Of a stretch of 64,000 bases of DNA, positions 1 to 64,000 are shown one piece after another (within the stretch, counting starts at the first letter, position 1; each line of letters begins with the position of its first letter). The notes beneath the pieces are model-generated. The model was given only the letters and a program-made list of their open reading frames with translations. It was not told the origin of the DNA and ran no database searches. Origin of the DNA: Minisyncoccia bacterium (lineage in GTDB: Bacteria; Patescibacteriota; Minisyncoccia; Phycocordibacterales; UBA9973); the NCBI GenBank assembly GCA_049287045.1, contig JBAQFC010000001.1, positions 3,309 through 67,308 on the forward strand, given 5' to 3'. A program made the translations under genes and the position numbers.

Positions 1-28
1 TTGGGTTTCTAAGGTTAGAAAACAGTTT

Positions 29-364
29 TTGTATTTCAACAGCCAGTTGGGTATAACTGTTTTCACTCCCAATGAATTGAGTGAATTTATTGGATGTATA
101 GTCCAGGACTCCCATAATATGAAAATGATTAAAGTTGCAGTAGCTGCTACTAAACACAAAGCGTATCTTGCAGAAGAGGCAAATTGTGAAGTAACAGTGA
201 TTGAAACCTTTACCGTTGAATTAAGAAAATCTTCAACGGACCCTACCCGAAACGTTTCAATTATTAATACTGTATTTAACGCTTTAGAAGTCAAAGGTAT
301 AACTGCCTCTGACATTCTGGATCTTGGTAATTTTACGCCAAGTAATGTTGTACAGACTTCATAA
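29..364 (+). CDS. hypothetical protein, possibly 5'-truncated by the window edge (the reading frame is open back to position 2)
   Basis: ORF track; no recognisable motif; followed by a hairpin terminator. Confidence 0.3.
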   Translation: MYFNSQLGITVFTPNELSEFIGCIVQDSHNMKMIKVAVAATKHKAYLAEEANCEVTVIETFTVELRKSSTDPTRNVSIINTVFNALEVKGITASDILDLGNFTPSNVVQTS

Positions 365-397
365 GAAACAAAAAAACACTGAGCCCGGACTCAGTAG

Positions 398-430
398 CCA
401 CCCCTTCACAAGATTGGGTGGTTTTTTATT
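398..430 (+). terminator. rho-independent terminator (ccaccc...gggtgg stem followed by a T-run)
   Basis: 6-bp GC stem plus TTTTTTATT, read directly. Confidence 0.5.
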
Positions 431-625
431 TGTCTTTACAGAACTCTTAAATAATGTTAAGATGTTTTAGTTATCTAGTTCTTTGAAAAATAATTTAAGT
501 AAATAGTTTGATTGTGAAAAGCACAGAAAGTATCAAATTTGGTATTCTGTGTGCTTTTCATAATCGGAAGTTATGTACATAGCCTAAACGACTTAGAAAG
601 TCGATAACTTAAAACTTAAATATAT

Positions 626-1264
626 ATGAGCAAGACAAAAACAGTGAATGATTCTACTAATGAAACATCAACAATAGCGGTTATTACATCTTCAGTTGAG
701 AAAGTAGTACTTTTTAATTTTAGCATTGCGGTATTAATTGGTAGATTAAATCTTGATTTATTAATTAATAAAATTAATACTGAAAATAAAAAAATGATTA
801 GATTTGGTCTTGATACTGTAAGACTTCAAGCAATTGTTAATTATTTTAAATTAACAAACAAGTTATCTCTTTCGAAAGAAGAAATAGCTTTATCTAATTA
901 TCACTACTTTATGTATTGTGTAGCAAATGGAATTAATGTGTTGGGATGGTTGGATAAAATATTTCCAGAATGTTTTGGAAATATTTTTAAAAACACCTCG
1001 CAATCATCTGAGATTATAAAACAAATGGAAGCACTTAAACTATTGATTGATGAAACTTTAAAAGACAAATCAATGCATTATAAGGAAATTGAAATTCCTT
1101 TTGATGCAGGAATGAATGCTTGGGCTAATAGATTCAAACAAGAGCATCCGAACACTGCAGAGTTTTTAGACGTAAAGTTCATTACTCTTGCGGAGCTTAG
1201 CGAATTCATTGAACATTTTATTCGTGATTATTCATTAATCACTAAGATGAATAAGATTAAGTAA
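626..1264 (+). CDS. hypothetical protein (212 aa), no recognisable domain
   Basis: ORF with ATG start; AT-rich lineage-specific composition. Confidence 0.4.
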   Translation: MSKTKTVNDSTNETSTIAVITSSVEKVVLFNFSIAVLIGRLNLDLLINKINTENKKMIRFGLDTVRLQAIVNYFKLTNKLSLSKEEIALSNYHYFMYCVANGINVLGWLDKIFPECFGNIFKNTSQSSEIIKQMEALKLLIDETLKDKSMHYKEIEIPFDAGMNAWANRFKQEHPNTAEFLDVKFITLAELSEFIEHFIRDYSLITKMNKIK

Positions 1265-1294
1265 AAATAACAAACGAAGTAGGACTCAGTAAAA

Positions 1295-1319
1295 CACCCA
1301 AACAATTGGGTGTTTTTTT
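1295..1319 (+). terminator. rho-independent terminator (cacccaa-acaa-ttgggtg plus T6) between convergent genes
   Basis: hairpin plus T-run read directly. Confidence 0.55.
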
Positions 1320-2529
1320 ATACTCGAATTTTAGATTCTGGGATTACGATATCCCAAAGTTTACCTGCAATGTTGTTTGGTTTACCAAAAAGGGGATAGT
1401 GATGAAGATCAATGAAAGGTAAACTATTTAATTCGATAATTCCAGAATGTTTTTCCTCAAACCAAGGCTTGGTCACATCTCCAATAATAAAATCAACTCC
1501 AACGAGAGGATTTTCTAAATAAGCACCTATTTTTTCAAGCATTTTAATATTTTCTGGATGTATTACGTCTGTCATTTCTGTTGTGGTCCCTCCACAACCT
1601 CGGCTTGTTTTTTGAGAGAAAGTTACATTTTGTCCTACATCAGGAATACTTTCCATATTTAATCCTTGTCGGTTGAGTTCTATTTCAGCTTCTCGGTCAA
1701 TTGTTATTTCATGAAAAACAGGACCTTGACGTTCAGGTCTTTTATTTTCTTCTTCCCAAAGTACTCGTACAGTACGCACACCATCACCCTTGATTGCTGG
1801 CTGGTCTCTTTTTATTACACCAACAAGTTTTCCACCTATTAAAGTCCCACGGAATAGATCACCCCGTAATTCTTCTTCGACAACAACAAAAGGAGAAAGT
1901 TTCCTCGCTTTTTTAAACCCAGAAACTAAAGCATCTGGTGTCTCAAGGTGAATCATTGTGTGTCTACTTCTTGATCCTAAATTAGGTTTAGTAATTACTG
2001 GCTTTGTAACTCTATTAAAAATATTAAGTGCTTGATTTGTACTCCAAGCGACTCCACCACCTGCAACAGGTATACCAATCTTTAAAAATTTCTTTTTCAT
2101 GATACCTTTATTGTCCATCCAGTTTAGTGATTTCGATTCTGATATTCCAGGTCTTGGTAAACCATCGAAACTAATAGTTTTGCCTTGATATTCAGCGATA
2201 AAAATATCTCTGATTGGTCCCATATGAAATTCTCTTACTTTTATTCCACGACTATTTGCTTCATCCCAAAAACATTTTGTGCGCCAAGTGTCTTTTTTAT
2301 CAAGTTCATCTGAAAAGTGAGCTAGTTTTAAAAATACCATTGATTTTATAAAAGGAATTGAAGCTTTACTGGAAATAGCTTCAGCTGTGCTTTTAAAAAC
2401 ATACTCCATAAAATTAAAAAATGGTTGATTTAACCAACCCAATACGACAGATGTATAGGCTATCCAATGTATTTCTTGTGCAGGTTCACAATCTTTGCAG
2501 TGTTTCATTCGAATAGTATAACAGAACAT
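1318..2529 (-). CDS. cyanophycin-synthetase-like ATP-grasp protein (CphA N-terminal half only, no Mur-ligase half)
   Basis: Blocks ITKPNLGSRSRHTMIHL, GTLIGGKLVGVIKRDQPAIKGDG, TDVIHPEN, GVDFIIGDVTKPW and IIELNSLPF align with the CphA ATP-grasp region; 403 aa; co-directional with and immediately downstream of comF. Confidence 0.7.
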   Translation of the reverse strand: MFCYTIRMKHCKDCEPAQEIHWIAYTSVVLGWLNQPFFNFMEYVFKSTAEAISSKASIPFIKSMVFLKLAHFSDELDKKDTWRTKCFWDEANSRGIKVREFHMGPIRDIFIAEYQGKTISFDGLPRPGISESKSLNWMDNKGIMKKKFLKIGIPVAGGGVAWSTNQALNIFNRVTKPVITKPNLGSRSRHTMIHLETPDALVSGFKKARKLSPFVVVEEELRGDLFRGTLIGGKLVGVIKRDQPAIKGDGVRTVRVLWEEENKRPERQGPVFHEITIDREAEIELNRQGLNMESIPDVGQNVTFSQKTSRGCGGTTTEMTDVIHPENIKMLEKIGAYLENPLVGVDFIIGDVTKPWFEEKHSGIIELNSLPFIDLHHYPLFGKPNNIAGKLWDIVIPESKIRV

Positions 2530-2531
2530 TT

Positions 2532-3191
2532 TTAATGTGCCACAGCGAATGCAATTATTTTCTTTGCTCCATTTTGTTTTAAAATCTTCCTCGCTTCATT
2601 TAATGTTGCACCAGTAGTAGTCACATCGTCTATTAATATTATATTTCTTCCTTTTATTTTTTCTGGATTCTTTATTGAAAAAGAATCAATAATATTTTTC
2701 AAACGTTCATTTCTATTTTCAATCTTGGCTTGGTGTTTTGTATCTTTTAATTTTACTAAAACATTATTCTCTAGTTCAAAATTTTTATCTGTATTATTTT
2801 TATCTATTTTAATTAATTTATTACAAATAAGTTCTGTTTGATTGAAGCCACGTTCACGTTTACGTTTCGGTGCCAGTGGGATAGGAATCAAGATAGGTTT
2901 ACGAAAATTTTCCATCACAAATAAATCCGAAAGTTCCTCGATAATACGCCCATATAAAACTTCTGCAAAAATATTTGCCAGTCTAAATTTACCTTTATAT
3001 TTTAGAAGCCATATTGCTTTCTTGATTGGTGGGTGTCGGTAGTCATAAAGAGGGAATATCCACTTTGTGGTCTCACGTTCCGCTTCCGGGGATTCTTTTA
3101 AGCATTTAAAACATAAATCTTCTCCACTTTTGCCACAAGATATACAATTCACAGGAAAAATAATATTTAGTAATGTGTTAAAAAAAATCAT
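2532..3191 (-). CDS. comF: competence protein ComF (phosphoribosyltransferase-fold, N-terminal Cys4 zinc finger)
   Basis: N-terminal CISCG...CFKC plus C-terminal PRTase motif ILIDDVTTTGATL. Confidence 0.85.
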   Translation of the reverse strand: MIFFNTLLNIIFPVNCISCGKSGEDLCFKCLKESPEAERETTKWIFPLYDYRHPPIKKAIWLLKYKGKFRLANIFAEVLYGRIIEELSDLFVMENFRKPILIPIPLAPKRKRERGFNQTELICNKLIKIDKNNTDKNFELENNVLVKLKDTKHQAKIENRNERLKNIIDSFSIKNPEKIKGRNIILIDDVTTTGATLNEARKILKQNGAKKIIAFAVAH

Positions 3192-3203
3192 ATATGATAT
3201 AAT
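3191..3203 (+). promoter_or_regulatory. extended -10 element TATATGATATAAT upstream of pilM
   Basis: TGn-TATAAT; the same 13-mer recurs at 10796 and 19373. Confidence 0.4.
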
Positions 3204-3223
3204 TATAAGCGTAATTCAAGAAA

Positions 3224-4351
3224 ATGGACAATCCTTTTAAAAAACTTTTCTCAAATATAACCTTGTTCGGAGGTGGTTTAAGTGATACTGCTGTCGGTAT
3301 AGACATCGGTTCTTCGTCGATCAAAGTCGTTGAGATCAGAAGAAAAGGAGGGAAGGCGGTACTTGAGACTTATGGGGCTATCGCATTGGGGCCGTATGCT
3401 GATATAGATATTGGCCGTGTTACCAATCTTCCTGCTGAAAAAATAGTTGAGGCATTGAAAGAAGTCTTGAAAGCTTCAGGTGTTACAACATCTTCAGTCG
3501 CTCTTTCGATTCCAGTACAATCAAGTCTTATTTTTACTGTTGAACTTCCTGCACAGGTCAAACAAAGCGAACTGTCTACTATCATTCCAACTGAAGCAAG
3601 AAAATACATTCCTGTTCCGATTACAGAAGTTTCTCTTGACTGGTTTCTTATTCCTAAGAAAGAAGCCTCTTTTGAAGAAGCAAATAATCCTGATTTACTG
3701 CCTACTGCTGTTGAAAAAACAGAAGTATTAGTCGTAGCAATTCAAAATGATGCAGTTTCTAAATACCGTTCACTCGTTTCTCAGTGTTCACTTGAAGCAG
3801 GTTTCTTTGAAATTGAAATTTTTTCTTCTATTCGTGCCAATTTTGAACATGAGCTTTCACCTGTCCTCTTGATGGACTTTGGTGCTTCACGTACAAAACT
3901 TTCAATCGTCGAGTTTGGCACAGTCAGAGGTTTTCATACGATAAATCGAGGAGCAGCAGACATAACTGACTCTATTTCTAAATCTTTAAGTATTCCTTTT
4001 TCTAAAGCCGAAGAAATGAAAAAAGAGTTTGGACTTTTTGGAAGCCCCATAGAAAAAAACTTGGCTGATATAATAAAAATTCACACTGACTATATCTTTT
4101 CAGAAACTAATAATGTATTATTAGGGTATGAGAAGAAATATAATCGGACGATCAGCAAGGTTATACTCTCGGGTGGCGGTTCTCTCTTAAAAGGTCTCTC
4201 AGAAACAGCATCAGGAAACTTCCGTGCAGAAATAAAAACAGGAAATCCTTTTTCAAAAATTGGCGCACCTGAATTTTTAGGAAAAGTTCTCGAAGCAACA
4301 GGCCCTGAATTCGCGATAGCTTTAGGTTTGGCTTTACGAAAATTACAATAG
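3224..4351 (+). CDS. pilM: type IV pilus assembly protein PilM (actin-like ATPase fold)
   Basis: N-terminal GIDIGSSSIKVVEI motif; position at the head of the pilMNO operon. Confidence 0.9.
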   Translation: MDNPFKKLFSNITLFGGGLSDTAVGIDIGSSSIKVVEIRRKGGKAVLETYGAIALGPYADIDIGRVTNLPAEKIVEALKEVLKASGVTTSSVALSIPVQSSLIFTVELPAQVKQSELSTIIPTEARKYIPVPITEVSLDWFLIPKKEASFEEANNPDLLPTAVEKTEVLVVAIQNDAVSKYRSLVSQCSLEAGFFEIEIFSSIRANFEHELSPVLLMDFGASRTKLSIVEFGTVRGFHTINRGAADITDSISKSLSIPFSKAEEMKKEFGLFGSPIEKNLADIIKIHTDYIFSETNNVLLGYEKKYNRTISKVILSGGGSLLKGLSETASGNFRAEIKTGNPFSKIGAPEFLGKVLEATGPEFAIALGLALRKLQ

Positions 4352-4371
4352 GTGAGATAATATAACTATAT

Positions 4372-4989
4372 ATGGAGCAAGATTTTCAAACATCATTCAT
4401 ACCCAAGAAGCCGATGCTCGAAGAGAGGGCAGCAGCTTCGCGTCCTGTTGGTCTTTTGACTATTCTTTCTATTTTCATTTTTATTTCTGTTGTTTTAGCT
4501 ACAGGTGGTCTTTATTTATACAAAGGAATTCTTTCAAAGAATATTCTTGAAATGAAGAGCAACCTTAACCTAGCCCAAGGACGTCTTGAACGTACTAAAA
4601 TAAGTGAACTTCAATTATTGGATACGCGTTTACGTTCTTCAAGTGAGATCCTTAGAAATCATATTGCTATATCTCCAATTTTCAATGCTTTAACAAAATC
4701 AACTTTAAAAAATGTTAGATATACAAAGTTTAGTTACGATTTAGGTACTGGCAAAACTCCTGTCGTAAATGTAAAAATGACTGGTCAAGCTGTTGGATAC
4801 CGTTCTATTGCACTACAGGCTGATATTTTTTCTAAAACAGCGCCATATTTAATTGATCCTGTTTTTTCCAACCTTTCTTTAGATGATAAGACAAGTAATG
4901 TCCTTTTTGATTTAGCGTTTTCGGTCGATCCTACATTTGTAGATTACAAGGAAATGCTCGCGACACAGAGCAGTAACACACAAAATTAA
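4372..4989 (+). CDS. pilN: PilN-like pilus assembly protein (N-terminal TM helix plus coiled coil)
   Basis: single TM after a short cytoplasmic N-terminus; synteny after pilM. Confidence 0.6.
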   Translation: MEQDFQTSFIPKKPMLEERAAASRPVGLLTILSIFIFISVVLATGGLYLYKGILSKNILEMKSNLNLAQGRLERTKISELQLLDTRLRSSSEILRNHIAISPIFNALTKSTLKNVRYTKFSYDLGTGKTPVVNVKMTGQAVGYRSIALQADIFSKTAPYLIDPVFSNLSLDDKTSNVLFDLAFSVDPTFVDYKEMLATQSSNTQN

Positions 4990-4991
4990 TT

Positions 4992-5600
4992 ATGTTTAGA
5001 TTTATTGCACCAGCCATCTTAATAGGAGTCGCAGCTACAGGTTTTTTTATGTTTACTATTCCGTTTTATGGTGAGATTACATCTTCAAAAGCTGAAGTGT
5101 TGTCTTACAATGAGGCGTTGGATAATTCTAAAATCCTTGAAGCTAAGCGAGATGAGTTGACTGCAAAACTTAACACAATTGATCCAAATAACTTAGTAAG
5201 ATTACAAAAATTACTTCCTGACAGTGTAGATAATATTCGTCTTATTTTGGAAATTGAACAAATTTCCAAACCATATGGAATGGTCTTAAAAGATGTAAAA
5301 TATGATGCAGTCATCAAAGAAGCCGCAGCACAAACATCAGGAGCGGTTCAAGGAGGGGTTGCTAGTACTGAAGTACGAAAAGATTATGGAACTTGGAACT
5401 TAGAATTTTCTACTCAGGGAACCTACTCAAATTTCATTAATTTTGTAAAAGATTTAGAAAGTAATCTAAGAATTGTAGATATATCATCAATTCAATTTTC
5501 TTCTGATACACCTGGTGGAGCCTCTGCTTTGTCTTTATCTAATCCTTCTGATTCTTATAAATATGGATTTAAAATTAAAACTTATTGGCTGAAAAATTAA
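4992..5600 (+). CDS. pilO: PilO-like pilus assembly protein
   Basis: N-terminal TM plus coiled coil; synteny. Confidence 0.55.
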   Translation: MFRFIAPAILIGVAATGFFMFTIPFYGEITSSKAEVLSYNEALDNSKILEAKRDELTAKLNTIDPNNLVRLQKLLPDSVDNIRLILEIEQISKPYGMVLKDVKYDAVIKEAAAQTSGAVQGGVASTEVRKDYGTWNLEFSTQGTYSNFINFVKDLESNLRIVDISSIQFSSDTPGGASALSLSNPSDSYKYGFKIKTYWLKN

Positions 5601-5601
5601 T

Positions 5602-6018
5602 ATGTCATCTACAATAAAAAACATAATAATACTTGTAGTTGTGGCGATAGTCCTTGTTTTAGTTTACATTTTTTTCTTAAAACCTGCCCCAGAACAAGCA
5701 CCTTTAACTACATCATCTGGCGCACCAGTTACTGCCACTGTAACCAGTGACCCTATAACAGGAAGCGAATTCCTTGCAGTTCTTTTGAGTGTAAAAAGCT
5801 TAAGACTTGATGATGCTATTTTTTCTGATCCAGCTTATATTTCTTTGCATGATTCTAGTATTGAACTTATTACTGATACCACAGAGGGGAGACCAAATCC
5901 TTTTGCCCCGATTGGTTCAGATGTTTCTACTGTACCTATTAATACTCTAGCTCCTACTTCTACAACAACCACTATCGTCCCTACAACTACAACCACCACT
6001 ACAAAAATAACACCTTAA
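5602..6018 (+). CDS. small membrane-anchored protein with Thr-rich C-terminal tail (PilP-position protein)
   Basis: N-terminal TM; low-complexity TTTTIVPTTTTTTTK tail; sits between pilO and pilB. Confidence 0.3.
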   Translation: MSSTIKNIIILVVVAIVLVLVYIFFLKPAPEQAPLTTSSGAPVTATVTSDPITGSEFLAVLLSVKSLRLDDAIFSDPAYISLHDSSIELITDTTEGRPNPFAPIGSDVSTVPINTLAPTSTTTTIVPTTTTTTTKITP

Positions 6019-6025
6019 TTATATT

Positions 6026-7777
6026 ATGAGCTTCTTAGAAGAATTAGTTAAAAAAGGCATAATAACTGAAATCCAGATAGGGGAAATTAAAAATCGCGCA
6101 AAAGAAAAGCACGATGGTGATGTTGATGCAGCTTTGATTGAATCAGGAATTCCAGAAGATCAAATTCTAGAAATAAAAGGAGAATATTTTAAAATACCAA
6201 CTAAAAAAGTAAATGCTAGAGCACTTTCTTTTGATGCTCTTAAATACATACCTGAAGATTCTGCAACTCATTACAGTTTCGTTCCTCTAAGCTTGAAAGA
6301 AGAAATATTAGAAGTTGGTGTAACTGACCCAGAAAATATTCAAGCAATGGATGCATTGCAATTCATTTCTGCAAACATTGGTATACCTTTCAAAATTTTT
6401 CTTATTTCAAAAACTGATTATAAGAGTGTAATGGAAAATTACAAAGGTATCTCAAGCCAAGTAGATGAAGCACTTGAAGAATTAAGTGAAGATGAATCCT
6501 TGGATTCAAAAAGTTTAGGTGATGCTTCAAAATTAGGCAAAGACATAAAAAATGCAAAGCCTGGCGAAGAGGCTAAAATTGTGGAAGATGCGCCTGTGAT
6601 AAAAATTGTCGCGGTGATATTACGTAATGCCATAGAGGGTGGTGCGTCTGATATACATATTGAAAACACAGGAGAAAAAGTAAAAATTCGTTATCGTGTG
6701 GATGGATCACTTCATACTACTTTGGTTTTACCTACCAATGTCTATAGTGGAATAGTTGCTCGTGTAAAAATTCTTTCCAAATTACGATTGGACGAAAAAA
6801 GAAAACCTCAAGACGGATCTTTTAGTACTACTTTTGATGGCCGAAAAATTGATTTTCGTGTTTCTACAATGCCCGCTTATTATGGTGAGAAGATTGTTAT
6901 GCGTATTTTGGATTCTGAAAAAGGAGTAAAACCCTTAGATCAATTGGGCTTATCAAAAACAAATCTTAGTATTCTTAGAGAAGCAATAAAAAGACCTTAC
7001 GGACTTATCCTTATCACCGGACCGACCGGTTCTGGAAAATCAACAACTCTTTATTCAATGATGAATGAACTAGATAAAGAGAAAAGTAATATCGTGTCCT
7101 TGGAAGATCCTGTGGAGTATCACATGCCTGATATTAACCAATCACAAATGATGCCAGAGATAGGGTATACCTTTGCATCAGGTCTGCGCTCAATTCTCCG
7201 TCAAGACCCAGATGTGATAATGGTAGGAGAAATCCGAGATAAAGAAACAGCTCAGCTTGCGATTCAGGCGGCTTTGACAGGTCACCTTGTTTTGTCGACG
7301 CTTCACACAAACTCTGCTATTGGTGCTATTCCTCGTCTTGTTGATATGGGAGTTGATCCATACCTTATTGCTCCTACTTTAGTTCTTTCAGTAGCACAAC
7401 GTCTAGCAAGAGCAACTTGTCCTTCTTCTAGAAAACTTGTTCCAATGGATCAAAGTATTCGAATTCAAATAGAAGAACAAATGAAAGATCTTCCAGAAGA
7501 ATTTAAAAAAGATTTTAAAATTAAAGATGAAATGTATGAGACTATACCTTCTCCAGAATGTCCCGCTGGTACACGTGGACGTGTTGCAGTATATGAAATG
7601 TTTAAAGTAGATAAAGAAATGCAAGGTGTTATACTAAAAAGTCCTATTGATTCTGAAATTTACAAAGTTGCTCGAAGAAAAGGGATGTTGATGATGCGTG
7701 AAGATGCAATGCTTAAAGCCATGGAGGGTATTATTCCTTTTCAAGAGGTATACAACTTTAGTAATGAAAATGAGTAA
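6026..7777 (+). CDS. pilB: type IV pilus assembly ATPase PilB (GspE family)
   Basis: Walker A GPTGSGKSTTLYS; GspE N-domain; tetracysteine CPSS...CPAGTRGR. Confidence 0.9.
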   Translation: MSFLEELVKKGIITEIQIGEIKNRAKEKHDGDVDAALIESGIPEDQILEIKGEYFKIPTKKVNARALSFDALKYIPEDSATHYSFVPLSLKEEILEVGVTDPENIQAMDALQFISANIGIPFKIFLISKTDYKSVMENYKGISSQVDEALEELSEDESLDSKSLGDASKLGKDIKNAKPGEEAKIVEDAPVIKIVAVILRNAIEGGASDIHIENTGEKVKIRYRVDGSLHTTLVLPTNVYSGIVARVKILSKLRLDEKRKPQDGSFSTTFDGRKIDFRVSTMPAYYGEKIVMRILDSEKGVKPLDQLGLSKTNLSILREAIKRPYGLILITGPTGSGKSTTLYSMMNELDKEKSNIVSLEDPVEYHMPDINQSQMMPEIGYTFASGLRSILRQDPDVIMVGEIRDKETAQLAIQAALTGHLVLSTLHTNSAIGAIPRLVDMGVDPYLIAPTLVLSVAQRLARATCPSSRKLVPMDQSIRIQIEEQMKDLPEEFKKDFKIKDEMYETIPSPECPAGTRGRVAVYEMFKVDKEMQGVILKSPIDSEIYKVARRKGMLMMREDAMLKAMEGIIPFQEVYNFSNENE

Positions 7778-7851
7778 GTTTCTTTAATGCTATATCATAA
7801 AAAGTGTTTTTAGAATATAATTAATATATTATCATTTATTAAATTTTACAC

Positions 7852-8913
7852 GTGATGGATTATAAAAAAGAACTCGAAGATCTTATCCTAACTATTATCC
7901 GCGAAAGCGGTTCTGATTTGCATTTGGGTGGTGGCCGAGTACCGGTCATTCGTATTACTGGTGAACTAATTTTTTTAGTGAAGCATCCAGTTTTTACAAA
8001 AGAAGATATGATTGGAATTTTGAGTGAAGTTCTTGATCCTGTAAAACTTGCTAAATTTTTAGAAAAGAAAGAAATAGACTTCTCTTATGATTTCAGAGGG
8101 GAAGCTAGACTTCGAGGAAATGCTTTTTTCCAAAAAGGACTGATTAGTATTGCTTTTAGACTTGTTCCAGTAGTCAAACCTTTATCTGATTTACGCTTAC
8201 CTCAAATAATTGCCGATTTAACTAGAAAGAAACAAGGATTTTTCTTGGTAGTCGGACCGGTAGGGCAAGGTAAATCTACTACTTTGTCTGCTATGATTAA
8301 TCTGATTAACAATGAGCAAGCACGTCATATTGTTACAATCGAAGATCCAATCGAGCATGTTTATACTCCAAATAAATCAATCATTGACCAACGTGAAGTT
8401 GGTGTTGATACGGAAGATTTTCATATTGCTTTAAAATCTGTTTTCCGTGAAGATGTGAACGTAATTATGATCGGTGAAATGCGCAATGTTGATACTATTT
8501 CGACAGCAGTCACTGCCGCTGAGACAGGTCACCTTGTTTTATCAACACTTCATACTAATAATGCTTCACAAACCATTGATCGTATTATTGATTCTTTTCC
8601 AGGCAATCAACAGGACCAAATAAGAATCCAACTCGCATCTAGTTTGCTTGGTATTTTCTCTCAAAGACTTATTCCAAGAATTGCCGGTGGTCTTGTTCCT
8701 GCTTATGAGCTTCTTTTAAATAACAACGCTGTTTCGAATTTAATTCGAGAAAAACGCACACATGAAATCGATGTGGTTATCGAAACCGGAATGGAAAGCG
8801 GAATGGTTGATTTAAATCGATCTCTTCTTGAACTTGTTCGAGCCGGTGAGATTTCAATTGAAAATGCTTATCAATATTCACTGAACCCAAAAGCATTAGA
8901 ACGAATGATTTAG
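7852..8913 (+). CDS. pilT: twitching-motility / retraction ATPase PilT
   Basis: GPVGQGKSTTL Walker A; PilT-length protein; AIRESGSDLHL N-terminal motif. Confidence 0.9.
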   Translation: MMDYKKELEDLILTIIRESGSDLHLGGGRVPVIRITGELIFLVKHPVFTKEDMIGILSEVLDPVKLAKFLEKKEIDFSYDFRGEARLRGNAFFQKGLISIAFRLVPVVKPLSDLRLPQIIADLTRKKQGFFLVVGPVGQGKSTTLSAMINLINNEQARHIVTIEDPIEHVYTPNKSIIDQREVGVDTEDFHIALKSVFREDVNVIMIGEMRNVDTISTAVTAAETGHLVLSTLHTNNASQTIDRIIDSFPGNQQDQIRIQLASSLLGIFSQRLIPRIAGGLVPAYELLLNNNAVSNLIREKRTHEIDVVIETGMESGMVDLNRSLLELVRAGEISIENAYQYSLNPKALERMI

Positions 8914-8932
8914 TAATTAATATTGTAATATT

Positions 8933-10141
8933 ATGTTATTTAAATATAAATCAGTAGATGATAAAGGAATAAAAAGAGATGGTTCGATTGATGCCGCGAG
9001 TCGTGATATGGCGATAAGTGGTCTTCAGCGTAGAGGACTCATTATTACTTCCATTGAAGAAGAAAAAGAAAATGGAGGTTCTATTTTGAAACTTTCTTTT
9101 TTAAATAAAATTTCAACAAGAGATGTTGTGGTTCTTTCTCGTCAGATTTCAACTTTGTTTGAATCTCAGGTATCAGCTTTGAAAGCTTTTACAATGCTTG
9201 CTACAAACGCTGAAAATAAATTATTGAGTAGTAAGCTCATAAAAATAAGTGATGATCTTCAAGCAGGTATTTCTATTTCTGGTGCATTAGCAAAACACCC
9301 TGATGTTTTTTCTGATTTTTATGTAAACATGGTCAAGGTTGGTGAAGAGACTGGAAAATTAAATCAAACCTTTTCTCATTTAGCTGATTATTTAGATCGT
9401 CAATATGCTCTTACTTCCAAAACTAAAAATGCTCTTATATACCCGGCCTTTGTTGTCGGTACCTTCTTTGTGGTTATGGGACTTATGTTTGTAGTTGTTA
9501 TCCCAAAATTGTCTGCCATTATTCTTGATTCCGGACAAGATCCTCCCATCTATACCAAGATTGTTATTGCTATGTCTAACTTCTTTGTTCATTATGGTTT
9601 CATTCTTTTGATCTTTATGGTGCTTATGGGTGTTTGGTTTTGGAGACTTTCTTCAACTGATAAAGGTAAGGAATATATTGATAAAATAAGTTTGTCGATT
9701 CCAGCAGTAGGAAACCTTTATCAAAAATTGTACTTATCTCGAATCGCTGACAACTTAGACACAATGCTTACTTCTGGTATTCCAATCGTAAGAGCTATCG
9801 ATATTACTTCTGAAGTTGTTGGTAGTAAGGTTTATAGACAAATCTTAAAGGAAGCAGCTGATGGAGTGAAGTCGGGTTTGGCCCTCTCGGCTGCCTTTGA
9901 AAAACATAAGGAAATACCAGGAATTATGGTTCAGATGGTTAAAGTTGGTGAAGAAACAGGTGCCTTGGGTTCAATTTTAAAAACCCTGTCTGATTTCTAT
10001 AAAAGAGAGGTGGACGATGCTGTTGACACTTTGGTCGGACTGATTGAACCAGTTATGATCGTGGTATTAGGTCTAGGTGTCGGAATGCTTTTAGTTTCTG
10101 TCTTAATGCCGATTTACAATCTAGCTGGTGGTATAGAGTAG
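8933..10141 (+). CDS. pilC: type IV pilus inner-membrane platform protein PilC (GspF family)
   Basis: duplicated GspF domains with VKVGEETG motifs, three TM segments. Confidence 0.9.
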   Translation: MLFKYKSVDDKGIKRDGSIDAASRDMAISGLQRRGLIITSIEEEKENGGSILKLSFLNKISTRDVVVLSRQISTLFESQVSALKAFTMLATNAENKLLSSKLIKISDDLQAGISISGALAKHPDVFSDFYVNMVKVGEETGKLNQTFSHLADYLDRQYALTSKTKNALIYPAFVVGTFFVVMGLMFVVVIPKLSAIILDSGQDPPIYTKIVIAMSNFFVHYGFILLIFMVLMGVWFWRLSSTDKGKEYIDKISLSIPAVGNLYQKLYLSRIADNLDTMLTSGIPIVRAIDITSEVVGSKVYRQILKEAADGVKSGLALSAAFEKHKEIPGIMVQMVKVGEETGALGSILKTLSDFYKREVDDAVDTLVGLIEPVMIVVLGLGVGMLLVSVLMPIYNLAGGIE

Positions 10142-10145
10142 ACTG

Positions 10146-10175
10146 TTGATATCTTTTAAACGTTTGTGATATAAT
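10146..10175 (+). promoter_or_regulatory. sigma70-type promoter upstream of the major pilin (TTGATA, 18-bp spacer, TGTGATATAAT)
   Basis: -35/-10 hexamers read directly. Confidence 0.45.
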
Positions 10176-10235
10176 TAGAAAATTATAAGTCGAATTAACA
10201 AATTCATGGCTAGGCTATGAATAAAAATTAAAAAA

Positions 10236-10733
10236 ATGAAAAAAATGAATTTAAAAAGAGGTTTCACATTGATTGAACTTTTGGTTGTGGTCGCTATTAT
10301 TGGTATTCTTTCATCTGTTGTTTTGGCCTCATTGAACTCTGCTAGAATAAAGGGTTCTGATGCAGCTGTTAAAGCAAACTTAGCAAACCTACGTGGACAA
10401 GCTGCTATTTGTTACGATGGTGGTTGTTCGACTGTTACAGCTGGTAATTATGGTGCTGGTGTTACTTGTACCTTTACTGCTGCCGGTGCTATGACTGGCT
10501 GTGCATCAGATCTTTTTGCTGATGAGACATTTAGAAATGGTATGAAAGCTGCTGCGTCTGCTGGAGGTGCTACTGGTGCTAATCCAGTTACTGGCTATAC
10601 TAATGCTGCGGGAGATGCATGGGCTGTTCATTCTCCAGTTAAAAACACAACTGATTTAACTTTTTGTGTGGATAGTGCTGGTGCCGCAAAGAAAAATTCA
10701 ACTGCGCAAGCTCTTACAGGACTTTGTTCTTAA
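10236..10733 (+). CDS. pilA: major type IV pilin (prepilin; cleavage G|FTLIELLVV, Glu at +5)
   Basis: class III signal peptide MKKMNLKRG|FTLIE; Cys-containing C-terminal region. Confidence 0.85.
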   Translation: MKKMNLKRGFTLIELLVVVAIIGILSSVVLASLNSARIKGSDAAVKANLANLRGQAAICYDGGCSTVTAGNYGAGVTCTFTAAGAMTGCASDLFADETFRNGMKAAASAGGATGANPVTGYTNAAGDAWAVHSPVKNTTDLTFCVDSAGAAKKNSTAQALTGLCS

Positions 10734-10758
10734 TCTGAATAAAGTTTTTAACAAAAAA

Positions 10759-10786
10759 CACTCAAACAAAAGTTTGAGTGTTTTTT
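10759..10786 (+). terminator. rho-independent terminator after the pilin gene
   Basis: cactcaaac-aaaa-gtttgagtg plus T6. Confidence 0.6.
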
Positions 10787-10840
10787 GTTTATCTGTATAT
10801 GATATAATAAAAGAAGCTTTATAAATTTTAATTTTTAAAA

Positions 10841-11632
10841 ATGACATTAATACTCACAATTATTTTCTTTGCTTTTGGTCTTATTATTGGAAGTTTCCTA
10901 AACGTAGTAATTTTAAGATACAACACTCGAAGAACTTTAGGCGGTCGTTCTTCTTGTATGGTTTGTCAAAAAGAACTTGCTTGGCACCATCTCATACCTG
11001 TATTTAGTTTTTTGGCACTGAAGGGGAGATGTGCTCATTGTCAGACTAAAATTTCAACTCAATATCCCTTGGTTGAATTTGTGACCGGATTAATATTTGC
11101 CGGTTTATTTTTAAAGTTTCAAGATATTTTTTATGTAAACATATTGGTATTTTCTATTTCTGTCGCTTATTACGCTATGATGTTTTCTCTGTTGGTTGTG
11201 ATTGCGGCTTACGATTTGAGACATAAAATAATTCCAGATATGCTTAGTTTGTTTTTTGGTATATTAGCATTTATTGGAATGTTCTTTTTTTCTAATTACG
11301 GTTTCAATATACATATCCCTTCTGCTTTAGAGTTTTTATCAGGAGTGTTTATTGCCTTACCTTTTGGTTTGCTTTGGCTTTTGTCCAAAGGTACTTGGAT
11401 GGGGCTTGGAGATGCTAAACTTGCGTTGGGATTGGGTTGGCTTTTAGGTCTCTCTCGTGTATTGAGTGGCGTTGTTCTTGCTTTTTGGTCTGGGGCGATA
11501 GTCGGAGTCTTCTTAATTATTTTTTCTAAAAAACATGGAATGAAAAGTGAAATTCCATTTGCTCCATTTTTAGTTTTAGGTATAATCTTAGCTTTTCTTT
11601 TTGAATTACACCTTTTTCCTATTGGTTTTTAA
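10841..11632 (+). CDS. pilD: prepilin peptidase PilD (A24 family)
   Basis: CMVC...CAHC zinc motif plus polytopic membrane domain with conserved Asp region. Confidence 0.85.
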   Translation: MTLILTIIFFAFGLIIGSFLNVVILRYNTRRTLGGRSSCMVCQKELAWHHLIPVFSFLALKGRCAHCQTKISTQYPLVEFVTGLIFAGLFLKFQDIFYVNILVFSISVAYYAMMFSLLVVIAAYDLRHKIIPDMLSLFFGILAFIGMFFFSNYGFNIHIPSALEFLSGVFIALPFGLLWLLSKGTWMGLGDAKLALGLGWLLGLSRVLSGVVLAFWSGAIVGVFLIIFSKKHGMKSEIPFAPFLVLGIILAFLFELHLFPIGF

Positions 11633-11645
11633 AATTTAAATAAAT

Positions 11646-12287
11646 ATGTTTTTGAAAATAAAAAACAAAAAACAGTGGTTTAAACACAAAAAAGGAGGAA
11701 TGACTTATGTTGAACTCATTGTCGTTTTGAGTATTTTTTCTGTTATGTCTACGATTATTCTTACAAACTATGGCGCTTTTCAGGCAAAGGTAGATATTAA
11801 AAACCTGGCGAATGATATTGCTTTAAAAATAGTTGAAGCACAAAAATCCGCTATGTCAGGAAAATATCAAGTTAATGCTCCTGTTGGTTGGAAACCAGCT
11901 TACGGTCTATATTTCAACGCAAGTACTTCTTATACCGCAAGTGGTTTGAAAACTTTTTATTATTTTACTGACCTTGATCAAAATAATGATTATCAAACCG
12001 CCTCAATTTGTCCGAATGGTGGAGAATGTATAGAAAAAATAGACATAACTAAAGGCAATTTTATTAGTAGAATATTTCCTTGCACTGGTGATCCTTGTGT
12101 CCCTGGTGAGTTTTCTGGTAGTACCTTGGCTATTACTTTTAAGAGGCCAGATTCCAGTGCTGTTTTTTATTCAGGTGGTGGGCTTGTTTCCGGTTACGAT
12201 TATATGCAAATGACTGTTTCTTCACCTCATTCTACTGCTACTGCTAAAATAAAAATATATCCTTCAGGTAGAATTCAAATAAATTAA
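11646..12287 (+). CDS. minor pilin / pseudopilin (prepilin-type N-terminus KKGG|MTYVELIV)
   Basis: class III leader, Glu+5, hydrophobic helix. Confidence 0.7.
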   Translation: MFLKIKNKKQWFKHKKGGMTYVELIVVLSIFSVMSTIILTNYGAFQAKVDIKNLANDIALKIVEAQKSAMSGKYQVNAPVGWKPAYGLYFNASTSYTASGLKTFYYFTDLDQNNDYQTASICPNGGECIEKIDITKGNFISRIFPCTGDPCVPGEFSGSTLAITFKRPDSSAVFYSGGGLVSGYDYMQMTVSSPHSTATAKIKIYPSGRIQIN

Positions 12288-12931
12288 TGAAAAAAAATTT
12301 TAAACAAAACAATAAATTTAAGGAGGCCTGCACCGTGAAGCTTCAGCGAAGTGGTGGATTTACAATAGTAGAAACAATGATTTCTGTCTCTCTTTTTTTG
12401 GTTATTGTTATGGCGGGGATGGGTGCATTGTTAAATGCCAATTTGCTTCACAGTAAATCACAAGATATGCGTTCATTGATGGATAGTTTGAGTTTTGTAA
12501 TGGATGATATCTCTAAAAATATAAGAACAGGTTACAATTATCATTGTATTGATGATTTTAATTTTACTACAATAACTGCCGCTAAAAGTTGTCTAATCAA
12601 TGGTAATGGTGGAGGAATCGCTTTTACTTCTTCTAGTGGTCCGACATTTGTGTACTACATATCTTCTGATTTTAAAATTTTTAGGTCAACCCAAGCACCT
12701 TTTGATGTTCTTCCTCCGTCTGTTGGAAATACCTATGTTCAATTAACTCCTAATGAAATAAAAATTGATTCAATTTCAAGCTTTTCAGTGCTTGGTGCAG
12801 AATCTTCAATAGCAGGAAATTTACAACAACCCCTTGTGACTATTAAATTAGTTGGGGCAATAACATCTAAAGGTGTTGTTTCACCTTTTTCAATACAGAC
12901 GTCAGTTTCTCAAAGATTAGTAGATTTATAG
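12287..12931 (+). CDS. minor pilin / pseudopilin (SGG|FTIVETMISV)
   Basis: class III leader, Glu+5. Confidence 0.7.
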   Translation: MKKNFKQNNKFKEACTVKLQRSGGFTIVETMISVSLFLVIVMAGMGALLNANLLHSKSQDMRSLMDSLSFVMDDISKNIRTGYNYHCIDDFNFTTITAAKSCLINGNGGGIAFTSSSGPTFVYYISSDFKIFRSTQAPFDVLPPSVGNTYVQLTPNEIKIDSISSFSVLGAESSIAGNLQQPLVTIKLVGAITSKGVVSPFSIQTSVSQRLVDL

Positions 12932-12937
12932 AATAAA

Positions 12938-13519
12938 ATGAAAAAATTTTTTAAACAAAAGAATAATATAAGTGGTGGTTTTACATTAATAGAAACTCTT
13001 GTTGCTATTTCTATTTTTACTATGTCTATTGTTTCTGTGATGGTTGTTATTTCGGGTGGTATTTCAGACACTAATTATGCTAAAAAGAAAATAGTTGCAG
13101 GATATCTAGCTCAGGAAGGTATTGAGGAAATGCGTAATATGCGAGACACGTCTGTTCTTTATTTTGGAGCAACTGGTCAGATCGGATGGGATAAATTTGT
13201 TACCAATATTGCCTCGTGTCTTACTGTAAATGGATGTTATTTTGATAATAGTGAGATACTTTATTCTAATGACAATATGCCAATAATGCATGTCTCACTC
13301 CCTCCTTGTAACCAAGTTTGTCCATCAATTATGTTTGATGAGACTAGTGGAAAATATGAATATAACCCAGCGGGTGTGGATTCTGGTTTTAATCGTAAAA
13401 TTACTGCAGTTCACTATACTCCAGATGAAATAAAAATTACTTCAACTGTTTCTTGGGTGCAAGGTTCCGGTGTCGCTTCAGTAACTTTTTCAGAAAATTT
13501 ATTTAATTGGACACAATAA
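12938..13519 (+). CDS. minor pilin / pseudopilin (SGG|FTLIETLVAI)
   Basis: class III leader, Glu+5. Confidence 0.7.
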   Translation: MKKFFKQKNNISGGFTLIETLVAISIFTMSIVSVMVVISGGISDTNYAKKKIVAGYLAQEGIEEMRNMRDTSVLYFGATGQIGWDKFVTNIASCLTVNGCYFDNSEILYSNDNMPIMHVSLPPCNQVCPSIMFDETSGKYEYNPAGVDSGFNRKITAVHYTPDEIKITSTVSWVQGSGVASVTFSENLFNWTQ

Positions 13520-14040
13520 TGATTACACAAAAAATAAAAAAAAATATATCTTCTATTGTGAATTTTGAGAAAAATAAGGGTTTTGTTTTGCTTTTTGCTG
13601 TGATGCTTTCGAGTATTGTTTTGGCTATATCATTGGGAGTTGCCAATATTGCATTAAAAGAAATAAATTTTACCACTTCAACCAAAGATACCAACAATGC
13701 TTTCTATGCGGCTGATATTGGGGCTGAATGCGCACTTTTAGGTGATAAGGTAGGTACAAATAAATTTACTCCTGATAATTACTTCGTAACTTGCTTGGGT
13801 GCTGATATTTATTATGTAGTTGGTGATTGGAATACCGGTCCTTGGGATTTTCCAATTTCAGGATTAGGTAGTTCTGGTATAGCTTGTTCTAAAGTTACTG
13901 TAACAAAAACAGATATGGGTGGTGGTTCTACTTTAACTACTATAACTTCAAAAGGTTACAACAATGGTGGCGGTGTGCCAGATTTGTGTACACCAGATTC
14001 AAAAAGTGTGGAACGTGAACTTCAAGTAACTTATTACTAA
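13507..14040 (+). CDS. PilX-like minor pilin (KG|FVLLFAV, no Glu+5)
   Basis: prepilin-like leader plus hydrophobic helix; Cys pair near C-terminus. Confidence 0.5.
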   Translation: MDTIMITQKIKKNISSIVNFEKNKGFVLLFAVMLSSIVLAISLGVANIALKEINFTTSTKDTNNAFYAADIGAECALLGDKVGTNKFTPDNYFVTCLGADIYYVVGDWNTGPWDFPISGLGSSGIACSKVTVTKTDMGGGSTLTTITSKGYNNGGGVPDLCTPDSKSVERELQVTYY

Positions 14041-14041
14041 T

Positions 14042-16111
14042 TTGGTCATGGATAAGAAAGAAATAGAAAAGAGAATAAAAAAATTACGAAGTGAGATTGC
14101 ACGTCTACGCAACGCATACCATATAGAAAATGCACCAAATGTGACCGATGATGTTTACGATTCTTTAACTCGAGAGCTCAAATCCATTCTTTTAAAATAT
14201 CCAGAATTTGCTGATTTAAATTCTTTAGAAAATAGAGTTGCAGGGCGTCCGCTGGATAAATTTGTTAAAGTTGAGCATAGCATACGTATGCTTTCTTTAA
14301 ATGATGTTTTTAGTTATGAAGAACTTGATGGTTGGGAAAAGAGAATAAAAAAACTTCTACCACCTCAAAGGTCGGACCTTATGTATTTTTGCGAAGTAAA
14401 ATTTGATGGTTTGGCTGTGTCTTTGGTTTACGAAAAAGGTATCCTTGTCAAAGGTGCGACTCGTGGGGACGGTCTTGTTGGTGAAGATATAACCCAAAAT
14501 TTAAAAATGATAAAGAGTATACCTATAACTTTGCATTCTCCTTACCCTGAATATATTGAAGTAAGAGGGGAAGCAATCATGTCAAAAAAGACACTTGTTG
14601 ATTTAAATAAAAAAAATGAAAAAGAAGGCAAACCATTATTTGCAAATACTCGTAATGCTGCAGCCGGTTCACTTCGACAACTTGACCCTAAACTAGCCGC
14701 TGAAAGAAATCTAGATTTTTTTGCGTATGATATTGCAGAGGTGAAGTTTGTGGAGCCAAAAAGGTCGGACCTTAAGAATTTAGAAAGGTCCGATCTTGGG
14801 AATCTATTGGCTCCACAAACTCATTCCGAAAAACATTCTCTTTTAAAAAATCTGGGTTTTAAAGTAGACTCCAATGATGCTCTTTGTAAAAATTTAAAAG
14901 AAGTTGAGACTTTTATTAAAAAATTTGAAAAAATTCGTCCCAATTTTTCTTTTGGTACAGATGGGGTGGTTATCTCTGTTGATGATTTAAAGTTACAGGA
15001 AGTTTTAGGAGTTGTTGGTAAAGCTCCACGTTATATGGCTGCTTTTAAATATCCTGCGGTTCGAGCAACAACAACTGTAAAAGATATAAAAATAAATGTT
15101 GGCCGTACTGGGGCACTGACACCACTTGCTATTTTTGAACCAACCCTGGTTGCTGGTTCGACCGTTTCCAAGGCAACCCTGCACAATATGGATCAAATAG
15201 AGCGTCTTGATTTGCGTATAGGAGATACTGTAGTGATAGAAAAAGCTGGAGATGTTATTCCGAAGGTTGTAGAAGTTCTTCATAATATGCGTACAGGCAA
15301 GGAAAAGAAATTCAAAATGCTAGAAAAATGTCCAGCCTGTGGAGGTGCTGTAGAAAAAAGGGCTGGTGGTACCGGCGAGACAGTAGCATATTATTGCACG
15401 AATCCAGAATGTCCGGCAAAAAATGAAAGATATCTAGATCATTTTGTTACTGCTTTTGAGATTTATGAATTAGGTCCTAAAATATTGAGAAGATTTAAAG
15501 ATGAAGGATTAATTACTGACGCGGGAGATATTTTTTCTCTTACAAAAGAAGACATTGCGCCCCTAGAAAGATTTGGTGAAAAGAGCGCAGAGAATATTGT
15601 AAAAGAAATTGAATTAAAAAAGAAAGTTTCATTTTCTCGCTTTTTGTGGGCACTTGGAATACTACACGTAGGTACTGAAACTGCACGAGATTTGGCTTCA
15701 AACTTTGGCACCTTAGATAAATTAATGAAAGCCAATATAGAAGAAATAAATGAAATAGAAAATATTGGTCCAGCTGTTTCAGAAAGTGTTTATGATTATT
15801 TTCATAACAAAAACAATTTGGCTTTTGTTGAAAAATTACAAAAAAATGGAGTAGTGATAAAAAAAGAAGAAAAGAAAAAAGGTGGTAAATTTACTGGAAT
15901 GACTTTTGTAATTACCGGTACTCTCGCAGATATGTCACGTGAGATAGCGAAAGAAAAAATAATTTCTTTAGGGGGCAAAGTTTCAGGTTCAGTTTCCAAG
16001 AATACTTCTTATGTTTTGGCTGGAACTGATCCTGGGTCAAAGTTTAAAAATGCTGAAAAGCTAGGTGTTAAAATAATAGGGGAAGAAGAGTTTCTGGAGT
16101 TGTTAAAATAA
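14042..16111 (+). CDS. ligA: NAD-dependent DNA ligase LigA
   Basis: KxDG adenylation motif (EVKFDGLAVSL); Zn-finger CPACGG...C; HhH and BRCT C-terminus; contains two copies of the AAGGTCGGACCTT palindrome. Confidence 0.9.
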   Translation: MVMDKKEIEKRIKKLRSEIARLRNAYHIENAPNVTDDVYDSLTRELKSILLKYPEFADLNSLENRVAGRPLDKFVKVEHSIRMLSLNDVFSYEELDGWEKRIKKLLPPQRSDLMYFCEVKFDGLAVSLVYEKGILVKGATRGDGLVGEDITQNLKMIKSIPITLHSPYPEYIEVRGEAIMSKKTLVDLNKKNEKEGKPLFANTRNAAAGSLRQLDPKLAAERNLDFFAYDIAEVKFVEPKRSDLKNLERSDLGNLLAPQTHSEKHSLLKNLGFKVDSNDALCKNLKEVETFIKKFEKIRPNFSFGTDGVVISVDDLKLQEVLGVVGKAPRYMAAFKYPAVRATTTVKDIKINVGRTGALTPLAIFEPTLVAGSTVSKATLHNMDQIERLDLRIGDTVVIEKAGDVIPKVVEVLHNMRTGKEKKFKMLEKCPACGGAVEKRAGGTGETVAYYCTNPECPAKNERYLDHFVTAFEIYELGPKILRRFKDEGLITDAGDIFSLTKEDIAPLERFGEKSAENIVKEIELKKKVSFSRFLWALGILHVGTETARDLASNFGTLDKLMKANIEEINEIENIGPAVSESVYDYFHNKNNLAFVEKLQKNGVVIKKEEKKKGGKFTGMTFVITGTLADMSREIAKEKIISLGGKVSGSVSKNTSYVLAGTDPGSKFKNAEKLGVKIIGEEEFLELLK

Positions 16112-16133
16112 TTTGCGGAGGCGGAGAGATTCG
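16111..16133. repeat. 23-nt direct repeat copy 1 (ATTTGCGGAGGCGGAGAGATTCG), identical to the 3' end of tRNA-Ser (copy 2 at 16259-16281)
   Basis: exact 23/23 match read directly. Confidence 0.8.
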
Positions 16134-16258
16134 CCGATACTGCGGCGGGTACTTTTCGACTTCATTTCATGAAGTAACGAAAAGTCTTTCGAATCTCTCT
16201 CAGACATAAAGCAGTTTATGTCCTCGCCTCACAAAAAGAAAAACCCTTTCGGGTTTTC
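16134..16258. other. about 125-nt highly structured element between the two repeat copies (nested stems plus a bidirectional terminator hairpin at 16232-16255)
   Basis: stems gaggcg/cgcctc, gagagattc/gaatctctc, cttttcg/cgaaaag, acttcat/atgaagt, gacataaa/tttatgtc, aaaaccc/gggtttt. Confidence 0.35.
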
Positions 16259-16263
16259 ATTTG

Positions 16264-16348
16264 CGGAGGCGGAGAGATTCGAACTCTCGGTGGGTTGCCC
16301 CACGCAGACTTTCCAGGTCTGTGCACTAGACCACTATGCGACGCCTCC
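16264..16348 (-). tRNA. tRNA-Ser (anticodon GGA), class II with long variable arm
   Basis: manual cloverleaf: acceptor GGAGGCG/CGCCTCC, D-stem GCAT/GTGC, anticodon loop CTGGAAA, variable arm CGTGGGGCAACCCACCG, T-arm GAGAG-TTCGAAT-CTCTC. Confidence 0.85.
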
Positions 16349-16460
16349 GTATACTTCAATCTACATTATTTTTTGTAAATTTACAATCTTTTTAATAAAG
16401 AAATAGCCCTATTCTTGTTTGTTGTTGTGTTTAAGTTTGAATCTGTAGTATAATTTAGTC

Positions 16461-16625
16461 ATGAACAAACATGATAATTATTTTAAAGATTTCATCTCAG
16501 ATGAGCATCGTAGTTTTAGATTTAAGTTAGGTAAATTGTTGGCTTCTTCTTTGTCTGGATTTATTGCTGGGGTTACTTTCGCTTCTATTTTTTGGTTAGT
16601 CGCAATAGTATTTTTAATTAAATAA
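16461..16625 (+). CDS. small hypothetical membrane protein (54 aa), not in the ORF track
   Basis: ATG ORF with one TM helix; TATAAT 6 nt upstream (possible leaderless transcript). Confidence 0.25.
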   Translation: MNKHDNYFKDFISDEHRSFRFKLGKLLASSLSGFIAGVTFASIFWLVAIVFLIK

Positions 16626-16840
16626 TAAAAATTAGACAAAAGTTTATTTTTTATTAGCTGTTTTTAAGTATCCATGCTATGGTTACTGTCTTATCAGTTT
16701 AATAAAATAAATTTATGGATGAAACAGAAGAAGTAGTTGCCCCTGAAGTAGAGGAAGCACCTGAAAACTTGTCAGATGAAACTATTGCAGAAGAAGAAAC
16801 ACCTGCAACAGAAGAGGAGTCAGCTGAATAAGTAAAATAA

Positions 16841-16876
16841 AAATACCCCTGACTTTGGTCAGGGGTATTTTTATTT
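16841..16876. terminator. bidirectional rho-independent terminator (A-run, acccctgac-tttg-gtcaggggt, T-run)
   Basis: perfect 9-bp stem flanked by A and T runs between convergent genes. Confidence 0.6.
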
Positions 16877-18393
16877 TACAGACCTGCTATTTTTTTAATT
16901 TCTTCGAGGTATGTTCGGTTGTTTGAAAGGCGGGGAACTTTATTCTGTCCACCGAGTTTTCCTCTTTTTTTCATCCAGTTATAAAATGTATCTTTAGATA
17001 CTGAGTTAATAATTAGTGGAGCGAGGGCGATATCTTTATATCTTTTTGCATCATAGTCAGAATTAATTGCGCGTAGATTTGAATCAAGAAGTTCACTAAA
17101 TTCCTTCAGTGAACTAGGAGGATTTTCAAATTCAATAACCCATTCATGTCCACCCCGGTTTGAATTGTTCATAAAAATTGGAGCGACTGTATATTCAGAA
17201 ATAGTAGTACCAGTTTGATCACAGGTTTTTTTAATTGCTAAGTCTGTGTTGTGTACCATTACTTCTTCTCCGAAAACGTTAATAAAATGTTTTGTTCGGC
17301 CAGTTATTTTAATACGATGAGGCAAAAGTGTTGTAAAGGAAACCGTATCACCAATTATATAACGCCAGAGACCACTATTAGTAGAAATAACTAATACATA
17401 ATTTTTATCAATTTCTACATCAGACATCGTGTATACTTTAGGATTTTCTAGTTCAAATTCACTCGTCGGAATAAATTCATAAAAAACACCACAATCTGGC
17501 ATTAATAGCATTTCTCCTTCACGTAATGGATCGTCTTGTACTGCAAAAAATCCTTCTGAAGAATTGTATGCTTCCATATAATTCATTTGGGGTGATGGAA
17601 AGAGTTCTTGAAAACTTTTTTTATAAGGCAAAAAGGAAACTGCGCCATGAAAAAAAACTTCTAAATTGGGCCACACTTCAAAAATATTTTTTGCTTTTGT
17701 TTTTTCTAAAACTTTTTTTACCAGTATGGCTGTCCATGTCGGTACACCTGCAATACTTGTAACATTTTGATTTATCGCTTCATTAGCCAGTTTTTCAATT
17801 TTTTCTTCATAATCTTCAAGTAATGCTGTTTTTAAGCTTGGAGTTCTGAGATATTTTCCAAGTGGTGGCATATTTTTCATCATAACAGCTGAGATATCAC
17901 CACAAAAAATATCTGGGTTTTGTTTTATTTTTGTAAAACTTCCGCCAACACAAAGACTTTTTCCTTTGAAGATTTTGGTATTTGGATTATTTTTAATATA
18001 TAGACATACTTCATTTGTGCCGGCTTTGGTGTGGCAGTCTTTTATTGATTCCTTAGAAACAGGGATAAATTTGCTTCGAGCATTTGTTGTGCCGGAAGAT
18101 TTAGAAAACCAAGTTGTTAATCCGGGCCAAAGAACATTTTTTTCTCCCGTCATCATTCTAGATATGAAAGGTTGGAGATCTTCATATAAGTTAATCGGTA
18201 CATTCTTTTGAAAACGCTCCACCGTTTTGATAGAACTATATTTATGTTTTTTGCCCCATTCAGTATTCTTTGATCTTCTTAAAAGACTAAATAACACTTT
18301 TTCCTGTGCTTTTTTAGGGTCCTTTTCTATTCTTTCTATTTCAGCAAGTCTGTATTTTATAGGTAATTTTAATAGAGTGTGGATAAAGTTCAT
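16876..18393 (-). CDS. GH3-family acyl-acid amido synthetase (adenylate-forming enzyme)
   Basis: GH3 motifs SSGTTNARSKFIP (I), YNSSEG (II), YRYIIGDTV (III); start set at Met30 of the track ORF so the upstream palindrome is non-coding (the ORF is open to 18480). Confidence 0.7.
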   Translation of the reverse strand: MNFIHTLLKLPIKYRLAEIERIEKDPKKAQEKVLFSLLRRSKNTEWGKKHKYSSIKTVERFQKNVPINLYEDLQPFISRMMTGEKNVLWPGLTTWFSKSSGTTNARSKFIPVSKESIKDCHTKAGTNEVCLYIKNNPNTKIFKGKSLCVGGSFTKIKQNPDIFCGDISAVMMKNMPPLGKYLRTPSLKTALLEDYEEKIEKLANEAINQNVTSIAGVPTWTAILVKKVLEKTKAKNIFEVWPNLEVFFHGAVSFLPYKKSFQELFPSPQMNYMEAYNSSEGFFAVQDDPLREGEMLLMPDCGVFYEFIPTSEFELENPKVYTMSDVEIDKNYVLVISTNSGLWRYIIGDTVSFTTLLPHRIKITGRTKHFINVFGEEVMVHNTDLAIKKTCDQTGTTISEYTVAPIFMNNSNRGGHEWVIEFENPPSSLKEFSELLDSNLRAINSDYDAKRYKDIALAPLIINSVSKDTFYNWMKKRGKLGGQNKVPRLSNNRTYLEEIKKIAGL

Positions 18394-18404
18394 ATATTTA
18401 TTTT

Positions 18405-18449
18405 CCCCGATACCTGGTTTAGGGTAATCCCCTAAACCAGGTATCGGGG
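18405..18449. promoter_or_regulatory. perfect 20-bp inverted repeat with 5-nt loop (ccccgatacctggtttaggg-taatc-ccctaaaccaggtatcgggg) in the divergent GH3/truB intergenic region
   Basis: read directly; 20/20 complementarity. Confidence 0.5.
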
Positions 18450-18508
18450 AAACGGTCTTTTGCCATATATAGTATACCAAATTGTGCTACAATAATTTCA
18501 TATTAAAT

Positions 18509-19339
18509 ATGATTAAAGTTACCCAATCTAAAAAAATTAAGAAAAGTATTATCCTAGACAAAAAAGAAGGTGAGACTCCTCTACAATCGTTAGAAAAATT
18601 TCGTAACAAAAACCCAGAATACAAAAATGTATCGATGACTTACGCAGGAAGATTGGACCCAATGGCTTCAGGTTTGCTTTTGATATTGGCAGGAGAGGAA
18701 GTAAAGAAAAAAGAAAAGTATTTAGCACTACCAAAAGAGTATGAATTTGAAATTCTCTTTGGTTTTGCGACGGATACGTATGATATTTTGGGGAAAGTTT
18801 TGTCTTGCGTTAGGCAAGACCTAACGCAAGAGTCTGAAAGTAAAAAATTAAAAAAACTTATCCAACAAAACTTAAAATTTTTTACTGGGAAGTTTATTCA
18901 GAAATACCCACCGTATTCTTCAAAGCCAGTGAATGGGAAGCCGATGTTTGCGCATTCTCGAGCTGGCACTAAAGTAATAATTCCAGAAAGAGAAGTTTCT
19001 GTATCTAAGTTGGAGTTATTAAAAGTAAAAAAAATAAATAAAATAAAACTTTTAGAAAATATAGAAAAAAGAATTAACAAAGTTGATGGTCCTGCCCGCC
19101 CTCACGAAGGTTCGGGAGCAGGCGGGGATTTTCGTCAGAAAGAAATCATAAAAATTTGGCAGAAAGAATTAACGAGAAACAAAAAAAGTATTGAAAAGTT
19201 CTTGGTGGTAAAATTTAAAATTAAGTGTGGTAGTGGAACCTATGTGCGGGGGATAGCGAACTCATTGGGTGATAAGGTAGGTATACCAGCATTGGCTTTC
19301 TCTATAAAAAGGACAAAAATAGGAAAATGGACTAAATAG
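18509..19339 (+). CDS. truB: tRNA pseudouridine(55) synthase TruB-like
   Basis: ILDKKEGETP...GRLDPMASGLLLIL catalytic Asp motif; GTYVRGIA motif; start at second in-frame ATG. Confidence 0.7.
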   Translation: MIKVTQSKKIKKSIILDKKEGETPLQSLEKFRNKNPEYKNVSMTYAGRLDPMASGLLLILAGEEVKKKEKYLALPKEYEFEILFGFATDTYDILGKVLSCVRQDLTQESESKKLKKLIQQNLKFFTGKFIQKYPPYSSKPVNGKPMFAHSRAGTKVIIPEREVSVSKLELLKVKKINKIKLLENIEKRINKVDGPARPHEGSGAGGDFRQKEIIKIWQKELTRNKKSIEKFLVVKFKIKCGSGTYVRGIANSLGDKVGIPALAFSIKRTKIGKWTK

Positions 19340-19376
19340 TTTGTTTTTGACGGAATCTTATTCACATAATTATATA

Positions 19377-19385
19377 TGATATAAT
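19377..19385 (+). promoter_or_regulatory. extended -10 (TGATATAAT) ending 7 nt before the ATG at 19392: candidate leaderless transcript
   Basis: same TATATGATATAAT motif as at 3191 and 10796. Confidence 0.35.
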
Positions 19386-19391
19386 TACCGC

Positions 19392-19946
19392 ATGAATATG
19401 AACGATATTGAGAAAAAACCACCAATGAATGAGAAGGAAATGCTCAGTTTCTTATTACAGAATGGTTATATTAAAGAAATTGAGGAATACAATGATTCTA
19501 AAAAAGTCCTTCAAATTGATAATAAGGATTTTCCAGAAGAAATCTTGTGGAATATTGAAATTCTAAAAAAACTCGTTTCTTTGCCAATAATGTCTGATTC
19601 TATAGAAGAACTTGTCACAAATGAAGCACGAGGTAAGATTCGGAATGATCTTTATAAGAAAAATCCAGCCTTGAGTAATTTCTACAAAGACCACAATAAA
19701 TTACAATCCAGCTCTTTATTAACGATGCTTTTTATGGTTGATGAATATATAAGTAAGCATGTTAATCTTTCTGAAAAAATAAAAAATGAGCTTAAGAGAT
19801 TGAAGTTTGAATTCTCTGGTTTAGATGAAGAGACAATTTCTGCAAGGAGATATAAAAATGAACTCGATAATGCGAGGAAAATCGATTTAGCTAGACGGAT
19901 AACTAGTCTCGCTGAAGACGCTATTTTAGAGTCAGTAAAAAAATAA
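19392..19946 (+). CDS. hypothetical protein (184 aa)
   Basis: ORF only. Confidence 0.4.
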   Translation: MNMNDIEKKPPMNEKEMLSFLLQNGYIKEIEEYNDSKKVLQIDNKDFPEEILWNIEILKKLVSLPIMSDSIEELVTNEARGKIRNDLYKKNPALSNFYKDHNKLQSSSLLTMLFMVDEYISKHVNLSEKIKNELKRLKFEFSGLDEETISARRYKNELDNARKIDLARRITSLAEDAILESVKK

Positions 19947-19973
19947 TTTTACACTATAGTCATATCATAAAAT

Positions 19974-22952
19974 ATGAATAAATTTGAAGACGAATATAAA
20001 AATCTGAATAAAGCTCAAAAAGAAGCAGTGGATACTATTGATGGACCAGTGATGGTTGTGGCGGGTCCAGGTACAGGGAAGACTCAAATCCTAGCGCTTC
20101 GTATTGCAAATATCCTCACAAAAACAGACACTAAAGCTGATGGAATTTTATGTTTAACTTTTACGAATTCAGGAGTTTCTGCGATGAGAGAAAGACTTCG
20201 AAAATATATTGGTTCAACTGGTTCGAAAGTAAATATTTATACTTTTCATTCATTTGGCATGAAAATAATCGAAGAATTTTATTCTGTCCTCGATTTGGAT
20301 TTTGCACCGAAATTATTAGATGATACGGGTGGTATTGCTTTATGTGATGAAATTTTACATAACAATGATTGGGTTTACCTCCGTCCACGTTCGGATGCAT
20401 CTAAATATTTTAGAGATTTAAAATCTCTAATTTCATTATTAAAACGGGAGAGAATGGAGCCAGAAGATTTTTTAATAGAGATAGATCGCGATATTCAAAA
20501 TTTAAGAGAAAGCCCAGAAAGTATTTCTTCTAGAGGGGAGAGTAAAGGTCAGCTTAAAAAAGAAGTCTTGAAAAAAATAGAGAGCCTGGACCGAACTCGT
20601 GAAGTTGTAAAGTTTTTTGAACTTTATGAAGAATACAAAAAAGAAAAAAATGTTTTTGATTACGATGATGTACTAGTAAACTTGGTAAAAATAATTGAAG
20701 GTTCTGACGATGCGCGGGATTCTCTTCGTGAAAGATATTTATATATTTTAATAGACGAACACCAAGATTCAAGTGGTATTCAAAATGAATTTTTACAAAA
20801 AGTTTGGGGAGAGATTGAACAACCCAATATCTTTGTTGTGGGTGATGATCGCCAGCTTATATATGGCTTTGGAGGCGCGTCGTTGGCTTATTTTGAGGGT
20901 TTTAAGCATAGTTTCGGTAAGGCAAGGCTTATTACTCTAGTTGATAATTATCGTTCTACACAAGTGATTCTGGACTCCGCTCATATTCTTCTTCAAAGTT
21001 CTATTGTGGAGGAAAAATTAGTAAGTCATCACAAAGAAAATCACCCATTACATTTGATTGAAACTGATTATCCCAGAGATGAAATAATCGCTTGTGTTTT
21101 GGATATAAAAGAAAAAATTAAAAATGGGGTTGATGTAAATGATTGCGCTATATTGGTTCCTAAAAATTATCAAGTTCGTAGTGCTGTGACTGTTCTACGT
21201 GATATGGGTTTACCTGTATCTTCTTACGGTACACTAAATTTATTTTCTTCTTCAGAGACTATTTCTTTTTTAAGAGTTTTAAAAATAGTTTCTGATCCTT
21301 ACGATAATGTGTCTTTGGCTCAATCTTTTTTTGATCCACTTTCAAATATTTCACCTCTAGATGCTCACAAATTTATAAGAGAAGAAAATATGAAAAAGTT
21401 TTCTCTCATTAGTATCCAACAAGGAAAACAAACCTTAGACCTTTTTTTAGGGGAGTCAATAGTAGAATCTTGGGTTAAGAAACTGGTGTCATGGATAGAC
21501 AATTCAAAAGATTTAGGGGTTTATTCTCTCATTCAAAAAATCGGTGAAGAATTTTTATTAAATCAATCAAAAACACACGAAGAGTTGGTTTCCCGGGTGG
21601 AAATTATTCGTACGATTCTCCATCTTTCACTTTCACAAATAGAGAATAAAAAAAATCTTACTTTAAAGGACTTCTTGGATTTTATTGACCGTCTGGAATC
21701 TTATGACGAACATATCCCATTAGCTGTATTTTCTGCAGATGAAGGTGTTAAAGTTTTGACCCTTCATTCATCCAAGGGACTTGAATTTGATTCTGTTTGG
21801 ATAGCCCATATGAATGAAAATTCTTTTGGTGGTGGTAAACATCAAGGTTTTACATTACCTGAAAGAGTAGAGGCGAAAGTAGAAAAGAAAGATGAAGAAG
21901 TAATGAAACGACAATTATATGTCGCAATTACACGTGCTAAGCGTTTTTGTAGTTTGTCATACTCGCTTCATTCTTATACTGGAGCCACTTTGGAACTTGC
22001 TCATATTGTGGCAGATCTTCCAGAAGATGTCTTTGAAAAACAGACAAGCTCTGAGACAGAAAAATTGATATTAAAAAATGATCCAAAAGCATATATCGAA
22101 AAGAAACCAACAGAAATTAAAACAATAGATCGAATAGAGCTCGCTAGACTTGTTTCAAATGAATATAAAGAAAAAAATGTTTCAGTTTCATTATTAAATA
22201 ATTTCTTTGAGTGTCCTTGGAAATGGTATTTTAGAAATTTGTTGCAACTACCAGAACCCAAAAGTGAAAGTCTTGAATTTGGAAACGCTGTGCATGCATC
22301 CATTGATAAAATTTTAAAAAATAAAAATACTCCTTCTCAAAAAGAGATTGAGGAGATAGTTTTAGAGGTAGTTTTCAAAATAAATTTTGGTGATGAAAAA
22401 AAACAAGAGGCTATGAAAAAAGAAGTTTCAGGTGTTGTTTCTAAGTGGGTTAAAAATAGATTGTCAGAAATAAAAACAAACCGCGAGACCGAAAAAAGTG
22501 TTTCAGTCAAAGATGATAATTTTCCTCATCTAAATATTTATGGAAAGATTGATCTTCTGGAAAGACTCGATGCAGAAAATGTGCGAGTTACAGATTTTAA
22601 AACAGGAACACCAAAGAAAAAATCTGATATAGAAAAGAGAGATGAAGAAAATAGAATGAGTGGGTATTTGCGACAACTAGCGATGTACTCATATCTTCTT
22701 GGGATGAGTTCTAACTGGAAAATAGATGTGCGTGAAAGTCGTCTTGAATTTTTAGAAGCAAAAGATTCAAAGGAAAACTTCTATGATAAGACAATAACTC
22801 GCGATGAAATAAATCTTTTAGTTCAAGATATAAAAGATTATGATGAGCTCCTTAAAAAAGGTGAGTGGTTAGATCGTCCTTGTAACTATAACTCTTATGG
22901 TAAACACACTGAATGTGAATATTGTAAACGAGCAGTAATTTATGGAAAATAA
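19974..22952 (+). CDS. UvrD/PcrA-family helicase fused to a C-terminal PD-(D/E)xK (RecB/Cas4-like) nuclease with 4-Cys Fe-S motif (AddA/AddB-like single polypeptide)
   Basis: Walker A VAGPGTGKTQIL, UvrD motifs; C-terminal C-x...GNAVHA, DFKTG (DxK), QLAMYSYLL, C-x8-C-x2-C. Confidence 0.8.
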   Translation: MNKFEDEYKNLNKAQKEAVDTIDGPVMVVAGPGTGKTQILALRIANILTKTDTKADGILCLTFTNSGVSAMRERLRKYIGSTGSKVNIYTFHSFGMKIIEEFYSVLDLDFAPKLLDDTGGIALCDEILHNNDWVYLRPRSDASKYFRDLKSLISLLKRERMEPEDFLIEIDRDIQNLRESPESISSRGESKGQLKKEVLKKIESLDRTREVVKFFELYEEYKKEKNVFDYDDVLVNLVKIIEGSDDARDSLRERYLYILIDEHQDSSGIQNEFLQKVWGEIEQPNIFVVGDDRQLIYGFGGASLAYFEGFKHSFGKARLITLVDNYRSTQVILDSAHILLQSSIVEEKLVSHHKENHPLHLIETDYPRDEIIACVLDIKEKIKNGVDVNDCAILVPKNYQVRSAVTVLRDMGLPVSSYGTLNLFSSSETISFLRVLKIVSDPYDNVSLAQSFFDPLSNISPLDAHKFIREENMKKFSLISIQQGKQTLDLFLGESIVESWVKKLVSWIDNSKDLGVYSLIQKIGEEFLLNQSKTHEELVSRVEIIRTILHLSLSQIENKKNLTLKDFLDFIDRLESYDEHIPLAVFSADEGVKVLTLHSSKGLEFDSVWIAHMNENSFGGGKHQGFTLPERVEAKVEKKDEEVMKRQLYVAITRAKRFCSLSYSLHSYTGATLELAHIVADLPEDVFEKQTSSETEKLILKNDPKAYIEKKPTEIKTIDRIELARLVSNEYKEKNVSVSLLNNFFECPWKWYFRNLLQLPEPKSESLEFGNAVHASIDKILKNKNTPSQKEIEEIVLEVVFKINFGDEKKQEAMKKEVSGVVSKWVKNRLSEIKTNRETEKSVSVKDDNFPHLNIYGKIDLLERLDAENVRVTDFKTGTPKKKSDIEKRDEENRMSGYLRQLAMYSYLLGMSSNWKIDVRESRLEFLEAKDSKENFYDKTITRDEINLLVQDIKDYDELLKKGEWLDRPCNYNSYGKHTECEYCKRAVIYGK

Positions 22953-23084
22953 ATTTTTTTAAAAACCTGGCCCATTGTCTATCCAAGCTAAATAAAGACC
23001 CAAAAGAGAAAATATGGTTGCTGAAATGATTAAAATCAAGTACGTTCTTTTCATTTTCTAATTGTAGCATTTTTCCAAATAATT

Positions 23085-24155
23085 TTGGAAAGGCTTATTA
23101 TGGTGTATAATAATGAGTATATGCAGACTAAAATCATTGAAAGATACTTTTTTTTCAGCCTTCTTTTCGTTGCGACTGTCTTTGTGCTTTTTATTTTTCT
23201 ACCATTTTTATTTTCACTCGTAGTAGGAGCTTCTTTGGCTGTCGTTCTTTATCCCGTATATGTGTGGTTCAAAAATAGAAAATTTCCTAGTTGGCTCGCT
23301 TCACTTTCTGTTGTCTTTCTTTTTATTGTTGTATTGTGCGGACCTCTTTTGGGTATTGGTGCAATAGTATTTAATCAGTCTCAAGACGCGTATCATTCTA
23401 TTGTTGTTGAAGGAAATGTTGGGCCGTTTATTGATTCGATAAATCGTTCAGTAAATTCAATATTACCTCAGGGGTTTGAATTGGATACCAATAAAAGGGT
23501 ATCAGAATTTGTCTCTTTTTTATCTAATAATATTGCTAATGTATTTAACTCCACTCTTTCTGCTCTTTTTTCTTTTATTCTCACACTTGTTGCTCTTTTC
23601 TACTTTTTAAAAGATGGAGCAAGATGGAGAAAAGCTATAGTTGTCTTATCTCCACTTTCAGATGTTGACGATGAAAAAATAATTAAAAGACTTTCTTCTT
23701 CAGTTAGTGGAATAATAAAAGGTTCTCTTTTTATTGGAGTAATACAAGGACTATTGGTTGGGGTAGGTTTTGCAATATTTGGAGTACCTAATCCTGCTTT
23801 TTGGGGAGTAGTAGCAGCGGTGGCTTCACTTGCTCCAAATTTAGGAACAGCTCTTGTTTCTGCTCCAGCTATTATTTATTTGTTTATATCAGGTGACACT
23901 GCAAACGCAATAGGTCTCTTGGTCTGGTCCTCATTAATTGTCGGAATGATTGATAATTTATTAAGCCCTTTTATTCTTGGAAAAGAGGTTAGCCTCCCTC
24001 CATTTTTAGTTCTGTTTTCTGTTTTGGGAGGTATCTCTCTTTTGGGTCCTGTTGGTCTTCTTATTGGACCTCTTTCAGTGAGTTTACTTTACGCTCTTAT
24101 TTCTATTTATAGAACAGATTTCAAATCAAAAGATATTGGAATAATTACTAAATAA
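23085..24155 (+). CDS. AI-2E family transporter (PerM/UPF0118)
   Basis: eight TM helices; FLPFLFSLVVGASLAV and C-terminal G-rich TM pattern typical of AI-2E. Confidence 0.65.
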   Translation: MERLIMVYNNEYMQTKIIERYFFFSLLFVATVFVLFIFLPFLFSLVVGASLAVVLYPVYVWFKNRKFPSWLASLSVVFLFIVVLCGPLLGIGAIVFNQSQDAYHSIVVEGNVGPFIDSINRSVNSILPQGFELDTNKRVSEFVSFLSNNIANVFNSTLSALFSFILTLVALFYFLKDGARWRKAIVVLSPLSDVDDEKIIKRLSSSVSGIIKGSLFIGVIQGLLVGVGFAIFGVPNPAFWGVVAAVASLAPNLGTALVSAPAIIYLFISGDTANAIGLLVWSSLIVGMIDNLLSPFILGKEVSLPPFLVLFSVLGGISLLGPVGLLIGPLSVSLLYALISIYRTDFKSKDIGIITK

Positions 24156-24188
24156 ATATTGAAGAAAGAAAAATATTAAAATACACTT

Positions 24189-24818
24189 ATGCATATTTAT
24201 GATTTTTTAATTAACAATATTCTTCCTAAATTTGAAAGCTTTGGATATTGGGGTTATGCAATATCATTTACGATAGCATTTTTGGAATCAATTGCATTTA
24301 TTGGTGCAATTTTACCAGGTTCAACAGTAATTGTAATAATAGGTTTTCTTTCTTCTCAGGGCATATTAAATATTTGGAATCTTTTGTGGATAGCTGCTCT
24401 GGGGGCTATGACAGGAGATTGTGTTAGTTATTATCTTGGGACTAAGGGTAAAAGATTTTTTCCAGGAGAAGGTAGGTTATTAAAAAGAGATCATCTTGAA
24501 AGAGCAGAATATTTTTTTAAGAAACATGGTGGAAAGAGTATTTTTCTTGCACGTTTTATTGGACCTCTTCGACCAATAGTTCCTTTTGTTGCAGGATTTT
24601 CAAAAATGAACCTTAAAACTTTTTTATTTTGGAATTTATCCAGTGCTGTTTTATGGGCAGTTTCACATCTTGTTTTAGGATATTTCCTTGGAAGTGCTAT
24701 AGGTAAAATAGCATTTTGGTCAAAATGGGTTAGTATAATAGGTGGAATAATATTTATATCTATTATTACCTGGTTTATTTCTCGTTCAACTAAAGCTTCT
24801 GTTCTAAAAGAATATTAA
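24189..24818 (+). CDS. DedA/VTT-family membrane protein
   Basis: WGYAISFTIAFLESIAFIGAILPG motif. Confidence 0.75.
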   Translation: MHIYDFLINNILPKFESFGYWGYAISFTIAFLESIAFIGAILPGSTVIVIIGFLSSQGILNIWNLLWIAALGAMTGDCVSYYLGTKGKRFFPGEGRLLKRDHLERAEYFFKKHGGKSIFLARFIGPLRPIVPFVAGFSKMNLKTFLFWNLSSAVLWAVSHLVLGYFLGSAIGKIAFWSKWVSIIGGIIFISIITWFISRSTKASVLKEY

Positions 24819-24941
24819 GGGGGATTTTTTTTATATTCACTGAATGTGGATTTGATTTTCTTAGTATAATAAAAAGAAGATTAGCCCAATTGAGGCAAAT
24901 TTGTTAAAATAACTTTATTAAAAGTTTTAATTTATTAAAAT

Positions 24942-25202
24942 ATGGCAAATGTAGATATTCACGGTTTTAAGGTAAATTATGATGATAATAGCCATACTTT
25001 AAGGACTGCAGTGCATTACTTGGGAGATAAACTTGATAAATCTGAGGCAGAGGTTTTTTTTGATGTAGCACGTAGGGATAGAATAAACCACAAAAGTCAT
25101 CTTCAAGTTCGCGACCCCGAGACTGGTGTAAATCACGATTTAACACTGACTTACGACGAGAGTGAAGGGTGTTATTTTTTAAAAAAGAGATTAATTCATT
25201 AA
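24942..25202 (+). CDS. small hypothetical protein (86 aa)
   Basis: ORF only. Confidence 0.3.
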   Translation: MANVDIHGFKVNYDDNSHTLRTAVHYLGDKLDKSEAEVFFDVARRDRINHKSHLQVRDPETGVNHDLTLTYDESEGCYFLKKRLIH

Positions 25203-25221
25203 TAATAAATATAATATTAAT

Positions 25222-26425
25222 TATGACTAGTTTAGAAAAAGCAAAATTAGAAGTTCCAAAAGAAAACCCAAATTTACCAATGCAACTTAAATTTGAGGTA
25301 TCTTCTTCTGAAGTAATAGAAAAACTTTTATCTGTAAAAGATTTAACTTTGTCTACAGAAGATGGTGAGTACAGAAATATAATAGGAAAGGTTTACGATC
25401 AAGTTATAAAAAAGTTAGATGAGCATAATTTTCCTGATGTCCATGTTGTAAGAGGTAGTCCTATTGTTCTAGCAGTAGATAATTTTGACAGTCTTTTATT
25501 TTCTCCTGGGAATCCAGGCAGATCTTCTACTTATACTAGATACACAGACGAAGATCATGTACTTAGAACTCACACATCTGCATTAATTCCATCAACTTTT
25601 AAAAATTTTGAAAAAAGCAATATTGATCGCTCAACATTCGTGCTTCCTGGTTTGGTGTACAGACGAGATGTTATTGACCCTAGGCATTTAGATGTTTTTC
25701 ATCAGATAGATATTTGGACTTTACAAGACAATAAAAAATATGGAAAAGTTGGTAGAGAAAATTTACTGGAATTAGCTAGGACTGTTTTTGAGGCTGCCTG
25801 CCCAGATGCTGAGATGATTGTATATGAAGCTAAACATCCTTATACAGTTGACGGTATAGAAGTTTATGCGAAGGTTGATGATAAAGAGATAGAAGTTTTT
25901 GAGGCAGGACTTGCTCATCCAGATGTATTAATAAATTGCGGAATAAACCCAGAGCAATATTCAGGGTTGGCCTTAGGTATGGGGGTAGAGAGATTGATTA
26001 TGGCAAGAAAAAATTTGCCAGACATTAGGCTTATAAGATCTGTTGATTCACGAATTATTAAACAAATGACCAACATGGAGAAGTTTAAAAATGTTTCTGA
26101 TCAACCTGCGATATCTCGTGATATGTCTTATATTGTTAATAAAGATGATACAGAAGAAGATCTTTGTGAAGACATAAGGAATGTCTTTGGTGACCAGAGT
26201 GATTTATTGGAAGAAGTTAAGATTTTGGAAAGAACTTCATACGAAAACTTACATCCTGTTGCAAGAGAAAAACTTGGAGCAAAAGAAGGTCAAGATAATG
26301 TATTAGTACGAATTATATTGAGACATCCTGATAAAACCTTAACCAAGAAAGAGGCTGCAGAATTGTACGAAATCGCATATCCCAAGCTCCACAAAGGTGC
26401 TACAAAAGGGTATGAAGTTAAGTAG
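25222..26425 (+). CDS. pheS: monomeric mitochondrial-type phenylalanine--tRNA ligase (PheS-like class II core fused to a C-terminal FDX-ACB anticodon-binding domain)
   Basis: NFDSLLFSPGNPGR, LRTHTSA, GLVYRRDVIDPRHLDVFHQID, GLALGMGVERLIMARKNLPDIRL; C-terminal ISRDMSY...RTSYENLHPV...KTLTKKEA (FDX-ACB pattern); no pheT nearby. Confidence 0.8.
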
Positions 26426-26450
26426 TTTTCTGCTATAATATCGATACTTT

Positions 26451-28505
26451 ATGGCAAAAGAAAAAGAAGAAAAAAAGCAGAAATACGGTGCGGAACAGAT
26501 TTCCATTTTGGAAGGTCTAGAACCTGTACGTAAGCGTCCTGGAATGTACATCGGTACTACTGGTCCTGAAGGACTTCACCATCTTGTATGGGAAATTTTT
26601 GATAACTCACGCGATGAAGCGATGGGAGGGTTTTGTGATGATATTGAAGTAGTTTTGCTTCCTGGTAATCGTATTCGTGTTGCCGACAATGGCCGCGGAA
26701 TCCCGACCGACATCCACCCAAAATCAAAAGTATCAGCTCTTGAGACTGTTATGACAACTCTTCATGCTGGAGGAAAATTCGGTGGAGAAGATTCTGGTTA
26801 CAAAGTTTCTGGAGGTCTGCACGGAGTGGGTGCTTCTGTTGTGAATGCTTTATCTGTTTATACGAAAGCAGAAGTTCACCATGATGGAGGAAAGTTTATG
26901 CAGGAATACAGTCAGGGAAAGAAAAAAGCTCCTGTTAAAAAAGTGGGCACTTCAAAGAAAAGTGGAACCATTATTACTTTCGAACCAGACATAGAAATCT
27001 TTAAAGAGGGTATCAAGTTTAGTTGGGACACTGTTGTAAACCACATTCGTCAGCAAGCGTATCTAGTTAAAGGTTTAAAAATATTAATTGTTGATGCACG
27101 TGGTTATGAAGGAAAAATAGATGATTCAGATATTTTCTATTTTAGAGAATTAGAACTCGAGCTTCCTTCTGTCGCTTTTTATTTCGAAGGCGGACTTACT
27201 TCACTTATTAAATATTATAATAAATTTCAAAAGCCGATTCACACTAATATTTTTTATATTGAAAAAGAATTGGATAGTGTCGGTGTAGAAATAGCTCTTC
27301 AGTATGTAGATGATATCTCTGATAGAATAATTCCTTTCGCGAACAATATTCACACACCTGAAGGCGGTACTCATATTACTGGTTTTAAAACAGCACTCAC
27401 TCGTACCCTCAATACTTACTGTAAGAAAAATGAAATGATGAAAGAGGCTGAAGGAGGATTTACTGGAGATGATGTCTTGGAAGGTCTTACAGTTGTCGTT
27501 TCAGTTAAGCTTCGTGAAATTCAATTTGAAGGACAGACGAAGGCCAAACTGGGCTCTATGGAGGCTCAAGGTGCCGTAGCGACCGTCTTTGGTGAAGCTT
27601 TTGCTTCATTTCTAGAAGAAAACCCTGATGATTCTAAATCTATAATCAACAAGTCAATTCTAGCCCTCAAGGCCCGCAAGGCTGCCAAGGCAGCCAAGGA
27701 TTCTGTTTTGCGTAAAGGTGCCCTAGAAGGTATGACTTTGCCTGGAAAATTGGCAGACTGTCAGAGTAAGAGCGCGGAAGAATCAGAACTCTTCCTTGTA
27801 GAGGGAGATTCTGCGGGAGGTTCAGCCAAACAAGGACGAGACAGACGTACTCAAGCGATCCTCCCTTTGAAGGGAAAAATCTTGAATGTCGAAAGAGCTC
27901 GTATCGACAAGATGCTTGCTTCAAAAGAAATAAAATCTTTGGTTATTGCGATGGGTGCTTCAATCGGTGATACTTTTGATCTTTCCAAAATGCGTTATCA
28001 TAAGATAATTATCGCGACAGATGCCGACGTGGACGGAGCCCACATTCGTACGCTTCTTCTGACACTTTTCTATCGTTACTTCCGACAGGTGATAGATGCA
28101 GGGTATATATATATTGCCCAACCTCCACTTTATAAGATTAAAAAAGGAAAACAGATCAATTACGCTTACTCGGATGAAGAAAGAATTAAATTTGCAGGTG
28201 AAGCTGATGTTGAGATAGAAAATTTAGAAGATGAAGTTGTTGCTCCAGAAGGAGAAGAGACAGAAGAAGAAATAAAAAAGAAATCTACTAAAGTACATAT
28301 CCAGCGTTACAAGGGTCTCGGAGAAATGAATCCTGAAGAGCTTTGGGAGACAACCATGGACCCAGCTCATCGTATCGTTAAAAAGGTGAATATTGAAGAT
28401 GCAGAAGAAGCCAATAAAATATTTGATATTCTTATGGGTTCCGAAGTCCCTCCACGTAAGTCATTCATTCAGTCGAATGCTAAGCTTGCAGAGATTGATC
28501 TATAA
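26451..28505 (+). CDS. gyrB: DNA gyrase subunit B (short form, no large insert)
   Basis: GHKL ATPase motifs, Toprim LFLVEGDSAGGSAKQGRDR, C-terminal tail QRYKGLGEM. Confidence 0.85.
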   Translation: MAKEKEEKKQKYGAEQISILEGLEPVRKRPGMYIGTTGPEGLHHLVWEIFDNSRDEAMGGFCDDIEVVLLPGNRIRVADNGRGIPTDIHPKSKVSALETVMTTLHAGGKFGGEDSGYKVSGGLHGVGASVVNALSVYTKAEVHHDGGKFMQEYSQGKKKAPVKKVGTSKKSGTIITFEPDIEIFKEGIKFSWDTVVNHIRQQAYLVKGLKILIVDARGYEGKIDDSDIFYFRELELELPSVAFYFEGGLTSLIKYYNKFQKPIHTNIFYIEKELDSVGVEIALQYVDDISDRIIPFANNIHTPEGGTHITGFKTALTRTLNTYCKKNEMMKEAEGGFTGDDVLEGLTVVVSVKLREIQFEGQTKAKLGSMEAQGAVATVFGEAFASFLEENPDDSKSIINKSILALKARKAAKAAKDSVLRKGALEGMTLPGKLADCQSKSAEESELFLVEGDSAGGSAKQGRDRRTQAILPLKGKILNVERARIDKMLASKEIKSLVIAMGASIGDTFDLSKMRYHKIIIATDADVDGAHIRTLLLTLFYRYFRQVIDAGYIYIAQPPLYKIKKGKQINYAYSDEERIKFAGEADVEIENLEDEVVAPEGEETEEEIKKKSTKVHIQRYKGLGEMNPEELWETTMDPAHRIVKKVNIEDAEEANKIFDILMGSEVPPRKSFIQSNAKLAEIDL

Positions 28506-28517
28506 TAAAATATAAAA

Positions 28518-28551
28518 CAAAAAGCCCGCGACCAAGGTCGCGGGCTTTTTG
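28518..28551. terminator. bidirectional terminator (agcccgcgacc-aa-ggtcgcgggct plus T5) between gyrB and thrS
   Basis: 11-bp GC-rich stem flanked by A and T runs. Confidence 0.7.
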
Positions 28552-28563
28552 TTTATATTTGTT

Positions 28564-30318
28564 TTATAACTCTAAAGATTTATTTGAAATTTTTTCTAAG
28601 GTTTGTGTTAGGAAATCTTGAGCAGAGATACCTTCTATTTTTGTACCATCTCTTTTTTCAACAGTTAATACTCCCGCTTCTTTTTCCTTGTCACCAAGGA
28701 CGATGACGTAAGGGACTTTGCCGGCTTTGGCATGGTTGATGCGTTTACCAAGAGAATCATTTTCATCTAAGACTTGAACTCTGATATCTTTCTCTTGTAA
28801 AATTTTTGCAATTTCTTTTGCTGCTTCTGTGTGATTTTCTCGTACAGGAACGATGGCAACTTGGATAGGGGAAAGCCAAACTGGGAAATTACCCGCAGTA
28901 TGTTCAATCATAGTAGACATAAATCTTTCGATAGATCCCATAATAGCAGCGTGGATCATCACAATTTGTTCTTTTTCACCTTTTTCATTTATGCAAACAA
29001 GACCGAAATTTTTTGGTTGGTTGAAGTCGAGCTGAATAGTCGCTACTTGCAGTACTCTTCCAATAGAGTCTTTACTGATGAAATCTATCTTTGGGCCGTA
29101 AAAAGCAGCTTCACCGAGACCATCAATCCATGTCACACCTTTTTTTGTCATTAAATCTTTCAGGGCATCTTCTGATTTTTTCCAAACTTCATCACTACCC
29201 ATATATTTTTCTCTTTGAGCTGGATCATGTCTGGAAAAACGCACCTGTAGTTCGAAGCCAAAAGTTTTATAGAAGGTTTCGATGATATCCCAAATAGTCA
29301 TTACTTCTTCTTCTATTTGATTTTCACGGCAGAAAACATGGGCATCATCCTGAGTAATAGAAAGAACACGAGATAAACCAGAAAGCTCACCGGATTGTTC
29401 GTCTCGGTAAACCATTGTTGTTTCTGAATAGCGTTGGGGCATGTCACGGTAACTTTTTGGTGAAGAATCAAAGATCTGCGCATGGTGCGGGCAGTTCATT
29501 GGTTTCATTGCGTAGACATGGTCTTCTCGTGTATGAATTTTAAATAAATCTTCAGCATATTTTGCCCAGTGGCCTGAAGTCTCATAGAGTTCCTTTTTAG
29601 TAATATGAGGAATACAAACTTTTTGGTATCCTTTTGTTTTTCTTAGACTCCAAACATAATCATTTAAAAGTTCACGCATAATTGTGCCTTTAGGTGTCCA
29701 AAGTGGAAGTCCTGCACCGACTAGTTCTGAGAAGACGAAAAGACCCATTTCTTTACCAATTTTTTTATGGTCTCTTTTTTTAGCTTCTTCTCTTTGGAAA
29801 ATATAGGCTTCTAGTTCTGCGGCTGTTTCGAAAGCTAAACCGTAAATACGGGTTAGCATTTTATTCTTACTATCTCCACGCCAGTAGGCTCCAGCAACAC
29901 GGTCTAGTTTGAAAGCATTGACATCTATTTCTTGAGATGGATTTTCCAAGTGTCCGCCTCGGCATAGGTCAGTAAACTTTCCACAAGTATAAAAAGTTAT
30001 TTGTTCACCCTTGTCAGAAATTTCTTTTATGAGTTCTAGTTTGTATTCGTTACCACTAAAATATTTTTCTGCTTCTTCTTTGGTTTTATCTTCATGAGTG
30101 AATTCTTTCCAGGTCTTTAATATCTCTCGCATTTTCTTTTCTATCTTTGGTAGGTCTTTGTCGGAGACAGGGGAGGTAAAATCAAGGTCATAATAAAATC
30201 CATCATCGATAGATGGTCCGATAGTGTTCTTTGTATCGGGGTATATTTCTAAAACAGCGGCTGCTAATAAGTGTGCGAGGGTATGCCTCATATTGTGTAA
30301 TTTTTCTGTATTTGTCAT
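28564..30318 (-). CDS. thrS: threonine--tRNA ligase (no N-terminal TGS domain)
   Basis: HRDHKKIGKEMGLF; class II motifs; zinc-binding Cys/His; C-terminal anticodon-binding domain. Confidence 0.9.
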   Translation of the reverse strand: MTNTEKLHNMRHTLAHLLAAAVLEIYPDTKNTIGPSIDDGFYYDLDFTSPVSDKDLPKIEKKMREILKTWKEFTHEDKTKEEAEKYFSGNEYKLELIKEISDKGEQITFYTCGKFTDLCRGGHLENPSQEIDVNAFKLDRVAGAYWRGDSKNKMLTRIYGLAFETAAELEAYIFQREEAKKRDHKKIGKEMGLFVFSELVGAGLPLWTPKGTIMRELLNDYVWSLRKTKGYQKVCIPHITKKELYETSGHWAKYAEDLFKIHTREDHVYAMKPMNCPHHAQIFDSSPKSYRDMPQRYSETTMVYRDEQSGELSGLSRVLSITQDDAHVFCRENQIEEEVMTIWDIIETFYKTFGFELQVRFSRHDPAQREKYMGSDEVWKKSEDALKDLMTKKGVTWIDGLGEAAFYGPKIDFISKDSIGRVLQVATIQLDFNQPKNFGLVCINEKGEKEQIVMIHAAIMGSIERFMSTMIEHTAGNFPVWLSPIQVAIVPVRENHTEAAKEIAKILQEKDIRVQVLDENDSLGKRINHAKAGKVPYVIVLGDKEKEAGVLTVEKRDGTKIEGISAQDFLTQTLEKISNKSLEL

Positions 30319-30411
30319 AGATTCTATAATATCACATCTTTATTCTTTCCAAAAACCTACAGCTAGTGGGAGCTGGTTGCTTTTCAAATTTAATATGCTA
30401 CAATGGATTCC

Positions 30412-30642
30412 ATGGTAGTACGAATGAGACATACAAAATCGCATACAGCAAACAGACGTTCCCACCACGCTCTTAAAAAGACTGATTTTGCCAAGTGTAC
30501 GAATTGCACAGAACTAAAAAGAAGACACACAGTTTGTTCTGCTTGTGGTTTTTACCGCGGAATGAAAGTTTTAGACTTGGTTAAAAAGACTGAAAAAAAG
30601 CAGGCAAAAGCGAAAGCAAAGAAGGCTGTTGCAGCAAAGTAA
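30412..30642 (+). CDS. rpmF: 50S ribosomal protein L32 (bL32) with Lys/Ala-rich C-terminal extension
   Basis: MVVRMRHTKSHTANRRSHHAL plus CTNCxxxxxxHxVCxxCGxYRGxKV zinc ribbon. Confidence 0.75.
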   Translation: MVVRMRHTKSHTANRRSHHALKKTDFAKCTNCTELKRRHTVCSACGFYRGMKVLDLVKKTEKKQAKAKAKKAVAAK

Positions 30643-30711
30643 TTATTTTCACACTGTGGAATAGTTTTGGTATTAAACTCACTAATTAATAGTTCATTAA
30701 TTTTTTAGAAT

Positions 30712-31611
30712 ATGGCAAATAGGCACCTTTCCAGATCAATAGTACTCCAAACCCTTTTTGAATGGGATTTTAACGGTGCTAAGGATATGCCTCTAAAAGA
30801 AGCTGCTGAACGTAATTTAAAAGAATTCGCCCCGGGACTCGAGGACGATATTTTCGTGTTGGCTCTTTTAGATTTAGTAATAAAAAAGCGTTCTGTTATT
30901 GATGAAATTATTGAGAAAGCAGCTCCAGATTGGCCAATAGATAAAATTTCAGTTGTTGATAGAAATATTTTAAGAATCGGTTTAACTGAACTTCTTTTTG
31001 GTGACCGTACACAAGTACCACCAAAGGTGGCTATCAACGAAGCTATTGAATTAGCTAAATCTTTTGGTGGTGAAAACTCTGGTAAATTTATTAATGGAGT
31101 TCTTGGAGCAGTCTATAAAGAAATCGGTGAACCAGGAAAAGATGAAATAAGTAAAAAGAAAAAGAATAATGAACCAGTAGATATAACCAAACTCCCAATC
31201 GAAAAATTTGGTGGAGCATTAATTTATTCCCAAAAAGGTGGTAATCTTTACCTTGCATTAGTACATGACGTTTTCGGTTATTGGACTCTATCCAAAGGTC
31301 ACATTGACGAAGGAGAAAGTGAAGAAGATGGTACAGTCAAAAGAATTAAAGAAGAAATCGGTCTTGATATTACGATAAAAGAAAAAATTGGTGATAACCA
31401 ATATGTTGCCAGTCATCCTGAAAAAGGTAAAACTTTGAAAAAAGTTTCATATTTCCTGGCTGAGAGTGAATATCACGATCTCTTGCTTGAAAGTTCTGGT
31501 GGTCTCGACGGAGCAAGATGGTTCCAGCTTTCTGAGATTCCAGAATTACATATCTATAATGATATTATTCCACTTATTACCAAAGCTATTGAAATTATTA
31601 GTAAAAAATAG
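30712..31611 (+). CDS. nusB: NusB antitermination factor fused to a C-terminal Nudix hydrolase domain
   Basis: NusB fold residues 1-150 (RSIVLQTLFEWDF...); Nudix box GHIDEGESEEDGTVKRIKEEIGL with correct Gx5Ex7 spacing, residues ~190-212. Confidence 0.8.
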   Translation: MANRHLSRSIVLQTLFEWDFNGAKDMPLKEAAERNLKEFAPGLEDDIFVLALLDLVIKKRSVIDEIIEKAAPDWPIDKISVVDRNILRIGLTELLFGDRTQVPPKVAINEAIELAKSFGGENSGKFINGVLGAVYKEIGEPGKDEISKKKKNNEPVDITKLPIEKFGGALIYSQKGGNLYLALVHDVFGYWTLSKGHIDEGESEEDGTVKRIKEEIGLDITIKEKIGDNQYVASHPEKGKTLKKVSYFLAESEYHDLLLESSGGLDGARWFQLSEIPELHIYNDIIPLITKAIEIISKK

Positions 31612-31634
31612 CACAAGATTAATTTCCAAATTAA

Positions 31635-32330
31635 ATGATACAATTTTCAGATTTCGAAGAAAAAACAGGAATAGTCTTCAAAGATAAATCTTTATTAAAG
31701 CAAGCTTTCATACATCGTTCCTATATCAATGAAAATCCTGCTGCAGGACTTTCACACAATGAACGTCTAGAATTTTTAGGTGATGCTGTTTTAGAATTAG
31801 TCGTCACAGATTTTCTTTATAAAAAATACCCAACATATACCGAAGGGGAACTCACTTCTTTGCGTTCTGCATTAGTGAATGCAGTGATTATTTCTGAAGT
31901 TGCATCAGAAACTAATATGAATGACTTCTTGCTTTTGTCTAAGGGAGAAGCCAAAGACATGGGTAAAGCTCGTCAATACATTTTAGCCAATACTTTCGAA
32001 GCTTATGTCGGTGCATTATTTTTGGATCAAGGTTATATCCCAGCTGAAAAATTTATTGCGAAGGTTTTGTTACCTCATACTGAAGAAATTGTTTCCAAAA
32101 AACTTTGGCGTGATGCTAAGAGTTTAGTTCAAGAAAAAGCTCAAGAATTTTTAAATGTTACTCCTTCCTATAAAGTATTACACGAATCAGGTCCCGACCA
32201 TGATAAGCATTTTACTGTTGGTATTTTTCTAGGCCCAGATGTGACAGCAGAAGGTAAAGGTAAAAGTAAACAAGAAGCAGAACAAAAGGCCGCAGAAGCA
32301 GCTTTGAAAATTAAGAATTGGCTAGATTAA
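31635..32330 (+). CDS. rnc: ribonuclease III
   Basis: ERLEFLGDAVLELVVTDFLY signature plus C-terminal dsRBD. Confidence 0.9.
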   Translation: MIQFSDFEEKTGIVFKDKSLLKQAFIHRSYINENPAAGLSHNERLEFLGDAVLELVVTDFLYKKYPTYTEGELTSLRSALVNAVIISEVASETNMNDFLLLSKGEAKDMGKARQYILANTFEAYVGALFLDQGYIPAEKFIAKVLLPHTEEIVSKKLWRDAKSLVQEKAQEFLNVTPSYKVLHESGPDHDKHFTVGIFLGPDVTAEGKGKSKQEAEQKAAEAALKIKNWLD

Positions 32331-32331
32331 T

Positions 32332-34584
32332 ATGAGATTAAAATCGCTTGAAATAAACGGTTTTAAGTCATTTGCTAAAAAAACTCCTTTAGAATTTTTG
32401 AGTCCCGTAGTTTCAGTGGTAGGCCCAAACGGTTCTGGAAAATCGAACGTTGTTGAAGCTTTTCGTTTTGTCTTGGGTGAACAATCCATGAAATCGATGA
32501 GAGGTAAAACAGGTACTGATTTGATTTTTAAAGGTTCCAAGAATTTATCTAAAGGCACTCGAGCTGTGGTTTCTATTTTTTTTGATAATAAAGATAAAGT
32601 TTTTAAACTAGAAAATGAAGTAGGGGAGAATATTAATTTGAACTATGACACTATCAGTATCTCACGAGAAGTTTATGCTGATGGCTTAAATAAGTATATT
32701 TTAAACGGTTCAGAGGTCAGACTAAAAGATATCAATAATCTTTTGGCTTCAGTTAATATTGGTTCTTCTGGACATCATATTATTTCACAAGGAGAAGCAG
32801 ATAGAATATTGAATGCATCACCTCGTGATAGACGAGAAATGATTGAGGACGCATTGGGTCTTAAGATATATCAATATAAAATAAAAGATTCAGAAAGAAA
32901 GCTCGAGCGCACTACCAATAATATGAAAGAAGTTTCCTTGATAAGAAAGGAAATCACTCCACATTTAAATTTTTTAAAACGTCAGGTAGAAAAATTTGAA
33001 AAAGCCAAAGAAATGAAAGTAGATCTTTCAAATCTTTACCGTGAGTATTTAAAGAAGGAAAGTTTTTATTTAGATACTCAAAAGTCTGAGTTGCACTCAG
33101 AAAAAAATAAAATCCAAACAGAGATGGCAGAGCTTGCCAGTAAAATTTCTAGTATTGAAGATACTGGTATGGTGCAAGAAAACCCTAAAAATGAAGAACT
33201 TCGAAATTTTGATAGAAAAATCTATGAAATTAGAAGTTTGAAAGGGGAACTGGATCGTAAACTTGGACGTATTGAAGGTATGATTGAGATGGAAGAGCGC
33301 AGGGTAAAAAAGGCACCACAACAAGTGCATGTTGTTTCTCACGAAGAAGTAATAAAGATTGTTGGTGAAGTTAATAATTATATTGATGAAGCTCTTGATA
33401 AAGATAGTTTGGCTGAAGTATCGGCTATTTTGAGTAGAATTAAGATTATTTTAAATAAATTTAATCAAACCCCTGAGCCCTTAGAAAATATATCTAATTC
33501 TGAAGAAATGGATAATTTGAAAAATACTCAAGCGGGTGTCTTTGCTGAAATACAAAATATTCAAAATGAAGAGAATAAAATAAATCAACAAGCAGCAAAT
33601 TTAAGAAGAGAAATTGATTCTGAAAACGAAGATACTCGAATTAAAGAAAGAGAAAAATTTAATTACAAAGTAAAACAACAAGAGCTTTCTGCTTCCCTTA
33701 ATATTATATTGGTAAAAGAGGACAGTCTGTCTCGAAGGTCAGAAGCTTTTGAAAATGAAATAAAAGAAGGAGCTGCACTGATAGGTGTTGATGTTTTGTC
33801 TTATAAGAATTTTGAAATTTCTGGGTCTGTAGATGAATATGCTCAAGATGAACAAAAGAGAAAAATAGAAAGAATAAAAATAAAGTTAGAAGATGCAGGT
33901 CTTGGTGGGGGAAGTGAAATTTTAAAAGAATACAATGAAGTCTCAGACCGAGATAAATTTTTGGCAAAAGAGATGGAAGATCTGGCTGTTAGTATTGATT
34001 CATTACGAAAATTAATGTTAGATCTGAAAGAAAAAATTGATATTACCTTTAAAGAAGGAGTTAAAAAGATAAATACTGAGTTTCAGGAATTCTTCTCCCT
34101 TATGTTTGGTGGAGGTTCAGCTTTTTTGGCAGTAGTTGCTGAACAAAAAAGAAAGAAAAATAATAAAGGTGAACCCAATGAAGTGGAGGATGATTTTGAT
34201 GAAGAAAATGAAAATGGAATTATTTTCGAGCATGGTATTGAGATTAATGTTTCTCTACCACATAAAAAAGTAAAAGAGCTTCAGGCACTCTCTGGAGGGG
34301 AACGATCTCTGACTTCTATCGCTTTGCTTTTTTCAATGTCTCAAGTCAATCCGCCGCCTTTCTTGGTCTTAGATGAGACCGATGCCGCTCTCGATGAATC
34401 AAATTCTCGTAAATACGGTGATATGCTAGAAAAGCTTTCTAAACATTCCCAACTTGTTGTTATTACTCACAATAGAGAGACGATGTCTCGTGCTGGAGTG
34501 CTCTATGGCGTCACTATTGGTGCTGACGGTGCTTCTAAACTCCTTTCTATTAAGTTTGACGAAGCTCAAGCTATTGCGAAATAA
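32332..34584 (+). CDS. smc: SMC-family chromosome segregation ATPase, short form (750 aa, no obvious hinge domain)
   Basis: N-terminal MRLKSLEINGFKSFA...GPNGSGKSN; C-terminal LSGGERSLTSIALLF...LVLDETDAALD. Confidence 0.75.
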   Translation: MRLKSLEINGFKSFAKKTPLEFLSPVVSVVGPNGSGKSNVVEAFRFVLGEQSMKSMRGKTGTDLIFKGSKNLSKGTRAVVSIFFDNKDKVFKLENEVGENINLNYDTISISREVYADGLNKYILNGSEVRLKDINNLLASVNIGSSGHHIISQGEADRILNASPRDRREMIEDALGLKIYQYKIKDSERKLERTTNNMKEVSLIRKEITPHLNFLKRQVEKFEKAKEMKVDLSNLYREYLKKESFYLDTQKSELHSEKNKIQTEMAELASKISSIEDTGMVQENPKNEELRNFDRKIYEIRSLKGELDRKLGRIEGMIEMEERRVKKAPQQVHVVSHEEVIKIVGEVNNYIDEALDKDSLAEVSAILSRIKIILNKFNQTPEPLENISNSEEMDNLKNTQAGVFAEIQNIQNEENKINQQAANLRREIDSENEDTRIKEREKFNYKVKQQELSASLNIILVKEDSLSRRSEAFENEIKEGAALIGVDVLSYKNFEISGSVDEYAQDEQKRKIERIKIKLEDAGLGGGSEILKEYNEVSDRDKFLAKEMEDLAVSIDSLRKLMLDLKEKIDITFKEGVKKINTEFQEFFSLMFGGGSAFLAVVAEQKRKKNNKGEPNEVEDDFDEENENGIIFEHGIEINVSLPHKKVKELQALSGGERSLTSIALLFSMSQVNPPPFLVLDETDAALDESNSRKYGDMLEKLSKHSQLVVITHNRETMSRAGVLYGVTIGADGASKLLSIKFDEAQAIAK

Positions 34585-34607
34585 AAAACTAAATTCCCTT
34601 TAAAATA

Positions 34608-34638
34608 TTGACAATACAGCATATTGTATGCTAATATA
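34608..34638 (+). promoter_or_regulatory. sigma70-type promoter (TTGACA, 19 bp, TGcTAATAT) with internal palindrome agcata-ttgt-atgct
   Basis: read directly; about 85-nt leader before the ORF at 34724. Confidence 0.4.
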
Positions 34639-34723
34639 GTGTCAGATTCGTTTGACCTTGTTCGGTTAAAAGATCCAGGTAACTAACAGATTATTTAAAC
34701 CCTTAAAAAACAAATAAAAAAAG

Positions 34724-35305
34724 ATGGCAAAAACAAACACAAACCCAGAGAATGGTAAAGTACTGTTTGAAATTGAGATTAGTAAAATAATGCCTAAAAA
34801 AATAAGATACAGCTTATTGCCCAGGTATCTTAATAAAAGTGGTGCAGATGATAGTTTAAAAAATGATTTATTGAAGCGCGGTGCAGATTTTCAAAAACTA
34901 AAAGTTAAGTCAAAAATTAAATTTTGCTTGGTTAAGAGAAACCACCCCAATTCTGAAATTGAGTTTGAAGGTTTTTTTGACAGGATCAACAAAGGAGAAG
35001 TTGAATTCATATCAAAAGACAAAAACTTGGTTTGGAAAATAAAAATGGGAGAAGTAAAATTGGTACCTGCCAATGATTTAGAACTAGCTTTTTTTACCCC
35101 GCCAGTAAGTAAATATTTGAAATACTTTTTTACCGGCATGAGGATTGTTGTATTGAAAAACACTACATTTGTAAATGGGATTATTGCCTATTTAGTAGGT
35201 GAAAGTAAAGCATTTTCCAATAATCTTAAAGAAATTCCAGAAGACCTGGTTATTTCCAAAAGTTCTTCGCTTTATATATTGGCTAAAGTGGTTGATGTTA
35301 AATAA
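34724..35305 (+). CDS. hypothetical protein (193 aa)
   Basis: ORF; followed by a terminator at 35332-35363. Confidence 0.35.
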   Translation: MAKTNTNPENGKVLFEIEISKIMPKKIRYSLLPRYLNKSGADDSLKNDLLKRGADFQKLKVKSKIKFCLVKRNHPNSEIEFEGFFDRINKGEVEFISKDKNLVWKIKMGEVKLVPANDLELAFFTPPVSKYLKYFFTGMRIVVLKNTTFVNGIIAYLVGESKAFSNNLKEIPEDLVISKSSSLYILAKVVDVK

Positions 35306-35331
35306 ACTCTTTTTTTATTCTAATTTATCTG

Positions 35332-35363
35332 AAATCCTCCGAAAATTTTTGGAGGATTTTTTA
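35332..35363 (+). terminator. rho-independent terminator (aaatcctcc...ggaggattt plus T-run)
   Basis: read directly. Confidence 0.55.
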
Positions 35364-35449
35364 TTTGACTTTTTGTGATAAAGTGTGCTTTAATAAGCAA
35401 ATAAAGTTCCTCAAATAAATCTTCTAACCTGTCACTAAAACCCAAGCAA

Positions 35450-36013
35450 ATGAAAATCATTACCGTTATTGCCGTGGCTATCGTCTTTTGCATAAAGACT
35501 GGATATTGCCAATCATCTAAAGATTTAGATTCTTTAGTTGTAAAATTTGTTAATGATTTCCAGCTAAAAGCTGAATATCGAATAAAAAAAACTTTTAGTA
35601 TTCCGGTTGATTCTTGTGAATCAATTCATGGAAATAAAGTTATGACCTTTTATCATCCAGCTGTATATCATGCTGAAGGGTATCAGCCAGATAAATATTT
35701 TATTGATGTTACACGTTGGCCAGACAACTCATCCTGCGCTGTTATTTTATTTTATGACAAAATTGGTTTTAAATTTATCCAATTAAACTGTCTCTATAAA
35801 AATAATAAAGTAAGATCTGTAAGTATCTGGGAAATACCAGAAGGTAGCACTTTTGAGTATCGATATTATTTTGGTAGAGTTGGTCCTTTTAACAGGATGA
35901 AGGTTTGGTCTGAAAAGCACACAGTAGAGAATAATTATTCTAAAGAGTCTGAAGAGCATCTTAGATTGTCAGATTTCATGGATAGGTTTAAAGATTTTGA
36001 TAATTATAATTAG
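35450..36013 (+). CDS. hypothetical secreted protein (signal peptide, Cys-containing)
   Basis: N-terminal hydrophobic signal MKIITVIAVAIVFC. Confidence 0.35.
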   Translation: MKIITVIAVAIVFCIKTGYCQSSKDLDSLVVKFVNDFQLKAEYRIKKTFSIPVDSCESIHGNKVMTFYHPAVYHAEGYQPDKYFIDVTRWPDNSSCAVILFYDKIGFKFIQLNCLYKNNKVRSVSIWEIPEGSTFEYRYYFGRVGPFNRMKVWSEKHTVENNYSKESEEHLRLSDFMDRFKDFDNYN

Positions 36014-36025
36014 TATACATTTATA

Positions 36026-36057
36026 AAACACCCGGCAAATTGTCAGGTGTTTTTTTA
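36026..36057. terminator. bidirectional terminator (aacacc...ggtgtt plus T7)
   Basis: read directly between convergent genes. Confidence 0.5.
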
Positions 36058-37221
36058 TTGTGTTTTTATTTCTCCAGAAGGACCTAATACAATACCTTGT
36101 TTACCAAAGTCATTTTTTGATAAATCATTTATGATTGTAATACTTGTGTTGTTTAAATCAGGATGTGGAATTCCATTTGTATCTATTTCAAATGGAACGA
36201 TTGCTCCTGAAACAAAAGATCCTTCTTTGTTAAAAGTTGTTTCTATCATTGCGGATGTTTTCAATAAACCAGAAGTCAAAAGTGAATTTGCTGAAGCAAA
36301 ATTACCTAATGAGTAGGCAATCAGCTTGCCTTTATACCATTCAATTCCTCTAAGTACATGTGGTCCTGAGCCAAGTACAATATCTGCTCCAGCATCGATA
36401 GAGCTTTGACTGAAGGTTCGTAAATTACCTCTATTTTCTTCTAAATATATTTCAGTTTCACTTGGTGTGTGTGTATATTTTATACCTTCTCCGCCTCCAT
36501 GAAAGACTACTACAACAACATCTGAATTTTGGTCTGCGATACTAATAATTTTTTTTAGAGTTTCTTCATTATTCATGTTGGTTGTCCATGAGTAAGTTGA
36601 GAACCCGATTATTCCGATAGTAAAGTTATTTTTTGTAACATAAGTTATTTCATTTTTTATTCCACTCGTGATGATTCCTGCCTTCCGTATTTCTTTGATA
36701 GTTTCTTCTTGCCCTATTTCTCCATAATCATTGAAATGATTGTTTGCTACGTTTAAAACATCAAACGAAGATTTAGATAGTAACCCTAGAAATACATCAT
36801 CACCATTAAAAGAAAAACAGTTGAGGGAATCCGGTTTGCACTTAAAATAAATATTATTGGTTACGACACCTTCAAAATTACCAATCATAATATCTGGTTT
36901 TTCGGTATATAAAGTTATGTCTGAAAAAATATTTTCAGAAGCATTGATGCCTGGAACAATGTCACCGACAAATCCAATACTGATGGTATTGTTAATTTTA
37001 GGAGTGTTATTAGATATTTCTTTTAATACTACTGAGCTGTTGTCTTCTTGAGAAGAGACTGCATTGCCTATTAAGATATTACTATTTACTTGTGTTTTTT
37101 CATAGATAGCACCATACGCGCGCGTACTGCCTTTGATTATTATATAGCTTATACCTACTCCAATTAAAACAGCGAAAAGAATCCAAATAAATAAAGTAAC
37201 TAATTTTTTGTTAACAGGCAT
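36055..37221 (-). CDS. capA: CapA/PGA_cap-family metallophosphatase-like protein (poly-gamma-glutamate capsule-associated family), membrane-anchored
   Basis: IGFVGDIVPG, VANNHFNDYG, VVVFHGGGEG, GSGPHVLRGIE, YSLGNFAS motifs; N-terminal TM. Confidence 0.7.
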   Translation of the reverse strand: MPVNKKLVTLFIWILFAVLIGVGISYIIIKGSTRAYGAIYEKTQVNSNILIGNAVSSQEDNSSVVLKEISNNTPKINNTISIGFVGDIVPGINASENIFSDITLYTEKPDIMIGNFEGVVTNNIYFKCKPDSLNCFSFNGDDVFLGLLSKSSFDVLNVANNHFNDYGEIGQEETIKEIRKAGIITSGIKNEITYVTKNNFTIGIIGFSTYSWTTNMNNEETLKKIISIADQNSDVVVVVFHGGGEGIKYTHTPSETEIYLEENRGNLRTFSQSSIDAGADIVLGSGPHVLRGIEWYKGKLIAYSLGNFASANSLLTSGLLKTSAMIETTFNKEGSFVSGAIVPFEIDTNGIPHPDLNNTSITIINDLSKNDFGKQGIVLGPSGEIKTQ

Positions 37222-39113
37222 TATATTTTTGTTTCAGCTTCTTGTAATTTAATTTTTTCTTCTTTACCTATTACTACTGTTTCTGGTTGAAAGGCATGAT
37301 TTAATTTAACAATGTTTTTAACTATTGTCATGTTGCCACTTTTGTTTAATTTAATTTCAAGTAGCATTCCTTGCATTGTATTTTCTGAAAAATATTGATC
37401 AAAAATTAAGTTACCTAAAGAGTAAGCGATAAATCCATCTTTGTAATTTTCTGTATCTTGTACTACATGAGGATGAGTTCCGATAATAATTTTAGCTCCA
37501 TCATCTATCGCTTTATGTGCCAAGTATTCTTGTCTGTCATTATGGACAGTTTGATACTCATCACCGAAATGGAAGGAAACGACCAGATAATCAACTTGTT
37601 TTGAAGCGTTGGATATTATTTCATCAAAACGTGGATTGTTTGTTAACAGTAAACCTGCTAAGTTTTCTTTGGCTCCCATCCAGTTTGGTCCAACATCTGA
37701 AAATCCTAAATAGCCAATTTTCATCCCATATTTTTCAATAATTGTTGGTTGTTCAGCTTCTTGTGAATTTATTCCTCCACCAGTGTAAAGAATTTCGTTT
37801 TCTTTGAGAAGATCAAGGGTATCACCATAAGCTACACGCCCCCAATCACCAACATGGTTATTTGCTACTGACACAATAGAGAACCCTGCACCTTTTAGAG
37901 CTGGTATGACGGATGGGTCCATTCTAAATGAATAAAGATTATGTTTATCTTCACCCTCGTCGGATGCCGGACCTTCTAAGTTTCCGAAAACAATATCAGC
38001 TTTTTTAAATATACCTAAATTATTAAATAGTGCAGAATAATATCCATCAAAATTTTTCATAACTGAATTTTTTACCCCACGGTCAAGCATAATATCTCCT
38101 GTGAACATAAGAGTTGCAAAATTCTGTACTTCGTCCGGAACTCCTTCTTTTTGTTTAACCCAGTCAGCATCGGCATCAATCTCTTTTCCGTAATAAACAT
38201 TTTTATTTATATATTTTAAAATACTTTCTACGTCTTTATATCTATCTGTACTACGGAGTAGAACGATCGCAATATTGCGTGATTCATCTTTGGAAACAGA
38301 TAGATTAAAAGTAGAAATGACAGTTTGTTTTGCTTCACCAATAAATCCACTTTTTCCACCCATGTATCCATCTTTATGTAAAAATTGATTTATGCTAAAC
38401 CAAACATGTTTTGAATTTTTGAAACTAGGATTGGTACTTATTTTAAATAAAATGGGTTCTTTGTCTTTTATATACTTTGCAAGTTTAAATAAATCTAAAG
38501 TTGTTGATTTATTGTTTTCAGAAAGTCCGCTAGGATCTTCAAATGAAGTAGAGGTCATTCCCAGGGTTATTGCTTTCTCGTTCATTTTTTGAAGAAAAGT
38601 TTCACGTCCAGAACCACGAGCAATAGCTTCAGCAGCATCATTGCTTGATTCTAGAAGTAGGGGATACAAAAGATCACCCATTTTTATTTTTTCACCCAAA
38701 TAGAAATTACCATTTTTACCGTAGGTTGCTAAAGTTTGGGCTGATATTTGTGTAATACTGTCTTGGTCTAAATTCTCAAGAGATATTGTTGCCGTCATTA
38801 ATTTTGAAACTGAAGCAATTGGGAATTTTTGGTTTTTATTTTTTTCTAAAATTATCTCACCATTATCTAAATCACCAATAAAGAATGCTTCAGCTGTTAC
38901 CTTGGGTAATTCTGTAGGATCCTTAATAAAATAAAAAGTTCCAGGAATCGTATCTTTTAGAACTTGGTTTTCGTTTAAATTGTTTTTGTCTTCTTGTTTA
39001 ATTTTTTCATACCCAGCAGTTTTTAACGCCACGGAAGCCAGAAAAATACCGATAGTTATCGCAACTATTATCCAGAAAATATGTTTGATTTTAAAACTAG
39101 GGTTTTGGTTCAT
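37221..39113 (-). CDS. fusion protein: N-terminal S11 D-Ala-D-Ala carboxypeptidase (PBP5-like) plus C-terminal CapA/PGA_cap domain
   Basis: SxxK active site ASVSKLMTA in the N-terminal half; C-terminal half has TGDIMLDRG, ANNHVGDWG, VVSFHFGDEY, GTHPHVVQD, YSLGNLIFDQ; 1-nt overlap with the downstream capA. Confidence 0.7.
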   Translation of the reverse strand: MNQNPSFKIKHIFWIIVAITIGIFLASVALKTAGYEKIKQEDKNNLNENQVLKDTIPGTFYFIKDPTELPKVTAEAFFIGDLDNGEIILEKNKNQKFPIASVSKLMTATISLENLDQDSITQISAQTLATYGKNGNFYLGEKIKMGDLLYPLLLESSNDAAEAIARGSGRETFLQKMNEKAITLGMTSTSFEDPSGLSENNKSTTLDLFKLAKYIKDKEPILFKISTNPSFKNSKHVWFSINQFLHKDGYMGGKSGFIGEAKQTVISTFNLSVSKDESRNIAIVLLRSTDRYKDVESILKYINKNVYYGKEIDADADWVKQKEGVPDEVQNFATLMFTGDIMLDRGVKNSVMKNFDGYYSALFNNLGIFKKADIVFGNLEGPASDEGEDKHNLYSFRMDPSVIPALKGAGFSIVSVANNHVGDWGRVAYGDTLDLLKENEILYTGGGINSQEAEQPTIIEKYGMKIGYLGFSDVGPNWMGAKENLAGLLLTNNPRFDEIISNASKQVDYLVVSFHFGDEYQTVHNDRQEYLAHKAIDDGAKIIIGTHPHVVQDTENYKDGFIAYSLGNLIFDQYFSENTMQGMLLEIKLNKSGNMTIVKNIVKLNHAFQPETVVIGKEEKIKLQEAETKI

Positions 39114-41076
39114 CTAGTTCATAATCTATTGTTTTTCTTTCTAAGTCAACTTGTTTTACTTTGATTTTTATGCGATCACCCAGGCGATATACTTTTTTCT
39201 TTTTCTGTCCGACAAGTTCGAGTTTCTTTTCATTAAAAACATAAAAATCACCACTCATATCTCGTACACGTATTAGCCCTTCACATTTTGTTTCTATTTC
39301 TTCGATATAGATGCCCCATTCACTGACTCCACTGATGACTCCTTCGAAACTTTGTCCAATACGTAAGGACATATATTCTACTTGTTTGTACTTTATGGAC
39401 GCGCGTTCTGCGTCGGATGCGCGCTTTTCTTGTTCGGAAGCTTTTCTTGCGATCTCAGCATATTCTTTTAATTTTTCCGCGTGGATTTTATTTCCAGTAA
39501 GGAAGTCAGCTAATAGTCTGTGTACTACGACGTCTGGGTATCTTCTGATAGGGGAGGTAAAGTGAGTGTAGTATTCAAAAGCTAAACCGTAGTGACCGAT
39601 ATTTTTGGTTGAGTAAACTGCCTTTGCCATCGATCGAATGACAGCACGGTTTACAGTGTCTCTTTCTCCTTTGCCTATTAAATCTTTCAATAGTTTGTTT
39701 ATTTGATCAGAAGGGATAACACCATCAACTAAATTAACTTTATAACCCAAGCCTTTTAGGAAGTAAGCCAGGTCTTCTGTCTTTTCTTTACTGGGAACAT
39801 CGTGCACTCGATAAACAAAGACATCTTTGATTCCTTCTTTTTTAGCACTCTTTGAAATAATCTCTGCGACTTTCTTGTTTGCCAAAAGCATGAATTCCTC
39901 GATCAATTTATTTGAATCTCCACGCTCTTTTTTAATTACTTTTATTGGTATCGAATTTTCATCTAGTACGAATTTTACTTCTGCTTGTTCGAGAGAGATT
40001 GCACCTTTTGCAAATCTTTCTTTGGTGAATTTTTTTGCTAGTTCATTTAGAATAAAAAGTTCGGTATGAAGTGGGGCAGTGGTATCCTTGATTGATACTT
40101 CAGCTTCTTCATATGTAAATCTTTTTTGTGAATGAATTACTGTGCGGCCGAACCACTGGTCTTTTACCTGAGCATCTTTATCAATTATAAAAACAGCACT
40201 CATAGTGAGACGGTCTTTGTTTGGTACTAGAGAACAGAGGTCATTGGAAAGAGACTCTGGAAGCATGGGTATTGTACGGTCGACAAGGTAAACTGATGTG
40301 CCTCGTTCTCGAGCTTGTTCATCAAGCTCACTTCCAGGTTTCACATAATGAGAAACGTCTGCGATGTGGATACCGATTTCATATTCATCCGGGGCTGTTA
40401 CTTTGAAAGACAAAGCATCATCAAAATCCTTCGCATCGTATGGGTCAATAGTAAAAGTCAAAATGTTTCGGAAGTCTCGACGACCTGCATAATCCTTTTC
40501 AGAAATACCATTGGATTTTATTTGCTCAGCTTCTTTTTCTGATTTATCTGTTAGATTAAAATCAAATCCTTTTTCTATGGCAATTGCGCGCATTTCTGTG
40601 TTGTTGTTACCAGGAGTACCTAAAATTTCCATCACTTCTCCTTGAGGAGCTTTTTGAGGGTCTACCCAAGAAACTATTTTTACATATACCTTTTGTCCTA
40701 CTTTGGCATCACCATGCACTTTTTGGGGAATCAAAATATCTGTGTACATCTTAGTATCATCTGGTTTCAAGAAAAAAACGCCGTTCTCTTCTTCGAGGAC
40801 TCCAGCGAAACCCATTTTTAGTCTAGAGATTATTTTTGTTACTTCAGCTGTTTGGCGTCCAGATCCTTTTGGATGCAGTAAAATCTCTACCATGTCGCCA
40901 TGCATAGCTGTATTTAAATCCTTGAAATAAATTTCCGGGTCTTCTTTGAGACCTTCGACTTTGACATATCCGGTACCTTTGGAATTAACAGAAATGATTC
41001 CTTCTTGTTTGTTAGCTATTTCTTTGGTTTTTATTATTCCATTTATCTTATTGTATTTTTTAGGTTGTTTTTTCAT
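39097..41076 (-). CDS. rnr: ribonuclease R (RNase II family; CSD - RNB - S1)
   Basis: RNB motif FTIDPYDAKDFDDALS; C-terminal S1 domain; N-terminal cold-shock-like domain. Confidence 0.9.
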   Translation of the reverse strand: MKKQPKKYNKINGIIKTKEIANKQEGIISVNSKGTGYVKVEGLKEDPEIYFKDLNTAMHGDMVEILLHPKGSGRQTAEVTKIISRLKMGFAGVLEEENGVFFLKPDDTKMYTDILIPQKVHGDAKVGQKVYVKIVSWVDPQKAPQGEVMEILGTPGNNNTEMRAIAIEKGFDFNLTDKSEKEAEQIKSNGISEKDYAGRRDFRNILTFTIDPYDAKDFDDALSFKVTAPDEYEIGIHIADVSHYVKPGSELDEQARERGTSVYLVDRTIPMLPESLSNDLCSLVPNKDRLTMSAVFIIDKDAQVKDQWFGRTVIHSQKRFTYEEAEVSIKDTTAPLHTELFILNELAKKFTKERFAKGAISLEQAEVKFVLDENSIPIKVIKKERGDSNKLIEEFMLLANKKVAEIISKSAKKEGIKDVFVYRVHDVPSKEKTEDLAYFLKGLGYKVNLVDGVIPSDQINKLLKDLIGKGERDTVNRAVIRSMAKAVYSTKNIGHYGLAFEYYTHFTSPIRRYPDVVVHRLLADFLTGNKIHAEKLKEYAEIARKASEQEKRASDAERASIKYKQVEYMSLRIGQSFEGVISGVSEWGIYIEEIETKCEGLIRVRDMSGDFYVFNEKKLELVGQKKKKVYRLGDRIKIKVKQVDLERKTIDYELDEPKP

Positions 41077-41166
41077 ATAATTTGGTGTTTTCCCGTTTAT
41101 TGGGGGTTTATTCCTTTAATATAGCACATTATTTGCTTTTTTTATAAATCATGATAGACTATTGCT

Positions 41167-41475
41167 ATGTTAAAAATAAGATTACAGCGAATAGGCAGAA
41201 AGAACGACCCCGCTTTTCGGGCAGTTTTGACTGACTCTAAGAACAGTACCAAGAGTGGAAGATTCTTGGAAATTGTCGGTACTTATAATCCTAAGGCCGG
41301 AGAGACCAATTTTAAGTCTGATAGAATAAAATATTGGATTTCTAAAGGCGCACAGCTTTCTGATACAATGCACAATTTTTTGGTGCACCAGAAAGTTATT
41401 GAAGGTAAGAAAGTAAACGTATTGCCTAAGAAAACTCCTACTCTGAAAAAGAAAGAGTTGAAGGGAAAGAAATAA
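41167..41475 (+). CDS. rpsP: 30S ribosomal protein S16
   Basis: MLKIRLQRIGRKNDPAFRAVLTDSKN...RFLEIVGTYNP. Confidence 0.9.
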   Translation: MLKIRLQRIGRKNDPAFRAVLTDSKNSTKSGRFLEIVGTYNPKAGETNFKSDRIKYWISKGAQLSDTMHNFLVHQKVIEGKKVNVLPKKTPTLKKKELKGKK

Positions 41476-41551
41476 TAATATATACTTACTCCTAGCAGTT
41501 TCTTTTAGTCGGGACACTGCAATTTATTAAAAATATTTGATATCTGAATAT

Positions 41552-41878
41552 ATGCAAGACGCTGACAAAACATTTTTAGAATACGTAGTAAAAGCTTTGG
41601 TTGATAATCCTAACGATGTAAAACTTGATCGTACTGTGGATGAAATGGGCGTGCTTATCAGTCTTACTGTAAATCCTGCTGACATGGGCAAGATTATCGG
41701 AAGAATGGGTAACACTGCAAAAGCTATTCGCACTCTTCTAAGAGTTATCGGAATGAAAAACAATGCTCGTGTGAACCTAAAGATCAACGAACCAGAAGGA
41801 AGTACTAGACCAGCTCCATCCGCAAGTCCAACACTTAAAACTGTTGACCAAGCAATGGAAGACTTGAAAGGAATATAA
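41552..41878 (+). CDS. KH-domain RNA-binding protein (YlqC/UPF0109 family), in the conserved rpsP-KH-trmD neighbourhood
   Basis: GKIIGRMGNTAKAIRTLL KH motif; start set at the ATG at 41552 (the track ORF begins at a TTG). Confidence 0.75.
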   Translation: MQDADKTFLEYVVKALVDNPNDVKLDRTVDEMGVLISLTVNPADMGKIIGRMGNTAKAIRTLLRVIGMKNNARVNLKINEPEGSTRPAPSASPTLKTVDQAMEDLKGI

Positions 41879-41892
41879 ATATTTAAATTAAA

Positions 41893-41927
41893 ATAAAGCC
41901 CCCGACCTTAGGTCGGGGGCTTTATTG
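41893..41927 (+). terminator. rho-independent terminator (agcccccgacc-tta-ggtcgggggct plus T-run)
   Basis: read directly. Confidence 0.7.
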
Positions 41928-42072
41928 TTTATTGACATTTTGACATATTAATGATAATGTATTGTTAGTTGATATGTTCTTTAATGTCTGGTTTTTATTT
42001 GTTTGGTGAATTTTCTAAGCTTCTTTATGGTGGCTGAGATAATTCACTAAAAACTCACCTAAAATAAAACCC

Positions 42073-42396
42073 ATGAAAAATATAATATTTTTTATTGCTT
42101 TCTTTTTATTATTTTTTATTTCTTGTTCTCCTAAAAAGGAAAATAATCAAGAATATGGTTTTCGTCGACCGTATATTATCATTAGATATGATTCTAATGG
42201 AATTATTACTGATATTTGGAAATTAGAAGATACTCGTAATATTCAAAAGACTCAGCTTAATAATCGTATTAATTTTGTAGATTATAAAAATAATACAATT
42301 TCCTTAAGCGGAAAAAGTATAAAGATAATAGAGATAAAAAATAAAAAAGAAAAAAATTACCTATTTAAATTATATGTTGAGTGTCATGAAAATTAA
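42073..42396 (+). CDS. small putative lipoprotein (lipobox FISC)
   Basis: signal peptide with ISC lipobox. Confidence 0.4.
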   Translation: MKNIIFFIAFFLLFFISCSPKKENNQEYGFRRPYIIIRYDSNGIITDIWKLEDTRNIQKTQLNNRINFVDYKNNTISLSGKSIKIIEIKNKKEKNYLFKLYVECHEN

Positions 42397-42417
42397 AACA
42401 GGTTTTTTATTCAATTA

Positions 42418-42449
42418 TTACCTCCATAAGACTTGGAGGTAATTTTTTT
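42418..42449 (+). terminator. rho-independent terminator (ttacctcc...ggaggtaa plus T7)
   Basis: read directly. Confidence 0.6.
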
Positions 42450-42509
42450 GTCTCTAAAATATTGAAAAAGTCTTTTTCAGTTGTAGTTGAGTTATGTTAT
42501 TATAATCTT

Positions 42510-43172
42510 ATGCGTTTTCATATAATTACAATTTTCCCTGATATTTTTGATTCATATTTAAATGAGTCTATTATTGGGCGGGCTATTAAGAATAAGCTTA
42601 TTAGCGTTAGTTTTTACAATCCTCGTGATTTTGTGAAGTCTCAGAATGTGAATGATTATCGTCCAGTGGATGGACGACCTTATGGTGGTGGACCTGGGAT
42701 GGTTATGCAGGCTGAACCGATATTGAAAGCTATTGAAAAAGCTAAATCAAAAATTAAGAGCAAGAATGCTAAGGTTAAAATAATAAATTTTTGTCCGTCA
42801 GGAAAAAAGTTTGATACTAGTTACGCAAAAAATTCAGTCAAAAAATATACAGATATTATTTTAATCTCCGGACGTTATGAAGGAATAGATGCTCGAGTGA
42901 AGAAAATTTTTAAAGCTGAAGATATTTCTATAGGGGATTATGTTTTGACTGGTGGGGAACTGCCTGCAATGATTTTAATTGATTGTATTTCTCGTCAGAC
43001 ACCGGGCGTCTTGGGTAAGATCGAATCACTAGAAGAAAACCGTGTTTCATCAAGTGAATTTTACACTCGTCCAGAAGTTTTGAAATTTAAAGGAAAAAAT
43101 TATAAAGTTCCTAAAGTTTTACTTTCTGGAGATCATAAAAAAATAGAAGAGTGGAAACAGAGAAATAAATAA
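42510..43172 (+). CDS. trmD: tRNA (guanine37-N1)-methyltransferase TrmD
   Basis: MRFHIITIFPD, RPYGGGPGMVM, SGRYEGIDARV, GDYVLTGGELPAMILIDCISR; start at the ATG at 42510 (the track ORF starts at a TTG). Confidence 0.9.
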   Translation: MRFHIITIFPDIFDSYLNESIIGRAIKNKLISVSFYNPRDFVKSQNVNDYRPVDGRPYGGGPGMVMQAEPILKAIEKAKSKIKSKNAKVKIINFCPSGKKFDTSYAKNSVKKYTDIILISGRYEGIDARVKKIFKAEDISIGDYVLTGGELPAMILIDCISRQTPGVLGKIESLEENRVSSSEFYTRPEVLKFKGKNYKVPKVLLSGDHKKIEEWKQRNK

Positions 43173-43182
43173 AAGTAATAAC

Positions 43183-43446
43183 ATGGTGACTGTAACTAAA
43201 AAAATTGATACAGAATGGTTTGAGTTAGTTCTCTCTGGAAAGAAGAAATTTGAACTTCGTCTTGCTGATTTTGATATAAAAGAAGGGGATATTTTAAGAC
43301 TTGAAGAATATACAGAAGAAAAGAAACCAACAGGAAGATTTATCGAAAAAGTTGTAACTTATGTTCGCAAACCTGATTTGTCTGAATGGATAAAACAACA
43401 GCCAGAATTATTAGAAAAATCTTTTTTTGTTATTCAGTTTGATTAA
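43183..43446 (+). CDS. ASCH/DUF3850-like small PUA-fold protein
   Basis: EWFELVLSGKKKFELRL...GDILRLEEY pattern. Confidence 0.45.
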   Translation: MVTVTKKIDTEWFELVLSGKKKFELRLADFDIKEGDILRLEEYTEEKKPTGRFIEKVVTYVRKPDLSEWIKQQPELLEKSFFVIQFD

Positions 43447-43447
43447 T

Positions 43448-43475
43448 TGTGTATAAATGTCGAAGGTCGGACCTT
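43448..43475. repeat. 28-bp direct repeat copy A (TGTGTATAAATGTCGAAGGTCGGACCTT); core is the 13-bp perfect palindrome AAGGTCGGACCTT
   Basis: 27/28 identity with 44388-44415; contains a TGnTATAAAT extended -10-like element. Confidence 0.8.
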
Positions 43476-43503
43476 TAATATTTTACGTGATACAATATAT
43501 TTT

Positions 43504-43818
43504 ATGTCATACAAAATTGTTGTTTATGTGCCCCTAGAAAACGCTGATACTGTTCGAGATGCAATAGCTAATGCTGGGGGAGGAAAATTAGGCAAATACA
43601 CACATTGTACTTTTTCTGTTAGAGGAACAGGTCGTTTTAAGCCTGAAGATGGTGCCAATCCACATATTGGAAAAGTTGGTGAATTAGAATTAGTTGATGA
43701 AGAAAGAATTGAAGTAACTTGCCAAAATAATGTTATGAGTAATGTTGTTGCAGCTATCAAGAAAGTACATCCATACGAAGAAGTTGCAATGGATATTTAT
43801 GAGTTAACTGATTTGTAA
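43504..43818 (+). CDS. Nif3-family C-terminal (YqfO-C-like, PII-like fold) domain protein, standalone
   Basis: KIVVYVPLENADTVRDAIANAGGGKLGKYTHCTFSVRGTGRFKPEDGANPHIGK...VHPYEEVAMDIYEL matches the YqfO C-terminal domain. Confidence 0.55.
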   Translation: MSYKIVVYVPLENADTVRDAIANAGGGKLGKYTHCTFSVRGTGRFKPEDGANPHIGKVGELELVDEERIEVTCQNNVMSNVVAAIKKVHPYEEVAMDIYELTDL

Positions 43819-43867
43819 TTTAATTTCATTTAAAAACATGTAGGTCCCACTATAAGAAATAAATAAT

Positions 43868-44341
43868 ATGAGAAACACAAAAGAAGCATTAATATGGATC
43901 ACTGATATTCTAAAGAAATTGGAAGTACCTTTTGAAATTGACGGGGGTATGGCAGCTAATCTTTATGGGGCTGAAAGAGAACTTGCTGATATAGATATCA
44001 ATGTGCCATTAGAGCATTTTCATAAAATTACTCCTTTAGTAAAAGAATATATCATTTACGGACCTTTAAAATACAAAGATGATAATTGGGATGACCTTAT
44101 GATGACATTAAAATACCTTGAGCAAGATATTGATATTTGTGCTTTGGGTGATATGAAATATTTTGATTCAAAAAATATGAAATGGGTAGATATGCCGTCG
44201 GATCTTTCTACTGTTAAAATGATGAAATATGAGGATATTGAAGTTCCTGTGATTGATAGACAAACTTTAATTGATTACAAAAAAGTGTTAGATAGGGAAG
44301 TTGATAGAATAGATGTTGAATTTATGTTAAAAAATAAATAA
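43868..44341 (+). CDS. Lnu(A)/ANT-like small nucleotidyltransferase (pol-beta NTase fold)
   Basis: FEIDGGMAANLYGAERELADIDINV (hG[GS]...D[IV]D motif); size (157 aa) and pattern resemble lincosamide/aminoglycoside nucleotidyltransferases. Confidence 0.55.
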   Translation: MRNTKEALIWITDILKKLEVPFEIDGGMAANLYGAERELADIDINVPLEHFHKITPLVKEYIIYGPLKYKDDNWDDLMMTLKYLEQDIDICALGDMKYFDSKNMKWVDMPSDLSTVKMMKYEDIEVPVIDRQTLIDYKKVLDREVDRIDVEFMLKNK

Positions 44342-44345
44342 TCCC

Positions 44346-44380
44346 AATACATAGGAAACTCCTGTGTATTCTATGTATTG
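44346..44380. other. 10-bp-stem hairpin (caatacatag - 15-nt loop - ctatgtattg) just after the NTase stop
   Basis: read directly. Confidence 0.45.
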
Positions 44381-44387
44381 GAATAAC

Positions 44388-44415
44388 TGTGAATAAATGT
44401 CGAAGGTCGGACCTT
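44388..44415. repeat. 28-bp direct repeat copy B (TGTGAATAAATGTCGAAGGTCGGACCTT)
   Basis: 27/28 identity with copy A. Confidence 0.8.
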
Positions 44416-45635
44416 CGATAGAAGGCTTATGTTATAATAAAAGTGTGAAAACAAAAATAATTTCAAAAAGTAAATACAAAATTACATACGGAGGATGGTA
44501 TCAGCGAACAACACTCCATCTTAGTGAAATATATATGTTGTTTATGCATGGCACCTCCAATTTGAATTTATCAAAAGAAGAACTCAAAAAGTTTCAAGAA
44601 GGGCTTCAGCTTGCCAGTATTTCCCGCGAATCCGGTTATTTTGAATATATCAAAGCAGTAACAACATCAGGCATAGAAGTCCGATATTATGAAGACGGTC
44701 TTTATACTTTAGATATTTATTCTGATGATATTTCGACTGCACAAGATATGCTTGAAAAATATTTTCAAGAAAAACTTAGTCCGGCGATCTCTTTTATTTT
44801 TTCTCTTGGCGCACCGACTCCAAAAATATTAGCAAATATAAAGACAGACCACCCAGTCGCAGTGAGTATTTTAAACGATAAAAATGATAATTTTATTTTA
44901 GATGAATCTTTGTTCGGTGAAGTTTATACTAAAATTTCAAGTGGAGGTATTACAGTATATAAAACTCCGAAGTATATTTTTATTTCTGCCCCAAGAGAAG
45001 CAGGGAAATACATGAATGATGTTATTGAGATGCAAATTTTCTTCCGAGAATTCAAGGACCAGCTTGAAAAATATTTGCATATTCACAGGACTATTTGGGA
45101 AGAGATTTCTAATATCAAGGAAGCAAAGATAATTAAAGGCAAGGATGTTGAAGAAATAAGAGGTAGACTCGATGGTTATCAAAAAACAATCAGTCTCATC
45201 AGTAATCGAATTAATCAGATGAATTCTTATATCAATACTCGTTCTTCTATTGCAAAAAATCTTGAAATTGAAAAGGAACTGGTGGCTCTTTTTGAATATA
45301 AATTTGAAACACTAACTGATACATTGTCTTATATCAAAGAAATATGGAAAATGACCGGTGATTATCTCGCGTCAGCTATCGGTAATCTTGTGGAAATAAA
45401 AAATCAAAGTACGAGTAATAATTTAAAATCTCTTCAGACTATTACAAGTATTGGAGTGATTTCGGGAGTAATAGGCTATTTATCGGCAAGCAAACTACCA
45501 AGCATTAGTAAAGAAGGGGCCGTATATTTTATTATTCTTTTTTGTTTGACTTGGCTTATGAATTTTATAATCTCAAAGAGATATAAGAATAAGAAATATA
45601 GTTTAAAATTTGGTGACCGCGCATCCAACATATAA
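44397..45635 (+). CDS. hypothetical protein with C-terminal TM helix; true start uncertain (the track start lies inside repeat B; Met residues at about residue 47 and about 50 are alternatives)
   Basis: ORF; predicted coiled-coil middle; C-terminal hydrophobic segment. Confidence 0.35.
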   Translation: MSKVGPSIEGLCYNKSVKTKIISKSKYKITYGGWYQRTTLHLSEIYMLFMHGTSNLNLSKEELKKFQEGLQLASISRESGYFEYIKAVTTSGIEVRYYEDGLYTLDIYSDDISTAQDMLEKYFQEKLSPAISFIFSLGAPTPKILANIKTDHPVAVSILNDKNDNFILDESLFGEVYTKISSGGITVYKTPKYIFISAPREAGKYMNDVIEMQIFFREFKDQLEKYLHIHRTIWEEISNIKEAKIIKGKDVEEIRGRLDGYQKTISLISNRINQMNSYINTRSSIAKNLEIEKELVALFEYKFETLTDTLSYIKEIWKMTGDYLASAIGNLVEIKNQSTSNNLKSLQTITSIGVISGVIGYLSASKLPSISKEGAVYFIILFCLTWLMNFIISKRYKNKKYSLKFGDRASNI

Positions 45636-45651
45636 TATAAATTTAATTTTT

Positions 45652-46851
45652 ATGGAAACTCCAACAAAAAAGAATTTTTTAAATGTTCATCCGGATGTAT
45701 TGAAACTAGGCATTGTTAGTTTTTTTACTGATGTTAGTTCGGAAGCTATTTTTTCTGTCTTTTCAATATTTTTCACAATAGTTTTGGGTGCCTCTTCTGC
45801 GTTGCTCGGCTTAGTAGAAGGCTTCTCAGATTTTTTTGCGTCGTCATTAGATTATTTTTCTGGTTGGCTATCAGATAGATCAGGAAAAAGAAAACCTTTA
45901 ACTATTTTTGGTTATGGCTTTTCAACTTTAGCAAAAATATTATTACTCTTTGTTACTTCTGTTTCCGCTTTGGCTTCATTCAGAATTATTGAACGTCTGG
46001 GAAAAAGTTTTCGTGGTCCACCCAGAGATGCTTGGCTTTCTTCTGTCGCAGATGAGTCCAATAGAGGTTATGCTTTTGGTATACATAAAGCCTTAGATAA
46101 AGCTGGAGCTGTTTTAGGACCAATCCTTGCATATGTTTTATTGAGCTGGCTTGGTACAAATGTACACACTTTCCGTATCATTTTCATTGGGGCAGCAGTT
46201 TCAGCGGTCATAGCGGTTATTATTCTTTCCTTTATGAAGGATCGTCCAGGTGCTCCACATGAAAGAGAAAATATTTTTAAGGCTTGGGGAACATTGAGTC
46301 CTGAATTTAAGCTCTATCTTATTCCAGCTGGTATTTTTTCTTTAGCGTATTTTAGTTTTGGTTTTATTCTCCTTCGTGCTTATACTTTGGGTTTTGAGAT
46401 AAAGGATGTTGTTTTACTTTATGCTCTTTTTAATATTACTTTTGTTATAGTTTCAGCACCGATTGGTAAACTTGGAGATATTATAGGAAGAAAATATATA
46501 ATTATTTTAGGTTACATAATATATGCGTTAATGTCTCTAGGCTTTGTTTTTGCTACCCATAAATGGGAGGTGATTGTCTTATTTATAATGTTTGGTGTTT
46601 TTTATAGTATTGATGAAGCTCAAAACAAAGCGTTTGTTACTGATTTGGAAAAAGACCGACGAGCGACTGCTATTGGTATGCTTAATTTTGTAAATGGTTT
46701 AATTTATCTTCCAGCATCATTGATAGCTGGAGCATTATGGTTACTTCACCCTACATACGCTTTTGGTCTTGCAGTTTTTATAACATTGGTTGCGTTAGGT
46801 GTTTTCATTTTTATATTGCCTAGGATTATTAAAAAAAATGAAAATATTTAA
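45652..46851 (+). CDS. MFS transporter
   Basis: 12 TM pattern with RxGRR-like loop (SDRSGKRKP). Confidence 0.7.
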   Translation: METPTKKNFLNVHPDVLKLGIVSFFTDVSSEAIFSVFSIFFTIVLGASSALLGLVEGFSDFFASSLDYFSGWLSDRSGKRKPLTIFGYGFSTLAKILLLFVTSVSALASFRIIERLGKSFRGPPRDAWLSSVADESNRGYAFGIHKALDKAGAVLGPILAYVLLSWLGTNVHTFRIIFIGAAVSAVIAVIILSFMKDRPGAPHERENIFKAWGTLSPEFKLYLIPAGIFSLAYFSFGFILLRAYTLGFEIKDVVLLYALFNITFVIVSAPIGKLGDIIGRKYIIILGYIIYALMSLGFVFATHKWEVIVLFIMFGVFYSIDEAQNKAFVTDLEKDRRATAIGMLNFVNGLIYLPASLIAGALWLLHPTYAFGLAVFITLVALGVFIFILPRIIKKNENI

Positions 46852-47311
46852 TAGAATAAAAGAACAGCACCTTTTGGCTAGGAGACATTTAGATAAAAAA
46901 CTAATTTTCAGGTTAGTTATCTTTATCTGTATTTTTTTGATAATGATTGTTCTTATTTCTTACAATATTTTTGAAAATGAAATTGGTTTCTTTTTGGCTA
47001 TAATAGGATTTATTTTGGGTGTTGGTATCGGTCTTGCTTCAGGCAGAGTGTTCTCTGTTCGGTGGCACCAAGAAGATTTAAAAGTAGTTTCTCGTATGGA
47101 TAAAATAGGAATAATGTTTTTAATACCGTATCTCATTTTTACTTTCTACCGAGAAAGAATTCTAACTTTTTGGTTTCATGGCCCATTACTTTCCGCTTTT
47201 ACTTTTAGTCTTATTGCTGGAATAATGTTGGGGAGAATTATGTATCTTTTTTTTCATATAAAAAAGACTTTAGCAGTAGAGGGAATTTCTTTTTCTGAAA
47301 AAAATTTGTAG
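46838..47311 (+). CDS. hypothetical polytopic membrane protein
   Basis: four hydrophobic segments. Confidence 0.35.
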   Translation: MKIFNRIKEQHLLARRHLDKKLIFRLVIFICIFLIMIVLISYNIFENEIGFFLAIIGFILGVGIGLASGRVFSVRWHQEDLKVVSRMDKIGIMFLIPYLIFTFYRERILTFWFHGPLLSAFTFSLIAGIMLGRIMYLFFHIKKTLAVEGISFSEKNL

Positions 47312-47323
47312 TATACTAAATAA

Positions 47324-47944
47324 GTGAAGAAATTTCTGTTATCATTTTTTGTTATAGGTAGTTTTGCACTATACGTCGCCTATTATGGTAGTAGTGGTTC
47401 TTTGAGTTATATTTCTAGCCCTGTTACTGAAGTAAAAAATAACACTATAACTGATACTCAAAACACAACTGCTAGTCAACCCACTCAGATTTTCAAGGTT
47501 CCCAGAAATATTTTTGGTGAAGATGATGATAACGAAGAAGATGATGATGATGGTCGTTCTGTACCAGGAACTACTCCAACTCCAATCTTGAGTTCTGTTC
47601 CTGTGACCACAACAAAGCCAACGATCAATATGGGTTCTCAAATGATGCCTGTACATATGGGTTTATATAAAGATGGAACATACGTAGGAAGTAACGAATA
47701 TGCATACAGTGATTATATAAAAGTAACCGCTGTAATTTCTGGTGGTAAGATTACTGATATACAATTTCCTACCAATTCTATTGGTCCAAACCGAACACAA
47801 CAAATTTACAGTTATTCAATGCCTATCTTAAAATCAGAAGCAATCTCTGCCCAATCCGCAAGTATCAATGGAGTTTCTGGTGCAACCTATACTAGTGCTG
47901 CGTTCAAACAATCATTAGCCTACGCATTAACACAAGCAAAATAA
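47324..47944 (+). CDS. membrane-anchored FMN-binding-domain protein (putative flavinylation substrate, SGATYTS motif)
   Basis: N-terminal TM; acidic linker EDDDNEEDDDDG; C-terminal FMN_bind-like region ...INGVSGATYTSAAFKQSL; GTG start. Confidence 0.7.
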   Translation: MKKFLLSFFVIGSFALYVAYYGSSGSLSYISSPVTEVKNNTITDTQNTTASQPTQIFKVPRNIFGEDDDNEEDDDDGRSVPGTTPTPILSSVPVTTTKPTINMGSQMMPVHMGLYKDGTYVGSNEYAYSDYIKVTAVISGGKITDIQFPTNSIGPNRTQQIYSYSMPILKSEAISAQSASINGVSGATYTSAAFKQSLAYALTQAK

Positions 47945-47948
47945 TAAT

Positions 47949-48719
47949 ATGAAAGAAACAAGAATTATTATGGGCATGCCTGTAATAATAGAAATCCCTG
48001 ATGATTCTGTAGTTAAAGAAATATTTAATCTTATTTTTGATTATTTTTCTTATATTGATGAAAAATTTTCTCTTTATAAAGAAACAAGTGAAATAACAAA
48101 AATAAATAAAGGAGAAATTAAAGAAGATGAGTACAGTGAAGATATGAAGGAGGTTTTAAAGTTGTCTGAAGAAACAAAAAAAGAAACAGGTGGTTTTTTT
48201 GATATTATGAATAATGGATTATGTGATCCGTCTGGAATAGTAAAGGGTTGGGCTATTCATAATGCATCAGAAATTCTTCGCAGAAACAAAATTAAAAATT
48301 TTTATGTTGAAGCTGGAGGTGATATTGAGGTAGAAGGTAAAAATAATGATGGTAAACTTTGGGCTATAGGCATCGCTAATCCTTTTGATTTAAAACAAGT
48401 AGTAAAAGTTGTATACTTAGAAAATAAGGGGATTGCAACAAGTGGTACATATATACGCGGACAGCATATATATAACCCGAAAAAGTTTGCGGAAGTCGTT
48501 GCGGAAGTCGGACTTCCGCAGGACATAGTGAGTTTGACTGTTATTGGTCCGAATGCTTATGAAGCTGATCGTTTTGCTACAGCTGCCTTTGCGATGGGGA
48601 GAGAAGGAATTATTTTTATTGAGAATCTTCCCGGTTTTGAAGGATATATGATTGACAAAGACGGAATAGCGATAATGACAAACGGTTTTGAAAAATATTT
48701 GATACAAAAAAATGCTTAA
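47949..48719 (+). CDS. apbE: FAD:protein FMN transferase ApbE (no signal peptide)
   Basis: MGMPVIIEI, SEITKIN, GGFFDIMNNG, KGWAIHNASEIL, GGDIEVEG, WAIGIANP, ATSGTYIRGQHIYNP, EADRFATAAF motifs. Confidence 0.85.
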   Translation: MKETRIIMGMPVIIEIPDDSVVKEIFNLIFDYFSYIDEKFSLYKETSEITKINKGEIKEDEYSEDMKEVLKLSEETKKETGGFFDIMNNGLCDPSGIVKGWAIHNASEILRRNKIKNFYVEAGGDIEVEGKNNDGKLWAIGIANPFDLKQVVKVVYLENKGIATSGTYIRGQHIYNPKKFAEVVAEVGLPQDIVSLTVIGPNAYEADRFATAAFAMGREGIIFIENLPGFEGYMIDKDGIAIMTNGFEKYLIQKNA

Positions 48720-50244
48720 ATTTATAGATAATCTTTTAAATAGAATAACAATGTATCGTTTAGTTCTTTATTCGTTACTTTTTATATTTGCGGGAGCATT
48801 GGTGTTTTCTATCTTTGGAGTTTTACCTTTTAGTCCGGTCATGTTTCTGTTCGGTTCTCTTTTTATAATTTTTATTTGTTTAATTACAAATATTATATTT
48901 GCTTCAGTTTTTGATGTTCCGACAAATGTTGAGTCTGTATATATTACTGCTCTGATTTTAATCTTAGTTATTACTCCACCTCAAAATTTTCTTGATATAA
49001 CTTATTGGGGTTTTTTGTTTTGGGCTTCTGTTTGGAGTATGGCTTCTAAATATATTTTTGCAATTGGTAAAAAACATATTTTTAATCCCGTCGCTTTTGC
49101 CATTGTTTTGACTACGATCACCATTGGTCAATCAGCAAGCTGGTGGGTTGGTACATTAGTAATGACTCCTTTTGTTATTACCGGAGGTCTTCTTATTGCT
49201 AGAAAAGTAAGAAGGTTTGATATGGTATTTAGTTTTTTTGTTGTTGCATTGGCTATTACCATAGGAGTCCAAGCATTTGATTTTAATAGTGGATTAAATA
49301 TTGCATACAGGTTTATTTTAAACTCACCATTCTTATTCTTTGGTTTTATTATGCTGACCGAACCTCTGACTACTCCACCGACAAGATTTTTAAGGATGTG
49401 TTACGGTGCAATCTGTGGATTTTTGTTTCCTCCATTTATGCATATTGGAACGATATTTTCTACACCAGAAATATCACTCCTAATTGGAAATATATTTTCT
49501 TATGTCGTTAGTCCAAAGCAAAAACTTATTTTGGTTTTAAAGGAAAAAATAAAAATAGCACAGAATACTTATGAATTTGTTTTCTCTACTGATTATCCTT
49601 TTTATTTTAAACCCGGACAATATTTAGAATGGACTTTGGGTCATAAGTGGCCAGACTCAAGAGGGAATCGTAGATATTTTACTATTGCTTCTTCTCCTAC
49701 TGAAAAAGAGATAAGACTGGGAGTAAAATTTTATCCAGAAGGTAGTAGTTTTAAGAACAAACTTCTTAATATGAAAGAAGGCAAGGATACAATTATTGCT
49801 GCTCAATTAGCAGGAGAATTTATCTTGCCAAAAGATCCAAGTAAAAAACTTGTATTTATGGCAGGAGGAATTGGTGTTACACCGTTTCGAAGTATGATTA
49901 AGTATCTTATAGATATGAAACAGGAGAGAGATATTGTTATGTTCTATTCAAATAGAACTTCATCTGATATTGCTTATAAAGATATTCTTGATCAGGCGTT
50001 TGCAGAAATCGGAGTAAAAACTATTTATGCTATAACTGACCCAGTACTACCGGGTGAAGTTTGGAATGGCAAGGTTGGTTTCGTTGATGCAAAGATGGTA
50101 ATGCAAGAAGTTCCTGATTATTTAGATAGATATTTTTACCTTTCTGGTACGCATGGTATGGTAGAATCTTTTGAAAAGATGCTTTTGGGTATGGGTGTAA
50201 AATCAAGCCATATAAATAAAGATTTCTTTCCAGGATTCGCTTAA
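48712..50244 (+). CDS. polytopic membrane domain (RnfD/NqrB-like HxFNP motif) fused to a C-terminal FAD-binding / NAD(P)H-binding oxidoreductase module (ferric-reductase/NOX-type GIGVTPF)
   Basis: about 8 TM N-domain with KHIFNPVAFA; C-terminal RRYFTIASSP (FAD) and GGIGVTPFRSM (NAD) motifs. Confidence 0.6.
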   Translation: MLKFIDNLLNRITMYRLVLYSLLFIFAGALVFSIFGVLPFSPVMFLFGSLFIIFICLITNIIFASVFDVPTNVESVYITALILILVITPPQNFLDITYWGFLFWASVWSMASKYIFAIGKKHIFNPVAFAIVLTTITIGQSASWWVGTLVMTPFVITGGLLIARKVRRFDMVFSFFVVALAITIGVQAFDFNSGLNIAYRFILNSPFLFFGFIMLTEPLTTPPTRFLRMCYGAICGFLFPPFMHIGTIFSTPEISLLIGNIFSYVVSPKQKLILVLKEKIKIAQNTYEFVFSTDYPFYFKPGQYLEWTLGHKWPDSRGNRRYFTIASSPTEKEIRLGVKFYPEGSSFKNKLLNMKEGKDTIIAAQLAGEFILPKDPSKKLVFMAGGIGVTPFRSMIKYLIDMKQERDIVMFYSNRTSSDIAYKDILDQAFAEIGVKTIYAITDPVLPGEVWNGKVGFVDAKMVMQEVPDYLDRYFYLSGTHGMVESFEKMLLGMGVKSSHINKDFFPGFA

Positions 50245-50252
50245 GATATAAA

Positions 50253-50804
50253 ATGGAAAATAAAGATACAGAATTAATAGATTCATACCTCTCTGGTGAT
50301 GACAATGCTCTAAAAGAACTTATCGGTAAATATACTCCCCAAATTTATAACTTTGTCAGGCGTTTTGTTGGAGTAAATGAAGCTGATGATATTACTCAAG
50401 AAGTTTTTATAAAAGTTTGGAAAAACTTAAAAAAATTTAATGTGGATAAATCAAGTTTCAAAACTTGGATATTTACTATAGCTAGAAATACAGTCATTGA
50501 TTTCATGCGCAAAAGGAAAATTGTTTTATTTTCAAGTTTAGACAATGAAGAAAATTTTTCAGAATCTATAGAGGATGAAGCAATCTTACCAGACGAAGTA
50601 ATACAAAAATTACAAGATGTGGATTTATTGAATTCATTATTAGAAAAATTACCAGAACAATATAGAACAGTTTTAGTTTTACATTATCAAGAAGATATGA
50701 CTTTTGATGAAATATCACAAGTCCTCAATAAACCATCAAATACAGTAAAAAGCCACCATCTTCGGGCAATTTCACAATTAAGAAGGATGATTGCACCCAA
50801 ATAG
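50253..50804 (+). CDS. ECF-family RNA polymerase sigma factor
   Basis: sigma70 region 2 (YNFVRRFVG...DDITQEVFIKVW) and region 4 (MTFDEISQVLNKPSNTVKS). Confidence 0.8.
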   Translation: MENKDTELIDSYLSGDDNALKELIGKYTPQIYNFVRRFVGVNEADDITQEVFIKVWKNLKKFNVDKSSFKTWIFTIARNTVIDFMRKRKIVLFSSLDNEENFSESIEDEAILPDEVIQKLQDVDLLNSLLEKLPEQYRTVLVLHYQEDMTFDEISQVLNKPSNTVKSHHLRAISQLRRMIAPK

Positions 50805-50827
50805 ACTTAGCTTACGTATATAAAGGT

Positions 50828-51229
50828 ATGGATAGTAATATTACAAAAGCCTTTAAAAGAGCCTCATATTTACCTGAAAATAACCTTTCGAAGTCTATTT
50901 TTCTTACTCTTTCTCTTAGGGAAAAAAGGAACAATCAAATAAAACTTTGGATTTATTCAATAACTGGAATTTTTTCTATTTCTGGTTTTTCCTTAATGAT
51001 TAAACAGTTAGTCTCTGATTTTTCTAACTCTGGTTTTTATGATTATTTAGCTTTGTTATTTTCAAATAGCAAAGCCTTGTTTTATTGGAAAGAAATCGTT
51101 TTATCTTTAACTGAATCTTTGCCAGTAACTAATATAGCTATAACTCTAGTTTTGGTTTTTATTTTTATATTGTCCTTACGTTTTATGTCACACAATATTC
51201 GTATACGTAATAAATTATTAATAGCATAG
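50828..51229 (+). CDS. putative anti-sigma factor / small two-TM membrane protein
   Basis: position immediately after the ECF sigma; two hydrophobic helices. Confidence 0.35.
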   Translation: MDSNITKAFKRASYLPENNLSKSIFLTLSLREKRNNQIKLWIYSITGIFSISGFSLMIKQLVSDFSNSGFYDYLALLFSNSKALFYWKEIVLSLTESLPVTNIAITLVLVFIFILSLRFMSHNIRIRNKLLIA

Positions 51230-51239
51230 TTTTATTTTT

Positions 51240-51764
51240 ATGAAAGAAATTAAAGAAAAAATTAAAAAAGTTTTTGAGTCAAAAATGGTCCTTAAGATTT
51301 TATTAATTTTAGGTATTTTAGTTGTTGCTGCATTTATTTTTCAGGCAGGTTTTTTTGTTGGTTTTCGCAAAGCTTCATTTGGTCGTGATTGGGGTGAAAA
51401 TTACGGACGTAATTTTGGGATGATGAATGGACGTGGTGGTTTTGGTGGAATGATGGGGAATTTCCCTAATGCTCATGGTGCTATTGGTAAAATTATAAAA
51501 ATTGAATTACCAATTCTTATTGTCCAAGATAAAGATAATATTGAAAAGATTGTAATTGTAACTAATGATACAAAAATTATAAATATAAGAAATGAAGACA
51601 ATATACAAGATCTAAAAATAGATGAAAATATTGTTGTTATCGGGACTCCAAATTCACAAGGACAGATTGAGGCTAAATTAATAAGAATTATGCCTTTTCC
51701 AGCAATAGTTCCTCTTAACAATATAAATATACCAATCCAAGTTAACAGTCAAATTAAACAATAA
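51240..51764 (+). CDS. Gly-rich secreted/membrane-anchored protein (paralog of 55582-56034)
   Basis: N-terminal TM; GRGGFGGMMG stretch; C-terminal beta-rich domain shared with the 55582 protein. Confidence 0.35.
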   Translation: MKEIKEKIKKVFESKMVLKILLILGILVVAAFIFQAGFFVGFRKASFGRDWGENYGRNFGMMNGRGGFGGMMGNFPNAHGAIGKIIKIELPILIVQDKDNIEKIVIVTNDTKIINIRNEDNIQDLKIDENIVVIGTPNSQGQIEAKLIRIMPFPAIVPLNNINIPIQVNSQIKQ

Positions 51765-51766
51765 TT

Positions 51767-53464
51767 ATGGAAACAACAAAACCAAGTACATTCGTTAAAA
51801 AAAATAAGAATTATATTATGAATCATAAAATAATGAGCTTCATTGTTATTTTGGTAGTTGTTTGGATTGGATATTGGGGATATGGGAAATATAATAGTAC
51901 TACAGGTGACAATCGCTATGTTTCTTCTGCTGTTACTAAGGGAACTATTATTACTTCTATTACCGGAAGTGGACAAATTTCCGCTTCAAACCAAATTGAT
52001 TTGAAACCAAGAGCATCCGGTAATACGAATGTTTCTGGAAATATTACAAACATTGCTGTGAGTATTAATGATAAGGTTAAACAAGGTCAGCTTCTTTTTT
52101 CTTTAGACGATCGGGATGCTCAAAAGGCAGTTCGAAATGCTGAAACTAGTTTAGAAACTGCTAAACTTGAATTAGAAAAATTTCAACAGGCTCCTAATAC
52201 AGTAGATGTGTTAACAATCAAGAAAGCTATAACTGATGCAGAAAATTTAAAGCTTGACGCAGAAAAAGCAGTTAAAGATAAATACAGAGATTTGCTTAAT
52301 ACTTCTATCGTTGCATTATCAATGAATCCATCTGACACTCAAGCTTCACCTATAATTAGTGGAACATACATCAAAGGTCAGGAAGTAACTATTTTTATTA
52401 ATATTTATCAAACAGGGAATGGGGCATATTATAATGCAAATAGTACACCAAGTGGAATCGTAAATGGATCAGGCGATGCGACTTCTTTGTTCCCTCAACC
52501 TATTGGTGATTCAGGACTTTATATTAAATTTGCATCCAATTCTTCTAGCCAACTTGGTTGGACAATTACTCTTCCCAATAAATCTGTAGCTGCTTATAAT
52601 ACAAATTTGATTGCCTATCAAGATGCAGTCGATAATCAAAAAAAGGTAAATGATACTGCAGATCTTACTATCGCCCAAAATAATAAAAAACTTGATGATC
52701 TTTATAATCCAAATGCTCTTGATTTACGTTCTAAGCAGTTGGTTGTTGAACAAGCACAAAATACTCTTGATGACGCCAAACAATCATTGAAGGATTATTC
52801 TGTGACCGCACCATTTTCAGGAGTTATTTCATCTTTACCTGTACAGCAAGGGGAGTTAGTTACTTCTAGTACTGTTTTAGCTACATTGATTACTGAAAAG
52901 AAATTTGCTGAAATTTCTCTTAACGAGGTAGATATGGTTGGAATAAAATTAAGAGAAAAAACTACTCTAACTTTTGATGCAATCCCAGACTTTTCAATTG
53001 TTGGAGAGGTGGCAGAAATCGACACAATTGGTACAGTATCACAAGGAGTAGTTACATATAATGTCAAAATTAGTTTTGATACAAAGGATGCAAGAATTAA
53101 ACCCGGAATGAGTGTTTCAGCTTCTATCGTTACAAATATTAAACAAGATGTTTTAGTTGTACCAAATAGTGCTGTAAAAACTCAAGGAAGTTCAAAATAT
53201 GTTGAAATGTTTGATATACCATTAGTTCCACCAATAGACGGATTACCTGGTTCTATTTCATTAATTCCTCCCAATAAAATTACAGTAGTAGTCGGAGTTT
53301 CAAATGATTCAGAAACTGAAATAATTTCAGGACTAAAAGAAGGAGATGAAGTTGTGACAAGAACCATTTTACCGACAGCTGTAAAAACAACAACTGCCCC
53401 TAGTATATTAAGTGGTGCCGGAAGTGGAAATAGAGGTGGAACTGTAAGAATTCCAGGACAATAA
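51767..53464 (+). CDS. efflux membrane-fusion (HlyD/MacA-like periplasmic adaptor) protein
   Basis: N-terminal TM; biotinyl/lipoyl-like hairpin (VKQGQLLFSLD); coiled coil; beta-barrel domain. Confidence 0.7.
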   Translation: METTKPSTFVKKNKNYIMNHKIMSFIVILVVVWIGYWGYGKYNSTTGDNRYVSSAVTKGTIITSITGSGQISASNQIDLKPRASGNTNVSGNITNIAVSINDKVKQGQLLFSLDDRDAQKAVRNAETSLETAKLELEKFQQAPNTVDVLTIKKAITDAENLKLDAEKAVKDKYRDLLNTSIVALSMNPSDTQASPIISGTYIKGQEVTIFINIYQTGNGAYYNANSTPSGIVNGSGDATSLFPQPIGDSGLYIKFASNSSSQLGWTITLPNKSVAAYNTNLIAYQDAVDNQKKVNDTADLTIAQNNKKLDDLYNPNALDLRSKQLVVEQAQNTLDDAKQSLKDYSVTAPFSGVISSLPVQQGELVTSSTVLATLITEKKFAEISLNEVDMVGIKLREKTTLTFDAIPDFSIVGEVAEIDTIGTVSQGVVTYNVKISFDTKDARIKPGMSVSASIVTNIKQDVLVVPNSAVKTQGSSKYVEMFDIPLVPPIDGLPGSISLIPPNKITVVVGVSNDSETEIISGLKEGDEVVTRTILPTAVKTTTAPSILSGAGSGNRGGTVRIPGQ

Positions 53465-53538
53465 AAATTACTTGTCCCGTTAAAATTCAGGGGATTTAGA
53501 ATTAACAAAATATTTACTAATTAAAAATTTTTAATGGG

Positions 53539-54255
53539 ATGATTGAGATAAAAGATATTACAAAAACATACAAGTCAGGGGATATGGAATTTCAGGCCTT
53601 GAAAGGTGTAAGTTTTACCATTCAGGACGGTGAATTTGTTGCAATTATGGGACCTTCTGGGTCTGGTAAATCAACATTGATGCATATTTTAGGGGCTCTC
53701 GATAATCCAACCAGCGGAAGTTATTTTTTGGATGGTCAGGATGTTTCAACTCTTACTGATGATGAACTCGCAGATATTCGTAAAGATAAAATTGGTTTCG
53801 TTTTTCAATCTTTTAATTTATTGCCTCGTACAACAGTACTTCGAAATGTAATGCTACCTCTTATTTATGAGGGTGTAGAAGTTGAAGAAAGAGAAAAGCG
53901 TGCCAAGGAAGCACTTTTTTCTGCAGGTCTTAATGAGTCACATTTTTACCATTTATCCAATCAACTTTCTGGTGGTCAAATTCAACGTGTTGCTATTGCG
54001 CGAGCTCTGGTAAATAATCCGTCCTTAATTTTAGCAGATGAGCCGACGGGAAATCTTGATTCTAAAACTGGAGAAATAGTTTTAGGAACTTTTCAAAGAT
54101 TAAACAAAGAATACGGTAGAACAATTATATTAATAACTCACGAGCAATATATTGCTGAACATGCTGATAGAATTTTATTTATTCATGATGGTGTGCTCAC
54201 CGAAAATGAGAATGGTCATTCCAAAAGAGTTATAAAAGAAGTTACTACGTTTTAA
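53539..54255 (+). CDS. ABC transporter ATP-binding protein (MacB/LolD type)
   Basis: Walker [10 protein letters not shown], signature [15 protein letters not shown], Walker [12 protein letters not shown]. Confidence 0.9.
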
Positions 54256-54286
54256 TTGTCATTAGAATAATAATTTTTTAAATAAT

Positions 54287-55510
54287 ATGAACTTATCAGA
54301 CATAATACATGAAACATCTAGCGCTTTATTTGCGAACAAAATCCGTACAGGACTTACAATGCTCGGAATTGTAATTGGTATTGCTTCGGTTATTGCAATG
54401 ACTGCAATTGGTCAAGGTGCGCAGAATTCAATATCAGCAAGTATTGAATCAATTGGTGCAAATTTGGTGATGGTTATGCCCGGAGCAGCACGTACTTTTG
54501 GTGGACCAAGTGCTGGACGTGGAGGAGCTCAGTCGTTAACAGTAGGGGATGCTGACGCTATTGTGTCAGGAGTTTCTGGTGTGATGGGTGTAGCTCGTCA
54601 GGTGACTTCTCGTAAACAAGTTGTTGGTGTTGGTTCTAATACTAATACAAATATTATAGGCACAGAGCCGTCATATTCTACGATTAGAAATGTCTCTATT
54701 GATGAAGGTGTATTTTTGTCAGAACAAAATATTTCAAGTGGTTCAAAAGTTGCTGTATTAGGTCCAACCACTCGAGATGACCTTTTTGGTGTAGGAACTA
54801 CAGATGTAGTGGGTAAAAAAATTCGTATTTCTGGTAGTGAATATTTGGTTATTGGTATAACTAAATTAAAAGGAGGCTCCGGTTTTAGTAATAGTGACGA
54901 TGTAATATACATTCCGTATACTACGGCTCAAAGATACCTTACTGGAAATGACTATTTAAGTGAAATAGATGTTTCAGCTACTAGTTCTGGTGTATCAGCT
55001 CAGGTACAATCTGATGTTACTTCTTTATTAATGAACCGTCATAATATTTCTGATCCAACTAAGGCTGATTTTAATACTATGAATCAGGCCGATATTATTG
55101 CGACTGCTTCTTCGGTAACTGGGACATTTACTATGTTTCTTGCTGCAGTTGCCGGTATTTCTCTTTTAGTTGGTGGAATCGGAATTATGAATATGATGTT
55201 AACAACAGTGACGGAACGCACAAGAGAAATTGGTTTACGTAAAGCAATCGGTGCAAAAAGAAAGGACATCAATACTCAGTTTTTATTGGAAGCAGTTATG
55301 CTTACTTTTATAAGTGGAGTGATAGGCGTGATTTTGGGGTGGATAATATCTATGGCTGTAACATACTCCGGAATTGTTCAAACTCAGGTATCCCTTTCGA
55401 CTGTTCTTTTAGCTTTCGGTGTTTCGGCCGCAATTGGAATTGTCTTTGGATATTATCCTGCGCGTCGAGCAGCAAGTTTAAATCCGATTGATGCATTGAG
55501 GTATGAATAA
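54287..55510 (+). CDS. ABC transporter permease (MacB/FtsX-family, 4 TM plus large periplasmic domain)
   Basis: N-terminal TM, MacB_PCD-like domain, C-terminal FtsX 3-TM domain. Confidence 0.85.
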   Translation: MNLSDIIHETSSALFANKIRTGLTMLGIVIGIASVIAMTAIGQGAQNSISASIESIGANLVMVMPGAARTFGGPSAGRGGAQSLTVGDADAIVSGVSGVMGVARQVTSRKQVVGVGSNTNTNIIGTEPSYSTIRNVSIDEGVFLSEQNISSGSKVAVLGPTTRDDLFGVGTTDVVGKKIRISGSEYLVIGITKLKGGSGFSNSDDVIYIPYTTAQRYLTGNDYLSEIDVSATSSGVSAQVQSDVTSLLMNRHNISDPTKADFNTMNQADIIATASSVTGTFTMFLAAVAGISLLVGGIGIMNMMLTTVTERTREIGLRKAIGAKRKDINTQFLLEAVMLTFISGVIGVILGWIISMAVTYSGIVQTQVSLSTVLLAFGVSAAIGIVFGYYPARRAASLNPIDALRYE

Positions 55511-55581
55511 AATTTCCGTCTCGTCGACGGATTCGCCGTGGAGGCTAAATTATAAGATTAGTATTTAAAAATTAAAAAAAT

Positions 55582-56034
55582 ATGAATAAAATAGAAAATA
55601 AAAAAAATGTAATGATCGTAGTAGGAATTATAGTTTTAGTCGGAGTATTTTATGTAGGAATGTCTTACGGTAAAAGTAAAATACCTTCTAGAGGTCAGGG
55701 AGGACAAGGTGCTCAAATTTTTGGCCAGAATGGTAGAAGTGCTGCTGGTGGTGTAAGGGGTGGAGGTTCTTTTGGTAGTATGACTGCTGGTGAAATCCTT
55801 TCCAAGGACGCACAAAGTATGACCGTAAAACTCAGAGATGGTAGCTCTAAGATAGTTTTTTATACAGATAAAATATCTGTTGAAAAAAATGTTAGTGGAA
55901 CTTCTTCTGATTTAGTTGTTGGTAAACAAATAAGTGTAACTGGTACAACAAACTCAGATGGTAGTATAACTGCTCAATCTGTTCAAATCAGACCAGCAAT
56001 GTCTGTTATTACTGCTCCTGCTGTAACACAGTAA
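55582..56034 (+). CDS. Gly-rich secreted/membrane-anchored protein (paralog of 51240-51764)
   Basis: N-terminal TM, GGVRGGGSFGSM stretch, similar C-terminal domain. Confidence 0.35.
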   Translation: MNKIENKKNVMIVVGIIVLVGVFYVGMSYGKSKIPSRGQGGQGAQIFGQNGRSAAGGVRGGGSFGSMTAGEILSKDAQSMTVKLRDGSSKIVFYTDKISVEKNVSGTSSDLVVGKQISVTGTTNSDGSITAQSVQIRPAMSVITAPAVTQ

Positions 56035-56100
56035 TTATTGAAAATACGAAAGAAATGTAGTAACATACGTGGGTACTTTTTAGTATCCACAATTTTTTAT

Positions 56101-56173
56101 GCCGTTGTAGCTCAGTTGGTAGAGCACGATATTGGTAATATCGAGGTCATCGGTTCAATCCCGATCAACGGCT
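56101..56173 (+). tRNA. tRNA-Thr (anticodon GGT)
   Basis: manual cloverleaf: GCCGTTG/CAACGGC acceptor, GCTC/GAGC D-stem, CGATA-TTGGTAA-TATCG, ATCGG-TTCAATC-CCGAT. Confidence 0.85.
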
Positions 56174-56193
56174 CATTTTTAAGTAAAACATAA

Positions 56194-56454
56194 ATGAATA
56201 AATATCTTCAAGTTCCAGATTCAATAATAGACTTGCATGGATACACGACAGCTGAAGCACGGGATATTTTGGACGATGTTTTAGGAGGGGATGACAAACA
56301 TATACGTATTATTACTGGAAAGGGTAAACATAGTGAAAATGGCCCAGTTCTTAGAGATTTCGTAAAAAATTATTTAGATTCTAGAAGGGTTAGATTTAAC
56401 CAATCAAAAATTCAAGATGGTGGTGAAGGTTCTCTTGAGGTTTTTTTGAATTAA
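56194..56454 (+). CDS. Smr-domain protein
   Basis: IDLHGYTTAEA...IRIITGKGKHSENGPVL motif. Confidence 0.7.
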   Translation: MNKYLQVPDSIIDLHGYTTAEARDILDDVLGGDDKHIRIITGKGKHSENGPVLRDFVKNYLDSRRVRFNQSKIQDGGEGSLEVFLN

Positions 56455-56538
56455 AAAAATATTGTTTTATTATTTGACTATTAAATTTTATAGTATGCTA
56501 TAATTAATGCATTCAAAGATGATACATGTCGTTCTTTT

Positions 56539-57987
56539 TTGTTTTTAATTATTAATAAATCGTCATCTTTTAAAAATATGAAAATATTAAACAAGGTTTC
56601 TATTGCGTCCGTCTTGGTTTTTGCTTTCGTTTTAGGTTTTACTGGATCATCTACTGCAAATGCAGCTGGTCCTTCGGTAGTCAATCTTGGATCAGCAGGT
56701 GATTTTGTCCTTCTTGGAAAAACAGGAATCTCAACTACTGGGACAACTGCAATCACAGGAGATATTGGAGTCAGCCCTGCCGCAGCGACTTATATCACTG
56801 GATTTGGATTAATAATGGACACCTCAAATACATTCTCAACATCTTCTCTTGTTACAGGTAAAGTTTATGCAGCTGATTATACTGCTCCAACTCCAACTAA
56901 GATGACTACAGCTATCAGTAATATGGAAACTGCTTACACTGATGCTGCAGGAAGAACAAATCCAACTGCAACTGAATTGGGCTCCGGAAATATTGGTGGA
57001 TTAACAATTGCACCTGGACTCTACAAATGGGGTACTTCTGTGATAGTGCCGACTGATGTTACTTTATCAGGAAGCACAAACGATGTTTGGATTTTCCAGA
57101 TAGCACAAGATCTTTCTTTAAGTTCTGGTGTTCATATCAATTTGGCTGGTGGTGCAAAAGCTGAAAATATTTTCTGGCAGGTGGCTGGTCAAACAACCTT
57201 AGGAACAACTTCTGTTTTTAACGGAAATATTTTAGACCAAACAGCTGTTGTATTTAATACTGGCGCAACATTAAATGGTAGAGCTCTTGCACAAACTGCT
57301 GTTACATTGGATTCAAATTCTGTAATTATTCCCGCAGTTGTTTCTGTAACTCCAACCCCAGAAGTAACACCAACACCTGTAGTTACACCAACTACTACAG
57401 TAAATACGACCGTAACACCTACATCAACAACTATAACTCCAGTCACAACTGTTACAGCTGCCACAGGTTGTCTACAAGGAAATGCTTTTAATACAGCCAC
57501 TGGTGCTTCTTGTACTCCTCCTATTTCTGCAAGTGAAGGTTGTCTGCAAGGTAATATGTTTAACACAGTTACAGGTACTGCTTGTACTTCCGTTGTTGTC
57601 TCTGTTGACACAGGTTGTTTACAAGGAAATAAATTTAGTATAACTACAGGAAATACTTGTACTTCTTTCGTTCCTAATGTTTCTACTAATACTACTACTT
57701 CAACTGTATCAACTACCACTACTCCAGCCAATTTTGGCCAACTAATAAAATCAATTGCTGTTAATCTTAATATGGGTAGCAAAGGAGATTTAGTAAGAAG
57801 TCTTCAAGAGTTTCTAATTTCACAAGACAAAGGTCCTAAAGCAAAAGCTCTAGATGCCCACGGTACAACTTTAAACTTTGGATCTTTAACTAAAGCAGCT
57901 TTGGCTGAGTGGCAAGAAGCTGTTGGTATTTCTCCAGCGCTAGGAAACTTTGGACCAATAACTCGAACTTTTATAAGTGCAAATTAA
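56539..57987 (+). CDS. secreted DUF3494 (ice-binding-like beta-solenoid) protein with three tandem 20-aa Cys repeats (GCLQGNxFNTxTGxxCT) and a C-terminal peptidoglycan-binding (PGBD-like) domain
   Basis: signal peptide; NLGSAGDFVLLGKTGISTTGTTAITGDIGVSPAAATYITGF; three 60-bp DNA repeats at 57467-57650; C-terminal LVRSLQEFL...AALAEWQ. Confidence 0.55.
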   Translation: MFLIINKSSSFKNMKILNKVSIASVLVFAFVLGFTGSSTANAAGPSVVNLGSAGDFVLLGKTGISTTGTTAITGDIGVSPAAATYITGFGLIMDTSNTFSTSSLVTGKVYAADYTAPTPTKMTTAISNMETAYTDAAGRTNPTATELGSGNIGGLTIAPGLYKWGTSVIVPTDVTLSGSTNDVWIFQIAQDLSLSSGVHINLAGGAKAENIFWQVAGQTTLGTTSVFNGNILDQTAVVFNTGATLNGRALAQTAVTLDSNSVIIPAVVSVTPTPEVTPTPVVTPTTTVNTTVTPTSTTITPVTTVTAATGCLQGNAFNTATGASCTPPISASEGCLQGNMFNTVTGTACTSVVVSVDTGCLQGNKFSITTGNTCTSFVPNVSTNTTTSTVSTTTTPANFGQLIKSIAVNLNMGSKGDLVRSLQEFLISQDKGPKAKALDAHGTTLNFGSLTKAALAEWQEAVGISPALGNFGPITRTFISAN

Positions 57988-58013
57988 TTATAATTATTAG
58001 CGTCGCGTTTTGA

Positions 58014-59684
58014 TTGACATTACGCGACATGATTTTGCAAAATCAAAAATATATGAAAAAGTTTAATAAAATTTCAATACTCGTGTTAGTTATTGTGTTT
58101 GCTCTTGGAACGGCTGGACTAATAAAAGCCAGAGCTGCTTCAACAGTAAGTCTCGGCACAGCAGATAACTTTGCAGTTTTAGCTGGATCAGGAATTACAG
58201 ATACAACACCTTCTGTTGTTAGTGGAGATGTTGGTTTGAGTCCAACTACTGGTGCAGCTATTGGTATAACCGTTGGTGAAGTAACAGGTACGGTATATGC
58301 TGTTGATGTGGCTGGGCCAGTTGGTTCAGTAAATAATCCAGGTTTATTAACTTTAGCTAAAGATGCTTTAACAACTGCTTACGGTGTAGCTGCTGGCCAA
58401 GCACAAACATCTGCAATTGTTGCTGATCTTGGTGGACAAACATTAACACCAGGTGTTTATAATTCTGGTTCTTCTATTGGACTTACCGGTACGGTCACTC
58501 TTGATGGTGGTGGTGATGCAAATGCAGTTTTTATTTTTCAAGCTGGTTCCACTCTTACTACCGCATCAGCCAGTCATGTTAATCTAATTAATAGCGCTCA
58601 AGCTTGTAATGTTTTTTGGCAAGTTGGCAGTTCGGCTACTCTTGGAACAACTTCTGATTTCAAAGGAAATATTCTTGCTTTTTCTTCTATTACAGATAAC
58701 GGAGGTTCGACTGTAGACGGAAGACTCTTAGCAAGAAATGCTGCAGTTACATTAAACAATACTCATGTTACTAAATCAACATGTTCAACTCCTGTTCCTA
58801 CACCTACACCAACGCCTACTCCAACTCCAGTAGCACCTTTAATTAGTATTGAGAAAGTTCCATCTTTATTGTCCTTGTCTGTTGGAGGTGGATTAATTTC
58901 ATTTGATTATACAGTTTTAAATGTTGGAACAGTTGCTATGAGCAATGTCACAGTTACTGACAATAAATGTTCTCCAGTAGCTTTTATTTCAGGTGACACC
59001 AACAGTGATTCAAAACTTGATTTAACTGAAACTTGGAAATATAATTGTACCTCAACAGTTACACAAACAACCACAAATACAGCCACTGCGACTGGTCAAG
59101 CAAATGGTTTTACTGCAACTGATACTGCAGATGCAACTGTTGTTGTTGGTGCAGCACTTCCATCACCGTTGATCCATCTTATTAAAAAGCCAAGTGTAGA
59201 TACTCTTCCATCTTCTGGTGGAGCAGTTACCTATACATACACTGTGACCAACCCTGGTACAGTTGCTTTGAGTAATGTAAGTGTTGTTGATGATAAATGT
59301 AGTTCAGTTTCTAGTCACTCGGGTGATACAAATAACAATAATTTGCTTGATATTTCAGAAACATGGACTTATACATGTCAGTCCAATCTTACACAAACAA
59401 CTACAAATAAAGGTACAGCTGAGGGAAGTGGTAATGGTTTGACTGCTATTGATTATTCTCTTGCTACAGTTACTGTAGCTGGTTCAGTCGTAGCTCCTGT
59501 AGTAGTCTCTACTCCTGTTGTAAAAGCTTCTACCACAACAACTTCTGTAGTAACAACTCCTAAGTTGCCAAATACAGGATTTGCTCCCGAAGAAAAAAGT
59601 AATGTCTGGAATATTATTATCCCTGCTGGAATTTTTATTACTCTATTTTCATTCTATTTAGCTAAAAAGAAACAGATAATCTAA
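58014..59684 (+). CDS. LPNTG-anchored surface protein: DUF3494 (ice-binding-like) domain, Pro/Thr linker, two DUF11-like repeat domains
   Basis: signal peptide; SLGTADNFAVLAGSGITDTTPSVVSGDVGLSP; PTPTPTPTPTP linker; two ~100-aa repeats with conserved Cys pairs; C-terminal LPNTG, hydrophobic helix, KKKQ. Confidence 0.65.
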   Translation: MTLRDMILQNQKYMKKFNKISILVLVIVFALGTAGLIKARAASTVSLGTADNFAVLAGSGITDTTPSVVSGDVGLSPTTGAAIGITVGEVTGTVYAVDVAGPVGSVNNPGLLTLAKDALTTAYGVAAGQAQTSAIVADLGGQTLTPGVYNSGSSIGLTGTVTLDGGGDANAVFIFQAGSTLTTASASHVNLINSAQACNVFWQVGSSATLGTTSDFKGNILAFSSITDNGGSTVDGRLLARNAAVTLNNTHVTKSTCSTPVPTPTPTPTPTPVAPLISIEKVPSLLSLSVGGGLISFDYTVLNVGTVAMSNVTVTDNKCSPVAFISGDTNSDSKLDLTETWKYNCTSTVTQTTTNTATATGQANGFTATDTADATVVVGAALPSPLIHLIKKPSVDTLPSSGGAVTYTYTVTNPGTVALSNVSVVDDKCSSVSSHSGDTNNNNLLDISETWTYTCQSNLTQTTTNKGTAEGSGNGLTAIDYSLATVTVAGSVVAPVVVSTPVVKASTTTTSVVTTPKLPNTGFAPEEKSNVWNIIIPAGIFITLFSFYLAKKKQII

Positions 59685-59731
59685 ATCTTAAAAAGATTTA
59701 ATTAATTTGTTTACTTGTCTGTAGGTTAAAT

Positions 59732-59765
59732 AAAAAGAGTCAGACTAGTAATAGTCTGACTCTTT
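59732..59765 (+). terminator. hairpin terminator (agagtcagact-agtaat-agtctgactct)
   Basis: 11-bp perfect stem; weak T-run. Confidence 0.45.
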
Positions 59766-59774
59766 CAGTTATAT

Positions 59775-60362
59775 ATGAATATACCTAAAAAAATATTAAA
59801 ACTAATACCTTATATAATTATTCCTTTAGGATTTATTTTTTCTATTGGTATTGTTTTTCATTTTTTTACCAAAAATTCTACAAATACTTCCCTCATTTAT
59901 GAAAATTCAGAATATTATTATGAATTACCCGTTCGTCTTAAAATCCCTAGCATTAAAATAAATGCTGCTGTCAATTATGTTGGTCTTACTCCTGACGGAG
60001 CAATGGATTCACCCAAAAATCCTCCTGATGTTGCCTGGTTTAATCTCGGGCCACGTCCTGGGGAAAATGGCAGTGCTGTTATCGATGGTCATTCCGGTTG
60101 GAAAAATGGTAAATCAGCAGTGTTCGATAATTTACATAAGTTAAAAAGGGGAGACAAATTATATATCGAAAATGAAAAAGGTGTGACTATTACTTTTATT
60201 GTTCGTGAGTTGAAAACGTATAATCCCAATACAGTTGCCTTTGAGGTTTTTAATTCAAGTGATGGAAAAGCTCATCTTAATCTTATTACTTGTTCTGGTT
60301 TTTGGGATGAAACACATCAAAGCCATTCGGATAGACTTGTCGTATTTGCTGATAAAGAATAG
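59775..60362 (+). CDS. sortase (transpeptidase)
   Basis: N-terminal TM; catalytic His (IDGHSG), Cys (LITCSG), Arg (SDRLVV). Confidence 0.85.
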   Translation: MNIPKKILKLIPYIIIPLGFIFSIGIVFHFFTKNSTNTSLIYENSEYYYELPVRLKIPSIKINAAVNYVGLTPDGAMDSPKNPPDVAWFNLGPRPGENGSAVIDGHSGWKNGKSAVFDNLHKLKRGDKLYIENEKGVTITFIVRELKTYNPNTVAFEVFNSSDGKAHLNLITCSGFWDETHQSHSDRLVVFADKE

Positions 60363-60437
60363 ATATTTTGTTGTTTATGGAAAAAAATAAAAGCTTTATG
60401 CTATAGTAGATATAGTTATTAATTAAAAAGGAACACT

Positions 60438-61625
60438 ATGCTTAAATTTTTAAATTTAAAAACCAAAATAAAAAACACAAACCCGAAACATATTTTTACT
60501 GTAAAAGGAGTTTGTTTAGGATTTTTATTTTTTTTGTTTATATATTTTGTTAGCTCTTCGAGTCTATTTTCAACGAAGTATGATTCAGCAATTGCTGAGG
60601 TTCCTGTAAAAGAGGCTGTTAAACAGCCAGCTTTTGTCCCTATTGTTTTAGATAGTGTAGCTTATAATAAAAAGCTAAATGAAATAGCAAATAACGTTAT
60701 TCCTGTCATCGTAGCACCTACTGTTCTAAAATCATCTACAAAGGTAGATCAAAAAGGATTAAAACCTACGACTCAAGTAGTTCCAGTCCCTCCTTCAAAG
60801 AAGTATCTTTGGCCTGTTAAAACTGTCGAGCCGAATGCTGGGGCTCTTTTACCGTTTAATCGTATCATTGCTTATTATGGTAATTTTTATTCCACAAAAA
60901 TGGGAGTACTTGGAGAATACTCTACTGATATAATGTTAAAAAAATTAAATTCTGAAGTAGAAAGTTGGGAATTAGCAGATCCTTCTACTCCTGTTATTCC
61001 AGCGATTCATTATATTGCTGTTACTGCGCAGGGGAGTCCTGGTTCGGACGGTAAATATAGATTCCGAATGCCCGACAGTCAGATTGATCATGCTGTTGAA
61101 TTAGCAAAAAAAATAAATGGAATAGTATTCCTTGATATTCAAGTAGGTTTAAGTGATGTTCAGACAGAGATTCCTATATTTGAAAAATATTTGAAAATGC
61201 CAGAAGTTCATCTCGGTTTAGATCCAGAATTTTCAATGAAGACCGGAGTAAAACCTGGAAAAGTTATTGGTACAATGGATGCGACAGATATAAATTTTGC
61301 CGCCAATTATTTAGCGAAACTTGTAAAGGATAACAATTTGCCTCCAAAAGTTTTAATTATTCATCGTTTTACAAATAAAATGCTTACAAATTATAAACAG
61401 ATCACACCATTACCGGAAGTTCAGATTGTTGTAGATATGGATGGTTGGGGTTTTGGTGCCAAAAAGATAAATACTTACAAACAAGTTGTACATAATGAAC
61501 CTATTCAGTTTGCTGGGTTTAAATTATTTTACAAAAATGATTTACGTGCACCAAGTACTCGTATGCTTACACCTAAAGACTTACTTGAGCTAACTCCACA
61601 ACCTATGTATATTCAGTATCAGTAA
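60438..61625 (+). CDS. hypothetical membrane-anchored extracellular protein
   Basis: N-terminal TM; no recognised motif. Confidence 0.35.
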   Translation: MLKFLNLKTKIKNTNPKHIFTVKGVCLGFLFFLFIYFVSSSSLFSTKYDSAIAEVPVKEAVKQPAFVPIVLDSVAYNKKLNEIANNVIPVIVAPTVLKSSTKVDQKGLKPTTQVVPVPPSKKYLWPVKTVEPNAGALLPFNRIIAYYGNFYSTKMGVLGEYSTDIMLKKLNSEVESWELADPSTPVIPAIHYIAVTAQGSPGSDGKYRFRMPDSQIDHAVELAKKINGIVFLDIQVGLSDVQTEIPIFEKYLKMPEVHLGLDPEFSMKTGVKPGKVIGTMDATDINFAANYLAKLVKDNNLPPKVLIIHRFTNKMLTNYKQITPLPEVQIVVDMDGWGFGAKKINTYKQVVHNEPIQFAGFKLFYKNDLRAPSTRMLTPKDLLELTPQPMYIQYQ

Positions 61626-61635
61626 AAATATACAA

Positions 61636-61709
61636 GCCGGATTAGTTCAGTGGTAGAACATTGCTTTCGTAAAGCAAAAACGTGAGTTCGATTCTCACCT
61701 TCGGCTCCA
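61636..61709 (+). tRNA. tRNA-Thr (anticodon CGT), CCA encoded
   Basis: manual cloverleaf: GTTC/GAAC D-stem, TTGCT-TTCGTAA-AGCAA, GTGAG-TTCGATT-CTCAC, 3' CCA; one mismatch at acceptor pair 7. Confidence 0.8.
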
Positions 61710-61730
61710 ATTTTTTGTTATAATATTTCA

Positions 61731-62624
61731 ATGCCCGAAGATACAAGTGCAAATTTAATAGACGAAAAAATAAAGGAAATGGAAGAGCTTATTGCTAGTC
61801 CAGATTTTTGGAGTGATAAAATTAAAGCACAAGCGACATTGAAAGAACTCGCAGACTTGAAAGATAAAAAAGAAGGTATGGGTAAGTATGATAAAGGCAA
61901 TGCGATAGTTACTATTATTTCCGGCGCGGGAGGGGACGATGCAGAAGACTTTTCTAGAATACTTTTAGACATGTACATGAAATATGCAGACAGAAAAGGT
62001 TGGGGTCTTTCTTTTATTCATGAACACAAAAATGACCAAGGTGGATACCGCAATGTTTCTTTTGAAATGATTGGAAAGGGAGCTTATGGAAATTTAAAAA
62101 ATGAATCCGGGGTTCATCGTTTAGTGCGCATTTCACCATTTAATGCGAAGAAAATGCGTCACACTTCTTTTTCACTTGTGGAGGTGTTACCAAAATTTTC
62201 AAAATTGGATGAAAAAGATTTTGTGATACCGGAGAGAGATTTAAAAATAGAATTCGCAAAGTCCGGTGGTCCTGGAGGACAGAATGTAAACAAAAGAGAG
62301 ACCGCTGTCAGGATTGTTCACATACCGACAGGTATTTCGACTCACGCTTCAGGTGAGCGTTCCCAAGAACAAAATCGTGAAAGAGCATTGTCTATGTTGT
62401 GGGCTAAAATTTTTAAGAAAGCGGAAGAGGAAAAGAAGACTGTCGAAGAAAGTATGAAGCTTTCCAAGGGGACAGATATCGAATGGGGCAGTCAAATACG
62501 CTCATATGTTATACATCCATACAAAATGGTCAAAGACCACCGCACTGGAGTGGAAACTTCCAATGTTGATGCAGTTCTAGATGGTGATTTGGATATGTTC
62601 GTTGAAGCCGAGAGGGGTTTGTGA
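61731..62624 (+). CDS. prfB: peptide chain release factor 2, N-terminally short, no programmed frameshift; the gene ends in TGA
   Basis: SPF tripeptide (RISPFNAKKMRHTSFS), GGQ motif (SGGPGGQNVNK); only about 40 aa precede the conserved ISGAGGDDAEDFS block. Confidence 0.85.
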   Translation: MPEDTSANLIDEKIKEMEELIASPDFWSDKIKAQATLKELADLKDKKEGMGKYDKGNAIVTIISGAGGDDAEDFSRILLDMYMKYADRKGWGLSFIHEHKNDQGGYRNVSFEMIGKGAYGNLKNESGVHRLVRISPFNAKKMRHTSFSLVEVLPKFSKLDEKDFVIPERDLKIEFAKSGGPGGQNVNKRETAVRIVHIPTGISTHASGERSQEQNRERALSMLWAKIFKKAEEEKKTVEESMKLSKGTDIEWGSQIRSYVIHPYKMVKDHRTGVETSNVDAVLDGDLDMFVEAERGL

Positions 62625-62636
62625 TATTATTAAATA

Positions 62637-63317
62637 GTGATTTACTTCAATAATGTTTCAAAGGTTTATAACAAGGATTCAATTGCACTAGAAGACGTCA
62701 GTTTGACTGTCACTGCCGGAGAATTCGTCTCTATTGTTGGACATTCTGGTGCTGGAAAGACAACCCTTATAAAAATGATTCTTGCTGACGATAAACCGAC
62801 CGATGGTACGGTATTTTTTGAATCTGTTGATGTACACAAGCTCGGAAGTGGTGATTTAACTAAACTAAGAAGAAGAATCGGTGCGGTTTTTCAGGACTTC
62901 AGATTGTTACCAAATAAAACTGCTTATGAAAATATCGCTTTTGCAATGGAAGCAGCCGGAAAGTCTGATGAAGAGATTGCGAGTGACGTTCCACATGTTT
63001 TGGAACTTGTTGATTTAGGTAGTCGTATTTTTCATTTTCCACACCAGATGTCTGGAGGAGAACAACAAAGACTTGCTATCGCTCGAGCAATCATCAACCA
63101 ACCAGAATTAATTATTGCCGATGAGCCGACTGGAAATCTAGATCCAATTAACACTTATGAAGTTATACAGATACTGAAAAAGATAAATGATCTAGGTACG
63201 ACTGTTATCCTGACCACACACAATCGTGGAGTTATTGATTCGATAGGTAAGAGAGTTATAACTATGGAAAAAGGTAAAATCACAAGAGATGATAAAGATG
63301 GCAAGTATATTATTTAG
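62637..63317 (+). CDS. ftsE: cell-division ABC ATPase FtsE
   Basis: Walker [10 protein letters not shown], signature [15 protein letters not shown], followed by ftsX. Confidence 0.8.
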
Positions 63318-63331
63318 TTAATTATTTTTTT

Positions 63332-64000
63332 ATGGAATTAAAAAGAATCATAAAAGCTGGAATATTGAATTTTACTAGAAATGGGATTATTTCTTGGGCC
63401 GCTGTTTTGGTTGTGACTATCACACTTTCTGTTATTGCGTCACTTTTGTTTTTGCAAGCTGTATTACATTTTTCTCTAGATCAGATAAAAGATAAAGTTG
63501 ATGTCACTATTTATTTCAATGTAGGTGCTTCAGAGGACAAGATTACAGCTTTAAAAAATTCACTCGAAAAACTTCCTGAAGTAGCTAGTGTTAGTTATAC
63601 AAGTGATAACGAAGCATTAAAACTCTTCCGAGACAGACACTCCAGTGATTATCCTACAATTCAAGCTCTTGATGAAATAAAAGACAATCCACTTGGAGCG
63701 TATTTAAATGTGAAAGCAAAAGAAGTTTCTCAGTATGAAAGTATTGCTAATTTCTTAAAATCTGATAATGCTTTAGTTCTTGGGTCAGCGTCCATCATAG
63801 ATAAAGTAAATTATCACCAGAATAAGCTTGTTATTGAAAGATTGAATTCAATAATCGATGGTGCTCAGAAGTTGGGATTTTTGATAACACTATTGATGAT
63901 TTTTATTTCTATAATCATTACTTTTAATACTATTCGTCTAACTATTTTTATTTCCAAAGAAGAAATCGGTGTGATGCGTTTAGTGGGAGCAAGTAAAATG
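63332..64000 (+). CDS. ftsX: cell-division permease FtsX (3'-partial, runs off the window)
   Basis: N-terminal TM, periplasmic domain, downstream of ftsE. Confidence 0.75.
   Translation, partial: MELKRIIKAGILNFTRNGIISWAAVLVVTITLSVIASLLFLQAVLHFSLDQIKDKVDVTIYFNVGASEDKITALKNSLEKLPEVASVSYTSDNEALKLFRDRHSSDYPTIQALDEIKDNPLGAYLNVKAKEVSQYESIANFLKSDNALVLGSASIIDKVNYHQNKLVIERLNSIIDGAQKLGFLITLLMIFISIIITFNTIRLTIFISKEEIGVMRLVGASKM

Follow-up and report, generated by a model that had tools for sequence, protein, structure and literature searches.

Three adjacent genes in the analyzed stretch of DNA (a 64-kb window, hereafter "the window") probably, at a rough probability of 75%, encode a two-subunit Nqr/Rnf-like flavin complex for transmembrane electron transfer together with a dedicated flavin transferase, by which electrons would be exported. 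The host genome belongs to the Patescibacteria (Minisyncoccia/Paceibacteria), and the cassette is an ordinary representative of the "NQR/RNF-like" system published earlier (Méheust et al., 2021, eLife 10:e66878, PMC8238504; Huang et al., 2024, mSystems 9:e00375-24, PMC11334425), known chiefly from Actinobacteria and CPR. As a further example of a class described bioinformatically in 2021 and modeled in 2024, the locus contributes little of its own. A literature search for experiments on the system in CPR returned nothing beyond the same two papers.

Gene Arrangement

All features lie on the forward (+) strand and positions are those of the window. Gene 1 (47324..47944; 206 aa, GTG start) encodes a membrane-anchored FMN_bind protein that is a putative NqrC/RnfG-like flavinylated subunit, gene 2 (47949..48719; 256 aa) encodes a compact ApbE (FAD:protein FMN transferase), and gene 3 (48712..50244; 510 aa) encodes a membrane domain of the RnfD/NqrB fold joined to an NqrF-like FAD/NAD(P)H domain. 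The tight packing reported in a preliminary description of this DNA was re-found from the open reading frame positions, with 4 nt (TAA-taat-ATG) between genes 1 and 2 and an overlap of 8 nt between genes 2 and 3, a spacing that suggests co-translation. The motifs SGATYTS, KHIFNP, RRYFTIASSP, and GGIGVTPF listed in that description were likewise all located in the cassette proteins. The gene directly after the cassette (50253..50804), there called an ECF sigma factor, proved to be one by its matches to Sigma70_r2, Sigma70_r4_2, and TIGR02937 (E = 9.5e-39). It is a possible regulator of the cassette, outside the core system, and an orthologous ECF sigma factor was present within 8 kb of the cassette, upstream or downstream, in 14 of 76 related loci.

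The Anchored FMN_bind Protein

The profile search matched residues 128–202 of gene 1 to FMN_bind PF04205 (E = 3.9e-8), while blastp against E. coli RsxG gave no significant match. The protein is "NqrC/RnfG-like" in a limited sense only, since the small FMN_bind core is all that both have in common. A signal-anchor helix (47333..47389; residues about 4–22) follows the initial MKK. The relatives of gene 1 likewise carry a hydrophobic N-terminal segment after MKK or MKR, whose Kyte-Doolittle mean over 17 residues exceeded the threshold of 1.8 in 65 of 76 open reading frames, with on average 1.95 K+R residues ahead of the helix and 1.05 behind it. The helix is followed by a low-complexity stalk rich in Thr, Pro, Ser, and Asp (47390..47656), and the corresponding linker of the homologs comprises 19–123 aa (P 18%, T 16%, S 12%, A 11%). 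Judged by its composition, the stalk would be a typical extracytoplasmic tether.

The predicted attachment site for an FMN phosphoester is Thr188 (codon 47885..47887) in VSGATYTS, and the segment NGVSGAT(188)YTS fits the Dxx(s/t)gA(T/S)-type motif of ApbE substrates, encoded nearby. The proposal that this is a flavinylation-type motif would have been undermined by a poorly conserved Thr. Instead, [ST]GA[TS] was found in all 76 gene-1 relatives, with Thr in 58 and Ser in 18 of them, and in every relative it was located 18–20 residues from the C-terminus.

An ApbE without Signal Peptide

Gene 2 matched ApbE PF02424 (E = 6.2e-39) in the profile search and the solved ApbEs 4xgw, 2o18, and 7esa in the PDB (E = 1e-17 to 1e-16), so that together with the PF04205 match of gene 1 both the FMN_bind and the ApbE identities previously assigned were borne out by profiles. 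Its transferase activity on gene 1 is predicted. The CPR and Chloroflexota ApbEs are about 70–90 aa shorter than the solved ApbEs (325–340 aa), and the best 120 database homologs of gene 2 were all 237–269 aa long.

No lipoprotein or secretion signal was found at the N-terminus of gene 2, where merely seven residues precede the MGM block, and an ApbE signal peptide was found in none of the loci. A mis-called start, or a read-through or fusion with gene 1, was ruled out: the frames differ, an in-frame stop (TAA) lies seven codons upstream of the ATG, and about 58 loci and 120 proteins called independently have the same N-terminus. The locus copies share the conserved start MKxT(R/K)xIMGMP. The missing signal is a trait conserved across the clade. 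The lipoprotein or secretion signal is typical of characterized ApbEs yet does not define the family. Neither Méheust et al. (2021) nor Huang et al. (2024), in the passages searched, take up the missing ApbE signal peptide.

The mismatch between an ApbE without export signal and an outward-facing substrate, pointed out in the preliminary description, is a real puzzle, and the two fit together badly unless flavinylation comes before export. Given the missing export signal, it is simplest to assume that gene 1 receives its flavin in the cytoplasm, where FAD is available, before its C-terminal domain is translocated.

The Membrane-Reductase Fusion

The N-terminal membrane domain of gene 3 (48712..49509; residues 1–266) gave no match when residues 1–273 were scanned against Pfam, even at E ≤ 10, and a single-sequence phmmer search of the PDB with this domain returned nothing. 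Its RnfD/NqrB nature is therefore shown by profile and fold. Most homologs at 55–81% identity to gene 3 carry a precomputed PF03116 match, for which this particular copy is too diverged. The family profile matched RnfD (8ahx_D, E = 0.0017), and hhalign aligned the domain with E. coli RsxD (E = 4e-6). As the FNR matches masked the membrane domain in a Foldseek search with the full-length model, the domain was modeled alone, and its 15 best Foldseek matches in the PDB were then all RnfD/NqrB chains (TM-score 0.58–0.71). The RnfD/NqrB likeness previously read from a short motif is thus confirmed, but the AlphaFold2 model (mean pLDDT 85 for gene 3) contains about 10 helices and not the about 8 first counted. 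The K+R content is 1.5–3.9 per predicted cytoplasmic loop or FNR linker and 0–0.3 in the predicted outer loops, and the membrane domain accordingly has its N- and C-termini inside.

The alignment to RsxD is collinear apart from a loop of roughly 70 aa around T187 of RsxD, which is deleted in gene 3. The flavinylated GISQAT(187)PL loop has no counterpart, GQSASWWVG being found there instead, which agrees with a feature described by Huang et al. (2024). SASWW was rejected as a cryptic flavinylation site: the third position of GQSASWWVG varies among homologs (S, G, or T), so that some of them have Gly in place of the Ser, and the segment aligns to AGWQW of RsxD and not to T187. Two other motifs are retained. 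KHIFNP (49072..49089), in a cytoplasmic-side loop, corresponds to GQNPFNP of RsxD (aligned to its FNP at 121), and H122, F124, N125, and P126 are invariant in 28 homologs. MLTEPLTTPP (49351..49380) aligns to RnfD and corresponds to ILTDPVTAST of RsxD, with M214, T216, E217, P218, T220, and P222 invariant among homologs. The suggestion that His pairs might bind heme had to be dropped, as the fold is that of the flavin-binding RnfD/NqrB proteins and the conserved H122 and H244 are located at opposite faces of the membrane.

The C-terminal cytoplasmic FNR-type FAD/NAD(P)H domain (49525..50244), which has a C-terminal DFFPGFA and contains RRYFTIASSP (49669–49698) and GGIGVTPF (49864–49887), matched NAD_binding_1 PF00175 (E = 1.5e-13, residues 382–488) and came close to FAD_binding_6 PF00970 (E = 4e-4; 21.0 bits at a cut-off of 21.1). 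NqrF proteins were its best sequence matches in the PDB (E = 1.7e-16), and in the fold search it resembled FNR-family reductases at 2.5–5 Å rmsd. An FAD/NAD(P)H fold, as first proposed, is hence present, predicted with confidence and closest in sequence to NqrF. Its earlier labeling as NOX/ferric-reductase-type needs correction to FNR/NqrF type, with NAD_binding_6 at 17.5 bits (cut-off 22.2) and no match to FAD_binding_8 or Ferric_reduct in the profile search; membership in the NOX/ferric-reductase (FRD) family is further excluded by the RnfD/NqrB fold of the membrane domain.

Relation to Described Systems

No essential difference separates the cassette from the NQR/RNF-like system of the two papers. 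The parts are identical (an anchored FMN_bind protein, a clustered ApbE, and a fusion of an NqrB/RnfD-like domain with PF00175), both membrane domains are without the flavinylation Thr of NqrB/RnfD, and the taxa match, namely CPR and the Chloroflexota genus modeled in the paper (Ktedonobacter). Méheust et al. (2021) defined the system by a C-terminal NqrF-type PF00175 domain, found here in gene 3, by an N-terminal PF03116 domain, recognized here through homologs, the family profile, hhalign, and Foldseek and not by a direct match, and by a distance of at most five genes between the fusion and ApbE or FMN_bind, both of which are here immediately upstream.

The likeness to Na+-NQR and RNF lies in the RnfD/NqrB fold with its conserved K, FNP, and T(D/E)P motifs, in an FMN_bind subunit that, like NqrC and RnfG, is predicted to be flavinylated by ApbE, and, for Na+-NQR, in a reductase domain closest in sequence to NqrF. 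Within the window and the flanks searched, a canonical RNF or Na+-NQR complex is nevertheless ruled out. When the window and the regions around 80 related loci, up to 8 kb per side where the contig allowed, were queried with the E. coli proteins RsxA, RsxB, RsxC, and RsxE (tblastn and phmmer), no RnfA, RnfB, RnfC, or RnfE homolog was detected, and RsxD was the sole Rsx subunit that picked up gene 3. NqrD/E, RnfA/E, RnfB, RnfC, and NqrA are thus absent from the window and these flanks, the reductase lacks a 2Fe-2S domain and is fused directly to the D/B-type subunit, and the covalent-FMN loop of RnfD/NqrB is deleted. With these partners missing, the genes encode just half of the semicircular electron path of NQR/RNF, and the cassette is not known to have a site for quinone or ferredoxin.

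In Listeria, the electron route runs through a quinone (DMK) pool and EetA/B, proteins unrelated to those of the cassette. The flavin-based extracellular electron transfer of this organism (Ndh2, EetA/B, PplA, FmnB; Light et al., 2018) resembles the cassette in its tethered FMN_bind protein flavinylated by ApbE, which is the outermost carrier in a monoderm envelope, and in NADH as the ultimate donor. The Listeria ApbE (FmnB), however, is an exported lipoprotein whose FAD is supplied by an ECF exporter (PMC9973259), whereas the cassette has an ApbE without export signal and a single RnfD-FNR fusion as the route. Klebsiella pneumoniae likewise has a cytoplasmic ApbE without signal peptide, but its substrate is a soluble cytoplasmic fumarate reductase (reviewed in PMC12052999), and the substrate in the cassette has a signal anchor and an extracytoplasmic-type stalk.

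Proposed Electron Path and Alternatives

In the proposed path, the FNR-type domain of gene 3 would take hydride from cytoplasmic NAD(P)H onto a non-covalent FAD. Electrons would then cross the membrane via the fused RnfD/NqrB-fold domain, probably through a non-covalent flavin at a site matching the riboflavin site of NqrB, and the next acceptor would be the FMN esterified by ApbE to Thr188 of gene 1. We infer that the FMN domain of gene 1 sits outside the membrane on its flexible Pro/Thr/Ser stalk, where the covalent FMN would fill, or shuttle to and from, the outward pocket that in RnfD/NqrB holds their own covalent FMN, and would finally pass electrons to an extracytosolic acceptor. The net result would be a unidirectional export of reducing equivalents, serving NAD(P)+ regeneration or extracellular reductase activity. 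The direction proposed in the preliminary description, in which cytosolic NAD(P)H is the donor and a flavinylated protein beyond the membrane the acceptor, is that of the model published for the class (PMC8238504; PMC11334425), and in an AlphaFold-multimer model the flavinylation site of the FMN_bind protein lies beside the flavin pocket on the outer side of the membrane subunit (PMC11334425).

A bolder form of this reading, which we hold to be rather unlikely, is that the clade flavinylates an outward carrier inside and exports the FMN-loaded protein, and that the complex might also serve as a minimal ion pump driven by NAD(P)H or as a device for extracellular electron transfer. Flavinylation inside would be an undescribed biogenesis route in which FAD export is unneeded. 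With the second part, many CPR "fermenters" would regenerate NAD(P)+ and energize their membrane by means overlooked so far, possibly with the device working at the host interface.

We consider it unlikely that the chain is all-cytoplasmic, with gene 1 inserted N-out/C-in, its FMN domain flavinylated in the cytoplasm and relaying electrons from the FNR domain to the RnfD-like domain, which would reduce a membrane or outside acceptor, e.g., a quinone as NqrB does. That ApbE lacks a signal peptide in all loci and in the best 120 database homologs would fit such a chain, and cytoplasmic ApbEs acting on cytoplasmic FMN_bind domains are known, e.g., for the K. pneumoniae fumarate reductase (PMC12052999). 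The charge bias around the gene-1 helix, calculated for 55 proteins, is tied in 19, but among the others 34 are N-in and only 2 the opposite. The P/T/S-rich stalk, of a kind typical of extracytoplasmic tethers, and the periplasmic location of NqrC and RnfG, which have the same anchor, also point outward. The deleted RnfD flavinylation loop belongs to the outer face, where a substitute FMN would be needed. CPR bacteria are generally not known to have quinones. The published AlphaFold-multimer model docks the FMN_bind domain on the outer face (PMC11334425).

Compatible with the electron path preferred here, but in our view quite improbable, is a minimal redox ion pump in which the passage of electrons through the RnfD/NqrB-like domain would be linked to the translocation of Na+ or H+, in line with proposals for NqrB and RnfD within the full complexes. 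Coupling in NQR/RNF involves the iron center of NqrD/E (RnfA/E) and extensive shifts of NqrC/RnfG from one path to the other, and the NqrD/E (RnfA/E) subunits are absent here. The RnfD/NqrB fold is retained and the membrane acidic residues E217 (corresponding to RsxD D289 in the TDP motif) and E253 (to RsxD D321) are invariant, as are E74 and D170 within the gene 3 family, but these residues may be just structural or cofactor-binding. Such a pump would give CPR a membrane potential without a respiratory chain.

The odds are equally long for an assimilatory ferric reductase, by which the exported electrons would reduce Fe(III) outside the cell ahead of its uptake. Such a role, already suggested for some flavinylation clusters, is favored by the 6 of 127 NQR/RNF-like clusters that include a VIT1 ferrous transporter (Méheust et al., PMC8238504), but no iron transporter was found in the window flanks or among the recurrent neighbors of 76 loci.

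Distribution and Genomic Context

The RnfD/NqrB-FNR fusion was found in at least 590 species-level genomes, of which the best 80 were mostly CPR plus Chloroflexota. The cassette had been called unexpected in a reduced, fermentative genome, a view that does not stand given how common it is in CPR. In 70 of 76 loci a gene-1 homolog was located upstream of the fusion and next to it, and in about 57 of the 76 the genes for FMN_bind, ApbE, and the fusion were collinear, across many CPR classes and the Chloroflexota, including the cultured Dictyobacter aurantiacus. No terminal reductase or acceptor gene was conserved beside the cassette among the 76 loci, where the recurrent neighbors were the ECF sigma factor, MacAB-type ABC efflux systems, two-component systems, and an MFS transporter.

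The published count is 127 clusters, obtained after a signal-peptide filter, and in CPR the original survey found extracytosolic flavinylation to be "strikingly underrepresented" (Méheust et al., PMC8238504). An uncleaved anchor of the gene 1 type may escape signal-peptide calling, which would lower such a count, and the filter may be behind part of the underrepresentation. With the at least 590 genomes found here, the class is far commoner in CPR than the published number suggests, and it is one of very few membrane redox devices in Patescibacteria/CPR, groups without respiratory chains. Cultured hosts exist for the class (Dictyobacter and Ktedonobacter), and it consists of just three genes.

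Cassette layout and relatives

Three genes on the forward strand were found where the preliminary description had recognized a flavinylation cassette, and the FMN_bind and ApbE assignments made there for the first two were borne out by profile search: gene 1 (47324-47944; 206 aa, GTG start) matched FMN_bind (E = 3.9e-8), gene 2 (47949-48719; 256 aa) matched ApbE (E = 6.2e-39), and gene 3 (48712-50244; 510 aa) matched NAD_binding_1 (E = 1.5e-13) and FAD_binding_6 (E = 4e-4). The TAA stop codon of gene 1 is followed by 'taat' and then by the ATG of gene 2, and genes 2 and 3 overlap by 8 nt. The gene 3 protein is identical to a database entry, 'MAG: oxidoreductase [Minisyncoccia bacterium]', which places the window in a Patescibacteria (CPR) genome; the G+C content of the window is about 29-39%.

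The cassette is an ordinary instance of a known system that was defined bioinformatically. According to the available passages of Méheust et al. (2021; PMC8238504), an 'NQR/RNF-like' system is a fusion of PF03116 and PF00175 inside a flavinylation cluster, and this operational definition describes the present cassette. Relatives were identified from pattern matches in one genome per GTDB species, and at least 590 of the at least 600 matches had a gene 3 relative. The best 80 of these at least 590 loci came from many classes of the CPR (Patescibacteria) and from the Chloroflexota, including the cultured Dictyobacter aurantiacus. The cassette had initially been called unexpected in such a genome, a view that we do not retain given its spread over many CPR classes; it is unsurprising there and rather characteristic. 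With at least 590 species-level genomes recovered here, the system is much commoner in CPR than one would gather from the published census, which in the available passages is described as requiring a predicted signal peptide (PMC8238504).

Synteny was counted over the 76 loci with a complete gene 3 homolog. A gene 1 homolog lay just upstream of gene 3 in 70 loci and an ApbE gene lay between the two in 59, therefore about 57 of the 76 are arranged exactly as FMN_bind, ApbE, fusion gene. No ApbE was present in the fetched flank of 14/76 loci, and in three others (L052, L055, and L076) the opposite strand encodes a signal-less ApbE 3-8 kb upstream. About a dozen loci lack an ApbE between the two structural genes, and gene 1 directly abuts gene 3 in loci L013, L021, L028, L040, L045, L067, L071, L075, and L079. 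The cassette is no canonical RNF or NQR complex, since it has none of the A/E, B, and C subunits; homologs of RnfA, RnfB, RnfC, or RnfE were found neither in the window nor at any of the 80 loci.

Domains of gene 3

The membrane half of gene 3 alone gave zero matches in Pfam or PDB sequence searches. Its proposed RnfD/NqrB-like nature was established by profile, hhalign, and fold searches: PF03116 (NQR2_RnfD_RnfE) is matched by most gene 3 homologs at 55-81% identity, a membrane-domain profile built from 16 sequences matched RnfD of A. vinelandii (E = 0.0017), and hhalign against E. coli RsxD (RnfD) gave E = 4e-6. A separate AlphaFold2 model was made for the membrane domain (residues 1-277; pLDDT 77), and its 15 best PDB fold matches were RnfD/NqrB chains only (TM-score 0.58-0.71), followed by urea transporters at E > 0.5. 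In a MAFFT alignment the domain was collinear with RsxD over its entire length, with K113 corresponding to K110 of RsxD, KHIFNP to GQNPFNP, LTEPLT to LTDPVT, and PE253 to PD321. The RsxD loop of about 70 residues with the flavinylated Thr187 (GISQATPL) is missing from gene 3 in this alignment. The positive-inside pattern, determined as K+R counts per loop in 28 homologs, was clean and placed the N-terminus, loops 4-5, 6-7, and 8-9, and the linker to the reductase inside and the site of the deleted flavinylation loop outside. The membrane subunit of the system described by Huang et al. (2024; PMC11334425) likewise lacks the NqrB/RnfD flavinylation site, as stated in the available passages of that paper.

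The C-terminal half of gene 3 is an FNR-superfamily module. The closest solved relatives by sequence were the FAD/NADH domains of NqrF (E = 1.7e-16). The AlphaFold2 model of the whole protein was confident (mean pLDDT 85, pTM 0.75), and the modelled reductase superposed on flavohemoglobin, NqrF, and Fre-type reductases. The preliminary description had assigned it to the NOX/ferric-reductase type, which was ruled out, with NAD_binding_6 under its cut-off and FAD_binding_8 unmatched.

Flavin carrier and putative electron path

Gene 1 consists of an MKK-hydrophobic anchor, a stalk rich in Thr, Pro, Ser, and Asp, and a small FMN_bind domain with VSGAT(188)YTS at its end. The flavinylation-type motif noted at first sight proved to be conserved, with [ST]GA[TS] kept in all 76 gene 1 relatives, Thr in 58 and Ser in 18 of them occupying the modified position, and the predicted modified residue lying a constant 18-20 residues from the C-terminus. 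A hydrophobic N-terminal segment was present in all 76 relatives (65 passed a Kyte-Doolittle mean of 1.8), and the stalk was 19-123 aa long and 57% Pro + Thr + Ser + Ala. The charge bias at the anchor was N-in in 34 relatives, tied in 19, and opposite in 2. In some related loci two FMN_bind paralogs lie beside the fusion gene (L024, 3041-4576; L037, 6180-7995; L074, 6955-7955), one of each pair being short (134-147 aa) and nearly stalkless, which suggests two flavinylated carriers of different reach.

The identities of the domains, the topology of gene 3, the conservation of the motifs, and the loss of the loop come from the analysis itself; which way electrons flow, which cofactor sits in the membrane, and what accepts the electrons we infer. 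In the best-supported electron path, NAD(P)H would reduce FAD in the FNR domain of gene 3, and the RnfD-like domain, like NqrB with its riboflavin, would hold a non-covalent flavin that next takes up the electrons. They would continue to the FMN presumed to be covalently bound to Thr188 of gene 1 and docked in the outer pocket, and finally to an extracytosolic acceptor. In the available passages of Huang et al. (PMC11334425), the complex of Ktedonobacter racemifer is modelled with AlphaFold-multimer, and the FMN_bind site comes to lie beside the outer flavin pocket. Compared with RNF, the predicted path corresponds to half of the RnfC, RnfD, RnfG route in the NADH-oxidizing direction, the reductase and the D-type subunit being one fused protein.

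ApbE and the putative site of flavinylation

Gene 2 is by sequence a bona fide ApbE, but a compact one (256 aa vs. 325-340 aa for solved ApbEs). The conserved MGM block begins only 7 residues after the gene start, and an in-frame stop codon lies 7 codons upstream of the ATG. In essentially every related locus the ApbE frame starts with M(K/R)xT(R/K)x(I/L)MGMP; where longest-ORF calling gave longer frames, the extension was hydrophilic read-through of the upstream gene, and no ApbE of the related loci had a segment upstream of the MGM block as hydrophobic as the anchor of gene 1. The 120 best database homologs of gene 2, called by independent pipelines, were all 237-269 aa long. The ApbE of this clade is so, as far as sequence can tell, cytoplasmic. 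The names 'thiamine biosynthesis lipoprotein' and 'ApbE family lipoprotein' sit on these 237-269-aa proteins (47949-48719 in the window and homologs P0121-P0240), which carry no lipoprotein signal, and are a misleading inherited annotation. At locus L041 of a Chloroflexia MAG (5951-8017) a 444-aa frame runs from an N-terminal anchor like that of gene 1 straight into ApbE, with the C-terminal part of this second gene 1 copy in another frame; a frameshift in the long-read assembly or a pseudogene is the likeliest cause, rather than a genuine membrane-anchored ApbE.

The mismatch between a signal-less ApbE and an outward-looking substrate, pointed out in the preliminary description, is therefore a real puzzle that start position, locus copies, and the 120 homologs show to be conserved clade-wide, and as a clade-wide trait it raises a genuine question of biogenesis. 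It is not addressed in the available passages of the two papers on the system (PMC8238504, PMC11334425). Known cytoplasmic ApbEs act on soluble cytoplasmic substrates (PMC12052999). Four features make gene 1 look outward-facing: how its signal anchor is oriented, what its stalk is composed of, that it is homologous to the periplasmic NqrC and RnfG, and that an FMN is needed at the outer pocket, which RnfD and NqrB fill themselves. An N-out/C-in gene 1, with the whole flavin chain cytoplasmic beside the ApbE, is less likely in the light of these features. We prefer a reading in which gene 1 would receive its flavin on the cytoplasmic side, either before its C-terminal domain is translocated or while this happens; the constant near-C-terminal position of the motif fits this, as does the fact that FAD is available in the cytoplasm. 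A broader scenario, in which the carrier is flavinylated in the cytoplasm and then exported and the system also energizes CPR cells through a minimal role in ion pumping or extracellular electron transfer, seems improbable to us as a whole (roughly one chance in seven).

Genomic context

A partial linkage of the cassette with MacAB-type efflux genes and an ECF sigma factor is a modest addition of this work, as are the abundance of the system in CPR and the clade-wide signal-less ApbE. Recurrent neighbors, all of them non-universal among the 76 loci, were a MacB-type ABC ATPase (18 loci), an ECF sigma factor (14), an HlyD-like adaptor (13), a histidine kinase (10), and a response regulator (8). 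Genes for a reductase, a cytochrome, or an iron transporter did not recur beside the cassette in these loci. In the window, the ECF sigma factor reported directly after the cassette was clear by profile search (50253-50804) and is followed on the forward strand by a 133-aa membrane protein without Pfam match that could be an anti-sigma factor (50828-51229), a 174-aa anchored protein (51240-51764), an HlyD-like adaptor (51767-53464), a MacB-type ABC ATPase (53539-54255) and its permease (54287-55510), and a DUF5666 protein (55582-56034). Parts of this gene set (50253-56034) recur by the cassette in 13-18 of the 76 loci, and in the closest relatives, L001 and L002, the sigma factor lies upstream of gene 1 instead.

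Upstream, a forward-strand gene for a 170-aa multi-pass membrane protein without Pfam match (46799-47311) ends 12 nt before gene 1 and may be co-transcribed with the cassette; it lies outside the conserved system because a homolog was near the cassette in only 1/76 loci. The 412-aa product of 44397-45635, which belongs to no Pfam family and has a membrane segment at its C-terminus, has a 38%-identical homolog at locus L058 only, about 6 kb downstream from the cassette there. Ice-binding-like domains (PF11999) occur in both of two large tandem proteins (56539-59684; E = 1e-77 and 1e-58), and the second has DUF7507 repeats as well; the CPR cell probably secretes the two proteins or displays them on its surface.
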